A stretch of DNA of 64,000 nt from Planktothricoides raciborskii GIHE-MW2 (lineage in GTDB: Bacteria; Cyanobacteriota; Cyanobacteriia; Cyanobacteriales; Laspinemataceae), in assembly GCF_040564635.1 (NCBI RefSeq), contig NZ_CP159837.1, forward strand, positions 35,801-99,800. Direction: 5' to 3'. A model generated the notes under the pieces. It had not been told where the DNA came from. It was given only the letters and a program-made list of their open reading frames with translations, and made no database searches. Made by a program: the position numbers and the translations under genes. Positions 1 to 64,000 of the stretch are shown here, one piece after another. The number at the start of each line of letters is the position of its first letter. Position 1 is the stretch's first letter.

Positions 1-1740
1 GTTAAAGATAGCATTTGTCCCATCAACAGTAATATCTCCACCATTCGTAATAATATTTCCCAGAGTGACTTGATTTCTTGAAATATTGACTGCCCCACCC
101 TGAGTCTGGATGGTATCAGAGGGATTCATGGAAAAATCACCAGTCCCGCTGTAATCAGAGTCGGAGCTAAAGGTGACTGACCCTCCTGTAGCAGTTTTTA
201 GACTAAGAAGATTATCCGATAAATCATCAATTGTGATGTTATTGGTTGCCTCTAAAGAAATATCAGTATTGGTCAGTCCTTCTAAGGCCGTTTCCGAGAT
301 AGTGAAATCTCCAGTACCATCACTACCAAAAATTGATCCATCCCCTGTTACTTCGGCGTCATCAGCGCCACCACTGCCATTAGCGATCGTAATGTTGTCC
401 GGATCTAATAATAAGCTGCCGGTGCTACCTTCTGGGGCGCTGGTGTCAACATCTCCTCGAAAGATTAAATTCTTTTTCCCGGAAACTTCGACCAAGCCAC
501 CATCGCCATTTTGATTGCCACCTTGGGCGCTAATTTCTCCATGAAACCGGGTAGTTTCATCAGCCCAAATAATCACTTGTCCGCCGTCTCCATTTTCTGT
601 GGCATTGGCAGAAATTAGGCTATTTTTATTCACGAAAGTATTTGAAGCGTTGGGTACTTCCCCTTGACCTTGATATTCGCCTCCTACGAGAACTGTCCCA
701 CCGCCATTAGTCCCATTGGCATTTATATTAGTATCCACCAGGGCGACTTTATCCCCTAATACCGCGACAGTTCCCCCAGTAGCAGGGCTATTTGTACTGG
801 TGTTCGAGACATCAATATTGCCAGAAGCTACGGCTACCCCTGGATCTGTAGGTATTCTTGACGTTGAACCCGTCAAACTAATGGTGCCGTCATTGTTAAC
901 AGTGACATGAGAAGCATGGGTAATTTGACCGCCTGTGAGTAAGCTGGGCAAGTCCAATGGTTGAAAGTTTTGGGGCGGTTGATTGCCGGAATTGTTGCAA
1001 TTAGCGGTGGCACATAAGGGTAGTTCTAAACTTAATAAATGATTTTCTTGGTTGATGCGAACGAGGTTTTCTCCGGGCACTGCGGCAATAGTAATGTTGC
1101 CACCGGGAGAAGTGAGACTGCCTAGGTTGACGACTGTACCACCTAAGAGGGTTAAATTTTGCTCTGGGTTGAGGATTAAATTCCCGCTCTGGAGGATAGA
1201 TCCTGGTTGAGAAATGGAAAAAGCAAAGGCTGAAGGTTCGCCGATTAAAGCGCTGTAGTTGTTGTTGCCAAAGGCATTAAACCAACCAGCATTAAAGCCA
1301 ATACCCGTAGCGGTGGTGGCGGTGAAATCACCGGGAATATTTAGGGTGGCATTTGGGCCAAAAATTAATCCCGCAGGGTTGATTAAAAATAAATTAGAAT
1401 TGCCGCCAGTTATTTGAATTAATCCATTAATAATCGAAGCGTTGCCCCCGGTGACTCTGCCGAGAATGTTGTTAATTTCTGGAGCGGAAATAAAATTAGC
1501 CGTTTGTCCGGCATTCAGCCCAAATTCTTGGAAGGAATGAAAGAGGTTCGCCCCATCCCCAGACCGTTGTCCCCCGGTAATGTTGTAGCTGTTGCCGGTT
1601 TGGTTGACTGCGGTGCCAGTGCCGTCAGTTGCAGGTGCGATCGCTTGTCCTAGGGTGATTGTCTGACAAAAAACCAAGGAAAAAGACCCCAATAAAATGC
1701 TTTTTATTATGTAGAGATGGTTTACTGTTGACAGCATCAT
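1..1740 (-). CDS. Large exoprotein with filamentous haemagglutinin N-terminal (TPS) domain. Only the 5' ~580 codons are in the window; the C-terminus lies beyond position 1.
   Basis: Minus-strand frame opens at ATG ~1738-1740 (MMLSTVNHLYIIKSILLGSFSLVFCQTITLGQAIAPATDGTGTAVNQTGNSYNITGGQRSGDGANLFHSFQEFGLNAG...). There is no stop down to position 1. About 80% nucleotide identity of 950-1600 to 8700-9330 shows it is a paralog of the next gene. Antisense plus-strand ORFs 173-514 and 716-910 are artefacts. Confidence 0.8.
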   Translation of the reverse strand, partial: MMLSTVNHLYIIKSILLGSFSLVFCQTITLGQAIAPATDGTGTAVNQTGNSYNITGGQRSGDGANLFHSFQEFGLNAGQTANFISAPEINNILGRVTGGNASIINGLIQITGGNSNLFLINPAGLIFGPNATLNIPGDFTATTATGIGFNAGWFNAFGNNNYSALIGEPSAFAFSISQPGSILQSGNLILNPEQNLTLLGGTVVNLGSLTSPGGNITIAAVPGENLVRINQENHLLSLELPLCATANCNNSGNQPPQNFQPLDLPSLLTGGQITHASHVTVNNDGTISLTGSTSRIPTDPGVAVASGNIDVSNTSTNSPATGGTVAVLGDKVALVDTNINANGTNGGGTVLVGGEYQGQGEVPNASNTFVNKNSLISANATENGDGGQVIIWADETTRFHGEISAQGGNQNGDGGLVEVSGKKNLIFRGDVDTSAPEGSTGSLLLDPDNITIANGSGGADDAEVTGDGSIFGSDGTGDFTISETALEGLTNTDISLEATNNITIDDLSDNLLSLKTATGGSVTFSSDSDYSGTGDFSMNPSDTIQTQGGAVNISRNQVTLGNIITNGGDITVDGTNAIFN

Positions 1741-1794
1741 CACCGATCGCTCCTCGCTAATTTTCTTAATATTATAGCTTACTTATACAAGACA

Positions 1795-2180
1795 GAGAAA
1801 CCGGATTTCTTAATTAAATTTTTGCTAAAAGAAAAAAGTTAACGCAGAAACCCGGTTTCCTCTGGGTCTTGGGGGTTCAGAAACCGGGTTTCTTAACTAA
1901 ATCTTGGCTAAAAGCAAAAAGTTGACGCCGAAACCCGGTTTCTTGTCCCTGGGGGTGAGAAACCTCTTTGCTCTGCCCAGAAACCGGGTTTCTTGAGACA
2001 ACCTTTGCCACCAACCAACAACTTTCATAGAAACCCGGTTTCTTGTCCCTGGGGTTTCTTGTCCCTGGGGGGTGAGAAACAGGGAGAGGTGAGAAACCGG
2101 GTTTCTTTAAACAACCTTTGCCACCAACCAACAACTTTCATAGAAACCCGGTTTCTTGTCCCTGGGGTTTCTTGTCCCTG
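1795..2180. repeat. Array of ~9 copies of a 15-bp palindrome AGAAACCGGGTTTCT. The copies are arranged as ~65-bp MITE-like units and include a ~110-bp tandem duplication (1999-2070 and 2109-2185).
   Basis: Direct reading. Copies lie near 1797, 1847, 1880, 1929, 1981, 2031, 2093 and 2143. The same element occurs at 13183-13245, 26044-26110 and 55266-55350. Confidence 0.85.
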
Positions 2181-2182
2181 GT

Positions 2183-5100
2183 CTACCAAGGGCTACCAAT
2201 TAGGGTAAATGCTGCCCAATAATAAGGATGAGTTAACTTTTGGTTTTCTGCACTTTGCAAGGATTCAGGTAAGGTATAAGTGCCGCGAGAACCGCGTAAT
2301 TGACCCCCTTCAATTTCCACATTACCGTTAATCATTGATAACTGTGCTTGTCGCATGGCTTCCGCTTTAATTGGGGCAATTCCTAACTGTTTATAAAATT
2401 CAGTCATTAGGCCAAATGTACCCTCATCACTGACATACCAAAGAGAGGCGATCGCAGTTTTCACTCCTGCTTGTACGGCTAACCCAGCAAAGCCTAATTC
2501 TGCTTCTTCATTGCCCACCGCAGTCTGGCAAGCGGACAACACTAACAAATCCACTGCTGGATCGTGTAAGCCTAACTGACGAATATCATTTAGACCCAAC
2601 TTTTGATCCCAAAGTTGAATATATGAATTGCTCAAATCTCCGGGGTTAAATTCTCCGTGAGTGGCCAAATGAACAATAGGATATTGTTTCTCGGCGTGTT
2701 GTTTTTGAATATTTTGCAGGGTAAAGTCCTGATTCAAGAAAGATGCTCCCTGGCGAATTTCTTGGGTAATAATTTTCATTTCGGCGGGCACCGCAGGCAA
2801 GGGATTGAGATTGGTAAATTCACTGGCTCCCATTGCTAAAACTGATGCATTTTGAATATTTTGATAGCGGGTATCCGTCAAGCTGAGAGAAGGCATCATG
2901 CCCACACTATATTTTTGCACCAAAAAACTCTCGCCATCATGGAGGGCGGCGATCGGTAAGGTTCGCAAACCCACATCCATAATAAAGGCAATATTTTGGA
3001 TTTCTTTGGCGTCTAATTCCTCGGTTAATGGGGCAATTAACCATTGATAAAGATTTTGGGCTGGTTCTAAATATTTGGTTTGGCGGCGATATCTTGGCGC
3101 GGTGATATAAGTAATCAAATTATCGGCATTGTCCATGACTTCGCGACGAGTCACCGGCAAGACTTTTCTCACCGGACGACCATCAGCCGTCACTAAGATT
3201 AATTCCAAGGGGTCATTGTCTGTATTTCCGGCCAAAGAAGTGGGGGCAAAATAAACATATAACAAAGCAGGTTTGACCCCAGTTTCTCCTTCAATATTAC
3301 GGATAATATTTTGCGCTTGTGGCAGGCTAACATTGACCTGCTTCGACTCGCCAATGTGGTCGCTAAATGCTTGAGTAAAGCTATTTTCAATTTCCGCTAC
3401 CCCTGGATCGACAATGGCGACTTCTTGAGGACTCGCCAGATTTTCCGGTGTGATTTGCCGGACGTTTTCTTCTTCCTCTTCTTCGGTTTCTGAAGGTGAG
3501 TCTAATTCAGTGGCGATCGCCCCTACTTTTTCTGGTGGCAAAATCGATCGCGGTTCTGGTTGTACTCTTTCTGAAATTGGCACAGAAATCGGCGAATTTT
3601 TTTCCGGTTCCAGTTCTACGGATATGGGTTCTAAAGTGATTGGTGCCACTTCTGGAGTAGCCGCGATCGGCTCTGGTGCCACTTCTGGAGTAGCCGCGAT
3701 CGGCTCTGGTGCCACTTCTGGAGTAGCCGCGATCGGCTCTGGTGCCACTTCTGGAGTAGCCGCGATCGCCTCTGGTGCCACTTCTGGAGTAGCCGCGATC
3801 GCCTCTGGTGCCACTTCTGGAGTAGCCGCGATCTCTTCTGCTCCCCCGCTCCCCGGCTCCTCTGCTCCCCCGTCCGGTTCTGGGTCTAACTCCAACGATA
3901 AGGGCATATCATCCCCTGACGCTGGTGCCACTGGGGTTTCATCCACGGCTGGTTCTTCCACCACAGGCGGTTCTTCCGCAGGCGGTTCTTCCACGGGCGG
4001 TTCTTCCACGGGGGTTTCTGGTTCAGCGGTAATCACCCGAATATTCCCTTGTTCCAGCGGGCCGGGGAACGAGGAACCTAGCGGGATCGTATTATTTGCC
4101 CCAGTGGTAATCACCCCAGCAGTGCCGTTGGTCGTGGGATCGCCCACCACAAAGGGAGTATTTTGACTGCCCCCGTTGTGACTGAGACTCACATTGCCAC
4201 TTCCCCCAGCCCCGGCAGTAGAAATACTGGCAACTTGGCCATTTTGGTCGGTAAAAGTATTATTAGCGCGGAAAACGCCCCCAGTGACAATTTCAACATT
4301 GCCACCGCTGCCTCGTAAACCCCCTTGAGCATTAATAAAGCCAACATCAATAAAATCCTCTGGGTCGAGTAAGACATTCCCGCCATTTCCTACCGTACCG
4401 CTGCTATCAATATCCTCAGTGGTAATACTTGTTAATGCCTGAACGGTAATATCGCCCCCGGTTATCCCCGTAGAGGTTAAATTTCCGGTGGTGACAACTC
4501 CGTTGGGACTATTTACAGCGATCGCACCGCCAGTCCCATTAGGATTAGAACTATCCAAGTTGCCCACCGTCACATCACCAACCGGGTTGGTTAAACTGAT
4601 TAAACCCCCACTGGTTGTAATGTTGACGTTATTAGTAATTAGCTGATTATTGCCGGTTAAAATTACACTAGCACCGGCAGAATTGATATCGCCATTTAAT
4701 TCAATGGTATCCGCAGTGGCTTGTAATCCACTATTAATCAAGCCGGTAACAGTTAAACGATTTAAAGGGGTGAGATTACCCAGAATTCCCCCAAAAGAAA
4801 CGCGACCAGTTCCGGCATTTAACGTCAGCGTCCGGTTGCCATTAATCGTTCCGGTAAATATGATATCCCCAGCCCCCGCGCCAGTATCCAAAGTAAGATC
4901 GTTGTTGAGAATCATATCTCCAGCGATCGCGATCGTTTGGTTGTTGGTACTAATCCCGGCATTTAAGAACAGATTACTGGTGTTAAAATTCACCGTAGCA
5001 TTATCGATCGCAGTAATCGTTCCGTTGACCGTTACTTGCCCTGTTCCTGATTGAATTGTCACCGGATCGCTAAAGCTAATCGCCCCTAAATTTACCATCC

Positions 5101-8100
5101 CAGTTCCATCACTGCGACCAATAGTAATACTGCTAAATCCATTAGATAAATTCGCGATTTCTGCCAGAGAAATGTTAAAGGTTCCGGTTTCACCTCCAAT
5201 TTCAATGGGAGTATTTTGATTAAATGGTTGTAAGATTAAATTGCCTGGACTGGTGAGAGTATTATTTAAGGCAATAGTATCGCCAGTAAAAGTGATATTA
5301 CTGGCGGCATTAATCGCCCCGGTGGTAGAAATGCCGCCATTATTTGCCGTGACATTTAAAAGACCGCCACTGGTTAGGTTATTGTTGAGAGAGATAGAAT
5401 TTCCCGTCAGGGTAATATCTGTCCCCGCTTCAACAATTTCCGTAGAAATATCGCCATTATTTGCCGTGACATTTAAAAGACCGCCACTGGTTAGGTTATT
5501 GTTGAGAGAGATAGAATTTCCCGTGAGGGTAATATCTGTCCCCGCTTCAACAATTTCCGTAGAAATATCGCCATTATTTGCCGTGACATTTAAAAGACCG
5601 CCACTGGTTAGGTTATTGTTGAGAGAGATAGAATTTCCCGTGAGGGTAATATCTGTCCCCGCTTCAACAATTTCCGTAGAAATATCGCCATTATTTGCCG
5701 TGACATTTAAAAGACCGCCACTGGTTAGGTTATTGTTGAGAGAGATAGAATTTCCCGTGAGGGTAATATCTGTCCCCGCTTCAACAATTTCCGTAGAAAT
5801 ATCGCCATTATTTGCCGTGACATTTAAACTACCGCCCACCGTAGAACTGCCTAAATTTACTGCATTAGCACTGGTAATATTAGCATCAGCCCCAGCGCCA
5901 TTAGTATTGACCGTAATTATTCCCGGTGTTGCTAGTTGACTTAAAGTAATATCTGCCCCAATTGCAGTAGTCGTAAAAGTGCTATTTCCCCCAATGGCGA
6001 TCGGGCTATTCCCAGTAATATTGCCATTTGCTGTAATTTCTAAATTACCGGAAATGTTAGCCGTTCCTAAACTAAGAGTTTGGCCGTTATTCACAAACAA
6101 ATTTCCTGTAACATTATTAATATTTATTTGGCTAACATTTGTCTCCAAAGAATTCAACGAATCGCCCACACTTCCCGATGTATTTAAGACTACAGTACCA
6201 TTAGCGGCGATCCTGATATCTGTCCCGGTAAAAGGGCTGGTAATGCTACCAGTATTTAAAGTTAAAGTCCGATTATTACCCAAGGTAATGCCGTCATTAA
6301 ACGACACCGCCCCACCCTGTAAGGTCAGGTCAAAAGTCTGGTTACTTAAATTAACGGGACTGGCAATATTAAGCGCTCCCGTGCCACCCGTGCTACCAAT
6401 TGTCACCCCATTAAATCCACTGATTGACTGAAGTTCTGCTTCGGTTAAATTCAAACCCGGTGACTGGTTAATCCCACCGATTTCAATTGGTGAGTTATCG
6501 ATTATTGGTTGCACAAGTAAGCTGCCATTACCGGATATTGTCCCATTGATATTTAATTCCCCAGCAGTGATTTGTGGGTTGGAATTAACAAAGGTGACGT
6601 TACCGTTATATTCTTGAGTGCCAAGAGTGGTGACATTGCCATTAATACTTGTGTTTTGTCCTAATATGTTAAGACTATTCAGACGGGTATTATTACCAAC
6701 GGCGCCACCAATATTAACATTGCCAGTCCCCGCATTTAGGGTTAAATTGTAACTCCCGTCTATAGTTCCCTGAAAATCAATAGTACCAGATCCACTATTC
6801 AAAGTAGCATCAGCCCCTAAAGTGGTGTTGCCGATAATGCCGATGTTTTGATTGTTAGTAGTAATATCGGCATTTAATGTTGTTGGGCCGATGAGAGTCA
6901 CAGAAGCGTTATCATTTCCCAAAATTTGAAAATTGTTTGTAATCGAACCACCGGGAGACTGAATCGTCACTGGGTCTGAAAATCCTAGACCGGAAGTTGG
7001 CCCATCGATAGTAATGGCACCCGTACCGTCAGCCCGTCCAATAGTAATAGAATTAAAACCGTTTTGAATATTAGCTAATTCTGACTCGGTTAAATATAAA
7101 ATCCCTACTCCAGTACCTCCAGACCCTCCCAGGGAAATATTTTGCCCCACGGTGGTAGGTTGCAGAGTTAGACTGCCCGTACCAGAGATACTACCTACAT
7201 TGTTAATATTAATTTCGTCTGCTGTGAGAGTGAGGGCATTATTTCCAACAATTAAAGGAGCATTTATTTCAATTGACCCCGTTCCACCCTGAATAATTGT
7301 AGTTGTGCTTAAAGTGAGAGAAGGAGCGTTGCCGCTAATTTCAATAAAGTTTGTGGCATCAGTACGACCAATAGTAATCGAGTTAAATCCCGCATTTTGC
7401 AGTAAATTGAACTCGCTATTACCGCTAGAGTTGCTGTCCAGACATAAGAAGCCTGGACTACATCCGGTAGAATTGTTAATATAAATACCCTGATTGCTGT
7501 CCCCTTGCTGAATGACTAAATCTAGTCCGGTTTGAGTGGTGGATATAGTATTGGTATCTAAGTTAATATCATTGGCCGTAAGGGTGACATAATTGCCAAA
7601 TTGAACTGTCGGCGGACTATTAGCCCTTCCTGCTCTGCGTAAGTCAATAAAACCAATTCCCGCATCAATATTTCCATTGACGGTAATGGTGCTGTTGCTG
7701 CCAGTTTCCGCGATGAAATTTCCCCCATTGGTGGTGATATTTCCCAGATTAATTTGATTTCCTGTGCGGGAAGAATTACCCGCTGAAATTGTGATATCTC
7801 CTCCCTGTGTCACGATCGCATCCGCAGGATTCATAGTAAAATCACCGACTCCATTAAAATCAGCATCGGCGATCAAACTCACTGATCCAGCAGCACCCAT
7901 TTGCAGACTCAGGGTATTGTCTGATAAGTCTTCAATAGTGATATTGTCGGCGGCTTCTAAAATAATACTACTATTAGCCCCGATCGCTTCTAATGCCGTT
8001 TCAGAAATAGTGTAATTTGCGCCTGCGGTGAGCGTATCATCGAAAATGACTCCTTCGGGATCGCCAAAAGGTTCACCCGCATTCAATTGGTTATCATTAG

Positions 8101-9520
8101 GCGCACCACTGCCATCAACAATGGTAATATTATCTGGGTCTAATAATAAAGTGCCGGTGCTACCTTGGGGGGCGCTGGTGTCTACCTGACCTCGGAAAAT
8201 TAAATCTTGTTTGCCGGAAACTTCAACAAAGCCACCATTGCCATTTTGACTGCCACCTTTGGCGCTAATTTCTCCATGAAACCGGGTAGTTTCATCAGCC
8301 CAAATAATGACTTGTCCCCCGTCGCCATTTTCTAAAGAATCCACAGAAATCAGCGTATCTTTACTGACGAAAGTTTCTGAAGCGTTGGGGACTTCTCCTT
8401 CGCCGCGATATTCTCCTCCGACTAAGACCACACCGCCATCATCAATCCCACTGGCGTTAATAAGGGCATCGACTAAGGCAACTTTGTCCCCTAATACAGC
8501 GATCGCGCCCCCAGTCCCATTGCCATTCGTGCTGGTATTTGAGACATCAATATTACCGGAAGCCACGGTGACACCGGGATCTGTGGGTATTCTTAGGGTT
8601 GAACCTGTGAGGCTGATGGTGCCGTCATTGTTAACCGTCACGTTGGAAGCATGGGTGATGTGACCCCCAGTGAGTAAGCTGGGCAAGTCTAAGGGCTGAA
8701 AGTTTTGCGGCGGTTGGTTAGGGGAATTGTTGCCCGTGGGTGAGGTGGGAATTTCTAAGCTGAGGAGATGGTTTTCCTGGTTGATGCGAACCAGGTTTTC
8801 TCCCGGTACGGCAGCAATGGTGATATTACCACCGGGAGAGGAAAGGGTGCCTAAGTTGACGACTGTTCCCCCCAAGAGGGTTAGCTTTTGTTCGGGGTTG
8901 AGGCTGAGGTTGCCTTCATTGAGAATAGCCCCCGGTTGGGAGAGGGAAAAGGCAAAGGTGGAGGGTTCGCCCACTAAGGCGCTGTAGTTGTTGCTGCCAA
9001 AGGCGTTGAAGGCTTCTGAGTTAAAGCCAATGTTGGTGGAGGTGGTGGCGGTGAAGTCCCCTAAAACGTTGAGACTGGCGTTGGGGCCAAAAATAATGCC
9101 CGCAGGGTTCATTAAGAATAGGTTGGAGTTGCCCCCGGTGACTTGAATTAAGCCGTTAATAATAGAGGCGTTGCCCCCGGTGACTCTGCCAAGGATGTTG
9201 TTGATTTCTGGAGAGGAGAGAAAGTTGGCGGTCTGTCCCGCGTTGAGGCCAAATTCTTGGAAGGAGTGGAAGAGGTTCGCCCCGTCCCCAGACCGTTGTC
9301 CCCCGGTAATGTTGTAGGTGTTGCCGGTTTGGTTGACTACGGTTCCAGTGTTGTCAGCAGCAGGAATAGGTGCGGTTTGCGCGATCGCATTTTCGCCCAT
9401 AATGCCACAAATTACATTGATTGCCCCCAGGATTCCATAAAATATGACCAAATTTTTAGTCTTCCGAGTTATTAGTTGGGCTTCAGCCTTCCCAGTTTGT
9501 CGCTGTTGATGGTAGTTCAT
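2183..9520 (-). CDS. Giant exoprotein (2445 aa). It has an N-terminal filamentous haemagglutinin/TPS secretion domain, a long beta-helical repeat region, a Pro/Glu/Thr-rich linker and a C-terminal CHAT (caspase-like peptidase) domain.
   Basis: Complete 7338-nt ORF. The N-terminus reads NITGGQRSGDGANLFHSFQEFGLNAGQTANF (TPS-domain signature). The C-terminus reads IVHLATHGEF ... DLLVLSACQTAVG (CHAT His/Cys dyad). Internal exact repeats are present. Confidence 0.9.
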   Translation of the reverse strand: MNYHQQRQTGKAEAQLITRKTKNLVIFYGILGAINVICGIMGENAIAQTAPIPAADNTGTVVNQTGNTYNITGGQRSGDGANLFHSFQEFGLNAGQTANFLSSPEINNILGRVTGGNASIINGLIQVTGGNSNLFLMNPAGIIFGPNASLNVLGDFTATTSTNIGFNSEAFNAFGSNNYSALVGEPSTFAFSLSQPGAILNEGNLSLNPEQKLTLLGGTVVNLGTLSSPGGNITIAAVPGENLVRINQENHLLSLEIPTSPTGNNSPNQPPQNFQPLDLPSLLTGGHITHASNVTVNNDGTISLTGSTLRIPTDPGVTVASGNIDVSNTSTNGNGTGGAIAVLGDKVALVDALINASGIDDGGVVLVGGEYRGEGEVPNASETFVSKDTLISVDSLENGDGGQVIIWADETTRFHGEISAKGGSQNGNGGFVEVSGKQDLIFRGQVDTSAPQGSTGTLLLDPDNITIVDGSGAPNDNQLNAGEPFGDPEGVIFDDTLTAGANYTISETALEAIGANSSIILEAADNITIEDLSDNTLSLQMGAAGSVSLIADADFNGVGDFTMNPADAIVTQGGDITISAGNSSRTGNQINLGNITTNGGNFIAETGSNSTITVNGNIDAGIGFIDLRRAGRANSPPTVQFGNYVTLTANDINLDTNTISTTQTGLDLVIQQGDSNQGIYINNSTGCSPGFLCLDSNSSGNSEFNLLQNAGFNSITIGRTDATNFIEISGNAPSLTLSTTTIIQGGTGSIEINAPLIVGNNALTLTADEININNVGSISGTGSLTLQPTTVGQNISLGGSGGTGVGILYLTESELANIQNGFNSITIGRADGTGAITIDGPTSGLGFSDPVTIQSPGGSITNNFQILGNDNASVTLIGPTTLNADITTNNQNIGIIGNTTLGADATLNSGSGTIDFQGTIDGSYNLTLNAGTGNVNIGGAVGNNTRLNSLNILGQNTSINGNVTTLGTQEYNGNVTFVNSNPQITAGELNINGTISGNGSLLVQPIIDNSPIEIGGINQSPGLNLTEAELQSISGFNGVTIGSTGGTGALNIASPVNLSNQTFDLTLQGGAVSFNDGITLGNNRTLTLNTGSITSPFTGTDIRIAANGTVVLNTSGSVGDSLNSLETNVSQININNVTGNLFVNNGQTLSLGTANISGNLEITANGNITGNSPIAIGGNSTFTTTAIGADITLSQLATPGIITVNTNGAGADANITSANAVNLGSSTVGGSLNVTANNGDISTEIVEAGTDITLTGNSISLNNNLTSGGLLNVTANNGDISTEIVEAGTDITLTGNSISLNNNLTSGGLLNVTANNGDISTEIVEAGTDITLTGNSISLNNNLTSGGLLNVTANNGDISTEIVEAGTDITLTGNSISLNNNLTSGGLLNVTANNGGISTTGAINAASNITFTGDTIALNNTLTSPGNLILQPFNQNTPIEIGGETGTFNISLAEIANLSNGFSSITIGRSDGTGMVNLGAISFSDPVTIQSGTGQVTVNGTITAIDNATVNFNTSNLFLNAGISTNNQTIAIAGDMILNNDLTLDTGAGAGDIIFTGTINGNRTLTLNAGTGRVSFGGILGNLTPLNRLTVTGLINSGLQATADTIELNGDINSAGASVILTGNNQLITNNVNITTSGGLISLTNPVGDVTVGNLDSSNPNGTGGAIAVNSPNGVVTTGNLTSTGITGGDITVQALTSITTEDIDSSGTVGNGGNVLLDPEDFIDVGFINAQGGLRGSGGNVEIVTGGVFRANNTFTDQNGQVASISTAGAGGSGNVSLSHNGGSQNTPFVVGDPTTNGTAGVITTGANNTIPLGSSFPGPLEQGNIRVITAEPETPVEEPPVEEPPAEEPPVVEEPAVDETPVAPASGDDMPLSLELDPEPDGGAEEPGSGGAEEIAATPEVAPEAIAATPEVAPEAIAATPEVAPEPIAATPEVAPEPIAATPEVAPEPIAATPEVAPITLEPISVELEPEKNSPISVPISERVQPEPRSILPPEKVGAIATELDSPSETEEEEEENVRQITPENLASPQEVAIVDPGVAEIENSFTQAFSDHIGESKQVNVSLPQAQNIIRNIEGETGVKPALLYVYFAPTSLAGNTDNDPLELILVTADGRPVRKVLPVTRREVMDNADNLITYITAPRYRRQTKYLEPAQNLYQWLIAPLTEELDAKEIQNIAFIMDVGLRTLPIAALHDGESFLVQKYSVGMMPSLSLTDTRYQNIQNASVLAMGASEFTNLNPLPAVPAEMKIITQEIRQGASFLNQDFTLQNIQKQHAEKQYPIVHLATHGEFNPGDLSNSYIQLWDQKLGLNDIRQLGLHDPAVDLLVLSACQTAVGNEEAELGFAGLAVQAGVKTAIASLWYVSDEGTFGLMTEFYKQLGIAPIKAEAMRQAQLSMINGNVEIEGGQLRGSRGTYTLPESLQSAENQKLTHPYYWAAFTLIGSPW
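3645..3838. repeat. In-frame 33-bp tandem repeat (~6 copies) inside the exoprotein gene. It encodes IAATPEVAPEP units of the linker.
   Basis: The unit ccgcgatcggctctggtgccacttctggagtag is repeated nearly perfectly. Confidence 0.85.
5335..5830. repeat. In-frame 123-bp tandem repeat, four near-perfect copies, inside the exoprotein gene. Each copy is a 41-aa unit LLNVTANNGDISTEIVEAGTDITLTGNSISLNNNLTSGG.
   Basis: Identical 123-bp blocks start near 5337, 5457, 5580 and 5703. Confidence 0.9.
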
Positions 9521-9837
9521 TGGTTACCCTCTTGTCATTATGAGTAATGCCATAAGCGATCGCCTACTTGTGTTCTGAAGAAATCATCATGGTATTGCTT
9601 TAAAACCTTTGTCCTTATGACCAATGAGTTTCATTAGCCATTTCCACAAAGATTTTATTAATTTTCCGTAAGAGATTTTACTTATGAATCTTAAAAATCC
9701 TGATTACATTCCATTATAGATCACGATTTTAAAAAATTATTAAAATAGACAAGAGTGCAAAATTATCAAAAGCCCCCGTTAAAAAGGGGGGTTGGGGGGA
9801 TCGCTTCGGTATGAAAGCCAGAATTGTCTAATATGTC

Positions 9838-10040
9838 TATTAAGTGCCGATAAGGGCGAAGCATTCAGGTAATTATCTTTCTGGTTAAAACCGATAATTA
9901 ACTGCCGATAAGGGCGAAGCATTCGGGTAATTATCTTTCTGGTTAAAACCGATAATTAACTGCCGGTAAAGGCGAAGCATTCAGGTAACAACTACTGTTA
10001 AAACAAGCAAGTTAACTGCCCGAATGCTTCGCCCCTACAG
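9838..10040. repeat. Three tandem ~63-bp units containing the motif GGGCGAAGCATTC. An inverted copy of the motif (AATGCTTCGCCCCTACAG) follows.
   Basis: Direct reading. The same motif family recurs at 21815-21885, 22100-22195, 53340-53640 and 56107-56185. Confidence 0.8.
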
Positions 10041-10172
10041 TTATACCAAGCCTGAAAAATTGTTGCTACAATTACGAAATTCATTTGGGCATTAGTAGGG
10101 GATTTTCCGTGGCGGTGGTTGCCCCGATACCCTACGGTTGCATGAATTTTTGTAAATGGTATTATACAGATT

Positions 10173-11900
10173 TTAGCTAAATTGTTGGGCATAAAATCGC
10201 GCATAACGCCGTCCTTTTTCCAGCAGTTCTTGATGGGTTCCAGATTCAATGATGCGCCCCTGTTCTATGACTAAAATGCGATCGCATCGTCGGACTGTGG
10301 CGAGACGGTGGGCAATAATAAATACGGTGCGCTCATGCATCAATCTTTCGATTGCTTCTTGTACCAAGGCTTCTGATTCTGAATCTAAGGCCGAAGTTGC
10401 TTCATCTAAAAGTAAAATTTGCGGATTTAATAAAACAGCGCGGGCGATCGCAATTCTTTGGCGCTGACCCCCGGATAAATTAACGCCTCTTTCCCCTACC
10501 TGAGTATAATATCCATCGGGTAATTGACAAATAAATTGATGAGCATTCGCTGTATGTGCCGCTGCTTCTACGGCATTTAGATCATAATTGTGTTGACCAA
10601 AAGCAATATTTTCGGCAATAGTGCCAGAAAAGAGCATAGTTTCCTGGGGAACAATGCCAATTTGACGGCGTAAACTAGGAATTTTTACATCGCGAATATC
10701 AATCCCATCAATTAAAATTTGTCCCCCTTGCACATCATAAAATCGGGGTAATAAATTCACCAAAGTAGATTTACCAGCCCCCGAAGCCCCCACCAGAGCG
10801 ATCGCCTCTCCTGGTAATACCAATAAATTCAGATTTTCCAGCACTGGGTAACCGGGATGATAGGCAAAAGTCACATTTTTATATTCCACCTGACCCTTAA
10901 CTGGAGGTAAAGCGATCGCAGTAAGGGATTTTTCCTTTACTACTGGTTGAATAGCTAACAGTTCAAACACGCGATCGACGGAAGCTTCTCCTTGTTTAAA
11001 CTCATTATAATTACTGGTAGTAATAGAAATCGGATCAATTAATAACGCCACCGCTGTGGCATAACTAACAAATTCACTCCCGGTCAAATTGCCTTGAGAA
11101 ATTTGCCAACCCCCCAACAAAAATAGCAACAAAACGCTGAGGGCTTCTAAAAAACCAATCACGGGAAATTGAATCGCTTTAAGACGTTCAGCGGCATATT
11201 TGGCTTGGCGGTTGCGAATAGCCACTTCCCGAAATTTACTTAAGCTATATTCTTCAGCGGCAAAAGCTTGGACAACCCGAATACCGCTAAAAACCTCTGT
11301 CACCAAAGCGGATAAGTCAGAAATCCGATTTTGACTGTGGTGCGAAAATACCCGCAGGCGATCGCCAAACCAACCAATCAACACCGCCATCACTGGGGCA
11401 ATAATTAATGTGGCAATCGTTAGCTGCCAATTGAGATAAATCATATATCCCAACAACACCACCAACTGCAACACACAAGGAACAAACTGATGAAAAACTT
11501 TATTTACTACTTCGCCAGTGCGATCGATGTCCTCCGTGAGGCGATAGGACAAGTCGCCAGTTTTGGCCCTAGCAAAATAACCTGGACTTAAATTCAATAA
11601 ATGAGCATAAACTCGTTGGCGCAGATCCAAGGTCAAATCGAGGGCAGCTTTGGCCATCAACGCATCTTGACCATATTGTGCAGCACCGCGCAGCAGAAAA
11701 ATCACCGCCGCCAGTCCCGCAACTTGGGCGATCGCGCTGACTTTTCCCTGACCAATCAATCCGGCAATTTGCCCTGCTAATTGGGCTAAAATCGGCCAAA
11801 AACAAGTAAATGCCAGAGTACAAATCAATGCTTGAGTAATGGTTTGCCAATGGCGGCGTAAATAGGGCAACAATTGCCAGTAGCTAGATCGCAATTTCAC
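10173..11900 (-). CDS. ABC transporter with fused permease and ATP-binding domains (MsbA/exporter type).
   Basis: 575 aa with an N-terminal six-TM permease region. Walker A is GASGAGKST, the ABC signature is LSGGQRQR, and Walker B is LLLDEATSALD. Confidence 0.9.
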   Translation of the reverse strand: MKLRSSYWQLLPYLRRHWQTITQALICTLAFTCFWPILAQLAGQIAGLIGQGKVSAIAQVAGLAAVIFLLRGAAQYGQDALMAKAALDLTLDLRQRVYAHLLNLSPGYFARAKTGDLSYRLTEDIDRTGEVVNKVFHQFVPCVLQLVVLLGYMIYLNWQLTIATLIIAPVMAVLIGWFGDRLRVFSHHSQNRISDLSALVTEVFSGIRVVQAFAAEEYSLSKFREVAIRNRQAKYAAERLKAIQFPVIGFLEALSVLLLFLLGGWQISQGNLTGSEFVSYATAVALLIDPISITTSNYNEFKQGEASVDRVFELLAIQPVVKEKSLTAIALPPVKGQVEYKNVTFAYHPGYPVLENLNLLVLPGEAIALVGASGAGKSTLVNLLPRFYDVQGGQILIDGIDIRDVKIPSLRRQIGIVPQETMLFSGTIAENIAFGQHNYDLNAVEAAAHTANAHQFICQLPDGYYTQVGERGVNLSGGQRQRIAIARAVLLNPQILLLDEATSALDSESEALVQEAIERLMHERTVFIIAHRLATVRRCDRILVIEQGRIIESGTHQELLEKGRRYARFYAQQFS

Positions 11901-11982
11901 AGGAATTATCAGTCATCATCATATCGGCATCTATGATTATCAATGATAATCGATCGATTCGATCCGGCAATTCATATTTCAC

Positions 11983-12047
11983 CGGATATTTCACCGGATA
12001 TTTCACCGGATATTTAATCGGATATTTCACCGAATATTCCACCGGAT
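11983..12047. repeat. 13-bp tandem repeat CCGGATATTTCAC, about 5 copies, intergenic.
   Basis: Direct reading. Confidence 0.8.
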
Positions 12048-12145
12048 GCTAGAAAAATGCTAGAGAATTTTGACCACTGGCAATTTGTACCCTGTTGAGT
12101 GAGTCGGATTACTGTTGAATCAACACCAAATATTAACACTCTGAC

Positions 12146-12535
12146 TTAGAGGCTCACGGGACGGTTCTCTGGAGCTTCAGGCAAAGAAATTACACAAGCA
12201 TTCTCCGGGGCAAACATATTCCAAACCGGGATTAAGGGATCCAATTGAATGGCCGCCAATCCTTGACGAACCACTTCCATAATTTTTCGTCCATATTTTT
12301 CCTGGGCTTTATGCTGTTGAAACTCCCATCCCCGTTCGCTAGTGGCATACATCGCCGGTAAGCGATTCAAGGCGTAGGCGATCGCTTGAGCTTTAATTTT
12401 TTCAATTTCCACAAATTTCAGCAGCTTGGCTGGCAACCGATCCACTTGGCGATTAACTTCCTGAATGACCAATGGCTCTAAAGCGTTCCGGTACAAAGGA
12501 ACGGGATTATAAAAAAATGACGTATTCATATTCAC
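12146..12535 (-). CDS. ComFB-family protein (late competence development protein ComFB-like).
   Basis: 129 aa. The N-x-LP-x-Y motif region (AYALNRLPAMYATSERGW) is typical of ComFB family proteins. Confidence 0.5.
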   Translation of the reverse strand: MNMNTSFFYNPVPLYRNALEPLVIQEVNRQVDRLPAKLLKFVEIEKIKAQAIAYALNRLPAMYATSERGWEFQQHKAQEKYGRKIMEVVRQGLAAIQLDPLIPVWNMFAPENACVISLPEAPENRPVSL

Positions 12536-12617
12536 AAGTTCTCCAAATACTCACTCTGTAGGCTCCTAACAGGGCATCCCGGATGTCTTTCCGGTGATTT
12601 TCCTCACCACTCGACTC

Positions 12618-12785
12618 ACTCCCACATCTGACTCCCACATCTGGCTCCCACATCTGGCTCCCACATCTGACTCCCACATCTGGCTCCCACATCTGGCTCC
12701 CACATCTGGCTCCCACATCTGGCTCCCACATCTGACTCCCACATCTGGCTCCCACATCTGGCTCCCACATCTGGCTCCCACATCT
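12618..12785. repeat. 13-bp tandem repeat CTCCCACATCTGR, about 13 copies, directly upstream of the comFB-like gene.
   Basis: Direct reading. The period is not a multiple of 3. Track ORFs 12507-12770, 12566-12781 and 12594-12788 are repeat-translation artefacts. Confidence 0.9.
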
Positions 12786-13182
12786 TAGAACTTTCCCCTA
12801 ACTTCAGCGATCGCCATCACTTTTCCTTAAATTTTTCCTGAAATAATAGCGATCGAAAACCCTGATGGGGAATGGATCTGCGCCAATCCCATCTCAGGAA
12901 TATGACTTCCTGGGACAGCAAATCATCAACGATCCCCTTGACACTTGAAAATTAATGTGGTAATCAGTTTAATTTTTCTGGCAGTAGCCAGTCAATATCG
13001 CCAGTCAATATCAAAGTCGATTAGTGGAGATCCACTGACTCAAAGCAATCAGACGATTTAATCTTAAATAATAATATTATGAACCTTTTTCTGGTAAATG
13101 CCTAGGGAAATGGTTAAATGTTAGAAATTTTAACGATTCCCTTGTAATTGGTTTGCTGATTGGTTTGCTGATTGGGCGATCG

Positions 13183-13245
13183 TCAGAAACCGGGTTGCGG
13201 TAATTTCTACCCAAGATAAGAAACCCGGTTTCTGTCACCCGCAGA
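13183..13245. repeat. Pair of inverted GAAACCGGGTT/AACCCGGTTTC palindromic elements just downstream of a gene stop.
   Basis: tcagaaaccgggttgcgg...agaaacccggtttctg. Confidence 0.7.
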
Positions 13246-13246
13246 A

Positions 13247-13729
13247 TTACTCTAAAGAGCTTAATGCCCGATCTAAGATTTTTCGAGCTTCTTCAGCTTG
13301 GCTTCTGGCCAATAAATAACGCTGATTGGCTTGAGCAAAATTTTTCAGCACCTTAAATCCGTCTTTCAACTGGTTAATTTGTTCTTCCGTCACCGGATCA
13401 TCATTAAATAAGATATCGATTTGTTGACGAATTTGCAGAGCTTCTTCCTTAGTCTGAGTCATTTTTAACTTTAAAGAAGCCAAACTATTGAGAATTTGCA
13501 CCGCTTCGGTGACTGGATCGTCAATTTCTTCACCATCTAAATTGGTATTGGTATCTTTCACTTCCACAAACTGATCAGGGCCAAACCCATCAGCTAATTT
13601 CGTTTTCAACTTGCCCTCATCCATCAATTCCATTAGTTGATCCATCGCTTTATCGCGATTTTTCGGAGAATCTTTCCCGCGAACATCAATAACGATTTCT
13701 GGAGATTGGGGAATTGTGTACTTAACCAT
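13247..13729 (-). CDS. Hypothetical protein (160 aa), acidic, predicted coiled-coil.
   Basis: Clean ORF with an upstream AGGA-like region. No recognisable family. Confidence 0.55.
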   Translation of the reverse strand: MVKYTIPQSPEIVIDVRGKDSPKNRDKAMDQLMELMDEGKLKTKLADGFGPDQFVEVKDTNTNLDGEEIDDPVTEAVQILNSLASLKLKMTQTKEEALQIRQQIDILFNDDPVTEEQINQLKDGFKVLKNFAQANQRYLLARSQAEEARKILDRALSSLE

Positions 13730-14038
13730 TGCTTTTTCCTGAACGTAAAACTATTAGTTAATTGAAATTATCGGCTGTATTACTTTGCTGGACGAGCGTG
13801 GTCAATCAAGCAATGAATGAGATAAATTAATTATAGAGGCTTTTCTGCTGGCAACCAAATACATCGGTAATTATCGGTGATTCTAGGTGATTCTCGGTAA
13901 TTCTAGGTGATTCTCGGTAAATGATTGGCAGTTGCGATCGCTGGATTTACAGAAAAAGTGGAATAATCAATGCCATAAACCAGCCTAAAAATACCAGAAT
14001 TTCAATTTTATTTAACAAAGTCTTGGTAAATTTGAACA

Positions 14039-14656
14039 TTATTTTTGAGTCAACTTTGATTTTTGCTGTTTCAACCAATTGAGGGTATTTGCTTTCCAAT
14101 CACGGGGACTGTCTTGGGGACGTACCTGCCAATTAAACATGGATAAAATCAGGGGTATTCCTCCTACTTTTGCCACCATGAGTAAATGTAATACTAAACA
14201 TAGCACCATGACCAGCCAAGCGAATAAATGCAGATAATACCAAGGATGATTTAATTCGCCATTGGGCAGCCATTCTTCTTTCATGGTTCGTCCGGAAAAA
14301 GCGGCTAAGATGGCAGCTAAAAGCATTAAAGTATTGACTAAGCGATGCCAACTATACCAGCCAATCTTCTGATTGAGGTTGGTAAGATTTTTTAAAGAAT
14401 CCGGTTGTAATAGGCGTTTTTCTCCTGGATGAAAACTATAAAGAGCAAATGCGGGGATAATCAGAAAAAAAGAGACAGCGATGGTGCCGTGAATGTCTTG
14501 AATGGATGATAGGTTAGGCAGGGGCAGTTTGCCCCAACGACCATCAAATGTATTGTAAACCCAAAATCCCGTGATGATTGACCCGATGATTAAGCATCCA
14601 TTGATCCCGTGTAAAAGCCGGAGTAACAAAGGTTGATAAGGAAGATTTCTAAACAT
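14039..14656 (-). CDS. Cytochrome b561-like / b-type cytochrome membrane protein.
   Basis: 205 aa with four predicted TM helices, each carrying a conserved His (LHGINGCLIIG, IHGTIAVSFF, WHRLVNTLML, LHLFAWLVMV). Confidence 0.5.
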   Translation of the reverse strand: MFRNLPYQPLLLRLLHGINGCLIIGSIITGFWVYNTFDGRWGKLPLPNLSSIQDIHGTIAVSFFLIIPAFALYSFHPGEKRLLQPDSLKNLTNLNQKIGWYSWHRLVNTLMLLAAILAAFSGRTMKEEWLPNGELNHPWYYLHLFAWLVMVLCLVLHLLMVAKVGGIPLILSMFNWQVRPQDSPRDWKANTLNWLKQQKSKLTQK

Positions 14657-15128
14657 TAGCGGTTGATCGGTAAGCTGAGACAGTTATATTGTTTCGCTAT
14701 TATAGCATTATCATAGCATGATCATAGCATTTTTTTACTTTTTTTACTTAAAGCTTCATGGAACAGGATTTTTTCGGCTGGTCAGCCAATAAGTATTGAT
14801 CAAGCCTTTGCCTTTGAGAACCATTTTCCCCCGACCATGCAAAAATATACTAAGTTCTCCAGGGATAATCTAAGCAGCTTCACTCCTATTCAGGGGATTT
14901 TTTATCAATAAGATAAAATTTTTTCGTTGCTGTTTTCCTTGAAGAAATATAAAACAAGTCAATATTTGTTTATTTTTGTGCTTGAATATTTGCCAAAAAT
15001 CAGCGGCTATGCTAAACTTCGCTACAGGGATAATCATTATCCCATATCGCTTTTAGATAAATCTTTTTACTAAAATAAAAATGTAAAGGTTTTTTATCTA
15101 ACAATCACGCCAAATAAATGAGAAAAAA

Positions 15129-15731
15129 ATGCATTTTAACTTAGAAGAAATTATCATCAAAATCGGATATTTAGGGATTTGGGCGGTCGTCTTTGCCGAA
15201 TCGGGATTATTCATCGGATTTTGCTTGCCTGGAGATAGTTTACTGTTTACTGCTGGACTGCTCTCTTCTCAAGGGATTTTCAATATTTTTACGTTGGGTT
15301 TTGGCTGTTTTGTCTGTGCCGTATTAGGTGATAATGTTGGTTATGCAACCGGATATCGTTTTGGACGTAAACTCTTTGATAAAGAAGATGGTTGGTTTTT
15401 CAAGAAAAAACATTTGGTGAAAACCGAAAAATTTTATGGCAAACATGGGTCTAAAGCGATTATTCTCGCCCGCTTTGTCCCCATTGTCAGAACCTTTGCG
15501 CCGATTATTGCCGGGATCGCCGCGATGCGTTATCGCACTTTTATCAAATATAATTTGGTGGGGGGTTTTATTTGGGCGATCGGGATGACGATTTCAGGTT
15601 ATTATTTAGGCACGAAAATCCCCGACCCTGATAAGTATATCCTGCCGATTGTTCTGGTAATTATTCTGGTTTCTTTTTTGCCGATTATCGTTCATTTTGT
15701 GCAAGCTAAACTAGAAGATGATTTAGAATAA
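15129..15731 (+). CDS. DedA/VTT-family membrane protein.
   Basis: 200 aa. Reads VFAESGLFIGFCLPGDSLLFTAG and KHGSKAIILARFVPIVRTFAPIIAG, as in DedA (SNARE-associated) proteins. Confidence 0.85.
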   Translation: MHFNLEEIIIKIGYLGIWAVVFAESGLFIGFCLPGDSLLFTAGLLSSQGIFNIFTLGFGCFVCAVLGDNVGYATGYRFGRKLFDKEDGWFFKKKHLVKTEKFYGKHGSKAIILARFVPIVRTFAPIIAGIAAMRYRTFIKYNLVGGFIWAIGMTISGYYLGTKIPDPDKYILPIVLVIILVSFLPIIVHFVQAKLEDDLE

Positions 15732-16044
15732 TTGCGATCGCACTGACCCCGTAGAGTCAGAGCGAATCTTGGGTATCTAATGCCCTCTCTAGCTGATGGC
15801 AATTTTTAGGCAGCAGAGGGGGCGATCGCCCCTAAAAATTTTGAGTTTAAACATTACCAAATGGTAGGGGTTGAATCGGTAATCGCTGCTGAGAAAAAAA
15901 CCGCCAATAACTTGGCTTAACTTGGCTTAAATTGGCTTAAATTGGCTTAACTTGGCCGTCACCCAAGCAGATATTTTTTATCTATGAGAGACTGATGGAA
16001 TTTTCCTCAAACAACTCACAACCAACCAGCCACTATCAATTTGA

Positions 16045-17358
16045 TTAATTGGCTTTAGGGCGAACGACCAAAACCCCATAAGCATCAGGAGAAAGATATT
16101 TTTGGGTCGCTTCTAGGATATCCACTGGTTGCACCGATTGAATGTGTTGAGGATAATTTAATGCCGGGGCTAATTCGGCAATCATTGATTGATAATAGCC
16201 ATATAAGTTGGCTCGATCGCTGGGGGTTTCATTGCCAAAAATAAACCGATTCGCCACTTGAGTCCGAATGCGAGTAATTTCCGCTTCGGTGACAAATTCC
16301 TGATGTAAGGTGCGAATATGTTGGGCGATCGCAGCTTCGACGATTGCTATATTTTCTGTGGGTAAATCCACGGAAATATAAAAAAGTCCTTGAACTCGGT
16401 GGTTGATATTGCTCACAGAAATACTAGAGATTAATCCCCGGTCTTCTCGTAAATCTTGAACCATGCGGGATGTCCGACCTGAGCCTAAAATAGAGGCTAG
16501 TATATCCAAGGGATAAGTTTGCTCCAAGTCCAGCAAACCGGGGACTCGCCACATCATTACCAGTCGCGCTTGTTGCAGGGCTTCATCGACAATTTCTTCC
16601 CGAATAATTTGCTCAAAATTTGCTTCTGGGGTGAGCATTTCCAGGTGGTGATACCTAGGGGAGCGATCGCTTTTTTCGCTCCACTGAGGCTTAATCTGTG
16701 TTAATCCTTCCGCAATAATTTCTATCATCTCCTCCACGGGCAAATTCCCCACCGCCACTGCGGTCAAGGACTCCGGTTGATACCATTGGGCGTGAAAATC
16801 CCGCATTTGCTGTGGGGTGAGGCTAGAAATCACCTCTACAGGACCGAGTACGGGACGGCGGTATGGTAAGTGGTTAAATGCCAGTTTCATTGCCCGGTAA
16901 TAGGTGCGACGACGAGGATTATCTTGCGATCGACGAATTTCTTCAAGCACCACCAAACGCTCTTTTTCAAAAGCTTCATCGGGAATAGTCGGGTTGAGTA
17001 CCACATCCATTTGTAACGGCGCGAGTTCCGCAAAATCTTTCGGCGCAGTGGTAATGTAGTAGTGAGTGTAATCTTGACTGGTGGCGGCATTGGTGACAGC
17101 ACCGCGCTCTTCGATTTTACGCTCAAACTCTCCACTAACCAGTTGTTCCGTGCCTTTAAAAATCATGTGTTCCAGAAAATGCGCCATGCCATTGATTTCA
17201 TTGGCTTCTATGGCTGAACCAATGGGGTTCCAGAGGTTAAGATTGACCGCTTCTACGGGCATTTGTTCGACCACAATTGTCAAACCATTGGGTAATCGAT
17301 GAATGGTCGGTGAGTTAAGGCGATTGACGATAGGAGATTTGAGCAGCGTTGATATCAT
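16045..17358 (-). CDS. M16-family (insulinase/pitrilysin-like) zinc peptidase.
   Basis: 437 aa. The inverted zinc motif HFLEHMIFKGT (HxxEH) is present, and the overall M16 fold is retained. Confidence 0.9.
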   Translation of the reverse strand: MISTLLKSPIVNRLNSPTIHRLPNGLTIVVEQMPVEAVNLNLWNPIGSAIEANEINGMAHFLEHMIFKGTEQLVSGEFERKIEERGAVTNAATSQDYTHYYITTAPKDFAELAPLQMDVVLNPTIPDEAFEKERLVVLEEIRRSQDNPRRRTYYRAMKLAFNHLPYRRPVLGPVEVISSLTPQQMRDFHAQWYQPESLTAVAVGNLPVEEMIEIIAEGLTQIKPQWSEKSDRSPRYHHLEMLTPEANFEQIIREEIVDEALQQARLVMMWRVPGLLDLEQTYPLDILASILGSGRTSRMVQDLREDRGLISSISVSNINHRVQGLFYISVDLPTENIAIVEAAIAQHIRTLHQEFVTEAEITRIRTQVANRFIFGNETPSDRANLYGYYQSMIAELAPALNYPQHIQSVQPVDILEATQKYLSPDAYGVLVVRPKAN

Positions 17359-17635
17359 GGATTAAATAATCGGCGGATTGTACGTTCCTGGATCTATCTT
17401 AATCATCTTGGCCAAAAAAATCTGGCAAAAATAGAGAAAAGGAGACAATAACCCAGGTTAAGACAAAATTAATCCAGGCTTGCCTCTGGTGAGAACTACT
17501 GAGAACTGTCCCCAGGGTAAACTCCGAGCAAAAAACTTACCTGGATCGAAAATAAGGCTTTTTCGCTGTTTTCATTATGATTAGATGCTCGATTAATTTT
17601 ATTTAGGTGATTTTCCAAGGATTTATTAAGTTATT

Positions 17636-18235
17636 ATGGCTGAATTTTCCCCAGTTCCCCAATATTCTGAACGGTACGATCTCGCCGTGCAATTTGCCCT
17701 AGCCGCCCATCGCTATCAACAGCGCAAATATAGCGGCAAACCCTATATTCTCCACTTACAAGCGGTGTCTAGTTATGTATGGTTGGAGGGGGGCACCGAA
17801 GCGGAGGCGATCGCGGCTTGGTTACATGATTATGTGGAAGATGCCGCCCCAAAACAGGGGCTAACCGTTGACCAAGCTTTTGCCAAAATTACCGATAACT
17901 TTGGGTCTGAAGTGGCGGCTATTGTCCGGGGTTGTACGGAATGCGATCGCAGTCTTCCTTGGCAGGAAAGAAAGCAAGAATATATTGAGCAAGTTGCCTC
18001 TGGTTCTGATAGCATTGTCTTGGTAAGTTTGGCGGATAAATACGATAACTATACCAATGGTTATTTACGGGAAGGCTTCAGTAAGACACCTATGAAACGC
18101 AAAGCAGAATTAATTTGGTTTGGCGAATCTTTGGCAGCGATATATTCTGAACGCTTCCCAGAAAGTTTCTTAGCCCGTCAATTTCTGCGAAGTTTAGAGC
18201 AGCTTAAAGGTATTTATGAATTAACCAATAGCTAA
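17636..18235 (+). CDS. HD-domain phosphohydrolase (RelA/SpoT-like HD domain only).
   Basis: 199 aa. HLQAV...LHDYVEDA is an H...HD metal-binding motif. Confidence 0.75.
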   Translation: MAEFSPVPQYSERYDLAVQFALAAHRYQQRKYSGKPYILHLQAVSSYVWLEGGTEAEAIAAWLHDYVEDAAPKQGLTVDQAFAKITDNFGSEVAAIVRGCTECDRSLPWQERKQEYIEQVASGSDSIVLVSLADKYDNYTNGYLREGFSKTPMKRKAELIWFGESLAAIYSERFPESFLARQFLRSLEQLKGIYELTNS

Positions 18236-18482
18236 ATCACCATAGTTTGTTTCTGTCATTCCCGCGTATGCAGGAATCCATAGTAATGTAGGTTGGGTTG
18301 AAGCATGAAACCCAACATGGACATAAGTTTAAAAAAAGGCGATCGCCCTTTGGGTTAGTTGCGGTTAAAAAGATGCGATCGCTTCTATTAATCTTCTATA
18401 TTGGGTCTATATTGGGTAGGGGCGAATGGCCATTCGCCCCTACATTATTATCTAATATTATCTAAATTATCTAATCTGTTTT

Positions 18483-20477
18483 TTATTTTTGCCAATCTTC
18501 TAAAGCCGCGATCGCAAAACTGGCGGCTGGATGACTTAACAATTGTTCTAATGCCGCAGTTCCCCCGGATTTTAAGGCGCTGAGAATTCGTTGCATTAAA
18601 GTGGGGTTATTTTCGATTGCTTCAATTGCCTTAGTTGCGATCGTCATTTTGCCCGTCGTGGTATCTGTTGGATAAGTTTTTTCCAACTGTTCTAGTAATT
18701 TTTGAATTTCGGGGGCGGCTGTCGCTAAATCTTGCTTTTGTTCCGGGGCGTATTGATTCACATCTCGGCCAACATTTTCAATGATAGTGCCTTGGTTGTC
18801 TGTGATATTTCGGTTATCTTCGTGATAGCTGTTAGTGGTGATATGACGATCGCCAGACATATTCTGATCTCCTTGGTTTTGATTATGAATATTGATCTCA
18901 GGAATTTGGTGCTTAGTTACTAAAATTTCCTTTAATAATTCAATTGTTGCTTTGTTTTCTTCAAGTCTAGCATCTTTATCTGCTAATAATTGTGATATTT
19001 GTTCCGGGGGTAATGACTGCACATATTCTAGGTTAGCAAAATAACCCTGATTCAAAGCAGCAACATCGCTTTGGGGTGAAGTTTCCGCTCGAATCAGCAA
19101 CTTATCCTTATTTTTACCTTTTTTCTCCATCGAGACTACTTCGATTTCAGCCTCTGGGTTGTCGTCTTTCAATTTTTGTAGCGCAATGGCCACCAGTCGC
19201 ATATCAACGGACTGGTTATGATACAAATCCAGCGTTTCCCGCATGGGGGCGATAAAGTCGATAAATTCCCCATCTTCAAAGTTTTTCTTCCTATCGTCAG
19301 GTTTGCGTCGCGAGTCGATGTCGCGGCTTTCTTCCGGTGGCAGGGCAATAAACCAGGGGCGGTCTTTGGGGGGTAAACGCATAAACACATAATCGCAGCG
19401 AATGCCCTTCAGTTTGGTGGTGGTGGTAATGTTCCACTCCTCAATATATGCACCAGTGAGAGTGGCTCCCGTGAGGTCGGCATCATCAAGCTGGGCATGA
19501 ACTAATCGAGCATCCGTAAGGTCGGCATCTTGCAAGTTGGCATCGTTAAGGTTGGCTTCAATAAAGCTGGCATTTTTTAGGTTAGCGCCTTGGAGGTTAA
19601 CACCCTGGAGGTTGAGACGATCGCATTTTTGATTTTCCCCGTTTGTTGTTCTCACCAGTTCTCTGGCTTGTGGTTGGCTGAGATAGGTTTCTCCTGGCCG
19701 AACTCGGTCTAATTTAATCGCATCTTTCCAGCGCGTCTGAGTTAAATTGGCTTTTCTCAAGTCGGTACTTTTGAGGGTGGCATTGATAAAATCGGCATCG
19801 GTCAGGTTTGCCCCTCGGAAACTGGTGCCGCCAATCGCCGCAAACGCCATCGCCGCCGAACGAATCCAAGCATCTCTGGGGTCTCCTTTCAGCGCCCGCC
19901 AACTTAGACAGATATTAAAAATAGTCAAGGCTCCGGCGAAGGCTCCGGCGACGGCGAAGGCGACGGCGACGGCGAAGGCGACGGCGAAGGCGACGGCGAA
20001 AGGTCCGGCTCCGGCGGCGGCTCCGGCGAGGGCTCCGGCGAAGGAGAAGGCGAAGGACAAGGCTCCGGCGACGGCGATAAATCCAAATCCCGCTAAAGTT
20101 CCTTTGCGAATCGTGATGAGGCAGAAAGTCACCCAGATCGCCAGTGATATCCAACCAGCCACAACGTATTCGCTTGAACTATCGAATATCAATGACACAA
20201 AATAGCCCAAGAATACTGACAAAAATCCAGAGAAAGCAGAAAGCAACCAAGATGCCAGTACCAAGTCCACTGCCCATCGTTTTTGGAGTCCTGCTTTCGC
20301 CCCGACAAACTTGGCTCCAGTTAAGGTCGCATTGGTGAAGTTAGCCCCTCGGATATCCGCCTCACTGAAATCTGCCCCAGAGAGGTCTTTGCCTTTGAAA
20401 GACTGACCTCGGAGGTTTTCCCCGCGAAAATCTCTCCGACCATCTGCATAGCGTCGTAATAGTTCCTTGGCTTTCAT
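18483..20477 (-). CDS. Pentapeptide-repeat protein with a central membrane/Ala-rich segment and a C-terminal coiled-coil domain.
   Basis: 664 aa. A(D/N)LxG-type pentapeptide repeats occur at the N-terminus and again after the TM region. The Ala/Gly tract is encoded by GGCGACGGCGAAGGC-type repeats at 19920-20060. Antisense ORFs 19747-20205 and 19915-20154 are artefacts. Confidence 0.85.
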   Translation of the reverse strand: MKAKELLRRYADGRRDFRGENLRGQSFKGKDLSGADFSEADIRGANFTNATLTGAKFVGAKAGLQKRWAVDLVLASWLLSAFSGFLSVFLGYFVSLIFDSSSEYVVAGWISLAIWVTFCLITIRKGTLAGFGFIAVAGALSFAFSFAGALAGAAAGAGPFAVAFAVAFAVAVAFAVAGAFAGALTIFNICLSWRALKGDPRDAWIRSAAMAFAAIGGTSFRGANLTDADFINATLKSTDLRKANLTQTRWKDAIKLDRVRPGETYLSQPQARELVRTTNGENQKCDRLNLQGVNLQGANLKNASFIEANLNDANLQDADLTDARLVHAQLDDADLTGATLTGAYIEEWNITTTTKLKGIRCDYVFMRLPPKDRPWFIALPPEESRDIDSRRKPDDRKKNFEDGEFIDFIAPMRETLDLYHNQSVDMRLVAIALQKLKDDNPEAEIEVVSMEKKGKNKDKLLIRAETSPQSDVAALNQGYFANLEYVQSLPPEQISQLLADKDARLEENKATIELLKEILVTKHQIPEINIHNQNQGDQNMSGDRHITTNSYHEDNRNITDNQGTIIENVGRDVNQYAPEQKQDLATAAPEIQKLLEQLEKTYPTDTTTGKMTIATKAIEAIENNPTLMQRILSALKSGGTAALEQLLSHPAASFAIAALEDWQK

Positions 20478-20832
20478 GGTGTTTTCTCAGTTTGTCGGAG
20501 GTGGAATCTCTATGGCGAATGTTGCCACTGGTATTTTAGCAACGAGAAATCAAAAATTATCCTTCGTCAGCCAAGGGATCTAAACCATTATGGTAGGGTT
20601 GACGTTTTGGTGGGGGCAGTCGTCACCTTTGACCTGTAAAAAATTTGCCATGATGGAATCTACTAATATAGTTTGGTTTCATTTATTGAGAAACTCGATT
20701 GGATGGATTACCACGCGGGAATGACGTTTTTTTACTCTGTACCTCATGGGTTTCTTGTTATAATCGCCTTCATCATATTAATCCCACCAATATCTGCCCT
20801 AGTATTCCAATCGTTAATCAGGAGAAACTCCA

Positions 20833-21060
20833 ATGGCAAGCAACATTTCTTTAGAAGAACAGATCGCCGCAGTCAAGGCAGCAATTATTGAATTTCAGAA
20901 ACAAATTGCGACCCCTGAACCAACCAATTGGCTAGAACAAATTACCGGATTTTTCAAGGATGAACCAGCCTTTGAGGAAGTCCTTGCTTATGGGCAAGCA
21001 ATTCCCCAAGGGGATGAGATTGTAATGGAATCTGAAGACGAGCGATCGCCATATTTTTAA
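20833..21060 (+). CDS. Small hypothetical protein (75 aa).
   Basis: ORF with a plausible RBS. No family assignment. Confidence 0.3.
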   Translation: MASNISLEEQIAAVKAAIIEFQKQIATPEPTNWLEQITGFFKDEPAFEEVLAYGQAIPQGDEIVMESEDERSPYF

Positions 21061-21202
21061 AGATTATTCAATGACTTGTAGCAAATCTTATGTCAAAAAA
21101 TTACAAGGATAAATTACTACCGTGACTTGGGAAATAGAATATACTGATGAATTTCAAGGGTGGTGGTAAATTCTGCAATAAACACAGCAGGATGATATTA
21201 TT

Positions 21203-21481
21203 GTGATTGTCCAATTACTAGAAGAAAAAGGGCCAAATTTACCTTTCCCGTATTCTTCTGGGGTGAATGGCTCAAAACATTCTCATTTAAGAGAATTACG
21301 CATTCAAAGTGGAGGCAAGCCTTTAAGAATTTTTTACGCTTTCGATCCGCGACGCACTGAAATCTTATTAATCGGAGGTGATAAAACTGGGGATAACCGA
21401 TTTTATGAAAAGTATGTGCTAATCGCCGATAGGCTATACGATGAATACCTTAAAGAACTACAGCAAGAGGGATTATTATGA
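21203..21481 (+). CDS. Type II toxin, RelE/HigB superfamily (Gp49-like).
   Basis: 92 aa. Reads LRELRIQSGGKPLRIFYAFDPRRTEILLIGGDKTGDNRFYEKYVLIADRLYDEY, the Gp49/HigB pattern. It lies upstream of the antitoxin with a 4-nt ATGA overlap. Confidence 0.8.
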   Translation: MIVQLLEEKGPNLPFPYSSGVNGSKHSHLRELRIQSGGKPLRIFYAFDPRRTEILLIGGDKTGDNRFYEKYVLIADRLYDEYLKELQQEGLL

Positions 21482-21759
21482 GCGGACATCATAAATTTAA
21501 TCAATTAATCGAAAACATTTCACCAGAGAGAAAAGCGAGGATTGCCCAGAAAAACGCCCGGATTCAGCAAGAGATGGCGTTAAATGAATTACAGCAAGCC
21601 TTTTTACAAAAGCAAACAGATATTTATATAAATCATTTGCGAGAAGTTATTGCACTCATGGGCGGTGAATTAATTATTAAAGCGAAGTTTCCCGATCGCG
21701 AAGTCACCATTAATAGTTTTAGTGAATTGCTGTCTGATAAAAGTTCAGATCGGACATGA
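21478..21759 (+). CDS. XRE-family HTH antitoxin partner of the Gp49-like toxin.
   Basis: 93 aa. The C-terminus reads IYINHLREVIALMGGELIIKAKFPDREVTIN, matching the conserved tail of HigA-type antitoxins paired with Gp49 toxins. Confidence 0.7.
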   Translation: MSGHHKFNQLIENISPERKARIAQKNARIQQEMALNELQQAFLQKQTDIYINHLREVIALMGGELIIKAKFPDREVTINSFSELLSDKSSDRT

Positions 21760-21814
21760 ATTTAGAACAGGTGCATTCCATGTTTTTCTGAGTTGCCTGG
21801 GTTTGTAGGGGCGA

Positions 21815-22195
21815 AGCATGACCGCCGATATTTATGATTCAAATATAGATTTAACTGCGGTCATGCTTCGCCCTTCTATGGCCAAATATTGATGCCAATC
21901 CCAAAAATTATCCGCGCAATTAATAAATTAGCTTGAAGCATTTGCGGCCAAATACAGCGGTTATTGTCCTAATTACAGAGGTTTTATGGATTCCCGCCGG
22001 AGTTTACCCCCGCGAAGGCGTGGGGCGGGAATGACAGTTGTTTTGTAATTCATAAATATGACAATTGCTATATTGATGCCAATCCCAAAAATTATCCGCG
22101 CAATTAATAAATTAGGGCGAAGCATTTGCGGCTAAATATTGATGCCAATCCCAAAAATTATCCGCGCAAATGCTTCGCCCCTACGGATAATCTCA
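21815..22195. repeat. Repeat cluster. It contains a 17-bp perfect inverted repeat (GGGCGAAGCATGACCGC...GCGGTCATGCTTCGCCC), three copies of ~45-bp TTGATGCCAATCCCAAAAATTATCCGCGCAATTAATAAATTAG, and GGGCGAAGCATT palindromes.
   Basis: Direct reading. Confidence 0.8.
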
Positions 22196-22196
22196 T

Positions 22197-24131
22197 TTAT
22201 GTTTCTGCCAAACCCACCCCCTGTTGTTGCAAATAATACGCCACTCTTTCCCGCAATTGATCCACGGTTAAATTTTTTGTCCAATATTCCACTAAACCAT
22301 GACCAAATGCCCAAGCATTCCGGTCAGGAGAGGCAGGATTTTCTAATAACAATGGCCAAATTGCCAGTAATTCAAAATTGACCTGATTATTGTCGTTACT
22401 TAATAACGTAAACAAGTCATAAGCCATTTGTAATTTACCAATTACCATCGGCAACTGTTCAATGGGAATTTTTTCTGCTAATAAATAGGCTAAGGTGGGA
22501 TTTCCGGTAGTTAATGTCGAAATAAATTGCAATACCGGACTTTTTAATAAAGCGGTTAGCCCTTGGGTGGTGGACATTTGAAATGTGTAGCGATCGATGA
22601 TTTTGGCGGCGGCAATGGTACGAGTTTCTAAGTCTCGGAAAAACCGGGCTAACCGTAATTGTTTGACCGGCGCGATCGCCTCTATCAAACTTAAAGATAG
22701 GCTGTCAATATTCCACCCTTGCCGATCGCTTTTCGGGTCAAAACTGACCACCGGCAACACCCGATCGCAGAATTCTCCTAACATTTCCGTGCGATATTCT
22801 GTGGCTTCTCGGATCGATTTTTCCTTCGGGCGATCGCCCCAAACCCAATCATAAGGGGGTTGCCATTCGCGAATTGGACGCAGGCGATCGACCTGAGTGA
22901 CAATTGCGATCGCGGGTAAATCTTGCACCTCTTTTTTAATATCCTTAAGAAAATCCACATCCATTTGCAAAGCGGGATCTAATGCCGGAGTCACCAGTAA
23001 TAATAAATCCGCATTATTAGCATATTCTAATACTTGGTCACGCAAGTCGGATTTATTCACTTGTTCATAACCGGGACTATCCCAAAGAGTCAGAGTTTCT
23101 CCGGTGTCCGTTTGCCAATGGTAACTTTGAATGCGATCGGTACTCGGCAACACATCCACTGCGGCTAATTCTGCCTGAAATATGGTATTAATTAGACTAC
23201 TTTTCCCCGCCCCAGTTCTGCCTACTAATAAAATATTCACCGGCTTTTGCTCCACTTTTTCCGGGGGATCTGCTGCCGCCAAAATTTCTTGTAAAGTCTG
23301 CGTTTTTGCTTTCGGCAAACTAGGAGTAGATACCGCCAAATTTTCCCCTGGAAGTTGGTTGCCTCCGTAGAGTGCGATCGCCTGCCGACACAGGTTTCGC
23401 AGGGCTGCTTCCCGCACCATAAAACTCAAGTTTGCCAATAATTGCTGATTAGCTTGTTCGCTATATTTCTTACTAGCTACTCGCGCTGCCGCTGCTGCTG
23501 GGTTCACCAACCATTGTACCCACCCCCACGCTTGCATTAATTTGCGTGCCGAAGGTTCTAATTTGCGATAAATTTCATAAGCTTGATAAGCTTGCCCCAC
23601 AGTGACTTGATTCAGTACCGGGGATAATTGCTGCATCCACCGATCCATATCATCCACCGTCCCCCGAATTAAACCATAAGCTTGAGGCACATAAATATTC
23701 AGCAACGGGTATTTTACTGTTGGGTGATAAATATGGGCAACTGCTATCACCATGTCTTGACATTCTTGCCAAAAATTTTGCCAATCATCCCATATCGGGC
23801 GATCGCTTTGAGACTCTTTTAATATTTTTTGTAATGCCACTTCTGCTTTTTTGGCAGCATCATCCGCCCCTAGTTTTTGTTTAGTTTCCTCATTGATTAT
23901 TTCTATTTTTTCATTCATAGAAGCGATCGCTGCTTCTACCTCGTCAATTTGCGATCGCGTCCAGCGAACTATAAGCGATCGCCACCCCACTAAAACCAGA
24001 GTGACAACCCCCCAAATCCAATTAATCCCCCATTCGCTAATTTGGGTTCCTGCTGCTACTAGGAGAAACGTAATAATGAGGGCGATCGGGAGGGCTAAAA
24101 CCACCCACTGCCAAAGTTTTAAACGTACCAT
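22197..24131 (-). CDS. Membrane-anchored GTPase (MMR_HSR1/Era-like G domain, N-terminal 2 TM plus coiled coil).
   Basis: 644 aa. G1 is LVGRTGAGKSSLIN, G3 is DSPG, G4 is TQVD. Hydrophobic helices occur at residues ~8-50. Confidence 0.8.
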   Translation of the reverse strand: MVRLKLWQWVVLALPIALIITFLLVAAGTQISEWGINWIWGVVTLVLVGWRSLIVRWTRSQIDEVEAAIASMNEKIEIINEETKQKLGADDAAKKAEVALQKILKESQSDRPIWDDWQNFWQECQDMVIAVAHIYHPTVKYPLLNIYVPQAYGLIRGTVDDMDRWMQQLSPVLNQVTVGQAYQAYEIYRKLEPSARKLMQAWGWVQWLVNPAAAAARVASKKYSEQANQQLLANLSFMVREAALRNLCRQAIALYGGNQLPGENLAVSTPSLPKAKTQTLQEILAAADPPEKVEQKPVNILLVGRTGAGKSSLINTIFQAELAAVDVLPSTDRIQSYHWQTDTGETLTLWDSPGYEQVNKSDLRDQVLEYANNADLLLLVTPALDPALQMDVDFLKDIKKEVQDLPAIAIVTQVDRLRPIREWQPPYDWVWGDRPKEKSIREATEYRTEMLGEFCDRVLPVVSFDPKSDRQGWNIDSLSLSLIEAIAPVKQLRLARFFRDLETRTIAAAKIIDRYTFQMSTTQGLTALLKSPVLQFISTLTTGNPTLAYLLAEKIPIEQLPMVIGKLQMAYDLFTLLSNDNNQVNFELLAIWPLLLENPASPDRNAWAFGHGLVEYWTKNLTVDQLRERVAYYLQQQGVGLAET

Positions 24132-24274
24132 TGTTTAATAAACCGGGTTTGTGTAATAACTTTGCCATTATAACGAATTACGGTTTTTGATTTAGGGGCA
24201 ATATTGTATGATATACTGGATACAAAAGCTACCATATCTGAAGAATACATGATCATTTCGCGTTCGGGTGGAAG

Positions 24275-25423
24275 ATGAATAAATTGGAAAATATATCAGT
24301 AAAGGGTTTTCGCCGTCTTCACAATATTGACCTTGAGATGAGAAATCTCACCGTGATGATTGGCGCGAATGGATCCGGAAAAACTTCTTTTTTAGATGTT
24401 TTTTCCATCCTAGCTGCTTCCGCCAGTGGAAATTTACATCAACAATTACAACTAAAAGGCGGATTTCATGAAATTTTGACCAGAGGGAAAGCGCGAGAAT
24501 TAGAAATTTCCCTGGCAATGAACGTACCAGACAGAGAACCTTTAAAGTATCGTTTAGCCTTATCTCCGAAAGGTTTATCCTATGAAATTAGAGAAGAAAC
24601 TCTAACCCAACAGAGCGACATCTACGCCCCTGAACCTTTTAAATATATTCAATCCGATGGTTTAGACATTAAATATTTTAGTCAGGAAGATTCCCGAATC
24701 TTAAGACCAACTTGGGAACACAATCCCCTGGAAACTTCTCTTTCTCAAGTTCCAAAAATGTATCGCGAACCGGAAAATTTGCGAAAGAGTCTTGCTTCTT
24801 GTACCTATTATGGCGCACTGGATGTTTCCGAAAAAAGTCCGATTCGTTTACCTCAAGCAATGCGCCCTGCAAAATTGCCTGGTGCCAAAGGTGAAGACTT
24901 GGTTTCCTGTCTTTATGACCTGCGAGAAAGCGATCGCGATCGCTTCGAGTTTCTGGAAAATATTCTATCTGCTGCCTTTCCCGATTTTGAGCGATTAAAC
25001 TTTCCTCCGGTTGCCGCTGGAACTATTTCTATGACTTGGACAGATAGAAATTTTTCTCAACCAATTTATCTCCATGAATTATCAGAAGGAACCTTACGTT
25101 TTTTGTGGTTGGCAACGCTTATACAAAGTCAAAATTTAACTACAATCACCTTAATCGATGAACCAGAGGTGAGTTTGCATCCCGACCTTTTAAGACATTT
25201 AGTCTATTTAATGAGAGAAGCGGCAAAACACACACAACTAATCGTAGCTACCCACTCCGATCGACTGATTGGATTTCTAGAACCCCACGAAGTTTTGATT
25301 TGCGATCTCGAAGAAGGAGAAGCAAAAATGAACTGGGCTGATACACTTAATTTAAGTAAATGGTTAGAAGATTACAGCCTTGACCAAGTTTGGGCAATGA
25401 ATATCATGGGAGGTCGTCCATGA
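24275..25423 (+). CDS. ABC-type AAA_21-like ATPase (OLD/AbiL-like ATPase component).
   Basis: 382 aa. Walker A is GANGSGKTSFLD. Walker B and D-loop read ITLIDEPEVSLHPDLLRHL, followed by H-loop ATHSD. Confidence 0.85.
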   Translation: MNKLENISVKGFRRLHNIDLEMRNLTVMIGANGSGKTSFLDVFSILAASASGNLHQQLQLKGGFHEILTRGKARELEISLAMNVPDREPLKYRLALSPKGLSYEIREETLTQQSDIYAPEPFKYIQSDGLDIKYFSQEDSRILRPTWEHNPLETSLSQVPKMYREPENLRKSLASCTYYGALDVSEKSPIRLPQAMRPAKLPGAKGEDLVSCLYDLRESDRDRFEFLENILSAAFPDFERLNFPPVAAGTISMTWTDRNFSQPIYLHELSEGTLRFLWLATLIQSQNLTTITLIDEPEVSLHPDLLRHLVYLMREAAKHTQLIVATHSDRLIGFLEPHEVLICDLEEGEAKMNWADTLNLSKWLEDYSLDQVWAMNIMGGRP

Positions 25424-26035
25424 AAATTGCTATAAAAATTGCTATTTTGGTTGAAGGAGATACTGAAGTTGCATTTCGGGAAAAATTTCGGGATTTTCTG
25501 ACAAGTCATTTAGGGCAAAATATGCCCAAGCTGAAATTTATTCCCCAGCATGGTCGTATTCCCAAGGAAGGGAAAGCGTATGGTAGAAAATCTTTTAGAC
25601 AATGATGACTATGATGCTGTCATTGCCCTGACAGATGTTTACACAGGAACAAATGATTTTCAAAATGCGGCTGATGCTAAAGCTAAAATTACTAATTGGG
25701 TGGGAAACAACCCAAGATTTTATCCCCATACAGCATTACATGATTTTGAAGCATGGCTAATTCCTTACTGGGATACGATCCAAAAATTGGCCAAACATAA
25801 TCTTTCTGCTCCCAGTGGTTCCCCTGAAAGGGTGAATCACAATAACCCTCCTGCTGAGAGAATTAAAGATATTTTTAGAAGGGGAAAATGTAGCAGACAC
25901 TATAATAAACCCATTGATGGCAAAGCGATTTTAAAGAACAACGATTTAATGGATGCGATTCAAGCTTGTCCAGAGCTAAAAGCTTTTGTGAATCGAATTA
26001 TTTTTCTGTGCGATGAAACTAAAGTAATTCCTTGA
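25420..26035 (+). pseudogene. DUF4276-family gene partnered with the ATPase, interrupted by a +1 frameshift near 25550-25600.
   Basis: The start overlaps the upstream stop (ATGA). The N-terminal part MKIAIKIAILVEGDTEVAFREKFRDFLTSHL and the C-terminal part DYDAVIALTDVYTG...ALHDFEAWLIPYW...NHNNPPAERIKDIF are in different frames (track ORFs 25390-25605 and 25550-26035). Confidence 0.65.
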
Positions 26036-26043
26036 AGAAATCA

Positions 26044-26110
26044 ATAAACCGGGTTTCTGAGATAATTGTTGGATTGTCACCAAAATCTTTCAGAACAAAC
26101 CCGGTCTCTG
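26044..26110. repeat. GAAACCGGGTTTC palindromic element pair between convergent genes.
   Basis: aaaccgggtttctgag...cagaacaaacccggtctctg. Confidence 0.7.
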
Positions 26111-26243
26111 ATTGTATGAAGTACAGTCTAATTCTCAAAACGCCCGCATCCCTCCCTTCCCTGTTCCCCGTTCCCCGTTCCCAGGACGCGAAGCGAAGCG
26201 CTGTAAATTAATCCAGAAATTAATCCAGCAATTAATCCAGGAA

Positions 26244-27761
26244 TTAATCCAAAGGCCCAAAATACTCCGAGGTAAAATTGCCGTGCAATCCGTAAGGAAT
26301 ATGATAATTCAAATGCAAGCGGGCTACAGGTTCTTTATGCAAATTCCGCGCATCCAAAATCACTAAATCGGAACGATGATGGGCGGCATCATAGACTAAT
26401 ACTAACAGCCAGCCATCATCTTCTTTACTGCTGCCAGGACGGGGGACAAATACAGGTTCACCGACAAACCCACGGGGGGCAGCACTCCAAACTTGCTGTT
26501 CTCCGGTTTTTTGGTCAAGTTTCAGAATTGCTTGAAATGGGGCATTGCCACTATGATTGTGAGTGGTGCCAATATACAGATACCGATAGGAACGTCCCAC
26601 ATTATTAGGATTAATTTGCGGAAATTCACAGGCGCGAGTGGTTAAGATTTGATGCTCTACTTGATGCTCTACTTGGCTAGTTTCTAAGTTGGCTTGGAAA
26701 CGCCATAACTGTCCTGGAGGATATTGCTCAAAATCCACTTCCCGAAAATCAATATCCGGGTCTAAGGATGGGTAAGAGTCATAACAAATCGAGTCAATAA
26801 ATAGCCGCTCGCCTTCTTCCCAAGCATTGCCATGATGGAAGACAAAACAAGGCTCGGTTTCCAGTATTTTCACTTCTCCTTGGCCATTGCGGGGAATTAA
26901 AATCACTTTGGTTTTGGCTTCCCGGTTAAATTGAATACATTCCCCTGCACTCGACCAGCCTAAGATAAATTTTAGGGGATTGAAGCTAACTGGATTTTGG
27001 AAAAAGATACAGTAATTTTCCGTAATCGCCATATCATGCAAAAAGGCAAATCCAGGCAGAGAATGAGCTTGACGGCGGAGTAATTTTCCGTTCGGATTAA
27101 ATTCATAAATGGTAATCGTGGTGGATGGCCCTGCTTTGACGGAGAAATTCACCAAACAAGGGGCGCCGCCATCCATTGCACAACTGGGGTCAAACCGAGG
27201 ATGGGCGGCAAAAGGTTCCCCTGGTTGTAAAATTCCCCCTAGGTCATCAATGCCCAAGGTTTCTAACGTATTTGGATCGAGGCGATGGGGTCCTTCTGCT
27301 TCCCATAAGGCTAACAGTTTGTTGCCCCAATAAATAATATTGGTGTTGGCAATATTTTTCAGTTTTAAGTCAAATAAATTCGCCAGCCAGCCCCCTGGTT
27401 TTTGGGTGCCAAATACGCCGCGATAGAGAATTTTTCCGGCGGCTTGTTCTTTGACAAATCCTTCAGTGCGAACAAAGCGATTGCTAAAATAGGCTCGCCC
27501 ATTTTTAAAGGCAATTTTGACAATCATGCCATCCCCATCAAAGGGGTGGGCAATAGGCTGACCGTTGACATCACTTAATCCTGGGCCATTTCTAAATAAT
27601 GTGCCGTTGAGTTCTGGGGGAATTTGTCCCTCAATATTTTCAATCCAATAGTCGGTTTCTTGGGTTTGGGATTCGTAGCCTCTTTTCCAGTCTTGGCGAT
27701 TATAGGGTTTAATTTCTGTTTTGATGTTTTGGCTGGTGGTTAAACGGTCTTGAGTTTGCAT
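26244..27761 (-). CDS. Carotenoid cleavage oxygenase (apocarotenoid oxygenase, RPE65 family).
   Basis: 505 aa with conserved His-containing beta-propeller blades (FHHGNAWEE, HPRFDP, FAHDMAI-like segments). Confidence 0.9.
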   Translation of the reverse strand: MQTQDRLTTSQNIKTEIKPYNRQDWKRGYESQTQETDYWIENIEGQIPPELNGTLFRNGPGLSDVNGQPIAHPFDGDGMIVKIAFKNGRAYFSNRFVRTEGFVKEQAAGKILYRGVFGTQKPGGWLANLFDLKLKNIANTNIIYWGNKLLALWEAEGPHRLDPNTLETLGIDDLGGILQPGEPFAAHPRFDPSCAMDGGAPCLVNFSVKAGPSTTITIYEFNPNGKLLRRQAHSLPGFAFLHDMAITENYCIFFQNPVSFNPLKFILGWSSAGECIQFNREAKTKVILIPRNGQGEVKILETEPCFVFHHGNAWEEGERLFIDSICYDSYPSLDPDIDFREVDFEQYPPGQLWRFQANLETSQVEHQVEHQILTTRACEFPQINPNNVGRSYRYLYIGTTHNHSGNAPFQAILKLDQKTGEQQVWSAAPRGFVGEPVFVPRPGSSKEDDGWLLVLVYDAAHHRSDLVILDARNLHKEPVARLHLNYHIPYGLHGNFTSEYFGPLD

Positions 27762-27848
27762 GGTTGTGAGTTATGTTGTGTAAAAATAATCAAGGTGTAA
27801 CGGTTTTTCCTCGTTCCCATAATTAAGCTAGGAACGAGGAGTTGGGGA

Positions 27849-29261
27849 TTAGGTAGAGACAGGAATTTTTGCTTCGATCGCTGATTCATCGATCGCCGAT
27901 TCAGAGGAATTTTCTCCAGGTTTACCGATTGGTAGATCGATACTTTGACTGTGAGTTTCTGGTAGCCAATTGATCAAAGGTAAGGGTAAAAGAGTGCTGA
28001 GGTTGGTGACGATGACTAATAACCAGAGGCGATCGAAGTTGCTTTCGGTGACGCCAAACCAATGGGTGAGTAAGGCGCCGAATTGATAAGACAACATTCC
28101 GGCTAAGTTGTTGACGGACATGAGTAAGGCAAATAAGGTGGCTTCGACTCCTGGGGGGCAAAGTCGGGCGGCGAGAATGAGTACGGGCATATAGGCAATT
28201 TGTCCCATGACCGTGAGGATTAAGCTGTCCCCCAGGCTGAACCACTGGTCATCAATGCCGATCGCCCGGTTGGCATGAGTCACCAGTAGCAAGGTGGTCA
28301 GACCGAGGGCGGTGGAAAGAATGGTAGACCAGATAAAAATTTTCCGAAAGGGAATGGTGCGGAAAAAGCGCTGAAATAACCAAATTCCCGCGAGAGAGGC
28401 AAGGCTGGTGACTAGGCGAACTCTACCCAAGAATTCTGGTTGAAATCCCAGTTCGTTGGTGGTGAAAAAGAAAAAGGCGGAGTCACTGGAAGGGGTGGCT
28501 TGCCATAGGAAGATGAAAGCAGTGGGCATCCAGATGGCTTTTTGCCCGATCGCACTTTTGAGTTGGCTGACTTGTTGCTGAATATTTTGCAGTCCAGAAC
28601 CGCTGGTAACTTTTTCTTCGGCAATTAACCAAGCCACCGCTGAAACCAATAAAGGAAAAGAGGCGGTGATGAAAAATACGGTTTGGACGCTGAAGTGTTC
28701 TAACAAAGACCCGCTAAAATACGCGGTGATTAAACCGCCCAGGGCAGAAATTCCCCAGGATAATGATTGCAAAGAACCGGCATTTTGTGCGGTTTCCTGG
28801 CGCGATCGCTCGACCACCAGAGAGTCCACAATCACGTCACTAACCGCCACAGACAAGGAACTGAGTAACATTACCGCCGTCGCAGCCCAAGGGGTATGTA
28901 CCACCGTAGCCAGTGTGACCCAGGCAGCGCTTCCCATCAATCCCGACAAAATGATGTAGGGTCGGCGCCGATAGCCGAATATCGGTAAGCCGTCGGACAT
29001 AAACCCAAATAAGGGCTTGATCACCCAAGGTAAGGCGGCAATGCCGGTTAAGGCCGAAACCTCCGCTGGACCCAAGCCCAGTTCATCTTTGAGGAAGAAG
29101 CTGACCGCCAAACGCGCTAGACCCAGGATGCCTTGGACGAAATACACCAACAAGATGGCGATGACTTCCGGGCTGGGTTCGTTGCCAAACAAGAGTTTTT
29201 GCTTAACTGATTGTTTTACGGATTGTTTCAACTTGTCTATATAACTCGGTGCGATGAACAT
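27849..29261 (-). CDS. Folate-biopterin transporter (FBT/BT1 family, MFS-like).
   Basis: 470 aa with 12 TM. PWVIKPLFGFMSDGLPIFGYRRRPYI is typical of BT1 transporters. Confidence 0.8.
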   Translation of the reverse strand: MFIAPSYIDKLKQSVKQSVKQKLLFGNEPSPEVIAILLVYFVQGILGLARLAVSFFLKDELGLGPAEVSALTGIAALPWVIKPLFGFMSDGLPIFGYRRRPYIILSGLMGSAAWVTLATVVHTPWAATAVMLLSSLSVAVSDVIVDSLVVERSRQETAQNAGSLQSLSWGISALGGLITAYFSGSLLEHFSVQTVFFITASFPLLVSAVAWLIAEEKVTSGSGLQNIQQQVSQLKSAIGQKAIWMPTAFIFLWQATPSSDSAFFFFTTNELGFQPEFLGRVRLVTSLASLAGIWLFQRFFRTIPFRKIFIWSTILSTALGLTTLLLVTHANRAIGIDDQWFSLGDSLILTVMGQIAYMPVLILAARLCPPGVEATLFALLMSVNNLAGMLSYQFGALLTHWFGVTESNFDRLWLLVIVTNLSTLLPLPLINWLPETHSQSIDLPIGKPGENSSESAIDESAIEAKIPVST

Positions 29262-29572
29262 CGTTAATATTTCTTAACATTTTTACATAACTTATATCAT
29301 ATCGTAACGAACTGTATTGTGATAGGATAGTAAAAACCGTGTAATTATTGCTACATAAGCGTTTTAGCCCGTAACTTATGGCAATTTTTGCCAATAAGTA
29401 CCTTCGGTGATCGCCCACTCACGAGGGGAAAAAAGCCCGTAGGCAGCGATCGCTGCCTGAATTTTTTGGGTAAATTAAAAGCTGAAATCCACTAAACGCA
29501 AGACTTTTCGCGAATTAATCCTGCCTCGGAGTTGAGCTTGCAGGGGAGGAAATGTGGCGATCGCGATAGTGC

Positions 29573-29601
29573 TTGACAGACCAAGTAGCTTTTGCTACAT
29601 T
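29573..29601 (+). promoter_or_regulatory. Sigma70-like promoter: TTGACA, 17-nt spacer, TACATT.
   Basis: Direct reading. The -35 is at 29573-29578 and the -10 at 29596-29601. Confidence 0.35.
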
Positions 29602-29607
29602 AGTGAT

Positions 29608-29768
29608 TAATAAGAATCAAATCTTTCAACTGCAACATTTTTATTAATAGACACACTGTAGCATCCGTTATTTGATTTTATCTTTTGTTAATACCAGTTT
29701 ACTGAGAGTGAATCTAGAACTTCAATGCTTCAGTGAACCGCAGATTTACTTCTGCGGTTTTTTTATTG
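29608..29768 (+). ncRNA. Candidate ~160-nt small RNA bounded by the promoter above and an intrinsic terminator.
   Basis: No ORF. The terminator hairpin AACCGCAGA-loop-TCTGCGGTT is followed by TTTTTTTATT at 29736-29768. Confidence 0.3.
29736..29768 (+). terminator. Rho-independent terminator.
   Basis: GC-rich 9-bp stem plus a T7 tract. Confidence 0.6.
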
Positions 29769-30054
29769 CTTAAACCAGAAATTAGCCCTATTTTAATATC
29801 GCCATGTCGTCCCTTCTTGTTAGGGCAAAATTTTCTCATCCGCAGGGTTCAACTAATCGAGTGGACTGTTCGGTGATGGCGAATCAAAGTCTGTAAAACT
29901 TGGCGATCGCCTGAATTAAAAAAACGCCATATTCTCTTGTGTAAAAATTGACTTTTCCATCAAATTCACCTCGATGGACATCATATAGTCGATTTTAGAA
30001 TAGTCAAAAATCGACTATTTCCCCGGATAAAATTAACTAAGAGAAAAACTTATT

Positions 30055-31170
30055 GTGACTGAGATGACCAACTGCCAATCTGTTCGCACAGTTGTTACCG
30101 ATCGGCATCAGAAGCGATCGCACAGTAGTTTCCCCTCTCCAGGGGAAGTGCCGACAATAGCGATCGGTTTAATCCAAATTGAGATGGCTGACGCGATCGC
30201 CCGCTATGCATTATGGCCTTCCCCCACAGTAATTATTTCTGATGGGGCTTATGGATTAGGTCTTTTTCCTGGAGATCCACCCACAGCCACCCATCTGGCA
30301 GACTGGTATGCCCCTCATATTGAGGCTTGGTCGCGCTATGCTTTACCAGAAACAACCTTATGGTTTTGGTGTAGCGAAATTGGCTGGGCAACAGTACATC
30401 CAATTTTGGCCAAAAACGGATGGGAATATCGTTCTGTGAATGTTTGGGATAAAGGAGTTGCCCATATTGCCGGAAATGTTAATAGTAAAACGATTCGTCG
30501 TTTTCCAATTGTCACAGAAATCTGCGTGCAATATATCCGCAATGTGACATTAGCCAATGGGGATGGTCAATGCTTACCGATGCAACAATGGCTACGTTAT
30601 GAATGGCAAAGAACTGGATTACCTTTTTCTAAAACTAATGAAGCTTGTGGGGTGAAAAACGCCGCAACTCGCAAATATTTTACCAAAGATCATCTGTGGG
30701 ATTTTCCCCCACCAGAAATGATGGAACGTATTGCAATTTATGCAAATGAACATGGTCAGCCAACAAAATGGCCGTATTTTTCTTTAGATGGTAATTCATT
30801 TGTCACCGCCCAAGAATGGTCACGAATGCGAGCAAAATGGAACCACATCCACGGGGTGACAAATGTTTGGTCAGTTCCCGCAGTTCGGGGAACAGAACGT
30901 CTTAAGAATACCCAAGCCAAGTGTGTCCATGCTAACCAGAAGCCACTGAGTTTAATTGAGCAAATTATTGTGGCTTCTAGCGATCCGATGGATGTAGTCT
31001 GGGAACCTTTTGGGGGTTTATGTTCTGCGGCGATCGCTTCTCAGAAAAAGAACCGTCGCTGCTATTGCTATAGTGCAGAAATTAACCCAGATTATTATGA
31101 ACTGGCAAAAATGCGGATTCAACAAGAGTACGATTTACGCGCATCAGCTTTATTTCCTGAGTTTTTCTAA
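30055..31170 (+). CDS. Solitary N6-adenine/N4-cytosine DNA methyltransferase (beta class, DNA methylase N-4/N-6 domain).
   Basis: 371 aa. A DPP-type motif (FPGDPPTA) precedes the C-terminal SAM motif EPFGGLCSAAIA. No restriction enzyme partner is adjacent. The exact start is uncertain (possibly M at MADAIARY). Confidence 0.8.
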   Translation: MTEMTNCQSVRTVVTDRHQKRSHSSFPSPGEVPTIAIGLIQIEMADAIARYALWPSPTVIISDGAYGLGLFPGDPPTATHLADWYAPHIEAWSRYALPETTLWFWCSEIGWATVHPILAKNGWEYRSVNVWDKGVAHIAGNVNSKTIRRFPIVTEICVQYIRNVTLANGDGQCLPMQQWLRYEWQRTGLPFSKTNEACGVKNAATRKYFTKDHLWDFPPPEMMERIAIYANEHGQPTKWPYFSLDGNSFVTAQEWSRMRAKWNHIHGVTNVWSVPAVRGTERLKNTQAKCVHANQKPLSLIEQIIVASSDPMDVVWEPFGGLCSAAIASQKKNRRCYCYSAEINPDYYELAKMRIQQEYDLRASALFPEFF

Positions 31171-31214
31171 GCACTTTTGACCGCGATCGCATCTATCTTA
31201 ATTGTGCCATCATC

Positions 31215-31590
31215 CCATCATCATCCCAGTATGCGGATAGCTTTAGCTTTTGAATTTTACCGTCCTGGTTAAATTCAAAAATACTAATGCCTTCCGCTTG
31301 GGCAGTTTTGCCATTTTTTGCTAATACCTGTCCATTTTACTGCTGCCTGATTTGCCGCGATCGCCACATAATCTTGAGTAATTGTCATCTGGGCAAAAAA
31401 GTTAGACAATAACCCGAAAAACTTCTCATAAGTTTCATGCACTGGGTTTCCAGGTTTACCCACTGGATCTTAAGTAATGGCATCTGCGGCTTTTCTAACC
31501 AAGCTGGGGGATTGGGGGATTCATGGCTGCTAAGTTGGTAAAATAAGAAGCGATCGCGGCGGCAATGGCGGTTTTAGACATTATGATTAA
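31215..31590 (-). pseudogene. Degraded NTF2-like/SnoaL-like gene remnant.
   Basis: Minus-strand fragments MSKTAIAAAIASYFTNLAAM..., MTITQDYVAIAANQAAVKWTGISKKWQ and FEFNQDGKIQKLKLSAYWDDDGMMAQL lie in different frames separated by stops. Confidence 0.35.
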
Positions 31591-31956
31591 CCTCTATTTA
31601 TCTAACTCTAGATTCTCACAAAAATAAAAAAAATTAAAAATAATTAAACTAATTAAAAGCAATATATTGTTAGATATATTTCAGATATTTTTATGAAAAA
31701 TTTTTTTTATATGCAATAATCTGTATAGTCATAGACGAAATGCGATAGATAATTTATGCTTAAATATTTTTATTTTGACCGTATTTTCTGGTCTAAGCTA
31801 GATTTTACCTAGAGGTAGACCTATCCTACTCGTCAGGCTAAAATTACCTTCTAAACTGCTTTTATGGTAAAAATTAACCACAGAGGTCAGAGAGAGAAAA
31901 ATCCTTATCATAATCACAAATACGCAATAACTAACTAAAACTAACAACCAATACCA

Positions 31957-33150
31957 ATGCTCCAACAAATTAAAGACTTAGCCAAAAAACTCGCACCAAG
32001 ATTAATCGAGATTCGCCGACATTTTCACAGTCATCCAGAGTTAAGTGGCCAAGAGTATGAAACGGCGGCCTATATTGCCGGGGTGCTGTCTTCTTGCGGG
32101 TTGTCTGTGCAGGAGGGGGTGGGGAAAACCGGAGTGGTCGGAGAACTGATCGGCACTGGTGCGGACGATCGCATCCTAGCCATCAGAACCGATATGGACG
32201 CGCTGCCCATTAACGAACGCACGGGGTTAGAATATGCTTCTGTAAAACCTGGGGTGATGCACGCTTGTGGCCATGATTTGCATTCCACTTTGGGACTGGG
32301 GACGGCGATGATTTTGTCCCAACTGGAAAAACCGTTGCCAGGAACGGTGCGGTTTTTGTTTCAACCTGCCGAAGAAATTGCTCAAGGAGCAGGATGGATG
32401 GTCAAAGATGGGGCGATCGCCAATGTGAGTGGGATTTTGGGGGTTCATGTTTTCCCCAGTATTCAGGCGGGTAAAATTGGCATTCGGCATGGGGCATTAA
32501 CCGCTGCTGCGGATGACTTGGAAATTGTGATTACCGGAGAGTCGGGACATGGCGCCCGTCCCCATGAGGCGATCGATGCGATTTGGATTGCCGCCCAGGT
32601 GATTACCACCCTACAACAAGCCATTAGCCGAACTCACAACCCCCTGCGTCCGGTAGTGCTGACCATTGGACAAATTGGCGGTGGACGGGCACCGAACGTG
32701 ATCGCCGATCGGGTGCAGTTGCTGGGAACGGTGCGATCGCTGCATCCAGAAACCCATGCGGAACTGCCTAACTGGATTGAAAATATTGTGGCCAATGTTT
32801 GCCAAACCTACGGGGCCAAATATCAAGTCAACTACAAACGGCTAGTGCCATCAGTATTTAATGACCCAAATTTGACCCAGTTAGTACAAAGTGCCACCGA
32901 AGAAGCGTGGGGCAATTCTTGCATTGAGATATTACCAGAAGCATCTTTAGGAGCAGAAGATTTTTCCGTATATCTGCAACATACACCGGGAATGATGTTC
33001 CGCTTGGGAGTAGGTCATCCAGAGCGATCCAATCATCCCCTACATCACCCCCAATTTAATCTCGATCCTATTGATGAATCCGCGATCGTCACGGGAATTG
33101 TCACCCTAGCTTATGCCGCGTATAAATATTGGCATTGGGCGCAAAAATAA
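31957..33150 (+). CDS. M20-family amidohydrolase (N-acyl-amino acid amidohydrolase/hippuricase type).
   Basis: 397 aa. Reads HACGHDLH and the GGGRAPNVIADR metal-binding region. Confidence 0.9.
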   Translation: MLQQIKDLAKKLAPRLIEIRRHFHSHPELSGQEYETAAYIAGVLSSCGLSVQEGVGKTGVVGELIGTGADDRILAIRTDMDALPINERTGLEYASVKPGVMHACGHDLHSTLGLGTAMILSQLEKPLPGTVRFLFQPAEEIAQGAGWMVKDGAIANVSGILGVHVFPSIQAGKIGIRHGALTAAADDLEIVITGESGHGARPHEAIDAIWIAAQVITTLQQAISRTHNPLRPVVLTIGQIGGGRAPNVIADRVQLLGTVRSLHPETHAELPNWIENIVANVCQTYGAKYQVNYKRLVPSVFNDPNLTQLVQSATEEAWGNSCIEILPEASLGAEDFSVYLQHTPGMMFRLGVGHPERSNHPLHHPQFNLDPIDESAIVTGIVTLAYAAYKYWHWAQK

Positions 33151-33274
33151 TCATCCTCATAAAATTATATGAAATCGTAATATGGGATAAAAAAAAGCCG
33201 ACTGCTGATAAAAAACAATCGGCTTTTTTCTTAACAATGGTGATTTTTAATTTAGACTAGAAACCGCTGAACGC

Positions 33275-33913
33275 TTAACAGATTAAGTCGCCCAAAGTTT
33301 CTCGGACAAACATTAAGCCTTTTTCGGCTCCATTCACCAAGAATGTGATATATTTAGAGGCTTGATTCAGCTTCTTGGCATCAATAAACAGTTCTTGAGC
33401 GGGATATTTTTCAATCACCTCCAACAAAGAAACTTGGCGATCGTCTAGAACCGATAAACCAATGGAAGAACGCAACGCCTCAATTACATTTTTCCGAGAA
33501 GGTGTATGAATCACCTGGCCAATTTCAAAAAGAAACAACTCTCCCACAATGAAGTCCATTGCTTGATTCAAAAACATAGGACTGGGAGCGGTCACTTTCT
33601 GAGTCAGTGCCGTTCTAAACATCTCTGTATCATCACTAACAAAGCCAGAGATAAATCGAATCACCTTCGAGGCTTCGCCAGTTTCAGCAAAAGTCTCTAA
33701 CTCAGACATGGGGATGGTCAATTTTTGTGGTCCATAAGTCAAAGTTACTTGTTGCACCACAGTTTGAGCAACAGTCTGGGGACTTTGAATAAACACCAAA
33801 GAAGTTGTAACTAAACAGACTGCCATTCCGAGAGCAACGAATTTATAGAGTCTTTGCGGTAAATTTCTCAACTTGTTCGCCACCCTTTTAAGAAAACTAA
33901 AAGGAAACTTCAT
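33275..33913 (-). CDS. Secreted or anchored hypothetical protein, a paralog of the next gene (possibly cyanobacteria-specific DUF1400-like).
   Basis: 212 aa with an N-terminal TM/signal. Shares conserved blocks with 34016-34726 (LTIPMSELETF / ITLQDLENF; LLEVIEKYPAQE / LLELFEFYPASQ). Confidence 0.6.
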   Translation of the reverse strand: MKFPFSFLKRVANKLRNLPQRLYKFVALGMAVCLVTTSLVFIQSPQTVAQTVVQQVTLTYGPQKLTIPMSELETFAETGEASKVIRFISGFVSDDTEMFRTALTQKVTAPSPMFLNQAMDFIVGELFLFEIGQVIHTPSRKNVIEALRSSIGLSVLDDRQVSLLEVIEKYPAQELFIDAKKLNQASKYITFLVNGAEKGLMFVRETLGDLIC

Positions 33914-34015
33914 GAATAGACTCCTGATACTAAATTCAGCGAAGTTTTCACTGATTTAAAAGTCGGGAGTTTGGGTTCTCCCATATCCCGACTTTTGAGA
34001 TTTCAAATGCCTGAC

Positions 34016-34726
34016 TTATTTGAGCCAACTAAACTTATCAGCACGAGAGCCAGCGAGAATATCGGGGATTTGAGTATCAGGTTGATAGCCAAACAAGTCA
34101 TCGGTACATACGATGTCGTACATATAACCTCTGACCACTTCCGCCAGGGGAATCACTGTATCGGCAATCAAACGAACTCGGTTAACCGCATCGCTCACAA
34201 GCTCTCCTTGAACGGAAATCTGGCTGGCGGGATAAAACTCAAAAAGTTCTAACAAATTGATTTGGTCATTTCCGGCAGCATTCAAGAAACCGTCGGCCAA
34301 GTTTTCTACACTGTTCATCGTGCCGTCACCAATCACGGGATCGATGCGAGAAAGGATAAATTGTCCGATAGAACTGCTGAGAAATTTTTCAACAAATTTC
34401 TTCGGCAGAGGAATTTCTTGGCCTAAAGCTTCACGGAGAATGCTAATCTCATCACCACTGAGTTTTAAGCGATTTAAGGCATCAGGAAGTGAACCTCTGC
34501 GGACGAAATTTTCGAGGTCTTGTAATGTGATAACTTCACGGACTCCTCGATAAATCAGATTGATTTCGTTAGCCGCAAGAGCGTTTTGAGTATTAAAGGA
34601 AAAAGTGGCAACGATCGCAACCACAAAAGCCAGAAACAAAGATAAACATCTTTTTCCGACTGTTTGAAAAAATTGGGTATTGGGACGAAGCTTTTGCATG
34701 AAGTCGCTCCGATATTTTATGTTCAT
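34016..34726 (-). CDS. Secreted or anchored hypothetical protein, a paralog of 33275-33913.
   Basis: 236 aa with an N-terminal hydrophobic segment. Confidence 0.6.
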   Translation of the reverse strand: MNIKYRSDFMQKLRPNTQFFQTVGKRCLSLFLAFVVAIVATFSFNTQNALAANEINLIYRGVREVITLQDLENFVRRGSLPDALNRLKLSGDEISILREALGQEIPLPKKFVEKFLSSSIGQFILSRIDPVIGDGTMNSVENLADGFLNAAGNDQINLLELFEFYPASQISVQGELVSDAVNRVRLIADTVIPLAEVVRGYMYDIVCTDDLFGYQPDTQIPDILAGSRADKFSWLK

Positions 34727-35212
34727 GGGTAGACTCCTGAGAGTTTATTGCAAATTGTTTGCCAGTTTTACTTGCCAGTTTTACCGAGAGTTTATGCAAA
34801 TTTTCCGTTGACCACAAAATTAGGTTAATATCTCGTGTGATACGGATTAAGGTCACTCATCTCAGTTCTGGCTCAGGTTGTCTGTGAATCCAAATAGTAG
34901 GACAATAAATTTCCTCTATCCCAGCTATACAGTTTATCTTGCTATTGTGCCACGAAACATTCTAGAGTCAACTTTTTTTCATAAAATTTCAAAAAATTTC
35001 AAAAAAAGTTGCTGGACACAGATAATTTTTTTGTGCGGTTCTAGAATAGCGTTCTAGAATCCCAATTTTCTGATGGGAAAACTCTTACACAAAATGCTGC
35101 AATTCGCCATAAATCTTTAGATAACGATAAATCAAGACGCCTAGGTCTATCTAGTTGTTCCCTGCATTAGTTTGACTACATCAAATTCAGGGGGTTAATT
35201 TTTAGGGAAGGG

Positions 35213-37258
35213 TTAAGGAAAGCGGCGACGCGGAGACAATACCATGAAAATATCGGATTGGGTACTGATATTTGTTGAAGAAGTGCTTAAGGTAATACTT
35301 CTAATATTTGCTAAAATGCTTGTGCCTAAATTAAGCAGCATATCGTTATTAATTTGTTGCGAATCTAAAAAATTGTTAACTAATGACAATAAAGAGCCAA
35401 TATTTAGATATAAATAACCATGATTCGGACGAGGCAGTGGGCTGGTAGCGGTGGTAAAGTTAAAGGCTCGATCCAGACTTAAATATGGTTGGGGATGTAG
35501 TTCTTTTAAAGGGGTTAATCCCGTGGCGACCAGCAATGTTTGTTGATTTAACCAAGTATAGGAGAATAAGCTCTCCATTGCTTGTCTTTGGGGGTTAAAA
35601 ACTTGCCATTCTGTAACCGTCTGACCATTGATAATTTCCTGTTTGAGGGTAATATTTTGCTCAGACGATCGCACCACCAATTGATCTAATCTTTGTAACG
35701 CTGTTTGGGCAGCGGCTGGATCTTTTGTTTCTAAAATTATCCCCAGGGCAAGCTGAAGTCGGGGATCAAAGGCGGGAAATAATCCTCCGGTTGAGGGAAA
35801 TAAAAAGATCGCATATTCCCCATCTAACCAAGGAATCATATTTCCTTCCATATTTGTGGCCATCGAGTCACTTGTATTTCTCAGGGTTGACCAAACTTCA
35901 GCGATCGCTGGTTGATTTAATAAGCCACGAAAGAACCTTAAAAAGAGTTGGTTTAAGTTATTTCCCGATAAAGAAAAATAGGTTGCTGCGGGGATTTGAC
36001 CATAAATATCATCGCCGACGGAATTCATCTCACTGGTGGCAATGGGGTTTTGATAATAAACCCGATATTGAGCCCGAAATCCTTCCGGTTGGAACCAAGC
36101 CAGAACTTCAGCACTACTATAAGTTTCTTCGAGTAATCCTAGGGTATTTTGTAAGTCTTGGATATTGGGGATTGCTACAGGAAAAGGTAAGCCGGTGGGG
36201 TCAAAGGTTTGATCCCAAAAACTTTTTGCTAATCCAGAGATTTCCCCATAACCAACAAAGAGCGATCGGTTAAAATCAGGATTTTCTAAAGTTCTTTGGA
36301 AATTGGGACTTTCCGCTAATTTCATTCCCCGATCGCGACTGTCCAACCACTGTTTAATCGCCTCTGGACTTGCCGCTGCTGCCAAATATCCAGGCACCAC
36401 GGCGATCGCCAAGCCCGGAGTCACTTGTGGTGGAATCGCTTCTGGCAGGCTATTTTCCTGATTAGCCATCCAGGGGGCGATCGGCAGACTCTTGCTCCCG
36501 GTTTGCGGGGCTAAACCCTGACCAAGAATTGACTGAGACTGAGATTTGAGCAATTTTTCCCAAGACGGCCATTGAGAGAACATGGGGTGAGACAAAATGG
36601 GGCCAACTTTATTCATCTTTGGCCCTAAACTCCGAGAAAAAATCTGACCCGCAGAGTGACCCGGAGAGTTCGATTCATTCGATTCAGAAGATGCTGAGGA
36701 TTCTGAGGGCAACGGCCACCTAGTTTGCTGGGCAGGAATCACTGTTTCTGGCCAGACCAAAATCTTCACCCCCTGGTATTCTTGCTCGATTGGGGGTGCC
36801 GATCGCTGCTGCTTGACTTGCTCGATAAATTGCGGCAAGGGGCTCGCATCAGTCACCGGCGCCAAGGTCAAAGTGCGATGACTGGCTGGACTGTCAGCCC
36901 GACTATCGGCGCCACTCTGGGAGGCGCTACTCTGGGAATTGGGCATCAAAACCTGAGCCGTCCAATCTCCTAACCAGGGCTTAATCTGTGTCGTAAAGTT
37001 AATTTCCGGCGGGAGATGCGGGACAAAGCCAGGAGGGGCAAAGTCTGCGGGGAGGGGTAAAAACCGACTCACATTTTCCCAGGCTTGGGGCTGGTTATTG
37101 AACAGCATCACCCCAGTAACGTTCGCGGGCAAAACTTGAGTCACCGACGGCGGGACTGGCACTGCCCCTGGTGCCTCAGTGGGTTGGGCTTGGGCGATCG
37201 CATATCCCGATTGTATTCCTAAAATACAAACCAATGGCATTGCTACACGATTGATCAC
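35213..37258 (-). CDS. Large secreted hypothetical protein with a Ser/Pro-rich low-complexity insert.
   Basis: 681 aa with a signal peptide (MINRVAMPLVCILGIQSGYAIAQA). No confident family. Confidence 0.65.
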   Translation of the reverse strand: MINRVAMPLVCILGIQSGYAIAQAQPTEAPGAVPVPPSVTQVLPANVTGVMLFNNQPQAWENVSRFLPLPADFAPPGFVPHLPPEINFTTQIKPWLGDWTAQVLMPNSQSSASQSGADSRADSPASHRTLTLAPVTDASPLPQFIEQVKQQRSAPPIEQEYQGVKILVWPETVIPAQQTRWPLPSESSASSESNESNSPGHSAGQIFSRSLGPKMNKVGPILSHPMFSQWPSWEKLLKSQSQSILGQGLAPQTGSKSLPIAPWMANQENSLPEAIPPQVTPGLAIAVVPGYLAAAASPEAIKQWLDSRDRGMKLAESPNFQRTLENPDFNRSLFVGYGEISGLAKSFWDQTFDPTGLPFPVAIPNIQDLQNTLGLLEETYSSAEVLAWFQPEGFRAQYRVYYQNPIATSEMNSVGDDIYGQIPAATYFSLSGNNLNQLFLRFFRGLLNQPAIAEVWSTLRNTSDSMATNMEGNMIPWLDGEYAIFLFPSTGGLFPAFDPRLQLALGIILETKDPAAAQTALQRLDQLVVRSSEQNITLKQEIINGQTVTEWQVFNPQRQAMESLFSYTWLNQQTLLVATGLTPLKELHPQPYLSLDRAFNFTTATSPLPRPNHGYLYLNIGSLLSLVNNFLDSQQINNDMLLNLGTSILANIRSITLSTSSTNISTQSDIFMVLSPRRRFP

Positions 37259-37423
37259 CCGATGACTCTCCCTTGTAATTCAAATTGTCAGACTAGCATA
37301 TTTGTCAGACTAGCATCCGTTTTCCGGTTTCGCAATCAATTCCTGAAAACCCAGGCTCTTATGTAATCATTTCTTAATATAAACGGTGATTTTCTGCGAG
37401 AATCGTCCCCTGGAAGCCATATG

Positions 37424-38698
37424 TTAATTTAAAGGATTCATTAACCGACCGATAAATAAAATACTGTCCGATTCATTATCTTGAATTAAAAAAATAAATG
37501 GATGGTCAGCACGAAAAGTGGTTGTCGGAGCCGTGCTCCGACTAGCGGCAATCACCCCTGATGCACCTCCTGCTTCTGTCCCCACTTCATTAACATTTAG
37601 GAAAGCTTTGTGAACAACTGTAGACAAATAAAGGTCGCCAGGGTTGCCATTCATCCCAGCAAAATTCGCTGCTTCTGGGTTAAAAGCAGTTGCCATTCCC
37701 ATTTGGAAAAGAGTTTGTTTCAGATCAAATTCAGCAGTCATTTTGAACTTGGGTAGCCATAACTCTACCATGTACTCTTGATCCGCACAGTTAATAAACG
37801 GCTGTAACGTTTCTACACTGAGATTTTGTTCTAATTGCCCCAATCTTTCTAGGCTATTTGGTAACAAAATCAACATTGATAATCCATAGTCTACATAAAA
37901 CAATCGTAAAACTTCTACTCCATCATAACTCCCATACCAAAAGCGATTTTTTTGATACATCATCGGCACAATAACCTGTTGACCAGATTCGGTTGTAAAT
38001 AAATTTTCTTCAGTGTATTGGCTCTGAAAAGGTGACAGCCAATTGCCCTCAAAATAGATAGCATTGGTTAACACTAAGCGAGTAGAATTATTCAAGACCC
38101 CTTCCGGGATTAAATCTTTAATATTTTCTTCAGTTTTTTGAGCAATCCACTCATTAATCGTATCGCGAGCCAGGTCTGGCTGATGTTGAAAATCTACTTC
38201 AGCAAAAGGTGATCCATAATATTCTTGGGTCAAGTTCATAAAACTTGCTAAAAAACCATAATTTTGTTGCCCCCAAAGTCGATTAGCAATTTGCAGTTTA
38301 TATCCGGCTGATTTGTCCAAAGCAATCAGGTTTGCCAATTGACTGAAAGCAGAATGAATCGCCGGTGATGGCAAACGAAAATGTAGCAAATCTGCCATTT
38401 CTTCGGCGGTTTGTCCGGCAGCGCCTGCGTAAGTCATGGCCAAAGCTGTAGACAAACTATAAGGGGAAAAAAATAAGTTTCCTTGGGTTTGAGATAAGTG
38501 CTGATAGAGGTCAAGAGCAAAGCGATTATTGCCATCAGCAATTGTAGTCACATCAGGATCGATCATTTTGATTTCTGAAGCAATTTCTTCACTACTGGTT
38601 ACAGAAAAACTCAGAAAACTATCCCTTGAACCGGGTTGATAAGTCAAGGTGAGTAAACCAGCGACAATTGTCGCTAACCTAGTGATTAAATATTTCAT
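37424..38698 (-). CDS. Serpin (serine protease inhibitor), secreted.
   Basis: C-terminal serpin signature FRADHPFIFLIQDNESDSILFIGRLMNP. The likely start is MKYLITRLATIV (signal peptide). The track ORF extends upstream to 38920 through an 11-bp tandem repeat. Confidence 0.85.
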   Translation of the reverse strand: MKYLITRLATIVAGLLTLTYQPGSRDSFLSFSVTSSEEIASEIKMIDPDVTTIADGNNRFALDLYQHLSQTQGNLFFSPYSLSTALAMTYAGAAGQTAEEMADLLHFRLPSPAIHSAFSQLANLIALDKSAGYKLQIANRLWGQQNYGFLASFMNLTQEYYGSPFAEVDFQHQPDLARDTINEWIAQKTEENIKDLIPEGVLNNSTRLVLTNAIYFEGNWLSPFQSQYTEENLFTTESGQQVIVPMMYQKNRFWYGSYDGVEVLRLFYVDYGLSMLILLPNSLERLGQLEQNLSVETLQPFINCADQEYMVELWLPKFKMTAEFDLKQTLFQMGMATAFNPEAANFAGMNGNPGDLYLSTVVHKAFLNVNEVGTEAGGASGVIAASRSTAPTTTFRADHPFIFLIQDNESDSILFIGRLMNPLN

Positions 38699-38699
38699 A

Positions 38700-38768
38700 G
38701 TGCTGAATATTTGCTGAATATTTGCTGAATATTTGCTGAATATTTGCTGAATATTTGCTGAATATTTT
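38700..38768. repeat. 11-bp tandem repeat TGCTGAATATT, 6 copies, at the serpin 5' end.
   Basis: Direct reading. Confidence 0.85.
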
Positions 38769-39225
38769 GTTTGGGATTTGTTAAAGGAAAGTGTCCGGGC
38801 AATCTCCGCTTGTCCTTGATTCAATTTACACCCTGTTTTTGAGGCAAATGTCAGCGGTCTTTCCCGGCTGAAAAGTCTGAGCTTAAAACCGGGGGCGATG
38901 ACGATGAAAAGTTTGAGCATCAGCGAGAGTGCCGAAAGGCTAATCTGCCGATCGCAACGGAGCGATCGCCGTCAAAATCAGCCACTTCATCTATATTGTC
39001 CATTGATCAGAAGCGACTTTCCCCCAACTAAACACCCTATCCGATTCTAACCAACTGGCTGCTTGCAACGGCTCAACAGAATCAACTGTAGCATTTTCCA
39101 ACTGATAACGCTAAAGGAAAAGGAATTGTTTCCAAGTCTATGGGACTCCTCAACTCTCTATCAGTCATGGGGCAGACTTCTTGCCCTCAATCCAGCAAAC
39201 CGGATCAACGATCGATTCTCAAACC

Positions 39226-39305
39226 AATCTCAGACTAATCTCAGACCAATCTCAGACCAATCTCAGACCAATCTCAGACCAATCTCAGACTAATCTCAGA
39301 CTGAA
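39226..39305. repeat. 11-bp tandem repeat AATCTCAGACC, about 7 copies.
   Basis: Direct reading. Track ORF 39063-39293 is an artefact. Confidence 0.85.
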
Positions 39306-39524
39306 TATTGCCAAACATTGCCAAACAATCTAACGGAGAGTTTTTCACAATATATATCAAATATAAAAAGCAGCTTTTTTGTGATAATTTACCATTAATT
39401 AAATGTATAGTTAAACTCCAAATATATTTTTTTATATCTAAAAAATCAATAGCCATAATAGCCATATTTTTAAATCTAGTTATTTTTTATATAATTATTT
39501 TTATCCTGTTATATGGGTAAATAA

Positions 39525-40139
39525 TTACCTCAAAAAAACTTGCTTCATATTTAAAACAAAGCCAGATAAAATATTATCGCCAGATAAAAAATCCGGCATT
39601 TGCTTTCTTTGAATTGAGTTACCCTGGGCATAAATTTCAATATTTTTCAGCATTGGATCGATTAACCAGCCTAACTTAACCCCCTGATTTTGGTACTCCT
39701 GCATTTTTAGCTGAAGTCTAGCCCAATTAGCATCAGAGTCCAGTAACTCTAAGACAAAATCAGGACATAATTGAATCAGCTTTTCCCGGTTTGTTCTAGG
39801 GAACTGAGAAAATCTTTCGGCGCTGATCCACGCTAAATTAGGACTACGAATCGAGCCATTTGGCAATTTAAAAGCCGTCACTTCGTCGAAAATGACGCCG
39901 TACTGAGTTTGTTGATTCCAAGTCCAAATTTGACTGGCGATCGCCCAACTCCACTGTTGAGTTTGATGGTCTGGTTGATTAAAAATCAATAAGCTTCCTT
40001 CAACGGTGCGCTCAAATTTATAATTTGGGTTCGTTCGGCAAATCTCCAGAAATTCCCTATCGTTTAAATCAATCAGATTTGTTAAGTTTAATTGCATGAA
40101 TCTCATATCATGGATGAAAATTTGAGGACTGTTAGGCAA
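39525..40139 (-). CDS. Uma2-family (DUF820) putative endonuclease.
   Basis: 204 aa. PDFVLELLDSDANWARLQLKMQEYQNQGVKLGWLIDP matches the PD-(D/E)xK core of Uma2 proteins. Confidence 0.8.
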   Translation of the reverse strand: MPNSPQIFIHDMRFMQLNLTNLIDLNDREFLEICRTNPNYKFERTVEGSLLIFNQPDHQTQQWSWAIASQIWTWNQQTQYGVIFDEVTAFKLPNGSIRSPNLAWISAERFSQFPRTNREKLIQLCPDFVLELLDSDANWARLQLKMQEYQNQGVKLGWLIDPMLKNIEIYAQGNSIQRKQMPDFLSGDNILSGFVLNMKQVFLR

Positions 40140-40442
40140 TCTATTTAGATTAATTTAGTTTATCTAAAAATTTACGGTTTTGCATCTACCAGTCCCCAAA
40201 GATACCAGATTCTGGTGCAAAACCGAAGAATGTCATGTTGCGGGGTCAGACCCACAATCAAGGCGAATACATCTGATCTGGTTTCGGATCCCAGGTTTTC
40301 CGGGGGGCGATCGCGGTTGGTAAAGGCTGAAACTATTAACCGGATAGGATTTTAGGCGATTGAAAAAAAATTAAAAAATTTTTGGCAAAACTCTAGACAT
40401 TTAGAAAAAATGTGCTAGTATAGTTAAGGTTCTAAAAAACAA

Positions 40443-40514
40443 GGCTCAGTAGCTCAGTGGTAGAGCAGGGGACTCATAAGCCCTTGGTCGCGTGTTCAAA
40501 TCACGCCTGAGCCA
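40443..40514 (+). tRNA. tRNA-Met (anticodon CAU; could alternatively be lysidine-modified tRNA-Ile2).
   Basis: Cloverleaf read by hand. The acceptor GGCTCAG/CTGAGCC pairs with a G1-C72 pair, so it is not an initiator. D-arm is GCTC/GAGC. Anticodon loop CTCATAA has CAT at 40475-40477. T-arm is GCGTG/CACGC with TTCAAAT. The discriminator is A and CCA is not encoded. Confidence 0.85.
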
Positions 40515-40627
40515 TTATGAAACCAGGGGATTTGGGCGATTCCCTGGTTTATTATTTGAATCGCAAATGAGTACAAACAGATACAAATAAGTACAAATTT
40601 AGGCAATCATTTAGGTAACGTAAATTT

Positions 40628-41731
40628 TTGCGGCCAATGGCTAAATTAACCATCGAATCAATCAACGCCCAGCTTAAGGCAGCCAACATTAGAGTCAAGA
40701 TTAATACGCTGCCCGGTAAAAATACTTTGTTCCTTCGCGCTACTCTACCGCCCAAGCCTGGGTGTAATCGAGATAGTCCCTATCAGCAGCGCATAGCTCT
40801 AGGGGTGTACAACAATGACGTGGGACTGCGCTATGCCAAAGGAGAAGCAATCAAATTGGCAGGGCTTCTGGATACTTATCAATTTAGTTGGGAAACCTAT
40901 AAGCCGGAACTGTCTAAGCAGCCAAGTCAAAAGACTTGCAAAGACTGGATTCAAGAATTTGAGGACGATTTCTGGGCAAGAGGCGATCGCACTGCTACAA
41001 CCTGGAAAGATTACCGTAAAGTTTTCAAAAAACTTCCTGGCGATAAACCTCTAACTTTTGAATTGGGGAAAGAAATTATTTTGGCTACCGAGGCCAACAC
41101 TAAAAACAGAGAACGAACGACTGACAAGATTGCCAGCTTGTGTGAATTTGCCAAAATTGAGAATGCTAAGGATTTGAGGAAATATCGAGGCATCTATTCT
41201 CAGAAGGGGAAAGACACACCGTTGATTATTCCTTCTGATGAAGAAATTTTTAATTGTTTGTCTGGTTTCCATACCGAACAGTGGCGAAATGCTTTTTGTT
41301 TACAGGCCGCGTTTGGATTACGAAACCATGAAATCTATCATGTCAGGCTCGAAAAGATTGATAAGGGACTGTTAGAGGTGGGCGATCGCACTAAAACCGG
41401 CTACCGCGTTGTGCCCACCTGTCATCCAGACTGGATAGATATGTGGAATATTAAAGAAATTCTGCCGCAAGACCTACCCCAAAGCACTGCCACTGAAAAT
41501 GAGGAGTTAGGGCGATTAGTCTGGAAAGCCTATGACCGAGCCGGTGTTCCATTTCCCCCATATTCGTTAAGACATCGTTTTGCTTGCGATTGCGCTTGCC
41601 AAGGTAAACCACTTGCTCTTGCTGCTAAGGTCATGGGTCATAGTGTAGACGTTCATACAAAAATTTATCACGCATTTTTAGGGGAGAAAGACCTCTTAAA
41701 TGCGTGGTATAGGAAAGATGTTAATTTTTAG
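40628..41731 (+). CDS. int: Tyrosine-type site-specific integrase.
   Basis: 367 aa. The C-terminal catalytic region reads YSLRHRFACDCACQG...MGHSVDVHTKIYH (R...HxxR...Y). Confidence 0.85.
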   Translation: MRPMAKLTIESINAQLKAANIRVKINTLPGKNTLFLRATLPPKPGCNRDSPYQQRIALGVYNNDVGLRYAKGEAIKLAGLLDTYQFSWETYKPELSKQPSQKTCKDWIQEFEDDFWARGDRTATTWKDYRKVFKKLPGDKPLTFELGKEIILATEANTKNRERTTDKIASLCEFAKIENAKDLRKYRGIYSQKGKDTPLIIPSDEEIFNCLSGFHTEQWRNAFCLQAAFGLRNHEIYHVRLEKIDKGLLEVGDRTKTGYRVVPTCHPDWIDMWNIKEILPQDLPQSTATENEELGRLVWKAYDRAGVPFPPYSLRHRFACDCACQGKPLALAAKVMGHSVDVHTKIYHAFLGEKDLLNAWYRKDVNF

Positions 41732-41912
41732 GTTTTCGTTTAGCTATTGGGGTATTTAAATATGCCTCAATAGCTTCCAGCTTGAATTCTAACCAGCCTC
41801 CAGGAGTAACGCGATAGTGGATTCCCTCAATCCATTTTTTGCACCGCCATCTGTGGATTGTTCGAGGATGTTTCTTCAAATGATTGGCTAGTTCTTTTGT
41901 GGTCAAATACAT
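41721..41912 (-). CDS. AlpA/excisionase-like HTH DNA-binding protein.
   Basis: 63 aa. LTTKELANHLKKHPRTIHRWRCKKWIEGIHYRV is a MerR-like excisionase HTH. Confidence 0.6.
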   Translation of the reverse strand: MYLTTKELANHLKKHPRTIHRWRCKKWIEGIHYRVTPGGWLEFKLEAIEAYLNTPIAKRKPKN

Positions 41913-42051
41913 AATTCACCTTTTTATTTATTGGAAGGGTTTGGGAAACTATTTGCTCTTGTTTTAGTTGAAATCCACGAAGTCTTATCTGGAGACACTT
42001 TCAAGCATTATCGGGATTCCGATAACGGGATTAGTTTCCCGAAAAAACAAT

Positions 42052-42435
42052 CTATTCCAGAGCCCACTCCTGTGGTTGAAATTTGGCACCCGTGCGAAGC
42101 CAATACGTTAAGAAGTCGATGAAATCCTGAAGTTGGCCGATATTCATCTGACTCCGAACTTTTACCCCATAGCGAGCCTGAAACAGATTTCGGAAGCGAT
42201 CGCGATACTCATCTTTGGTCATAAATGGATAGCAAAGTCGCTGCAATTCTTTAACCAAGTCACTGCTTTTTTGTACAAGGGTTTTTTTGGCTTCTTTTTC
42301 GGAATCGTCAGCAATGTCAGCAGTTGGCTGAATCTCTTGTGTAGTAAAGCTTCTAGCTGCTGATAATTTGTCAGCATTTTCGTCAGCGCTGACGAAAATG
42401 CTGACAGAAGCAGAACTGAAGGTTGCGCCCCTCAC
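42052..42435 (-). CDS. Hypothetical small protein. The true start is probably internal (~42222), and the 5' end overlaps the DUF3987 gene tail.
   Basis: ORF only. Confidence 0.25.
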   Translation of the reverse strand: MRGATFSSASVSIFVSADENADKLSAARSFTTQEIQPTADIADDSEKEAKKTLVQKSSDLVKELQRLCYPFMTKDEYRDRFRNLFQARYGVKVRSQMNIGQLQDFIDFLTYWLRTGAKFQPQEWALE

Positions 42436-44446
42436 CCTGTATTTCCCCCAACCCCATATCAGCCAGCGTCACGAAATGCTGGCGAACTTGGTCTGCACTC
42501 GGTCGTTGTTTTTTGGTAAAAGTTGGCTGGACATCCCGTGCTTTAATCCACTCTCCTTTTGACTCTGCTAAGTTCAGAATTTTCATCAAGTGCGGTGCCA
42601 ATGAATCGTCATCGAACTGGCCATAGAGGGATTTAATCTGCTGAATCGCAAAGTTGGCCAATTTGATAGCAGGCAACAACGAATCCATCCCAATTTCATG
42701 GCTGATGGGTTGAGTGCGATCGCCCATTGCCCACCGGATGACGTGCAGATTCAGCGCTATTTTTCCAATCCGACCAGCGGTTTTGCCATAGACAGCCCGC
42801 AAACTCTGGTTGGGTTCTTTAACTCGAAGTTGTTCCACCCGGTCATAAGCTTGCTTGAACCGAAGCTGGGCTGCGGAGTCAAACTGATATTCTATTGCTG
42901 GCAACGCACTGATAGAGCGATAAAGTCCTGCCAACATTTCAGTCAGGTTCAATCCGCCGCTGATAGGCAAAGTAGATGCCGTATTTGGTTGATGGACAAA
43001 AAAGAAGCGTGCCCATTTCCCGTTTCCGTCATCTTTACCACCTATCAATTTTTCCAAAATTTCTGGTTGAATCGCGCCTAAAATTCCCAGGCAAGTTTTG
43101 TCCGTATCGTCGCGCAGACCTTCCGCTCGAAGAGTTTTAGCTCCCGACCCGTCATAAAGTTCTAATAAGTCTTCTTCATCAGAGCCGCGTCCGCCACGGT
43201 AGGAATTGAGACTGCCAAATAACGCTTTCAATTCATCAGACAAATAGAGCATCCCATGCTGTTGGCGACCGGCTTGCCGTAAGAGCGCTTCACCAGTAGT
43301 TCGTTGCAACCAATGAACTCGTTTCTGTGGTTCTGGGGGCATTTCGGCGTATTTATCTTCTGACTGGATTCGCTTGCAAGCTTCTTTCCATGTCGCCATT
43401 TCTTGTTCGTAGCGATCGCATTCATCGCGATGTAATAGACCGAGTGGCTTGGTAGCGATCGCTTTAAGAATCGGAGATTTCTTCTGGGAGCTTTCAGCCA
43501 CCAAACCAATGAACAGATTAGGAGAAAGCCGATAGTCAGTGGCCGTAGCAGCCAACAATTCAGTATCAGTCCGATGCAGGCTTGACACCGTTCCCAACAA
43601 AGACACTAAGCAGACTTCAGGTTGCAAATTCATCCATTTGGCTAACTGAGTTAAAGGCCGCGCAAGATTTTCGGGCAAAACTTCACTCAAGTTAATTGAC
43701 GACTGATTAGCTTGGAGAATCTGTTCAATTTTCGCTTTTGTAGTCTGTTGACTATCGCGTTCGTCTAACTCAGCAACGATGTCTGCATAAATACTGTTGA
43801 GTTGACTGACAGGCCATCGCGATTCTTGTGCTAATTGAGAAATGGTCAGCTTGCGATCACTCTCTGAAAAATTCTGGTGAGCAATTTTTTCTAACTCTTC
43901 GCGGATTACCGATGCAGTCCATTTCTGACTTTCTGAGTTGGTTTTCCCTTCTGAACACAAGAATGCATCATAAGCCCGGTCAAATCCCTTGCCAAATATC
44001 TGATATGCTTTTTCGATTTCCGCTCGGAGTTGGGTTTTCTCAAGTAAATCTGCTTCATGGTGATAGAGCAGTAACTCCAGTCGGAGCTTGTGAGTTTCGG
44101 TCATGCCGGGAACATTCAGAGCGCTTAGTCGGCCTTTCCAGCGGAGTTCACGAATAGCCATTACCAAAATTTCAGTAGCGAGCGGAAATTCTCGGTTAAG
44201 TTCTATAGAGCCTAAGTATTGCCCAACCACCTGAACATACATCTGGATTTCGGCTTCAAACTGCTCCTTAGACCGTTGGGCTTCGCAAGCTTCAGATATT
44301 TGACGGGCTAGTAAATTACTTTCAATATTTTTTTGAGCCGTTGCACTATTTTGCTGAGTTTGTGCTATATTATTAGTAGTCATGTGTTCACTCCTGTAAG
44401 TGGATACTCCCCCTGGGTGCTCTAACACCGCGAGGGGGTTTTTCAT
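42383..44446 (-). CDS. DUF3987-domain protein (P4/CP4-57-type, primase/helicase-associated protein of integrative elements).
   Basis: 687 aa. LYLSDELKALFGSLNSYRGGRGSDEEDLLELYDGSGAKTLRAEG resembles the conserved DUF3987 core. Its position next to int and the alpA-like gene fits P4-like islands. Confidence 0.65.
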   Translation of the reverse strand: MKNPLAVLEHPGGVSTYRSEHMTTNNIAQTQQNSATAQKNIESNLLARQISEACEAQRSKEQFEAEIQMYVQVVGQYLGSIELNREFPLATEILVMAIRELRWKGRLSALNVPGMTETHKLRLELLLYHHEADLLEKTQLRAEIEKAYQIFGKGFDRAYDAFLCSEGKTNSESQKWTASVIREELEKIAHQNFSESDRKLTISQLAQESRWPVSQLNSIYADIVAELDERDSQQTTKAKIEQILQANQSSINLSEVLPENLARPLTQLAKWMNLQPEVCLVSLLGTVSSLHRTDTELLAATATDYRLSPNLFIGLVAESSQKKSPILKAIATKPLGLLHRDECDRYEQEMATWKEACKRIQSEDKYAEMPPEPQKRVHWLQRTTGEALLRQAGRQQHGMLYLSDELKALFGSLNSYRGGRGSDEEDLLELYDGSGAKTLRAEGLRDDTDKTCLGILGAIQPEILEKLIGGKDDGNGKWARFFFVHQPNTASTLPISGGLNLTEMLAGLYRSISALPAIEYQFDSAAQLRFKQAYDRVEQLRVKEPNQSLRAVYGKTAGRIGKIALNLHVIRWAMGDRTQPISHEIGMDSLLPAIKLANFAIQQIKSLYGQFDDDSLAPHLMKILNLAESKGEWIKARDVQPTFTKKQRPSADQVRQHFVTLADMGLGEIQGEGRNLQFCFCQHFRQR

Positions 44447-44959
44447 TTATCCCAAATGCTGATGTAATTGAAATTTGGGTCAGCTTGCCTAATATTATCA
44501 CTAAAAATTAGCCAATAATCAACATTTTTTGTCCCAAATACTGAAACTATTGCTGTATTAGGGTTTCCAGGGTTTCCGTCATTTAAACATACGGTATTTT
44601 TCATCATTTTTTTAAGTTTCATTAAAACACGAATATCCAGTAATGAGTAATGAGTAAAACTGAAATTACTACTACAATAATAATTTTCTAAATTTTACTA
44701 CAGTAATAATTTTCTGAATTTAACTTCTGATTCCAGTAACCGTGATTCCGGGTAGTGACACAGTTTAATTTGTATAGGTAAAGTGACATAAGAATGACAT
44801 AAGAATGACATAACTAAGATTTCAGCGTTCGTACAATGATGGCTGGGTACAAGCAATAAGCAATGATTGTCTCGACTAGACGACGATGAAAAGGATATCA
44901 TTTTAAATGATACCCCTGGCGGAAAACAAGACTTTGTACCCATCAATCCCTAGCAATAA

Positions 44960-46333
44960 CTAACTCTCCTGAATTGACTTAAATTCTTCTACAGCTTTGT
45001 AATATTTTGGATTGCCGCCTTTACTGATGCCCCAAAGTAAGGCAATAATTTGAGCCTGATTTTGCCTCTCATTTTTGAGATTCTGAATCATCGGTGCAAG
45101 TTGGTGCAGAGGTAGCAATGCTGCCGGAAAACCTTCTTTTGCGACTTCTGAGATGCCGGTGCGCCCCTTGGATTCAGATGGCTGTGATTCAGACACATCA
45201 ATGGGTGCGTCGTTTGCACCGGGCGGTGCATCGGGTGATGAATCTTGCACTGGGTCAGATGTGCGGTCGTTCGGCTCATATCCCGGCAACTGATAGATAT
45301 CTTCTAAGTATTTGGCAATGGCAGAATGATTATCTTTGGTGGAGTTACTAACAGCTTCTAAACTTTTCATTGGGGACAAAGGTACTGGGAGAAATGCTGG
45401 CATCTTGTCCACCAGAATAGGATAGTCTTGAGATGTTACCCAAATCTTTAAATTTTCATCTTTGAGGCCACTGGCATAAGATGCAGCAAATTCACCAAGA
45501 CGAGCCCATCTAAGCGATTTTCTCGCGGCACCTTGACCCTCCCATTTAAAATCTTTTAATAGGTCAGACTGAACAATTAAGATTAGCCTCAAGCCAACTT
45601 TTCTGGCTTCACGAATTAGACTCAAGACCTCACTACCAGAACATTTTGGATGCACACCAGCAAACGTGGTGTACTCGTCCAAAATAAATGTGTAGCGATC
45701 GCCCACCGGCGCACCCTTTTTTAATAGCTTGTAACGTCTGTCCATCTCTTGATGAATAGTTGCGATCGCCTCGGTATAACTGCAATCTTCTTTGCCACTT
45801 ACCAAATTATCAAAAGGAATTGGTGCCGCTGGATATTCTCCATAATTTCTGCCTTTAGCCACAGTGGGCAGACCTGGATAATTCCCAGGCTTCCAGTGCG
45901 GGTCAATTGCTATTGACTTCTCATCCAGGAATTGCAGCAATGATTCAGTAAGAGTTGTCTTTCCATCGCCAGTGCCACCAACAATAGCGAGGTGAGCGTA
46001 TTTGTCTGGGTTGGTTTGAATCAAGTCCCAATTAAACACAATAGGCTCTTGTGCCGGTGGCAATGCCTGAACTTCCACAGCCGCTTCATAAGCTTGGTGG
46101 CACCGACGGTCTAACAGTTGCTCAAACAAGTCTAGCCGCGCCGCCTGAATCATTCGCAGCATCTGGTCGGGTTCTTCTGATTTTTTCTCAGCCCACGCCG
46201 ATATCAGTGCCAGTGCCGTGCCCCCAAATAGGGATGCAAATTGAGCATCGTCTTTCCCCTGGAAGTTGAAGCCGATGGCGGCGGCTCCGAGAATGGTGGC
46301 GATCGCAAAAGTAGACCATTGCAGAACCTTCAT
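44960..46333 (-). CDS. Membrane-anchored P-loop ATPase, FtsK/TraD/TcpA-like putative DNA-transfer or coupling ATPase.
   Basis: 457 aa. N-terminal TM, Walker A IVGGTGDGKTT, Walker B TFILDEY. Confidence 0.6.
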   Translation of the reverse strand: MKVLQWSTFAIATILGAAAIGFNFQGKDDAQFASLFGGTALALISAWAEKKSEEPDQMLRMIQAARLDLFEQLLDRRCHQAYEAAVEVQALPPAQEPIVFNWDLIQTNPDKYAHLAIVGGTGDGKTTLTESLLQFLDEKSIAIDPHWKPGNYPGLPTVAKGRNYGEYPAAPIPFDNLVSGKEDCSYTEAIATIHQEMDRRYKLLKKGAPVGDRYTFILDEYTTFAGVHPKCSGSEVLSLIREARKVGLRLILIVQSDLLKDFKWEGQGAARKSLRWARLGEFAASYASGLKDENLKIWVTSQDYPILVDKMPAFLPVPLSPMKSLEAVSNSTKDNHSAIAKYLEDIYQLPGYEPNDRTSDPVQDSSPDAPPGANDAPIDVSESQPSESKGRTGISEVAKEGFPAALLPLHQLAPMIQNLKNERQNQAQIIALLWGISKGGNPKYYKAVEEFKSIQES

Positions 46334-46334
46334 C

Positions 46335-46544
46335 TCACACCCCCATCGCGATTGCGATCGCTAATCCAACAATGGCACCCAAACTTAAAGGATGCTGGTT
46401 AGAACGATGGCACCAAACAATAATCGCCACCGCCTCTATCACCAAAGCAGCCAGAACAGCAGGCTGAAACAATGGCAAAAGTTTGGCGATCGCAACCACC
46501 AAACTGTGAACAAAAATTACTGCTAAAATTAAGCTGAATTTCAT
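46335..46544 (-). CDS. Small membrane protein (69 aa), apparently in an operon with the ATPase.
   Basis: ORF abutting the ATPase start. Two predicted TM helices. Confidence 0.4.
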   Translation of the reverse strand: MKFSLILAVIFVHSLVVAIAKLLPLFQPAVLAALVIEAVAIIVWCHRSNQHPLSLGAIVGLAIAIAMGV

Positions 46545-46597
46545 ACTATCCTTCCTAAGCTAAAAACCCCTAAGATGCAATCCTAGGGGCTTCGTTT

Positions 46598-46993
46598 TTA
46601 ACTACCTTTAATCAATCGGCCCCGCATTGAGCGATATCCCTGTCGTCGTTGTTGTACCTGTTCTAGGACTTTGATACCCTCAGTGTTCGCCGCAAGCTTG
46701 GCGGATTCAATGTCACCTAAGCCTTGGTAAATCTCACCAGCTAACTTACCTCGGACTTGGGCTTCTTTGGCCATAGTTACCACCTCCTTATGTTCGGCCT
46801 GTACTTGTTCCAGTGGCGCTGAAAAGTAGCGCTCTGTTTGCGATTCAATCCAGTCGATGTTTCGCAATATTTTGTGTTGTCGGTAGGGTTTGAAAAGCCA
46901 GTCAAACATCGTTTTAATTCCCCAAATCAGGTTGCTTGTATCCGCATTCCTGGTTCTGCAAACTTGTAATCTACAGAATCTAAAAACTCGCAA
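46598..46993 (-). CDS. Hypothetical protein (start possibly at the internal Met near 46912).
   Basis: ORF only. Confidence 0.4.
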   Translation of the reverse strand: MRVFRFCRLQVCRTRNADTSNLIWGIKTMFDWLFKPYRQHKILRNIDWIESQTERYFSAPLEQVQAEHKEVVTMAKEAQVRGKLAGEIYQGLGDIESAKLAANTEGIKVLEQVQQRRQGYRSMRGRLIKGS

Positions 46994-47215
46994 ATATCAC
47001 GCCACGAACGCATTTGAGAGTAGGTGGGAAAAATCATTAGAAAATATCCTCAACTGTCAAGAGGGAGTCTCGAAGCCATAAGCGATGGTCTTGATATTCA
47101 ATCCAGTTAGGGTTATTTAACCGAAATTTAATCTCTAGGATTGGGGTACTGCACCAAAATTCAAAAACAATCCAAGGACAGTAGGGTTGCCAACTAAAGC
47201 CAATATTGCTGTTTT

Positions 47216-47476
47216 TCATAGTTCTAAGGGTGGTAAATCTGTGTCAATTAATAATGGTTTTGCCGGTTCTAGCGTAGGTGATAATGTTGGCTGTGTTGCT
47301 TGCTGCATAAGCAATCCGTGCTCTGCAATAGTTCCCACAGGGGTAGCCATAAAGGTTTCAAAAGCAGATAAGTAACGAGACAAAATCAAGTTCACCACTT
47401 CTGCTTTCGGTATGCCTAGCTTCTCAGCCAAAGCTTCTATTCTCTGGTCAAATTTAGCATTGGTACTTAACCGCAT
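47216..47476 (-). CDS. ParR-like ribbon-helix-helix partition adaptor.
   Basis: 86 aa. The N-terminal strand-helix reads MRLSTNAKFDQRIEALAEKLGIPKAEVVNLIL. It lies immediately downstream of the ParM-like gene and overlaps it by 10 nt. Confidence 0.5.
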   Translation of the reverse strand: MRLSTNAKFDQRIEALAEKLGIPKAEVVNLILSRYLSAFETFMATPVGTIAEHGLLMQQATQPTLSPTLEPAKPLLIDTDLPPLEL

Positions 47477-48417
47477 AGCAAGCCTTCGCAGTTAGCCATT
47501 TGGCCTGACTCAACCACTTTAATTCGGTCGGATTTCCAACTGTTTAGAAGGCAGGCAGAACCACCGATAATGGCGATTTCGCCAATAGTCGGCAAATAAT
47601 TTGTCCAGGCGGTTGAAAGTTGCTTTTTCAGTTGGGTAGAAAAATCGGGCAGACAATCATCAATTGCCCTGGAAATATTGCGAACAACTCCGTAACTTCC
47701 ATCCCCTGCGATCGCATCCAAAATTAGGTCTAACCGGGGGGACAATCCCTTAGCTTCTATTCCGATTAAGTCGCGGTGTTGGGCAACCATCTTGGCTAAT
47801 TCAATCGTGCCTAGCCCAGTAAACTGACTCTCCCAGATTGGTTGCCCGTTAGGAGTCAGAATGATGCCCGTGGCATTGCCACCGCCAATGTCCAAAACAC
47901 CATTATTACGAGCGTATTTGAAGACTCCAGAACTGAGTAAGTAAGGGAACGCTGCTGCCCCTTCGGACAGAACTTCCACAGAACCAATTCGATAGGTATT
48001 GTCATTGATAGTATGAACGCCTTTTAGGGCGGTGATTAACTGCTTTTTAGCCTCGCCAAAGACATCGGGCAAACATAGCCGTAAATTGGCAATATTGACG
48101 GTTCCTGTGAGGTTGAGTTGTGGCAAAACTCCCAGCACCATCAACGGCATAATTTCAGCTTTCTCGGAGTAAAAAGTCGCGGCACCCTCCCGATACTTGG
48201 CATCGTCTCCGATTAGCCAGCGTTCCCCAGTCAAATCTTTGCGATCGCCCGCTTGATATTCCACAGCTTCGGAATCTCGAAAGTTGGCTTTAGAGTAGTA
48301 AGCTGGTAACACTTTGCGGAAACCCGGTGCTGCAATTTTGATAAAACGGTTCCCGGCATCGATTGCCAGACGTGGCATTTGATGGCAGGAAATGGCAGAT
48401 ATTTTTGTTTGGTACAT
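47467..48417 (-). CDS. ParM/StbA-family actin-like plasmid segregation ATPase.
   Basis: 316 aa. Reads LAIDAGNRFIKIA, GVLDIGGGNATGI and IAIIGGSA, the actin-fold phosphate and adenosine motifs. Confidence 0.8.
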   Translation of the reverse strand: MYQTKISAISCHQMPRLAIDAGNRFIKIAAPGFRKVLPAYYSKANFRDSEAVEYQAGDRKDLTGERWLIGDDAKYREGAATFYSEKAEIMPLMVLGVLPQLNLTGTVNIANLRLCLPDVFGEAKKQLITALKGVHTINDNTYRIGSVEVLSEGAAAFPYLLSSGVFKYARNNGVLDIGGGNATGIILTPNGQPIWESQFTGLGTIELAKMVAQHRDLIGIEAKGLSPRLDLILDAIAGDGSYGVVRNISRAIDDCLPDFSTQLKKQLSTAWTNYLPTIGEIAIIGGSACLLNSWKSDRIKVVESGQMANCEGLLCG

Positions 48418-48492
48418 GGTAAAAATCTCAAAAAGTATGGTTACAACTGGTAATAAATGGCACTAAATGTCAGACGTGGCATTTATTGGCAT

Positions 48493-48756
48493 CTAACGGG
48501 AATCTTTGACACCTTCTTGGTAGCCCCGATATTCGAGTTGGGTTTGTTCCAGTTCGCGGCTGATTTGCAAGTATTGAGTCAAGCTAAAGGTGGCGATACA
48601 GGCAAGGGCGATCGCACACAAAACACCGATGATTCCTTCTGTATTTCCGCTCATGTTTTGGCTTCCTAAATTCACAAATGAAAATGTCCCCCATAACCCG
48701 AAAGCTATGGGGAATATGAGGTTTAGTCGTTGTTGTTGGTAATCAACGCCTGCCAA
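48493..48756 (-). CDS. Small membrane protein (87 aa), third gene of a three-gene operon.
   Basis: ORF with two hydrophobic helices. Overlaps the upstream ORF. Confidence 0.4.
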   Translation of the reverse strand: MAGVDYQQQRLNLIFPIAFGLWGTFSFVNLGSQNMSGNTEGIIGVLCAIALACIATFSLTQYLQISRELEQTQLEYRGYQEGVKDSR

Positions 48757-48935
48757 ACTTCATGGATATCCGCTTTGTCGTAAGGCGTCCGCTGATACTC
48801 TGGGAAAAATTCCTCAATGGTGATTGCCTCAGCCGCGTTGCGGGCGGCGCTTGGATTTGCCCCCGCTTTTATGAATTCTTGGTAGCGGGCTTGGGCAATC
48901 AAGCGTTGTTCCTGGGTGAGCTTGTAACCAAACAT
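48723..48935 (-). CDS. Hypothetical protein (70 aa).
   Basis: ORF. A 1-nt stop/start overlap with the upstream gene suggests coupling. Confidence 0.4.
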   Translation of the reverse strand: MFGYKLTQEQRLIAQARYQEFIKAGANPSAARNAAEAITIEEFFPEYQRTPYDKADIHEVWQALITNNND

Positions 48936-49207
48936 TACGCCACCTCCATTTCTGCAAAGGTGGACGCCATAGCTTCAACTAAATCTGAGTCAGCATCTGG
49001 GTTGTTCTTCTCCCAGTTCTGTACTCGGATGTTTGCGTTGTGCAGGATTTGGGCAGCTTGAAATAGACGATCGCAACAAGAGTGCAATTCTTCTGGAAGT
49101 GCTTCGAGCGCTTGTTGAATGGCAGATTCAGCATCCGCCAGTCCGCAGATAAACTCACGGCGGTCAGCCGAGTCGTCAAACCCGGACAAAATTTCTGATA
49201 TATTCAT
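48935..49207 (-). CDS. Hypothetical acidic protein (90 aa).
   Basis: ORF. First gene of the three-gene operon. Confidence 0.45.
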   Translation of the reverse strand: MNISEILSGFDDSADRREFICGLADAESAIQQALEALPEELHSCCDRLFQAAQILHNANIRVQNWEKNNPDADSDLVEAMASTFAEMEVA

Positions 49208-49476
49208 GGAGAATCTCCAATTTGGAAGGTTCAGAGATGCCCGTGTCAGTGTGTGTCGCCAAACTCAGCACTGATGCGGGTCTTAAAGTTTTTATGGCTT
49301 ACATCAACGCGACCATCAGGGTCAGCCTCTACCCATTCGCGGGTGGGCTTGTTTTTGCTTGCCTGGGTTTATTATAACATCAATAGTTGTATTAGTCAAT
49401 TTTTAGTTTGTATTTATCCATACATTGTGTTATCTAATTAGGCTATTATATATGTGACGTTTTAAGAGTTACACTG

Positions 49477-49752
49477 ATGATGTACATTAATAAACTGCCA
49501 AGTGTGATTGACTGGAGACTAAATGAACTGATGGCAAAATATGACATCAAAGGGGTCGATTTAGCCGCCAAGCTTCAAATTTCTACTAATGCTGTATCTA
49601 GAATGCGGAGAGCAAAAGATATGCCTGGGTTCTCAGGGAAAAGACTAGGGCAACTCTGTGATGCTCTAAATGATTTGATAAAAGAGTCTGGTCAAAATGC
49701 CATCATTACCCCGGCTGAACTGCTTAATTACACTTACAGCGATGCGGCGTAA
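49477..49752 (+). CDS. HTH (XRE/Cro-like) regulator of the element.
   Basis: 91 aa. DLAAKLQISTNAVSRMRR is a helix-turn-helix. Confidence 0.5.
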   Translation: MMYINKLPSVIDWRLNELMAKYDIKGVDLAAKLQISTNAVSRMRRAKDMPGFSGKRLGQLCDALNDLIKESGQNAIITPAELLNYTYSDAA

Positions 49753-49839
49753 CCCCCCCAAATTCAAGAGATGCGATCGCTTTCGCGGCGCGGATGCGCT
49801 ATCCCCCCTAAGTCAGGGGGTTTTTTGTTGAGGTATGTT

Positions 49840-50105
49840 AACAGTGATAACAGCGTTATGTTAACAGTGATAACAGCGTTATGTTAACAGTGATAACAGT
49901 CAGTAGCTACCGGGATTCCGGTACTAGATTTGGTTCAGGCAAAAATGGGAAATACAACAACAGATATACCAACACAACAATGTTAACAGCGTTACCAGGT
50001 ATGTTAACAGCGTTACCAGTTATGTCAACAGTGATAACAGCGTTATGTCAACAGTGATAACAGTGAAAACAGGTATGTTAGGATAACACTGTCAACACTG
50101 TCAAC
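49840..50105. repeat. Iteron array: about 8 direct copies of the ~22-bp unit ATGTTAACAGTGATAACAGCGTT and variants (ATGTCAACAGTGATAACAG, ACACTGTCAAC).
   Basis: Direct reading. Sits immediately upstream of the RHH-like gene. Confidence 0.85.
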
Positions 50106-50106
50106 A

Positions 50107-50373
50107 TTGTTAATGGCTAATCCTATTTTTGCTTGCCGGATTCCTGACGATGACTTGCAAGCTTTCCGCGAGATATGCAAACGGTACAACTTAGACCCGG
50201 GTGAAGTGGTCAAGCGGTTTATATCGGATTCTGTCCGTGAGGGGGTTTTACCAGACAGAATCCTAGATACATCAAGTGAATCTCTGACACTGCATGAGCG
50301 AGTAGCACGGCTTGAGGCGCGGATTGACGCCCTAGAAACTGAAAAAAAGCAATTCCCCCCGCTTGCGGCATAA
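50107..50373 (+). CDS. Ribbon-helix-helix-like small regulator (possible iteron-binding or copy-control protein).
   Basis: 88 aa. The N-terminus reads ACRIPDDDLQAFREICKRYNLDPGEVVKRFI, a beta-strand plus two helices. The C-terminus is coiled-coil. The opposite-strand ORF 50043-50525 is judged an artefact. Confidence 0.45.
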   Translation: MLMANPIFACRIPDDDLQAFREICKRYNLDPGEVVKRFISDSVREGVLPDRILDTSSESLTLHERVARLEARIDALETEKKQFPPLAA

Positions 50374-51089
50374 GCCCCCCGGCTTGTCTCTCTGACCAAG
50401 ATTTTCGCATCCGTTACCCCGGCTATCCGCCAAAAGGGTGGGGCGATCGCATGAATCCCTTGACCACCCCCGACGGTTGCCAGTGGGAATCTCGTACCCA
50501 AGGCCGGATAAGAGAGTGGCATCAACTATAAAATCTTTGCCCCCTACTTTGGGGGTTTTTTGTTGGGAGCCGAGGCCGGTGGCTTGATATAGCTGTGTTA
50601 CGGTAACTTCCACCAAACGGTGGTAGTGAGGTAGTTCCATTATTGGAATTCCAATAATGCCTGAAAGTGGACAACTTCAAATTCCCTGAGACGGCGGCGT
50701 TTCGGGTGCGAAATACGTTTCAGGATTATCTGAAATAAAGTTCACACTGGATTAATACGGGGATTCCCGTATTGAGGGTGTGCTTAGTCAGCACACCCCT
50801 GGTGGAACTCCGAAGTGAGAATCTACATTAAATCCATTGCCGGGATTTGTAAACGATTTGCTGACGATTTGCTGACGATTTGCTGACGATTATTGTCAGC
50901 AGCTAAAAAGCTTACTACGCAAGGAATCTAGAGAATTACTAGGGTGTTGCTGACATTGCTGACGATTTTCACTGTTTTGTCCGCCGAAAGCACGGTTGGA
51001 TAAATCAGATAGGCAACATTTAGGCTCCGCTTAACTTTAAGCTTTAAAACCCTTATATATCAAGAGTTTAGCAACGTCCCAAGCTTCTT

Positions 51090-51128
51090 ATAAGCCCTTG
51101 GTCGCGTGTTCAAATCACGCCTGAGCCA
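51090..51128 (+). other. attR: 39-bp exact duplicate of the 3' half of tRNA-Met (positions 40476-40514).
   Basis: ATAAGCCCTTGGTCGCGTGTTCAAATCACGCCTGAGCCA is identical at both sites. Confidence 0.9.
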
Positions 51129-51134
51129 TATACA

Positions 51135-51168
51135 CCGCAAGGGTTTCAGCCCTTGCGGTATTTTTTTG
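51135..51168 (+). terminator. Rho-independent terminator (probably the original tRNA terminator).
   Basis: ACCGCAAGGG-loop-CCCTTGCGGT followed by ATTTTTTTG. Confidence 0.65.
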
Positions 51169-51331
51169 TCCCGCACCATGCTACGATTTTGTTACGGTTT
51201 TTATACTTTTAAAAAGTGAAACTCCCTATCTGCAAGGCTTAGGGAGATTTTGTTACGATTTTGCTACAATTTTGCTATATTTTGGCTCTAAACGCAGCAA
51301 GCACATCGTCGAATGGCAATAGACTGGCGGC

Positions 51332-53176
51332 TTATTTTCTTTGATTGGTCATCAGTTTATGGGCAAGGTGCTGAGAGAAAAGTGGATGAATGAAGCGATA
51401 AGCAAAATGGTTATAACTCCGCTGACGACCGCTGGGGATTCCTTTAATTTGTTGGAGAAATAAACAGGTTTTGCCATCGTTGAGCAATTGCCGATATTGC
51501 CAAGGAATGCGCCGGTTAAACCAAAGAATTAGATGTAGGGAAAATTGGTGAATTTCTGCGATTCCCCCAAAGGCGATCGCTAATAAAATACCGATGACCA
51601 TACCACCAATGCACAGTTGCCACCCTTGAAAGTTTTTCCCTTGTAATATCCATAGAATCCATAACCAAAATATGCCCATTGGCAGAGTAATTGTGCCGTA
51701 TGGCAGTAAATTTTTTAGCCATTGTTTTGCGGGGCGATCGCCGCCTCTAATTTGGTAAAGTAGCTGTGATTCGGTTGATGAAAATCCTCCGGTAAACAAG
51801 CTTACAAGGGCAAAAATTAACCCACCATTGACGGCAAATAGCAATCCATAAATTAGTCCCGAATCTTTGCCTAAAATTTGCCCAAATATATTCCCGGAAA
51901 TTACGCCACAAATTACCGCAGATACCAGGGTTCCTACTGCGGCTATGATGCAGTTTTGTTGAGTAAAAGAAAAAGCCGGTTTTGGGGGAATTAAATATTG
52001 CCTAAAAATCCCGGCAATGACTCCCATGATGCCTCCCAGACTTGCCCCAAAGACAAATCCAAAGGTGCGATCGAAGATTACCCAAAAAATTACCCCGGCA
52101 ATTCCCCCAGCAATTAACGCCATAATTAAGATACTGAGAATTTTTTCTAACGGGTTTTCTAGCCAGCTATCTTCTAAATGATAAAATTCCGGTTGCTTTT
52201 GGTTAAGAGATTTTTGCGCTAACCAAGAAAGCGATCGAAATATATCTTTTTTTGATAACTTTTCCTCGGTGTGATTATCACTTTTATGCATAATTTTTAG
52301 ACCTGTTCTTACATAAGCATCCCAAAGATAGCTAAGTCTTTCTGACTGATTTTTACCCGCTTGCCATTCTGGGAGATTAATTTCTCTAGCGGCGATAATG
52401 ATTAAATTTAAAAATAGTGGTATTTCGGCAATTTGAGTTAAATTAGGATTTGGGTGAATGCCATTCCATAAATATTCACAGTCACTTTGGACTAAATAAT
52501 GATAAACCGAGTTTAGGGTGAGGGGCTGTAAGTCGATGCAACGATCAATATTAACAATAGATAGCTGAGTTTGCTGCGGGTTTAGTCCCGCACAAATCAC
52601 TAAGCTTCCTGACCAATGATGGCATAAAAAGTGATTTATTTGTTGGATAAATTTATCCGCTGCATGGTCGTCTAGTTCATCTAATCCATCAAATAAAATA
52701 ATCACTTGATCCGGTTTAAGTAAATTTTTGGCCGTTTGCCGATTTAGGTGATATTTTAGTTTGAGCATAGACAGAATCCAAGAGGCGATCGCCGGTTGGT
52801 TATTTTGCCAAGAGGAAATATCCAGTAAAATTGGCAATGGTACACCTGAATTGTTCATTGCCCGGTTGAGCAATTCCTTGGCTAACTGTAAAAGTAACGT
52901 AGTTTTACCCGAACCCTGCACCCCCCGAATCAAAATTTTTTCGGGAATTGACGAATCAACCAAAATTTCGGCAATATTGGCTGATTTTAACAGCGGTGCT
53001 TCTGATTTATTTCCCCGATATCGGTAAATTTTTCCAGGAATATCTAGAGGACAAGGTTTGGTTTTTGGGTCGATATTTCTTTGATAAATTCGCTGATGTA
53101 AAGCTTGGTGAAGTCGCGATTCAACTTCTAGATGAATGGCTTTTAGCAGAATTTCTAGCAGGCGATCGCTGCTCAT
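51332..53176 (-). CDS. NACHT-domain STAND NTPase fused to a C-terminal six-helix transmembrane domain.
   Basis: 614 aa. Walker A is GVQGSGKTTLL. Walker B is VIILFDGLDELDD (the NACHT DGxDE). The C-terminal ~270 aa has six Gly-rich hydrophobic helices. Antisense ORFs 52761-53027 and 52948-53178 are artefacts. Confidence 0.85.
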   Translation of the reverse strand: MSSDRLLEILLKAIHLEVESRLHQALHQRIYQRNIDPKTKPCPLDIPGKIYRYRGNKSEAPLLKSANIAEILVDSSIPEKILIRGVQGSGKTTLLLQLAKELLNRAMNNSGVPLPILLDISSWQNNQPAIASWILSMLKLKYHLNRQTAKNLLKPDQVIILFDGLDELDDHAADKFIQQINHFLCHHWSGSLVICAGLNPQQTQLSIVNIDRCIDLQPLTLNSVYHYLVQSDCEYLWNGIHPNPNLTQIAEIPLFLNLIIIAAREINLPEWQAGKNQSERLSYLWDAYVRTGLKIMHKSDNHTEEKLSKKDIFRSLSWLAQKSLNQKQPEFYHLEDSWLENPLEKILSILIMALIAGGIAGVIFWVIFDRTFGFVFGASLGGIMGVIAGIFRQYLIPPKPAFSFTQQNCIIAAVGTLVSAVICGVISGNIFGQILGKDSGLIYGLLFAVNGGLIFALVSLFTGGFSSTESQLLYQIRGGDRPAKQWLKNLLPYGTITLPMGIFWLWILWILQGKNFQGWQLCIGGMVIGILLAIAFGGIAEIHQFSLHLILWFNRRIPWQYRQLLNDGKTCLFLQQIKGIPSGRQRSYNHFAYRFIHPLFSQHLAHKLMTNQRK

Positions 53177-53299
53177 AATTATTTCTCCAATATAATTTGA
53201 TTAATTTACCTTCATTTTAAAATAACTTGAGCGATCAGGGCAACCTCAAGGGTCAGAAATTGCCCGATTTTTCCAGGGAATAGCAAATTGGGATATCTA

Positions 53300-53640
53300 A
53301 TGGATATAAATAATATAAATAATATAAATATACATATAAATATACCCGTCCTGGCGAAGCATTCGCGGATATACCTCTACGACAAATACAACGGTTTTAT
53401 GCTGTATATAAATATACCCGTCCTGGCGAAGCATTCGCGGATATACCTCTACGACAAATACAATCGTTTTCGTTCCGGTAAGCTTTCGCCATGCCAAAGG
53501 CTATATGCTTTGCCTCTACATATACGCAAATACAACGGTTTTATGCTGTATATAAATATAGTCCGAAGGGCGAAGCATTCGCGGATATATTTCTACGAAA
53601 AATACAATGGTTTTCGGCGCGAATGCTTTGCCCCTACTAC
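53300..53640. repeat. Tandem ~70-bp repeats (3-4 copies), each containing the palindrome GGCGAAGCATTCGCGG and ACAAATACAACGGTTTTATGCTGTATATAAATAT.
   Basis: Direct reading. Track ORFs 53288-53665 and 53297-53497 are artefacts. Confidence 0.85.
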
Positions 53641-53790
53641 ATCTAGGCAAATACAACGATTTTAACGGCAATTGGTTAAATTGCTCGATCAAACGCTATA
53701 ATAAATTATACCAATTTCCTGTAATCCAGAAACAAATCTCTAAGCTTATCAAGCGATCGGGAGGTTTGGGGAGATATAAAAACGAATCCT

Positions 53791-55263
53791 ATGTCTAATT
53801 CTGAACCACTTTCTGATAGTGCAATTAATGGCCAAACAAATCCAGAAGACCGGGAACTGGAAGAAGCCATTTTAACTTTTGCGGATATTCAAGCCGACCT
53901 GAACTATAAACAAGCGAAAGACTCCCTAAGAGAATTAGTCATTCATCTTGATTTAACCCCCAAAGAACGGGAGGGGTTAGAGTCAGAAATTAGCGGCTTA
54001 GAAACCATGCTGGATAAATTAGAACGCACCGTAGTTCAGATTGCAGTATTTGGCATGGTGGGACGGGGAAAATCTTCTTTACTGAATGCTTTAGTCGGGG
54101 AAAATATCTTTGAAACAGGGCCAATTCATGGGGTGACACGCACTATTCAAGGAGTGAATTGGCGACTAGATCGATTTTCTGGCGATCGCGGCAATATTAC
54201 TCAATTAACCCTTTCTGGCGTGGGGAATTCTCAAATAGAATTGATTGATACTCCGGGAATTGATGAAGTAGACGGAGAAACTCGCGAAACTTTAGCACGG
54301 AACTTAGCCGCGAAAGCAGATTTAATTTTATTTGCTTGTGCGGGGGATATTACCAAAGTCGAATATCGCGCCCTTTCCCAACTCAGAGATGCGGGAAAAC
54401 CGATGTTATTAGTCTTTAATAAAATCGACCAATACCCGGAAGCTGACCGATTAGCGATTTATGAAACTATTCGCGATCGCCGAGTCCGCGAAATCTTATC
54501 TCCCGATGAAATTGTCATGGCTGCCGCCGCACCTTTAGTCGCCACGGCGGTTAAAAGACCCGATGGCACTTTTGGGGTAAAAATGGAACGGGGACAGCCA
54601 CAAATTGAGGAATTAAAGTTAAAAATATTAGAAATATTAGACCGAGAAGGTAAATCTTTGGTCGCCTTAAATACCATGCTGTATGCGGGAGAAGTGAATG
54701 AGCAATTAGTCGAAAGAAAAATGAAAATTCGGGAAACCGCCGCCAACCGAGTTATCTGGAATGCCGCGATCGCCAAAGCCCTAGCCGTAGCCCTCAACCC
54801 CGTCACCATCATCGATCTTCTCAGTGGGGCGGCGATCGATGTCACCACCATCCTCACCTTATCCCGACTTTACGGCATTCCCATGACCCAACAGGGCGCC
54901 ATCAACCTGCTGCAAAAAATCGCCCTCAGCATGGGTGGCATCACCGCCAGCGAACTCCTAGCCAACCTGGGACTATCCTCCCTCAAAGGCTTATTGGGCA
55001 TTGCTGCCCCCGCCACAGGTGGCGCCTCCTTAGCCCCCTATCTTTCCGTGGCCATCACCCAAGCCGGAGTAGCTGGGGTGTCCTCCTACGGTATCGGTCA
55101 AGTCACAAAAGCCTATCTCGCGAATGGGGCATCCTGGGGGCCTGATGGACCAAAAGCGGTGGTGAGTCGGATTATTGAATCCCTCGATGAAACCTCAATT
55201 ATGGGTCGAATCAAAGCCGAATTACAAGATAAATTATTTGGGCAGAAATTAGAGCTAGATTAA
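53791..55263 (+). CDS. GTPase with a C-terminal hydrophobic DUF697-like domain.
   Basis: 490 aa. G1 is GMVGRGKSSLLNAL, G3 is DTPG, G4 is NKID. The C-terminal half is Ala/Gly-rich and hydrophobic. Confidence 0.85.
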   Translation: MSNSEPLSDSAINGQTNPEDRELEEAILTFADIQADLNYKQAKDSLRELVIHLDLTPKEREGLESEISGLETMLDKLERTVVQIAVFGMVGRGKSSLLNALVGENIFETGPIHGVTRTIQGVNWRLDRFSGDRGNITQLTLSGVGNSQIELIDTPGIDEVDGETRETLARNLAAKADLILFACAGDITKVEYRALSQLRDAGKPMLLVFNKIDQYPEADRLAIYETIRDRRVREILSPDEIVMAAAAPLVATAVKRPDGTFGVKMERGQPQIEELKLKILEILDREGKSLVALNTMLYAGEVNEQLVERKMKIRETAANRVIWNAAIAKALAVALNPVTIIDLLSGAAIDVTTILTLSRLYGIPMTQQGAINLLQKIALSMGGITASELLANLGLSSLKGLLGIAAPATGGASLAPYLSVAITQAGVAGVSSYGIGQVTKAYLANGASWGPDGPKAVVSRIIESLDETSIMGRIKAELQDKLFGQKLELD

Positions 55264-55265
55264 AG

Positions 55266-55350
55266 TAAATCAGAAACCAGAAATTCAGAAACCGGGTTTC
55301 TTTAATAAACCTTGGCTAACCAGCAAAAATTATCGCAAAAACCCGGTTTA
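55266..55350. repeat. MITE-like unit: GAAACCGGGTTTC ... AAAACCCGGTTT flanking ~40 bp, homologous to the units at 1800-1945.
   Basis: cagaaaccgggtttctttaataaaccttggctaaccagcaaaaattatcgcaaaaacccggttt. Confidence 0.8.
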
Positions 55351-55472
55351 TTCCTAAACTCCTTTGTGTCCTCTGTGTCTTTGTGGTGAATTATTCATTA
55401 ATGCCAATGGGCAAATTTATCCAGATGATGTAAGAATCTTTATATTTTAGTCGCAGGGAATCTGCCTTAATT

Positions 55473-56039
55473 ATGTCTCTCAAACCCGATCGCATCCTAG
55501 TCATTGACATTGAAGCAACTTGTTGGTCAGGAAAAATTCCCCCAGGACAAGAAAGTGAAATCATAGAAATTGGCATTGCCACCCTAGAAATTACTTCCGG
55601 TCAACCTTTAGAAAAAGATAGCATCTTAGTCCAACCCACTCGCTCAACGGTCAGTGAATTTTGCACCCAATTAACCACCATAACTCCAGCCCAAGTCAAC
55701 CAAGGAATCCCCTTTGCGGAAGCTTGCCAAATTCTCCAGAAAAAATATCATGCCCCTGACCGGATTTGGGCTAGTTACGGCGAATACGATCGCACCCAAT
55801 TCACCAAACAATGTCAAGCCTTTGGGGTTAAATATCCCTTTAACCCGCGACATATCAATGTCAAAAACTTATTCGCCATTATTTATGATTTGCCCAAAGA
55901 GGTAGGCATGAGTCAAGCCCTAGAAATGCTCAATATCCCCTTAGAAGGAACCCACCACCGAGGCATTGATGATGCTTGGAATATTGCCAAAATCTTATCT
56001 CATTTAATTCTCAAAGCCAGAAATCAAAACTTTCATTAA
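55473..56039 (+). CDS. DEDDh 3'-5' exonuclease (DnaQ/ERI-1-like).
   Basis: 188 aa. Exo I is ILVIDIEATCW. Exo III reads HHRGIDDAWNIAKI. Confidence 0.8.
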   Translation: MSLKPDRILVIDIEATCWSGKIPPGQESEIIEIGIATLEITSGQPLEKDSILVQPTRSTVSEFCTQLTTITPAQVNQGIPFAEACQILQKKYHAPDRIWASYGEYDRTQFTKQCQAFGVKYPFNPRHINVKNLFAIIYDLPKEVGMSQALEMLNIPLEGTHHRGIDDAWNIAKILSHLILKARNQNFH

Positions 56040-56094
56040 ATGTAGGTGTAATTGTACAGCGGTTTTCAGATTACTAAACCACGATCAGGCCTGC

Positions 56095-56290
56095 GCCCAA
56101 GCGTAGGGGCGAATGGCCATTCGCCCCTACAGTTAATATTCTAAGTCATAATTTGTCTGCCGGAATGCTTCGCCCCTACAGGTGTTTGTGGTTTATTCAA
56201 TAGAAAAGCGCTGTAAACCCGACACCTCTTACCCTGAGCCTGCCGAAGGGCGACACCTCTTACCCTGAGCCTGCCGAAGGGCGACACCCT
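56095..56290. repeat. Repeat cluster: the 28-bp perfect palindrome GTAGGGGCGAATGGCCATTCGCCCCTAC, AATGCTTCGCCCCTACAG, and a 2x ~37-bp tandem (CGACACCTCTTACCCTGAGCCTGCCGAAGGG).
   Basis: Direct reading. The same 28-bp palindrome occurs at 18417-18444. Confidence 0.85.
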
Positions 56291-56348
56291 ACACAAATAC
56301 CTCAAAATAAATATCTAAAAAAAATCTCGCAGAGGCGATCGCTGATGA

Positions 56349-57416
56349 ATGTACCATAAACTCATAAATCAGCCAGCCCCAGAAACAACTATGGCAAAAA
56401 AGAAACAACCAACCATGAAAGCTGTGGTAATGACCGAAGCGGGGGGGCCAGAAGTGCTGCAACTGCAAGAAGTGCCCCGCCCCACAATAGAAAAAGACAC
56501 CGACCTATTAGTGCGCCTCTATGCCGCCGGAATCAACCCCATTGACACCAAACTCCGCAAACGCGGCACCTTTTACCCCGACCAAACCCCAACTATTCTA
56601 GGCTGTGACGGGGCCGGAGTCGTCGAAGCCGTTGGGGAAGCGGTGGAACGGTTCCAAGTCGGGGACGAAATCTACTTCTGCCAAGGTGGACTCGGTGGGT
56701 CAAAAGGTAACTATGCCGAATATGCCGTAGTCGATGAACGGTTTGTCGCCAAAAAACCGACCACCGTCAGCTTTGCCCAAGCTGCCGCTGCGCCCTTAGT
56801 CCTAATCACCGCCTGGGAATCCCTCTACGATCGCGCCCGAATCGATGCCGGTCAAAAAGTCTTAATTCATGCCGGGGCAGGGGGCGTCGGTCACGTTGCC
56901 ATCCAACTCGCCAAACTCAAAGGGGCTGAAGTCTGCACCACCGTTTCCTCCGAGGAAAAAGCCGCCTTTGTCCGCAACATGGGGGCAGACCTAGCCATCA
57001 ACTACAAACAGAAAGATTTTGTCGAAGCGGTCTTAGAATGGACCCACGGCGAAGGAGTAGATATCGCCTTTGACACCGTAGGTGGTGAACTATTTGAAAA
57101 AACCTTTCCCGCTGTCAAAATTTATGGCGATATCGTAACAATTTTGTCCCCGGATCCGAGCACCAACTGGACTGTTGCCAGAAATCGCAATCTGCGGATG
57201 AGCATAGAACTGATGCTGACCCCCATGTTGGAAAATAATGTTCACTACCAGCAAGATCAGGCGACCATGTTACGAGATTGTGCCCGCATGATCGACAAAG
57301 GATCGTTAAAAATTCAGTTAACCAAGACTTTCCCCTTAGCAGAAGCAGCACAGGCACATACTTTGTTAGAGCAAGGTTCCATAACGGGTAAATTGGTTTT
57401 GGTTATGGACAGTTAA
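56349..57416 (+). CDS. Zinc-type alcohol dehydrogenase / NADPH:quinone oxidoreductase (MDR superfamily).
   Basis: Reads MKAVVMTEAGGPEVLQL, GCDGAGVVEAVG and the Rossmann motif HAGAGGVGHVAIQLAK. The true start is probably 56391 or 56415. Confidence 0.85.
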   Translation: MYHKLINQPAPETTMAKKKQPTMKAVVMTEAGGPEVLQLQEVPRPTIEKDTDLLVRLYAAGINPIDTKLRKRGTFYPDQTPTILGCDGAGVVEAVGEAVERFQVGDEIYFCQGGLGGSKGNYAEYAVVDERFVAKKPTTVSFAQAAAAPLVLITAWESLYDRARIDAGQKVLIHAGAGGVGHVAIQLAKLKGAEVCTTVSSEEKAAFVRNMGADLAINYKQKDFVEAVLEWTHGEGVDIAFDTVGGELFEKTFPAVKIYGDIVTILSPDPSTNWTVARNRNLRMSIELMLTPMLENNVHYQQDQATMLRDCARMIDKGSLKIQLTKTFPLAEAAQAHTLLEQGSITGKLVLVMDS

Positions 57417-58351
57417 ACCTTTTTCGTAATTGATTATTAGTTATTGGTTATTGGTGATGCTTGATTAAATAAAAAGTAACCAATAACTAATAATCAACAA
57501 CCAATCAGATAGCCACAAATATAAAGATTTTCTGAGATAACTTGCCTAAATTCTCCGTAGGATATATATCTATAGCTATAGAGTGATAAAAATTTCATTG
57601 AAAAAATCAGATTTCCGCATCCACAGAGCCTGTCAAGAGTAATTTGTGCCAAGTTGCCTCAAGATGGCAGAGCCGTTGAGCAATTCATAACTGCAAGTTA
57701 TCCTGATTTTTGGGAAAATAATTGAAAATCCTAGAAATCTCAAAGAAATGCTTTTGCTGTACTTTATTTAAACTGAAAAATTAATTTGGATCTAAAAAAT
57801 ACACCTTGGAGTATAGATAATATGAAAAAAAATTTAGATGATTACCAGGGTTCAATTTCTCAAAGGACAAAAAAGCATCGGCGATCGCTCAACCAATAGC
57901 ATCGGTTTCTCTCTCTGAAAGAAGCTTATTTATCAAATTGCGGCGTTATCATCATAATTTATTTGACAAAATAGTTGATCTTGATAAATTTGATGAATCT
58001 GCTCCAACCAAAGAATTAAAAAATGATTATAATTTACCCGAAAAAAGCATCAATTTGACATCAATTTGCTTTTTTATCAGAGGAGTATAAACAACAAATA
58101 GAGATCCAGGAAGCTTTACTAGCCAATCAGAAATAGTTAGCCGAAAGATATGAAAATTTATTTAATAAATATAACCAAAAACTGAGGGAGCCAAATCTGA
58201 CCGATCGCCAGCGCAACCGATATCAGAAATTATGGACTCACCTCCCAACCCCCCCTTCAAAGGGGGGGCAATAACTAACAACCCGATGGCGGTCAAAGGG
58301 GGGCAACAACCAAAGAATCCCTGCCCAATAACTAACAACAAATAACCAAAT

Positions 58352-58846
58352 TTACCAACCCATTGTGCCTTTGCTGCCTTTAAATGGGCCAACAATATTG
58401 CTGGTAATCCAGCCACCATAGAAATCACCGGGTTGGGGCTGAACTCGCTCACCATCCACATAACAAGCATCCATTAAACTGGCATAAAAGGCATAGCATT
58501 CTTGAATGGGTAAAAAATTAGCCGTGGGTTTAACATAGCGCCATGCGGCAGAGGGCGATCGCCGATCGCCCACCTGCACATCGCAATACACACACAAGCC
58601 TTTCCACTCACACCAACTTTGGCGATCGGTTTCCGCTAAATGCTCGATTTTAATATCTTCACGGGGGATATAATAGACCGGCGGATGACTGGTTTCCAAG
58701 ACTCTTTTGGCGCGGTGGCTGTCCGCAATAACCACATCATTAAAAATCACTTGAATATGCTTATCAAAGTCTTCCCAACGAGCGGGACGCGGGTAATCCC
58801 AAACTGATTCTTGTCCGGGTCCTGGGGGAATGGGTACTGGTCGCAT
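58352..58846 (-). CDS. DUF427-domain protein.
   Basis: 164 aa. ESVWDYPRPARWE is characteristic of DUF427. The overlapping ORF 58162-58470 is judged spurious. Confidence 0.6.
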   Translation of the reverse strand: MRPVPIPPGPGQESVWDYPRPARWEDFDKHIQVIFNDVVIADSHRAKRVLETSHPPVYYIPREDIKIEHLAETDRQSWCEWKGLCVYCDVQVGDRRSPSAAWRYVKPTANFLPIQECYAFYASLMDACYVDGERVQPQPGDFYGGWITSNIVGPFKGSKGTMGW

Positions 58847-58985
58847 AAATATTAACCTCCTGATTGATTTATATTAGTTATTAGCTAATAACTAATAGCT
58901 ATTAATTATTAATTAATAGCTATTAGTTATTTGGCGGTTCGCCCACCGAGCATCAATAACCAATAACTAATAGCCAATTCTTATT

Positions 58986-60197
58986 TTAACTGCTTTGAGT
59001 GAACATTTCGTGATCGAGAATGATTTCAAAGTCAGGGTCTTGCTGGACGATTTTGCGAATTTTGGGGTTAATATTAATGGCTCGTTGTAAGTTATCAATG
59101 ACTAAATCAATGTCTTTTTTGATGGCATAACAACGAGCTTTTTCATACCAGGGTTCGGGATGCTCCGAATTGAGTTGGAGGGCTTTATTATAACAACCGA
59201 TCGCGGTTTCATATTGTTTTAGTCTAGTGAAAGCAATGCCTCTTCCTAACCAAGCTTCATAGAAATCGGGATTGGTTTGCAAGGTCTTGTCATACATCTC
59301 AATTGCTTCTTCATATTCACCTTGCTGCAATAGTTCAGTAGCTTGCTTGAAATAAATGCCAAAAATTTCTTGAATTGGCTGATTAATCCGATCGTGTAAT
59401 TTCCGGGATTCTTCTAAAGCGCTGCGAGTTTCTTGCAAAAGATTGTTGGTAGCAACGGCCATGGAAATGAGTTCATTAATTTGCGTGCTATTATCTATAG
59501 CTTTGGCGGGCGGTTGGGCGATCGCCAAGGCAGAACTATTCCTTTGTTGTGCCAAGTTTTCCACAAATTCTGCGGAAATTTCCGCTTTAATTTGCTCGCC
59601 AATTTCGGCCTTCAACTGGCCACTAATTTTTTGCTGGAGTTCACCAATCACAATTTTGGTTAAATTCTGACGTAATAGCCACAGAAAAAGCCAAGTGCCG
59701 CCAATCATAATCAGGATCGCCCCAAACAAAGCATAAAAAAAGCTGTTACGGCGGTCTAATGCCTGATTCACTTCCGTTCTAATTAAACTTTCTAGTTGCT
59801 GTTGTTCTGTGGTTGGGGTTGGTGCTGTTTCTGCCGCAGCCGTTTCTGGAGAAAGGGTTTGAGTGGGAACGGCTTCTGGTCCTGGTTGCGGTGAAGCCTC
59901 AGCCGCAGCAGTAGCCGAGGCAGGGTTTGCCTGGGTTGAGTGCGCCGCATTGGGAGTGACGGGGGAGGTAGAATTAGAGTTAATGAAGGGTTCAGTCATT
60001 GAACCCTTCGGGGTAGCCGGCGGCGAAGTGCTTGTACTGTTGCTGTTAAGCGGTTTTGGTGGGGGGGGTGGGGTGACCGACTCTGGGTTGGCATTGACAC
60101 TGACGGTGGCAATCGAAAGGATCCCAGTGACCAACCCAAGGCTGGCGGGATACAAGAGCATTTTCACCAGATAATTTTTATGAGTCTTATGGGTCAT
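58986..60197 (-). CDS. TPR-repeat protein with N-terminal TM and a Pro/Thr/Ala-rich linker.
   Basis: 403 aa. The C-terminal TPR units read AWLGRGIAFTRLKQYETAIGCYNKALQLN. Confidence 0.8.
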   Translation of the reverse strand: MTHKTHKNYLVKMLLYPASLGLVTGILSIATVSVNANPESVTPPPPPKPLNSNSTSTSPPATPKGSMTEPFINSNSTSPVTPNAAHSTQANPASATAAAEASPQPGPEAVPTQTLSPETAAAETAPTPTTEQQQLESLIRTEVNQALDRRNSFFYALFGAILIMIGGTWLFLWLLRQNLTKIVIGELQQKISGQLKAEIGEQIKAEISAEFVENLAQQRNSSALAIAQPPAKAIDNSTQINELISMAVATNNLLQETRSALEESRKLHDRINQPIQEIFGIYFKQATELLQQGEYEEAIEMYDKTLQTNPDFYEAWLGRGIAFTRLKQYETAIGCYNKALQLNSEHPEPWYEKARCYAIKKDIDLVIDNLQRAININPKIRKIVQQDPDFEIILDHEMFTQSS

Positions 60198-60332
60198 GTT
60201 GATTTTACCTATTGAGAAATCACAGGACTTATATGGTTGTTTGTTATTGGTTGTTGGTTATTTGCTAGTTGCCTAACACGAATAACGAATAACGAATAAC
60301 GAATAACGAATAACGAATAACGAACAACCAAT

Positions 60333-62228
60333 CTATTGCAGGAAAGATGATTGCTCATTGTGTTGTATTATCCGCTGAAAACGCGGGTCTTGGCGAATGG
60401 GGTCAAAATCTGCGTCAGCTTTGGCGAGGTCTAAGTAGGTTGCTTGATGGCGGCAAATGGCCTGTTGCAGGTTTTCGATCGCCCGATCCACATCTCCTTG
60501 AATACCATAACAACAGGCTTTGTTATACCAAATAGCCGGTTGATCCGGTTCCAGGGCGATCGCCCGATCGCAAGCGGCGATCGCCTCGGAATAACGCTGT
60601 AGTTTCATCAACATAGCCGCCCGATTATTTTGTACTATTGACTGCACCATTGGCCAATTGGGTTTTAATGTCAAAGCTTGATTATATGCGGCTAAGGCTT
60701 CGGGGTAGTTTCCCAGGTTGCCCAGGGCAATGCCGAGATAATTCCAAACCATCGCATCATCGGGACTTAGTTTGAGGGCGCGATCGTAGGCGGCGACGGC
60801 CTCGGAGTGCCGTTGCATCGCCGCGAGGACACAGCCAAATTGCACCCAAGCCGGGGTATAGTCGGGCTGGAGGTGAATCGCTTGTTCATAAGCGGCGATC
60901 GCCTCTGGATATTCACCGAGTTTGCTAAACGCCTGACCTAGGTGAACCCGAAATTCTGGGGAATTGGGTTTTAACTGAATCCCCAGCTTAAAACAAGTTA
61001 ACGCCTCGGAGTAGCGTTGCAAACTCATTAATATCAAACCTCGGTCATGCCACGCGGCTAAATAGTTGGGATTTATTTGAGTAGCCCGTTCATAGCTGGC
61101 GATCGCCTCAGTGTATTGCTGTAATTGCACCAACGCCCCAGCCCGGTTATACCAAGCATCGGGGCAGTCTCCCCCTTGATGCAAAGCTTGGTCATAAGAA
61201 GCGATCGCCATCTCATATTCTTTCAGATAAAATAGCGCACAGCCTCGGTTCAACCACGCTTGACCCGACCCAGGATTCAGGGTAATACTTTGTTCAATTT
61301 TGGCGATCGCCTGGGCATAAAGACCTTTTACCAGCAGCGCATTGGCTTGTTCCAACAACTCCCCAGCCCGCATAGAATTAGAAATCGACTGACTTTCGGA
61401 GTTGATCAGCGAGTCTTCTGTTTGATTTTGAGTCAATAAACTGGGGCTTGTATCCGGTTCAAAAACCTGTGAATCTCGGATACTGCGGGAAAAACTACTC
61501 CAACCTGTTTCCGTGAGCCTGCCGGAGGCATAAGACTCACGACTTTGACTGGCTTTGTTCGTCTCATTTTCCAAATAGTCTTGTAGCCAGAATAAGCTAT
61601 TTTGAGTTTCCACCAACAAATTTTTTAATTCGGTTAACGTTTCCAAAGTCAGTGGATCGATCGCTATTCTTTGATGGTTTTTCAGTCGGCTTAATCTAGC
61701 TAATATTAACAATATTCCCAGATTCACACAAGTAAATAATATAATCATATAAACTATAAACAAATATAAATTATTCTGATTATTACTTAACCATCTAATA
61801 ATTCTATCCCCTGGACTTGCATCAATTGAATCCTCGATATCCGCTGAAGCCTCGCTGAAATCAGATTCTGATTCTGATTCGGATATTGATTCTGATATTG
61901 ATAACGATGGTTCCAGGGATTCCGGTGCGGACGCCAATGCTGCTTGGGAAAAATTGACAGAATTACTTTGTAACCATAATATAACGTTTCCCTGGTTGGC
62001 ATACACTGAATTAATCTGGGGATGTTTTTTCATAATTAAGCCCCCAAAATAAATTAACCCTATCACTATGCCTGAACCAGTGGTACTCTGGATTTTTTGA
62101 AGATTTATCCGATGCCGATTCCAATGTTTATTTTTCATAAATAACCTCCTTAAACAGCTAATTTTTTTTCTTTCATATTGAGCAATTGAGCAATTGTGAG
62201 CAATTAAATAGCAACGGGCTGGTGGCAT
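60333..62228 (-). CDS. TPR-repeat protein with a membrane anchor (about 10 TPR units).
   Basis: 631 aa with repeated AWxNRGxAL..Y.EAIA.Y..A units. The start may be the internal Met (MKNKHW or MKKHPQ). Confidence 0.8.
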   Translation of the reverse strand: MPPARCYLIAHNCSIAQYERKKISCLRRLFMKNKHWNRHRINLQKIQSTTGSGIVIGLIYFGGLIMKKHPQINSVYANQGNVILWLQSNSVNFSQAALASAPESLEPSLSISESISESESESDFSEASADIEDSIDASPGDRIIRWLSNNQNNLYLFIVYMIILFTCVNLGILLILARLSRLKNHQRIAIDPLTLETLTELKNLLVETQNSLFWLQDYLENETNKASQSRESYASGRLTETGWSSFSRSIRDSQVFEPDTSPSLLTQNQTEDSLINSESQSISNSMRAGELLEQANALLVKGLYAQAIAKIEQSITLNPGSGQAWLNRGCALFYLKEYEMAIASYDQALHQGGDCPDAWYNRAGALVQLQQYTEAIASYERATQINPNYLAAWHDRGLILMSLQRYSEALTCFKLGIQLKPNSPEFRVHLGQAFSKLGEYPEAIAAYEQAIHLQPDYTPAWVQFGCVLAAMQRHSEAVAAYDRALKLSPDDAMVWNYLGIALGNLGNYPEALAAYNQALTLKPNWPMVQSIVQNNRAAMLMKLQRYSEAIAACDRAIALEPDQPAIWYNKACCYGIQGDVDRAIENLQQAICRHQATYLDLAKADADFDPIRQDPRFQRIIQHNEQSSFLQ

Positions 62229-62598
62229 CGGTTAGCACCGATGGAAGCAGAAATAGAGCCTGGAGAATATCGGATTTAAGCAACCATCCTCCCGAAATGG
62301 TGTATGCCCTAGTCTCCAGGGATAATACTGGAACCCCCCTATGGGAATCAGAGGAAACAATTATGGTTTTACTAGAGTTTTATTTAAGTTTGACTAGAGT
62401 TTGACTAGACTTTTACTAGAGTTTTATAAGGATCTTACGAGGGTTTTACGAGGGTTGTCCTAGGCTTGTCCTAGGTTTTGACCCAGAGGAGACGCTGGCG
62501 ATGCTTCTCCTGATTAGGGTTCAGTAGCTTGGTACTGTAAGTTTTAGAGAGCGGTCGTGTACCTCAAAAGAAAATCTAGACTCTAAAATATTATTAAT

Positions 62599-64000
62599 AT
62601 GGCAACAGAAAAGAACAATCACCCAATTGTGAATAACAAGAAAAATAAGATATCTGTATTAATTGGACTAGGAGTTGGCGCTCTATTACTGGGCGCAGCG
62701 ATGCCTACGGTTAAATGGACAGGATTTGGGCAGCATAAAGTTGAGAGTTTGAAAATCCATGATGCAGACTCGGCGGTGCTGAAACTAGCCCTGTGGTCGC
62801 CCCAAGACAGATCGCCAGAACTCGCCAGCATCGCGGCTAATGGCCACTCACTCGATCGCAGTCGGGCTAGGTATTTACTTGCCGTTGACCAGATCCAACT
62901 GGGTCAAGGAGAAGCGGCACTCAAATATCTGGATGAACTAGAAAAAAGTTACCAAATTTTAGCCCCCTATATTTTGAAGCAACGAGCCATTGCTTATGAA
63001 ATGATCGGCAACAGTCAGTCAGCCCAGAAAACTTGGCAAACCCTAGTCAAAGATTATCCTAATTCGCCGGTTGTGGCCGAAGCCTTGTATAAACTAGGTC
63101 AGACTAATCCCGAATATTGGCAACAAGCGATCGCCGAGTTTCCCAGTCACCCGCGCACCGTAGAAATGGCGGTTCAGTTATTAAAACAGCCATCCTTATC
63201 CCCGGAACTGGATAAAAGCTTACGACTTTTGATTGCTCAATATGGTCTGCACTTGCCGGATATTGTCAATTATCTGGATCAATTAACCAGCAAATATGCC
63301 TCCAGGCTCACCCCCGAAGAGTGGGAAGTGATTGGATTTGCCTATTGGGAAAAACAAGAATATGGCAAAGGTGGCGCCGCCTATCGCCAAGCCACGCGCA
63401 CCCCGCAAAATGCTTACCGGGCAGCGCGGGGACTGTGGCTGGGAAATAAAGAAAAAGAGGCGATCGCCGAATATAAAAAATTAAACGCCGAATTCCCCGA
63501 CAGTGAAGACAACGCCCTAGGGCTATTGCGACTGGCTAGACTCCTGGAGCCCAAAGAAGCCATTCCTTATTTAGATCAAGTCATTGCTAAATTTCCCCAA
63601 CGGGCAGCGGAAGCCTTGTTAGACCGAGCCAACCGACTAGAGCAACTGGGCAGCAGTCAATCGGCGGAACAAGCGCGAGAATCGGTGTTAACCCAATATA
63701 GCAACTCCAACCAAGCGGCAGAATTGCGTTGGCAAAAAGCCCAAAACCTGGCCAAAGCCGGTGACTATGCCGGTGCTTGGAAATGGGGTGTGGCTTTGGG
63801 CAAAGAAAACCCAAACAGCGAACTCGCGCCCAAAGCGAGCTTCTGGGTGGGAAAATGGGCGCAGCGCCTGGGCAAAGCCCAAGAAGCGAAAACCGCTTTT
63901 GAATATGTCTTAGCCAAATATCCAGATTCTTACTATGCCTGGAGATCGGCGGTGAATTTGGGTTGGGATGTGGGAGATTTTACCAATGTGCGATCGCACA
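62599..64000 (+). CDS. Lytic transglycosylase-like protein. Only the N-terminal Slt70-type superhelical domain is in the window; the 3' end runs beyond it.
   Basis: MATEKNNHPIVNNKKNKISVLIGLG...(TM). Alpha-helical repeats are rich in W/Y/A (WQTLVKDYPNSPVVAEALYKLG). No stop up to 64000. Confidence 0.6.
   Translation, partial: MATEKNNHPIVNNKKNKISVLIGLGVGALLLGAAMPTVKWTGFGQHKVESLKIHDADSAVLKLALWSPQDRSPELASIAANGHSLDRSRARYLLAVDQIQLGQGEAALKYLDELEKSYQILAPYILKQRAIAYEMIGNSQSAQKTWQTLVKDYPNSPVVAEALYKLGQTNPEYWQQAIAEFPSHPRTVEMAVQLLKQPSLSPELDKSLRLLIAQYGLHLPDIVNYLDQLTSKYASRLTPEEWEVIGFAYWEKQEYGKGGAAYRQATRTPQNAYRAARGLWLGNKEKEAIAEYKKLNAEFPDSEDNALGLLRLARLLEPKEAIPYLDQVIAKFPQRAAEALLDRANRLEQLGSSQSAEQARESVLTQYSNSNQAAELRWQKAQNLAKAGDYAGAWKWGVALGKENPNSELAPKASFWVGKWAQRLGKAQEAKTAFEYVLAKYPDSYYAWRSAVNLGWDVGDFTNVRSH

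Follow-up and report, generated by a model that had tools for sequence, protein, structure and literature searches.

A predicted six-helix transmembrane insert in the winged-helix domain of a NACHT NTPase from Planktothricoides raciborskii

The NACHT gene and the neighboring tRNA-Met element

The window, that is, the whole stretch of 64,000 nucleotides analyzed here, includes a complete NACHT gene located between an element integrated at a tRNA-Met gene and a divergently transcribed gene for a DUF697 GTPase. The positions of these features within the window are as follows.

40443..40514, plus strand: tRNA-Met (CAU), identified by ARAGORN; its 3' 37 nt (40478-40514) are attL
40515..51091, no strand assigned: integrated element of 10.6 kb, characterized by Pfam scans
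51092..51128, plus strand: attR, 37 bp repeating the tRNA-Met 3' end without mismatch, found by exact repeat search
51332..53176, minus strand: complete coding sequence of the NACHT gene with the transmembrane (TM) insert, 614 aa plus stop (ORF list); ATG at 53176 and stop codon at 51332-51334
53177..53790, no strand assigned: intergenic region separating the NACHT gene from the divergent DUF697 GTPase gene, with a 72-bp tandem array at 53334-53614

The integrated element carries the genes for a tyrosine integrase (40628-41731), a DUF3987 protein, an actin-like ParM/ALP protein, and an HTH protein. A direct repeat of 37 bp is not expected at all by chance, and the element is missing from two conspecific contigs (L001 and L002), of which the empty-site contig L001 joins window position 40515 to 51087. 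The att sites of a tRNA-Met-integrated element, as proposed in an earlier reading made from the letters alone (the sequence-only reading), were thus confirmed by the exact repeat and by the empty-site contig. This reading also placed the start of the NACHT gene about 200 bp beyond attR; the distance is right, but it is the 3' end of this minus-strand gene that faces attR, with the stop codon, not the start, 204 bp away. Because the empty-site conspecific contig has the NACHT gene at the identical position, the gene, lying outside attL and attR, was rejected as cargo of the element.

The GC content of the NACHT gene (0.397; GC3, 0.35) is slightly below the window mean and resembles that of the serpin and Uma2 genes; recent transfer is not clearly indicated by the composition. 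The promoter is presumably located within 53177..53790; a scan for promoters and terminators around the gene gave candidates no better than those in shuffled sequence. A Uma2-family gene was observed beyond the tRNA. Together with an R-M cassette located two genes from the NACHT gene in sister strains, it gives a hint that the locus is variable.

NACHT module and predicted transmembrane insert

The 614-residue protein has a full-length homologue of 99% identity (P0001), and 108 further homologues were found. Its segments, all encoded on the minus strand, are as follows.

52946..53176, minus strand: residues 1-77, region ahead of the nucleotide-binding domain (NBD); helix 3-24, then a poorly modeled linker
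52157..52945, minus strand: residues 78-340, NACHT NBD, helical domain 1 (HD1), and first half of the winged-helix domain (WHD)
52898..52924, minus strand: residues 85-93, Walker A (P-loop) GVQGSGKTT, from the translation
52676..52702, minus strand: residues 159-167, Walker B IILFDGLDE with the NACHT signature D[GAS]hDE, from the translation
51518..52156, minus strand: residues 341-553, predicted six-helix glycine-zipper TM insert of 213 aa in three helical hairpins
51335..51517, minus strand: residues 554-614 (61 aa, soluble), second WHD half with the motif AYRFIH(597)PLFSQHLA
51386-51388, minus strand: codon of His597

The Pfam NACHT profile (PF05729) matched residues 81-174 with 39.8 bits (gathering cutoff, 26.7; E 5.3e-10), and the canonical Walker A and B motifs claimed by the sequence-only reading were located as GVQGSGKTT and DGLDE. 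In an alignment of 50 sequences G88, G90, K91, and T92 are invariant, while D163, G164, L165, D166, and E167 are invariant or almost so in the family alignment. The best Foldseek matches were NLRC4, NOD2, NAIP5, and NLRP3 (E 5e-7 to 1e-5), and the family HMM was aligned to residues 166-372 of NLRC4. With a Walker A of the form GxxxxGK[ST], a Walker B carrying the D[GAS]hDE signature as defined by Kibby et al. (bioRxiv 10.1101/2022.07.19.500537), a PF05729 match above threshold, and the WHD histidine motif, the window protein is, as judged from its sequence, a NACHT NTPase belonging to the NACHT clade within the STAND NTPases.

Within residues 1-77 the AlphaFold model has pLDDT values below 50 over residues 30-66, and this region is the most variable part among close alleles (43% identity to P0002), with L11 and L22 nearly invariant across the family alignment. 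Scans with Pfam, PADLOC, and NCBIfam gave no match in residues 1-77, and hence no effector domain, nor was any EAD, death-like, or amyloid adaptor motif found there by the same scans. A repeat-type sensor, the absence of which had been noted earlier, was likewise not detected in the 614-aa protein.

Six hydrophobic helices (residues 342-367, 370-390, 406-435, 437-463, 483-512, and 518-553) were predicted by hydropathy and AlphaFold, in agreement with the six Gly-rich helices of the sequence-only reading. Gly makes up 14.6% of the TM region as against 3.5% of the remaining protein, and 13 [GAS]xxxGxxx[GAS] motifs are present in this region, with glycine zippers running through all six helices. 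Membrane embedding is predicted from hydropathy, a Hessa-type free-energy sum, the distribution of charges according to the positive-inside rule, and the helices of the AlphaFold model. Both ends of the protein are predicted to be inside (N-in/C-in), with the P-loop NBD and HD1 cytoplasmic, and the outer loops are very short (2-6 residues), so that no periplasmic ligand site would be available. The closest structural neighbors of the bundle are the glycine-zipper membrane proteins Tim17/Tim22/OEP16, to which its similarity is weak; the PRAT proteins (Tim17/Tim22/Tim23/OEP16) and NDUFA11 are among the nearest known comparisons.

The TM helices had been taken as the C-terminus of the protein. 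This assignment had to be abandoned, as the soluble and conserved residues 554-614 come after them: the AlphaFold model of the C-terminal region does contain the six helices, but the region closes with a WHD half carrying the histidine motif. The insert is preceded by a helix (309-325) and a strand (around 330) and followed by a helix (561-570), a beta-hairpin (574-578/591-595), and a helix (598-613), all modeled at pLDDT 90-96. A family profile from which the TM block had been deleted (A2) was collinear with the NBD-HD1 of NLRC4 and with its His443 motif, while the full-family profile (A1) searched against PDB gave P-loop matches only (RFC, dynein, and LRRK2) and gave no information on the WHD. 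In NLRC4, ADP is clamped by the equivalent WHD histidine when the protein is in its off state. Because a conserved 61-aa segment with the WHD histidine motif comes after the TM helices, the TM block is, in both sequence and predicted structure, an insertion within the NACHT winged-helix domain and not a C-terminal appendage. The NBD itself is uninterrupted, the insert being placed after HD1. Compared with animal NLRs (NLRC4, NOD2, and NLRP1/3/9), the window protein is without HD2, LRR sensor, CARD, and PYD, its WHD is broken by the 213-aa TM bundle, and it is predicted to be an integral membrane protein.

In KAP NTPases, TM segments are inserted inside the P-loop domain itself. Membership of the window protein in this group was rejected, since its P-loop domain is intact, the insert is in the WHD, and the KAP_NTPase profile (PF07693) scored 16.9 bits, short of its cutoff of 20. 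The window protein and the KAP family (Aravind et al. 2004, Genome Biol 5:R30) have in common that both are P-loop NTPases related to STAND/AAA+ and carry TM helices inside the NTPase module instead of attached to it. Avs/AVAST and the other defence STANDs of PADLOC and NCBIfam were also rejected for want of a full-length profile match: the PDC-S60 match is limited to residues 79-197 (111 of the 1027 profile positions), and the DS8_antiphage score of 31 bits is below its cutoff of 790. The PADLOC screen proposed with the sequence-only reading therefore yielded no full-length defence system, only matches to the NTPase core.

Relatives, neighbors, and alleles

By single-sequence search the family comprises, at 50% identity, at least 212 clusters; in the species representatives of GTDB the confirmed family loci number at least 392, the hosts being mostly filamentous cyanobacteria. 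Genome contigs were scanned with the pattern [LIV][LIV][PL]L[LF]DGLDE, outside which the window's own ILFDGLDE falls. The split-WHD arrangement is kept in more than 200 relatives, and in all full-length homologues an ending of the form IQHxxLR...PWNY.RFLDYA...GGxYxFIHxLLxEHFA directly follows a TM block that is 181-317 aa long. The two junctions are marked by the motifs FxIExxQPxWL ahead of TM1 and IQHxxLRxxLW behind TM6; in the wider family the junctions (conservation, 0.60) are as conserved as the NBD (0.59), and the TM core (0.38) is the least conserved part of the protein.

The N-termini of the relatives differ, carrying TIR, SEFIR, CHAT, trypsin, Pkinase, HTH-XRE, or FHA domains, N-terminal TM regions, or none of these. 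As the N-terminal domains vary while the TM insert stays, we infer from the sequences that the insert occupies the constant input position of the effector-NOD-sensor scheme and is not the usual effector. The unusual order proposed earlier, an NTPase followed by a membrane effector, is thus not retained, given the position of the TM block in the WHD and its co-occurrence in the family with N-terminal effector or output domains. The architecture is already catalogued: bNACHT proteins with "TM regions" were listed as a sensor class by Kibby et al. (bioRxiv 10.1101/2022.07.19.500537, Supplementary Discussion, item 4), and the window protein, with six predicted TM helices between its two WHD halves, adds a member and not a new system type. 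This class and the window family are both found mostly in multicellular cyanobacteria with variable N-terminal effectors, but the window protein has no N-terminal effector, and its six TM helices are, unlike those of most relatives, without GLIxGLI low-complexity repeats. In the text of Kibby et al. as searched, the class is purely bioinformatic, no tested TM-insert member was identified, and the exact point of insertion, here inside the WHD ahead of the His motif, is not given; nor was experimental evidence on any TM-insert bNACHT found in the literature searched.

The TM region might still be a dedicated membrane-disrupting effector for a pore-type abortive infection, with the NACHT module or the short N-terminal region doing the sensing. 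That the window protein has no other effector domain, that glycine-zipper helices are typical for oligomeric membrane assemblies, and that the bundle is weakly similar to Tim17/Tim22/OEP16 would agree with such a role, as would the conservation of the TM block among close alleles (see below), which is effector-like rather than sensor-like. We consider it unlikely, however: the wider family combines the insert with N-terminal effectors (TIR, CHAT, trypsin, and kinase) and with HTH outputs, next to which a second effector present throughout would be redundant; the bundle enters the regulatory WHD through conserved junctions, an input-like position; and the other 400 residues hold no candidate sensor domain.

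Immediate neighbors of the family members were analyzed for the adjoining gene on either side only, after removal of redundancy at 60% identity (about 14 near-identical Microcoleus loci dominated the set before). The 79 neighbors from 46 non-redundant family loci included 7 CHAT, 3 caspase, 4 NACHT, and 4 kinase genes, some of the CHAT genes lying directly upstream of the family member on the same strand. PADLOC revealed no enrichment of classical defence systems among these immediate neighbors; the matches to mad3, LmuB, AriA, and PD-T4-6 were rejected as defence evidence, the genes concerned being a chromosomal SMC gene and Ser/Thr kinases. The argument from a defence hotspot made in the sequence-only reading is accordingly weak, the gene lying outside the element and its neighbors showing no such enrichment, although the locus appears variable.

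The frequency of NACHT (4/79) and of CHAT or caspase genes (10/79) among these neighbors bears on another explanation, in which the window protein would be a sensor-only, helper-dependent NLR that co-oligomerizes with an effector-bearing paralogue or recruits a CHAT/caspase protein encoded elsewhere, in analogy to NAIP/NLRC4 and to plant sensor/helper pairs. Several cyanobacterial genomes indeed have more than one family member (L012/L013 in Oscillatoria sp. HE10JO; L025/L030 in Symploca). With no partner gene adjoining the NACHT gene in the window or in the syntenic contigs, and with no adaptor motif of the EAD, death-like, or amyloid type in residues 1-77, helper dependence is judged quite unlikely.

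The NACHT gene is syntenic across Planktothricoides strains, and its position next to the DUF697 GTPase gene is kept in several genomes. The alleles at this locus are only 63%, 56%, and 50% identical in amino acid sequence, as against at least 99% (99.4%) for the adjacent GTPase. The NACHT gene had a dN of 0.245, a dS of 0.54, and an omega of 0.45, whereas the neighboring genes gave omega values of 0.03-0.17 and dS values of 0.04-0.13, the dN of the NACHT gene being 40-60 times that of its neighbors. When close alleles are compared, conservation is highest in the TM insert (73% identity versus 43-65%; dN 0.16). One natural allele has an in-frame stop codon shortly before the TM insert. The allelic divergence and the stop allele fit a conflict gene rather than a housekeeping gene, as far as can be judged from sequence comparison.

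A housekeeping or stress regulator acting as a non-immune membrane switch, reporting, for example, the state of the envelope or thylakoid membrane, would be consistent with a chromosomal gene kept at a fixed position beside the GTPase gene, with the HTH, kinase, and FHA outputs of some relatives, which are typical of signal transduction, with the SMC neighbor common to five Nostocales loci, which suggests vertical inheritance, and with the lack of a classical defence neighborhood. It is regarded as very unlikely in view of the elevated dN and omega, the natural nonsense allele, the TIR, CHAT, or trypsin fusions in many relatives, and the finding that the Planktothricoides-type subfamily constitutes a single 50%-identity cluster among 1.84 billion representatives. 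Conservation of the homologues as core housekeeping genes, on which the sequence-only reading would have had to be given up, is at odds with alleles that are hyper-divergent and include a stop allele, even if the gene is syntenic. A conflict- or defence-type role, as suggested by that reading, remains the most reasonable one given the divergent alleles, the nonsense allele, and the TIR/CHAT/caspase fusions or neighbors.

Fungal HET NACHT proteins offer an analogue for an allorecognition locus, at which divergent membrane NLR alleles would mark self and non-self between touching filaments. Very old divergent alleles at one syntenic locus with near-identical flanks (compare the dS values above), the predicted membrane location of the protein, and a filamentous multicellular host could be so explained. 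Considering that neither cell fusion nor recognition upon contact is in evidence in this lineage, that the outer loops are just 2-6 residues long, and that no polymorphic partner gene was seen, kin discrimination is extremely improbable.

Proposed mechanism and implications

The reading we tentatively favor over the others is that of a membrane-embedded bNACHT switch of the catalogued multi-TM-insert class, gated by its TM bundle and, in the absence of an effector domain, giving its output by clustering of the bundles. Such a switch would most likely turn a membrane signal into cell defence or cell death. Altered packing or surroundings of the TM bundle, which is joined to the WHD by two junctions conserved like the NBD, would displace the WHD from the NBD; this might be triggered by a ligand within the membrane, by a membrane protein of a phage, or by a loss of membrane integrity or potential. 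Release of the WHD would allow ADP/ATP exchange and NACHT oligomerization, by which the relatives would switch on their N-terminal output, be it TIR, CHAT/caspase-like, trypsin, kinase, or HTH. In the effector-less window protein, many glycine-zipper bundles might instead cluster and permeabilize or perturb the membrane, leading to abortive infection or programmed cell death in the filamentous Planktothricoides raciborskii; this pore or perturbation output of the effector-less member is put forward purely by inference. Several findings count against the favored reading: the conservation among close alleles is highest in the TM insert, which is unexpected for a fast-evolving pathogen sensor; no PADLOC or NCBIfam defence model matches past the NTPase core; classical defence systems are not enriched among the neighbors; the outer loops are too short for a periplasmic ligand site; and the literature searched holds no experiment on a TM-insert bNACHT.

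In plant resistosomes, an N-terminal coiled-coil helix enters the membrane only upon activation. The resemblance to ZAR1 and helper-NLR resistosomes is an analogy only, the common idea being that NLR oligomerization makes a membrane-perturbing assembly; the window helices are predicted to be constitutively embedded and are located in the WHD, and no homology is implied. Carried further, this analogy leads to a self-contained NLR, in which the six-helix bundle would be sensor and effector at once, oligomerization driven by nucleotide would turn the embedded bundles of this one polypeptide into a resistosome-like channel or membrane lesion, and the gene would be kept as ancient divergent alleles at a single chromosomal locus. 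We regard this as improbable.

The TM-insert NACHT family is sizeable, yet it is mentioned only in passing in the literature found. Added here are the siting of the TM bundle inside the WHD, immediately ahead of the ADP-clamping histidine motif, the conservation of both junctions to the same degree as the P-loop domain, and a testable coupling model in which a membrane signal would gate the NLR switch. The Planktothricoides protein is minimal, consisting of NBD-HD1-WHD and the TM bundle, and would therefore be a convenient construct for asking whether NLR oligomerization alone can act on a membrane. Current concepts would change only if the self-contained pore reading were true. In addition, the extreme divergence of alleles at a fixed locus serves as a useful population-genetic marker of conflict.

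Nucleotide-binding core and the membrane insert

A single open reading frame of 614 aa was identified, and its NTPase motifs were located by translation.

51332..53176, minus strand: NACHT gene, ATG at 53176, stop codon at 51332-51334
52898-52924, minus strand: Walker A, GVQGSGKTT, residues 85-93
52676-52702, minus strand: Walker B, IILFDGLDE, residues 159-167

The NACHT identity proposed by the sequence-only reading was confirmed: PF05729 (NACHT) matched residues 81-174 with 39.8 bits (gathering score, 26.7; E 5e-10), and every other P-loop family in Pfam scored under its own cutoff. Walker B includes the NACHT-specific D[GAS]hDE signature defined by Kibby et al. (bioRxiv 10.1101/2022.07.19.500537). 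The top Foldseek matches of the full-length model were NLRC4, NOD2, NAIP5, and NLRP3 (E 5e-7 to 1e-5). Screening for defence systems gave PDC-S60 of PADLOC (residues 79-197) and DS8_antiphage of NCBIfam (31 bits vs a cutoff of 790); since both matches are limited to the NTPase core, the protein belongs to no named defence family beyond bacterial NACHT proteins.

Six hydrophobic segments were identified by Kyte-Doolittle hydropathy and by a Hessa-type free-energy sum. The best 19-mers of these segments gave -2.9 to +1.5 kcal/mol, and the lowest 19-mer within residues 1-340 was not under +6.7 kcal/mol. Helices at 342-367, 370-390, 406-435, 437-463, 483-512, and 518-553 were present in both the full-length AlphaFold2 model (pLDDT 75, pTM 0.73) and an independent model of residues 301-614 (pLDDT 81, pTM 0.75). 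The predicted cytoplasmic loops contain eight Lys plus Arg vs about three in the very short predicted outer loops (2-6 residues), and the even helix count would bring the chain back to the cytoplasm. Gly content is 14.6% in the TM region vs 3.5% in the remainder, and the region carries 13 glycine-zipper motifs, [GAS]xxxGxxx[GAS]. The six Gly-rich TM helices noticed before are thus supported by agreement of hydropathy, free-energy sum, and both models, and membrane embedding is strongly indicated, not proven.

These helices do not, however, form the C-terminus as had been supposed. A conserved 61-aa segment (554-614), ending ...AYRFIHPLFSQHLAHKL, lies beyond the sixth helix, and all full-length homologues have the same ending immediately behind their TM block (181-317 aa), with the consensus IQHxxLRxxLWxxGxIPWNYxRFLDYAxxRxFLxKVGGGYxFIHRLLxEHFA. 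In the homologue alignment F595 is invariant, and H544, L547, R548, P558, Y593, and H597 are at least 90% conserved. A profile built from ten family members with the TM block removed matched NLRC4 at 166-372 (NBD-HD1) and, in a collinear second stretch that is weak alone (qkvgGgYrFiHellrehlak, 3.7 bits), at 433-452, which includes His443, the WHD histidine touching ADP in the autoinhibited state. In AlphaFold, the insert is preceded by a helix (309-325) and a short strand and followed by a helix (561-570), a beta-hairpin (574-578/591-595), and a helix (598-613), all at pLDDT 90-96. The six long helices lie in an internal position, with half of the WHD following.

Homologue endings, the NLRC4 alignment, AlphaFold, and Foldseek altogether indicate an NBD-HD1-WHD protein whose WHD is split by an inserted six-TM bundle of 213 aa. 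NBD-HD1 and the His443 motif are collinear with NLRC4, but the interrupting bundle is a feature of the NACHT protein. The whole protein is NBD-HD1-WHD plus the insert; no HD2, repeats, or effector domain was found in the 614 aa, and the earlier statement that a repeat-type sensor is lacking holds.

Family architecture and neighbourhoods

A word-indexed search identified 109 homologues, and a phmmer search of 1.84 billion 50%-identity representatives with residues 301-614 gave 212 matches (E<=1e-3), almost all of them to the C-terminal end of proteins 590-1100 aa in length. At least 392 loci were confirmed in GTDB species genomes; the best 80 of these are mostly from filamentous cyanobacteria (Microcoleus, Nostoc, Scytonema, Oscillatoria, Moorena, and others), while Chlorobaculum, Anaerolineales, and Syntrophobacteraceae contribute a few. 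Among 45 distant homologues, conservation was highest in the NBD (0.59) and at the TM6-to-WHD junction (0.60), and lowest in the TM core (0.38).

The region N-terminal of Walker A varies between members. It is short (81-137 aa) in one type, the NACHT protein included; some relatives carry one to five additional TM helices, and others carry TIR/SEFIR, CHAT, Pkinase, trypsin-like, HTH-XRE, FHA, DUF4062, BTAD, or PF19954, PF19960, and PF19964 domains, the last three of which are assigned to the EAD type only on the strength of their accession numbers. The layout is classical effector-NOD-sensor, the TM insert holding the constant input position. The unusual order of NTPase followed by effector put forward earlier is not borne out; the earlier model of the TM region as a pure membrane effector stands as a rival. 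The TM-insert bNACHT architecture has already been catalogued (Kibby et al., bioRxiv 10.1101/2022.07.19.500537), and no experimental study of such a protein was found in the literature searched.

In several cyanobacterial relatives a co-oriented CHAT gene directly precedes the TM-insert NACHT gene.

Locus L017, 6807-7766, same strand as NACHT gene: CHAT gene
Locus L024, 6693-7580, same strand as NACHT gene: CHAT gene including an EAD1 adaptor domain
Locus L051, 4504-7116, same strand as NACHT gene: CHAT gene

This arrangement suggests split effector/NACHT pairs; for the effector-less NACHT protein itself, a helper-dependent model is a rival. Among the 79 immediate neighbours of 46 non-redundant family loci, no conserved operon partner was found; the recurrent families were CHAT (seven), further NACHT (four), Ser/Thr kinase (four), caspase (three), and TPR. 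A syntenic SMC gene beside family members in five Nostocales loci accounts for spurious PADLOC matches of neighbours.

The tRNA-Met element and the resident locus

40443-40514: tRNA-Met, its last 37 nt repeated exactly at 51092-51128
40515-51091: tRNA-Met-integrated element of 10.6 kb, between the repeats

No such exact 37-nt repeat is expected by chance. Encoded on the element are a tyrosine integrase, a DUF3987 (primase/helicase-associated) protein, an actin-like ParM/ALP, a Cro/C1 HTH protein, and a 457-aa protein that has no Pfam match but shows, in its translation, a P-loop-like GGTGDGKT motif. Neither capsid nor defence genes were recognised within it, and it looks like a plasmid-like integrative element. 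In two conspecific metagenomic contigs (L001, L002) the site is empty, window position 40515 being joined to 51087 at 99-100% identity, and the same NACHT gene (99% aa identity) is flanked by the tRNA and the DUF697 GTPase gene. The element is thus a true insertion of recent date, and the NACHT gene is resident flank; its carriage as element cargo is ruled out, and the argument from an integration hotspot falls. The gene does lie 204 bp from attR, close to the 200 bp given before, but on the minus strand, so that its 3' end and not its start faces attR. NCBI entries of the host species, Planktothricoides raciborskii, include exact matches to the GTPase and DUF3352 proteins of the flank.

An 11-bp repeat, ACGATTTGCTG (3.5 copies, 50853-50891), lies just inside attR and a similar one, GATTTTGCTAC (2.9 copies, 51246-51277), just outside, in flank also present in the empty-site strain; they could be integrase arm-type sites or have been left behind by an earlier element.

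Some plasticity is seen at the locus, where an R-M cassette of variable presence maps between the genes for the GTPase and RNase T, two genes away from the NACHT gene.

Window, junction 55352/55413: neither enzyme
L001, 5776-7829 (likewise in L002): Eco29kI-type restriction enzyme and C5 methylase
L005 (GCA_011390955.1), 6535-7764: C5 methylase only
L087 (JGI metagenome 3300081801), 1050-2279: C5 methylase only

A 72-bp tandem array (53334-53614; 3.9 copies, 68% matches) takes up a large part of the divergent intergenic region separating the NACHT and DUF697 GTPase genes, with ATATAA-type microrepeats ahead of it (53304-53344); copies that are incomplete align in L001, L005, and L087. Elsewhere in the window, a 2445-aa protein (2183-9520, minus strand) has a TPS (two-partner secretion) domain at its N-terminus and a CHAT (caspase-like) domain at its C-terminus, and is probably a secreted filamentous exoprotein whose tip is protease-like. 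At 22197-25423, a 644-aa dynamin/MMR_HSR1-type GTPase (minus strand) stands beside a divergent AAA_21 ATPase (plus strand); AAA_21 ATPases are part of several defence systems.

Allele divergence and predicted mode of action

The L005 NACHT allele, at the same position, shows 63% protein and 74% DNA identity, whereas the adjacent GTPase shows 99.4% and 96%.

Substitution rates between the window and L005 (Nei-Gojobori)
NACHT: dN 0.245, dS 0.54, omega 0.45
GTPase: dN 0.004, dS 0.128, omega 0.03
RNase T: dN 0.005, dS 0.078, omega 0.06
ADH: dN 0.006, dS 0.037, omega 0.17

Further alleles show 56% and 50% identity. Close alleles are most alike in the TM insert (73% vs 43-65%; dN 0.16) and least alike in the N-terminal 77 residues. 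In the L087 allele an in-frame stop lies exactly at the WHD/TM-insert boundary (...KHHQP*FADLANIWLEKPL..., about 5555-5560), and the two resulting parts, of 363 aa (soluble NACHT) and 257 aa (TM plus WHD2), share one reading frame; the stop may mark a genuine nonsense allele or be an error of sequencing. The allele data, together with the neighbours of the family loci, argue against the conserved housekeeping role once considered as an alternative. A dispensable, fast-evolving conflict gene is favoured, of the kind described for multicellular bacteria (including Kibby et al., bioRxiv 10.1101/2022.07.19.500537); allorecognition and non-immune signalling are rival roles.

In the models the NACHT switch is shown with its WHD physically interrupted by a predicted membrane-embedded glycine-zipper bundle, the junctions being conserved on both sides. 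In the off state of NLRs, ADP is held by the WHD histidine, and to become active the protein must move its WHD away from the NBD. The TM bundle might pass its conformation to the WHD via the continuous TM6-junction helix (518-553, IQHxxLR motif), and a membrane change, such as depolarisation, altered lipids, a phage membrane protein, or an intramembrane ligand, would gate nucleotide exchange and oligomerisation. In relatives, N-terminal TIR, CHAT, trypsin, kinase, or HTH outputs would be switched on by proximity. For the effector-less NACHT protein, the most likely output is oligomerisation-driven clustering of TM bundles, which would perturb the membrane. A defence-type or cell-death role is plausible, and to that extent the earlier interpretation is supported, but the arguments from unusual order and hotspot do not hold.

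Since the architecture was already catalogued, the NACHT protein adds a minimal, effector-less member to an existing class; what is added here is where exactly the bundle is inserted, that its junctions are conserved, and that syntenic alleles are hyper-divergent.
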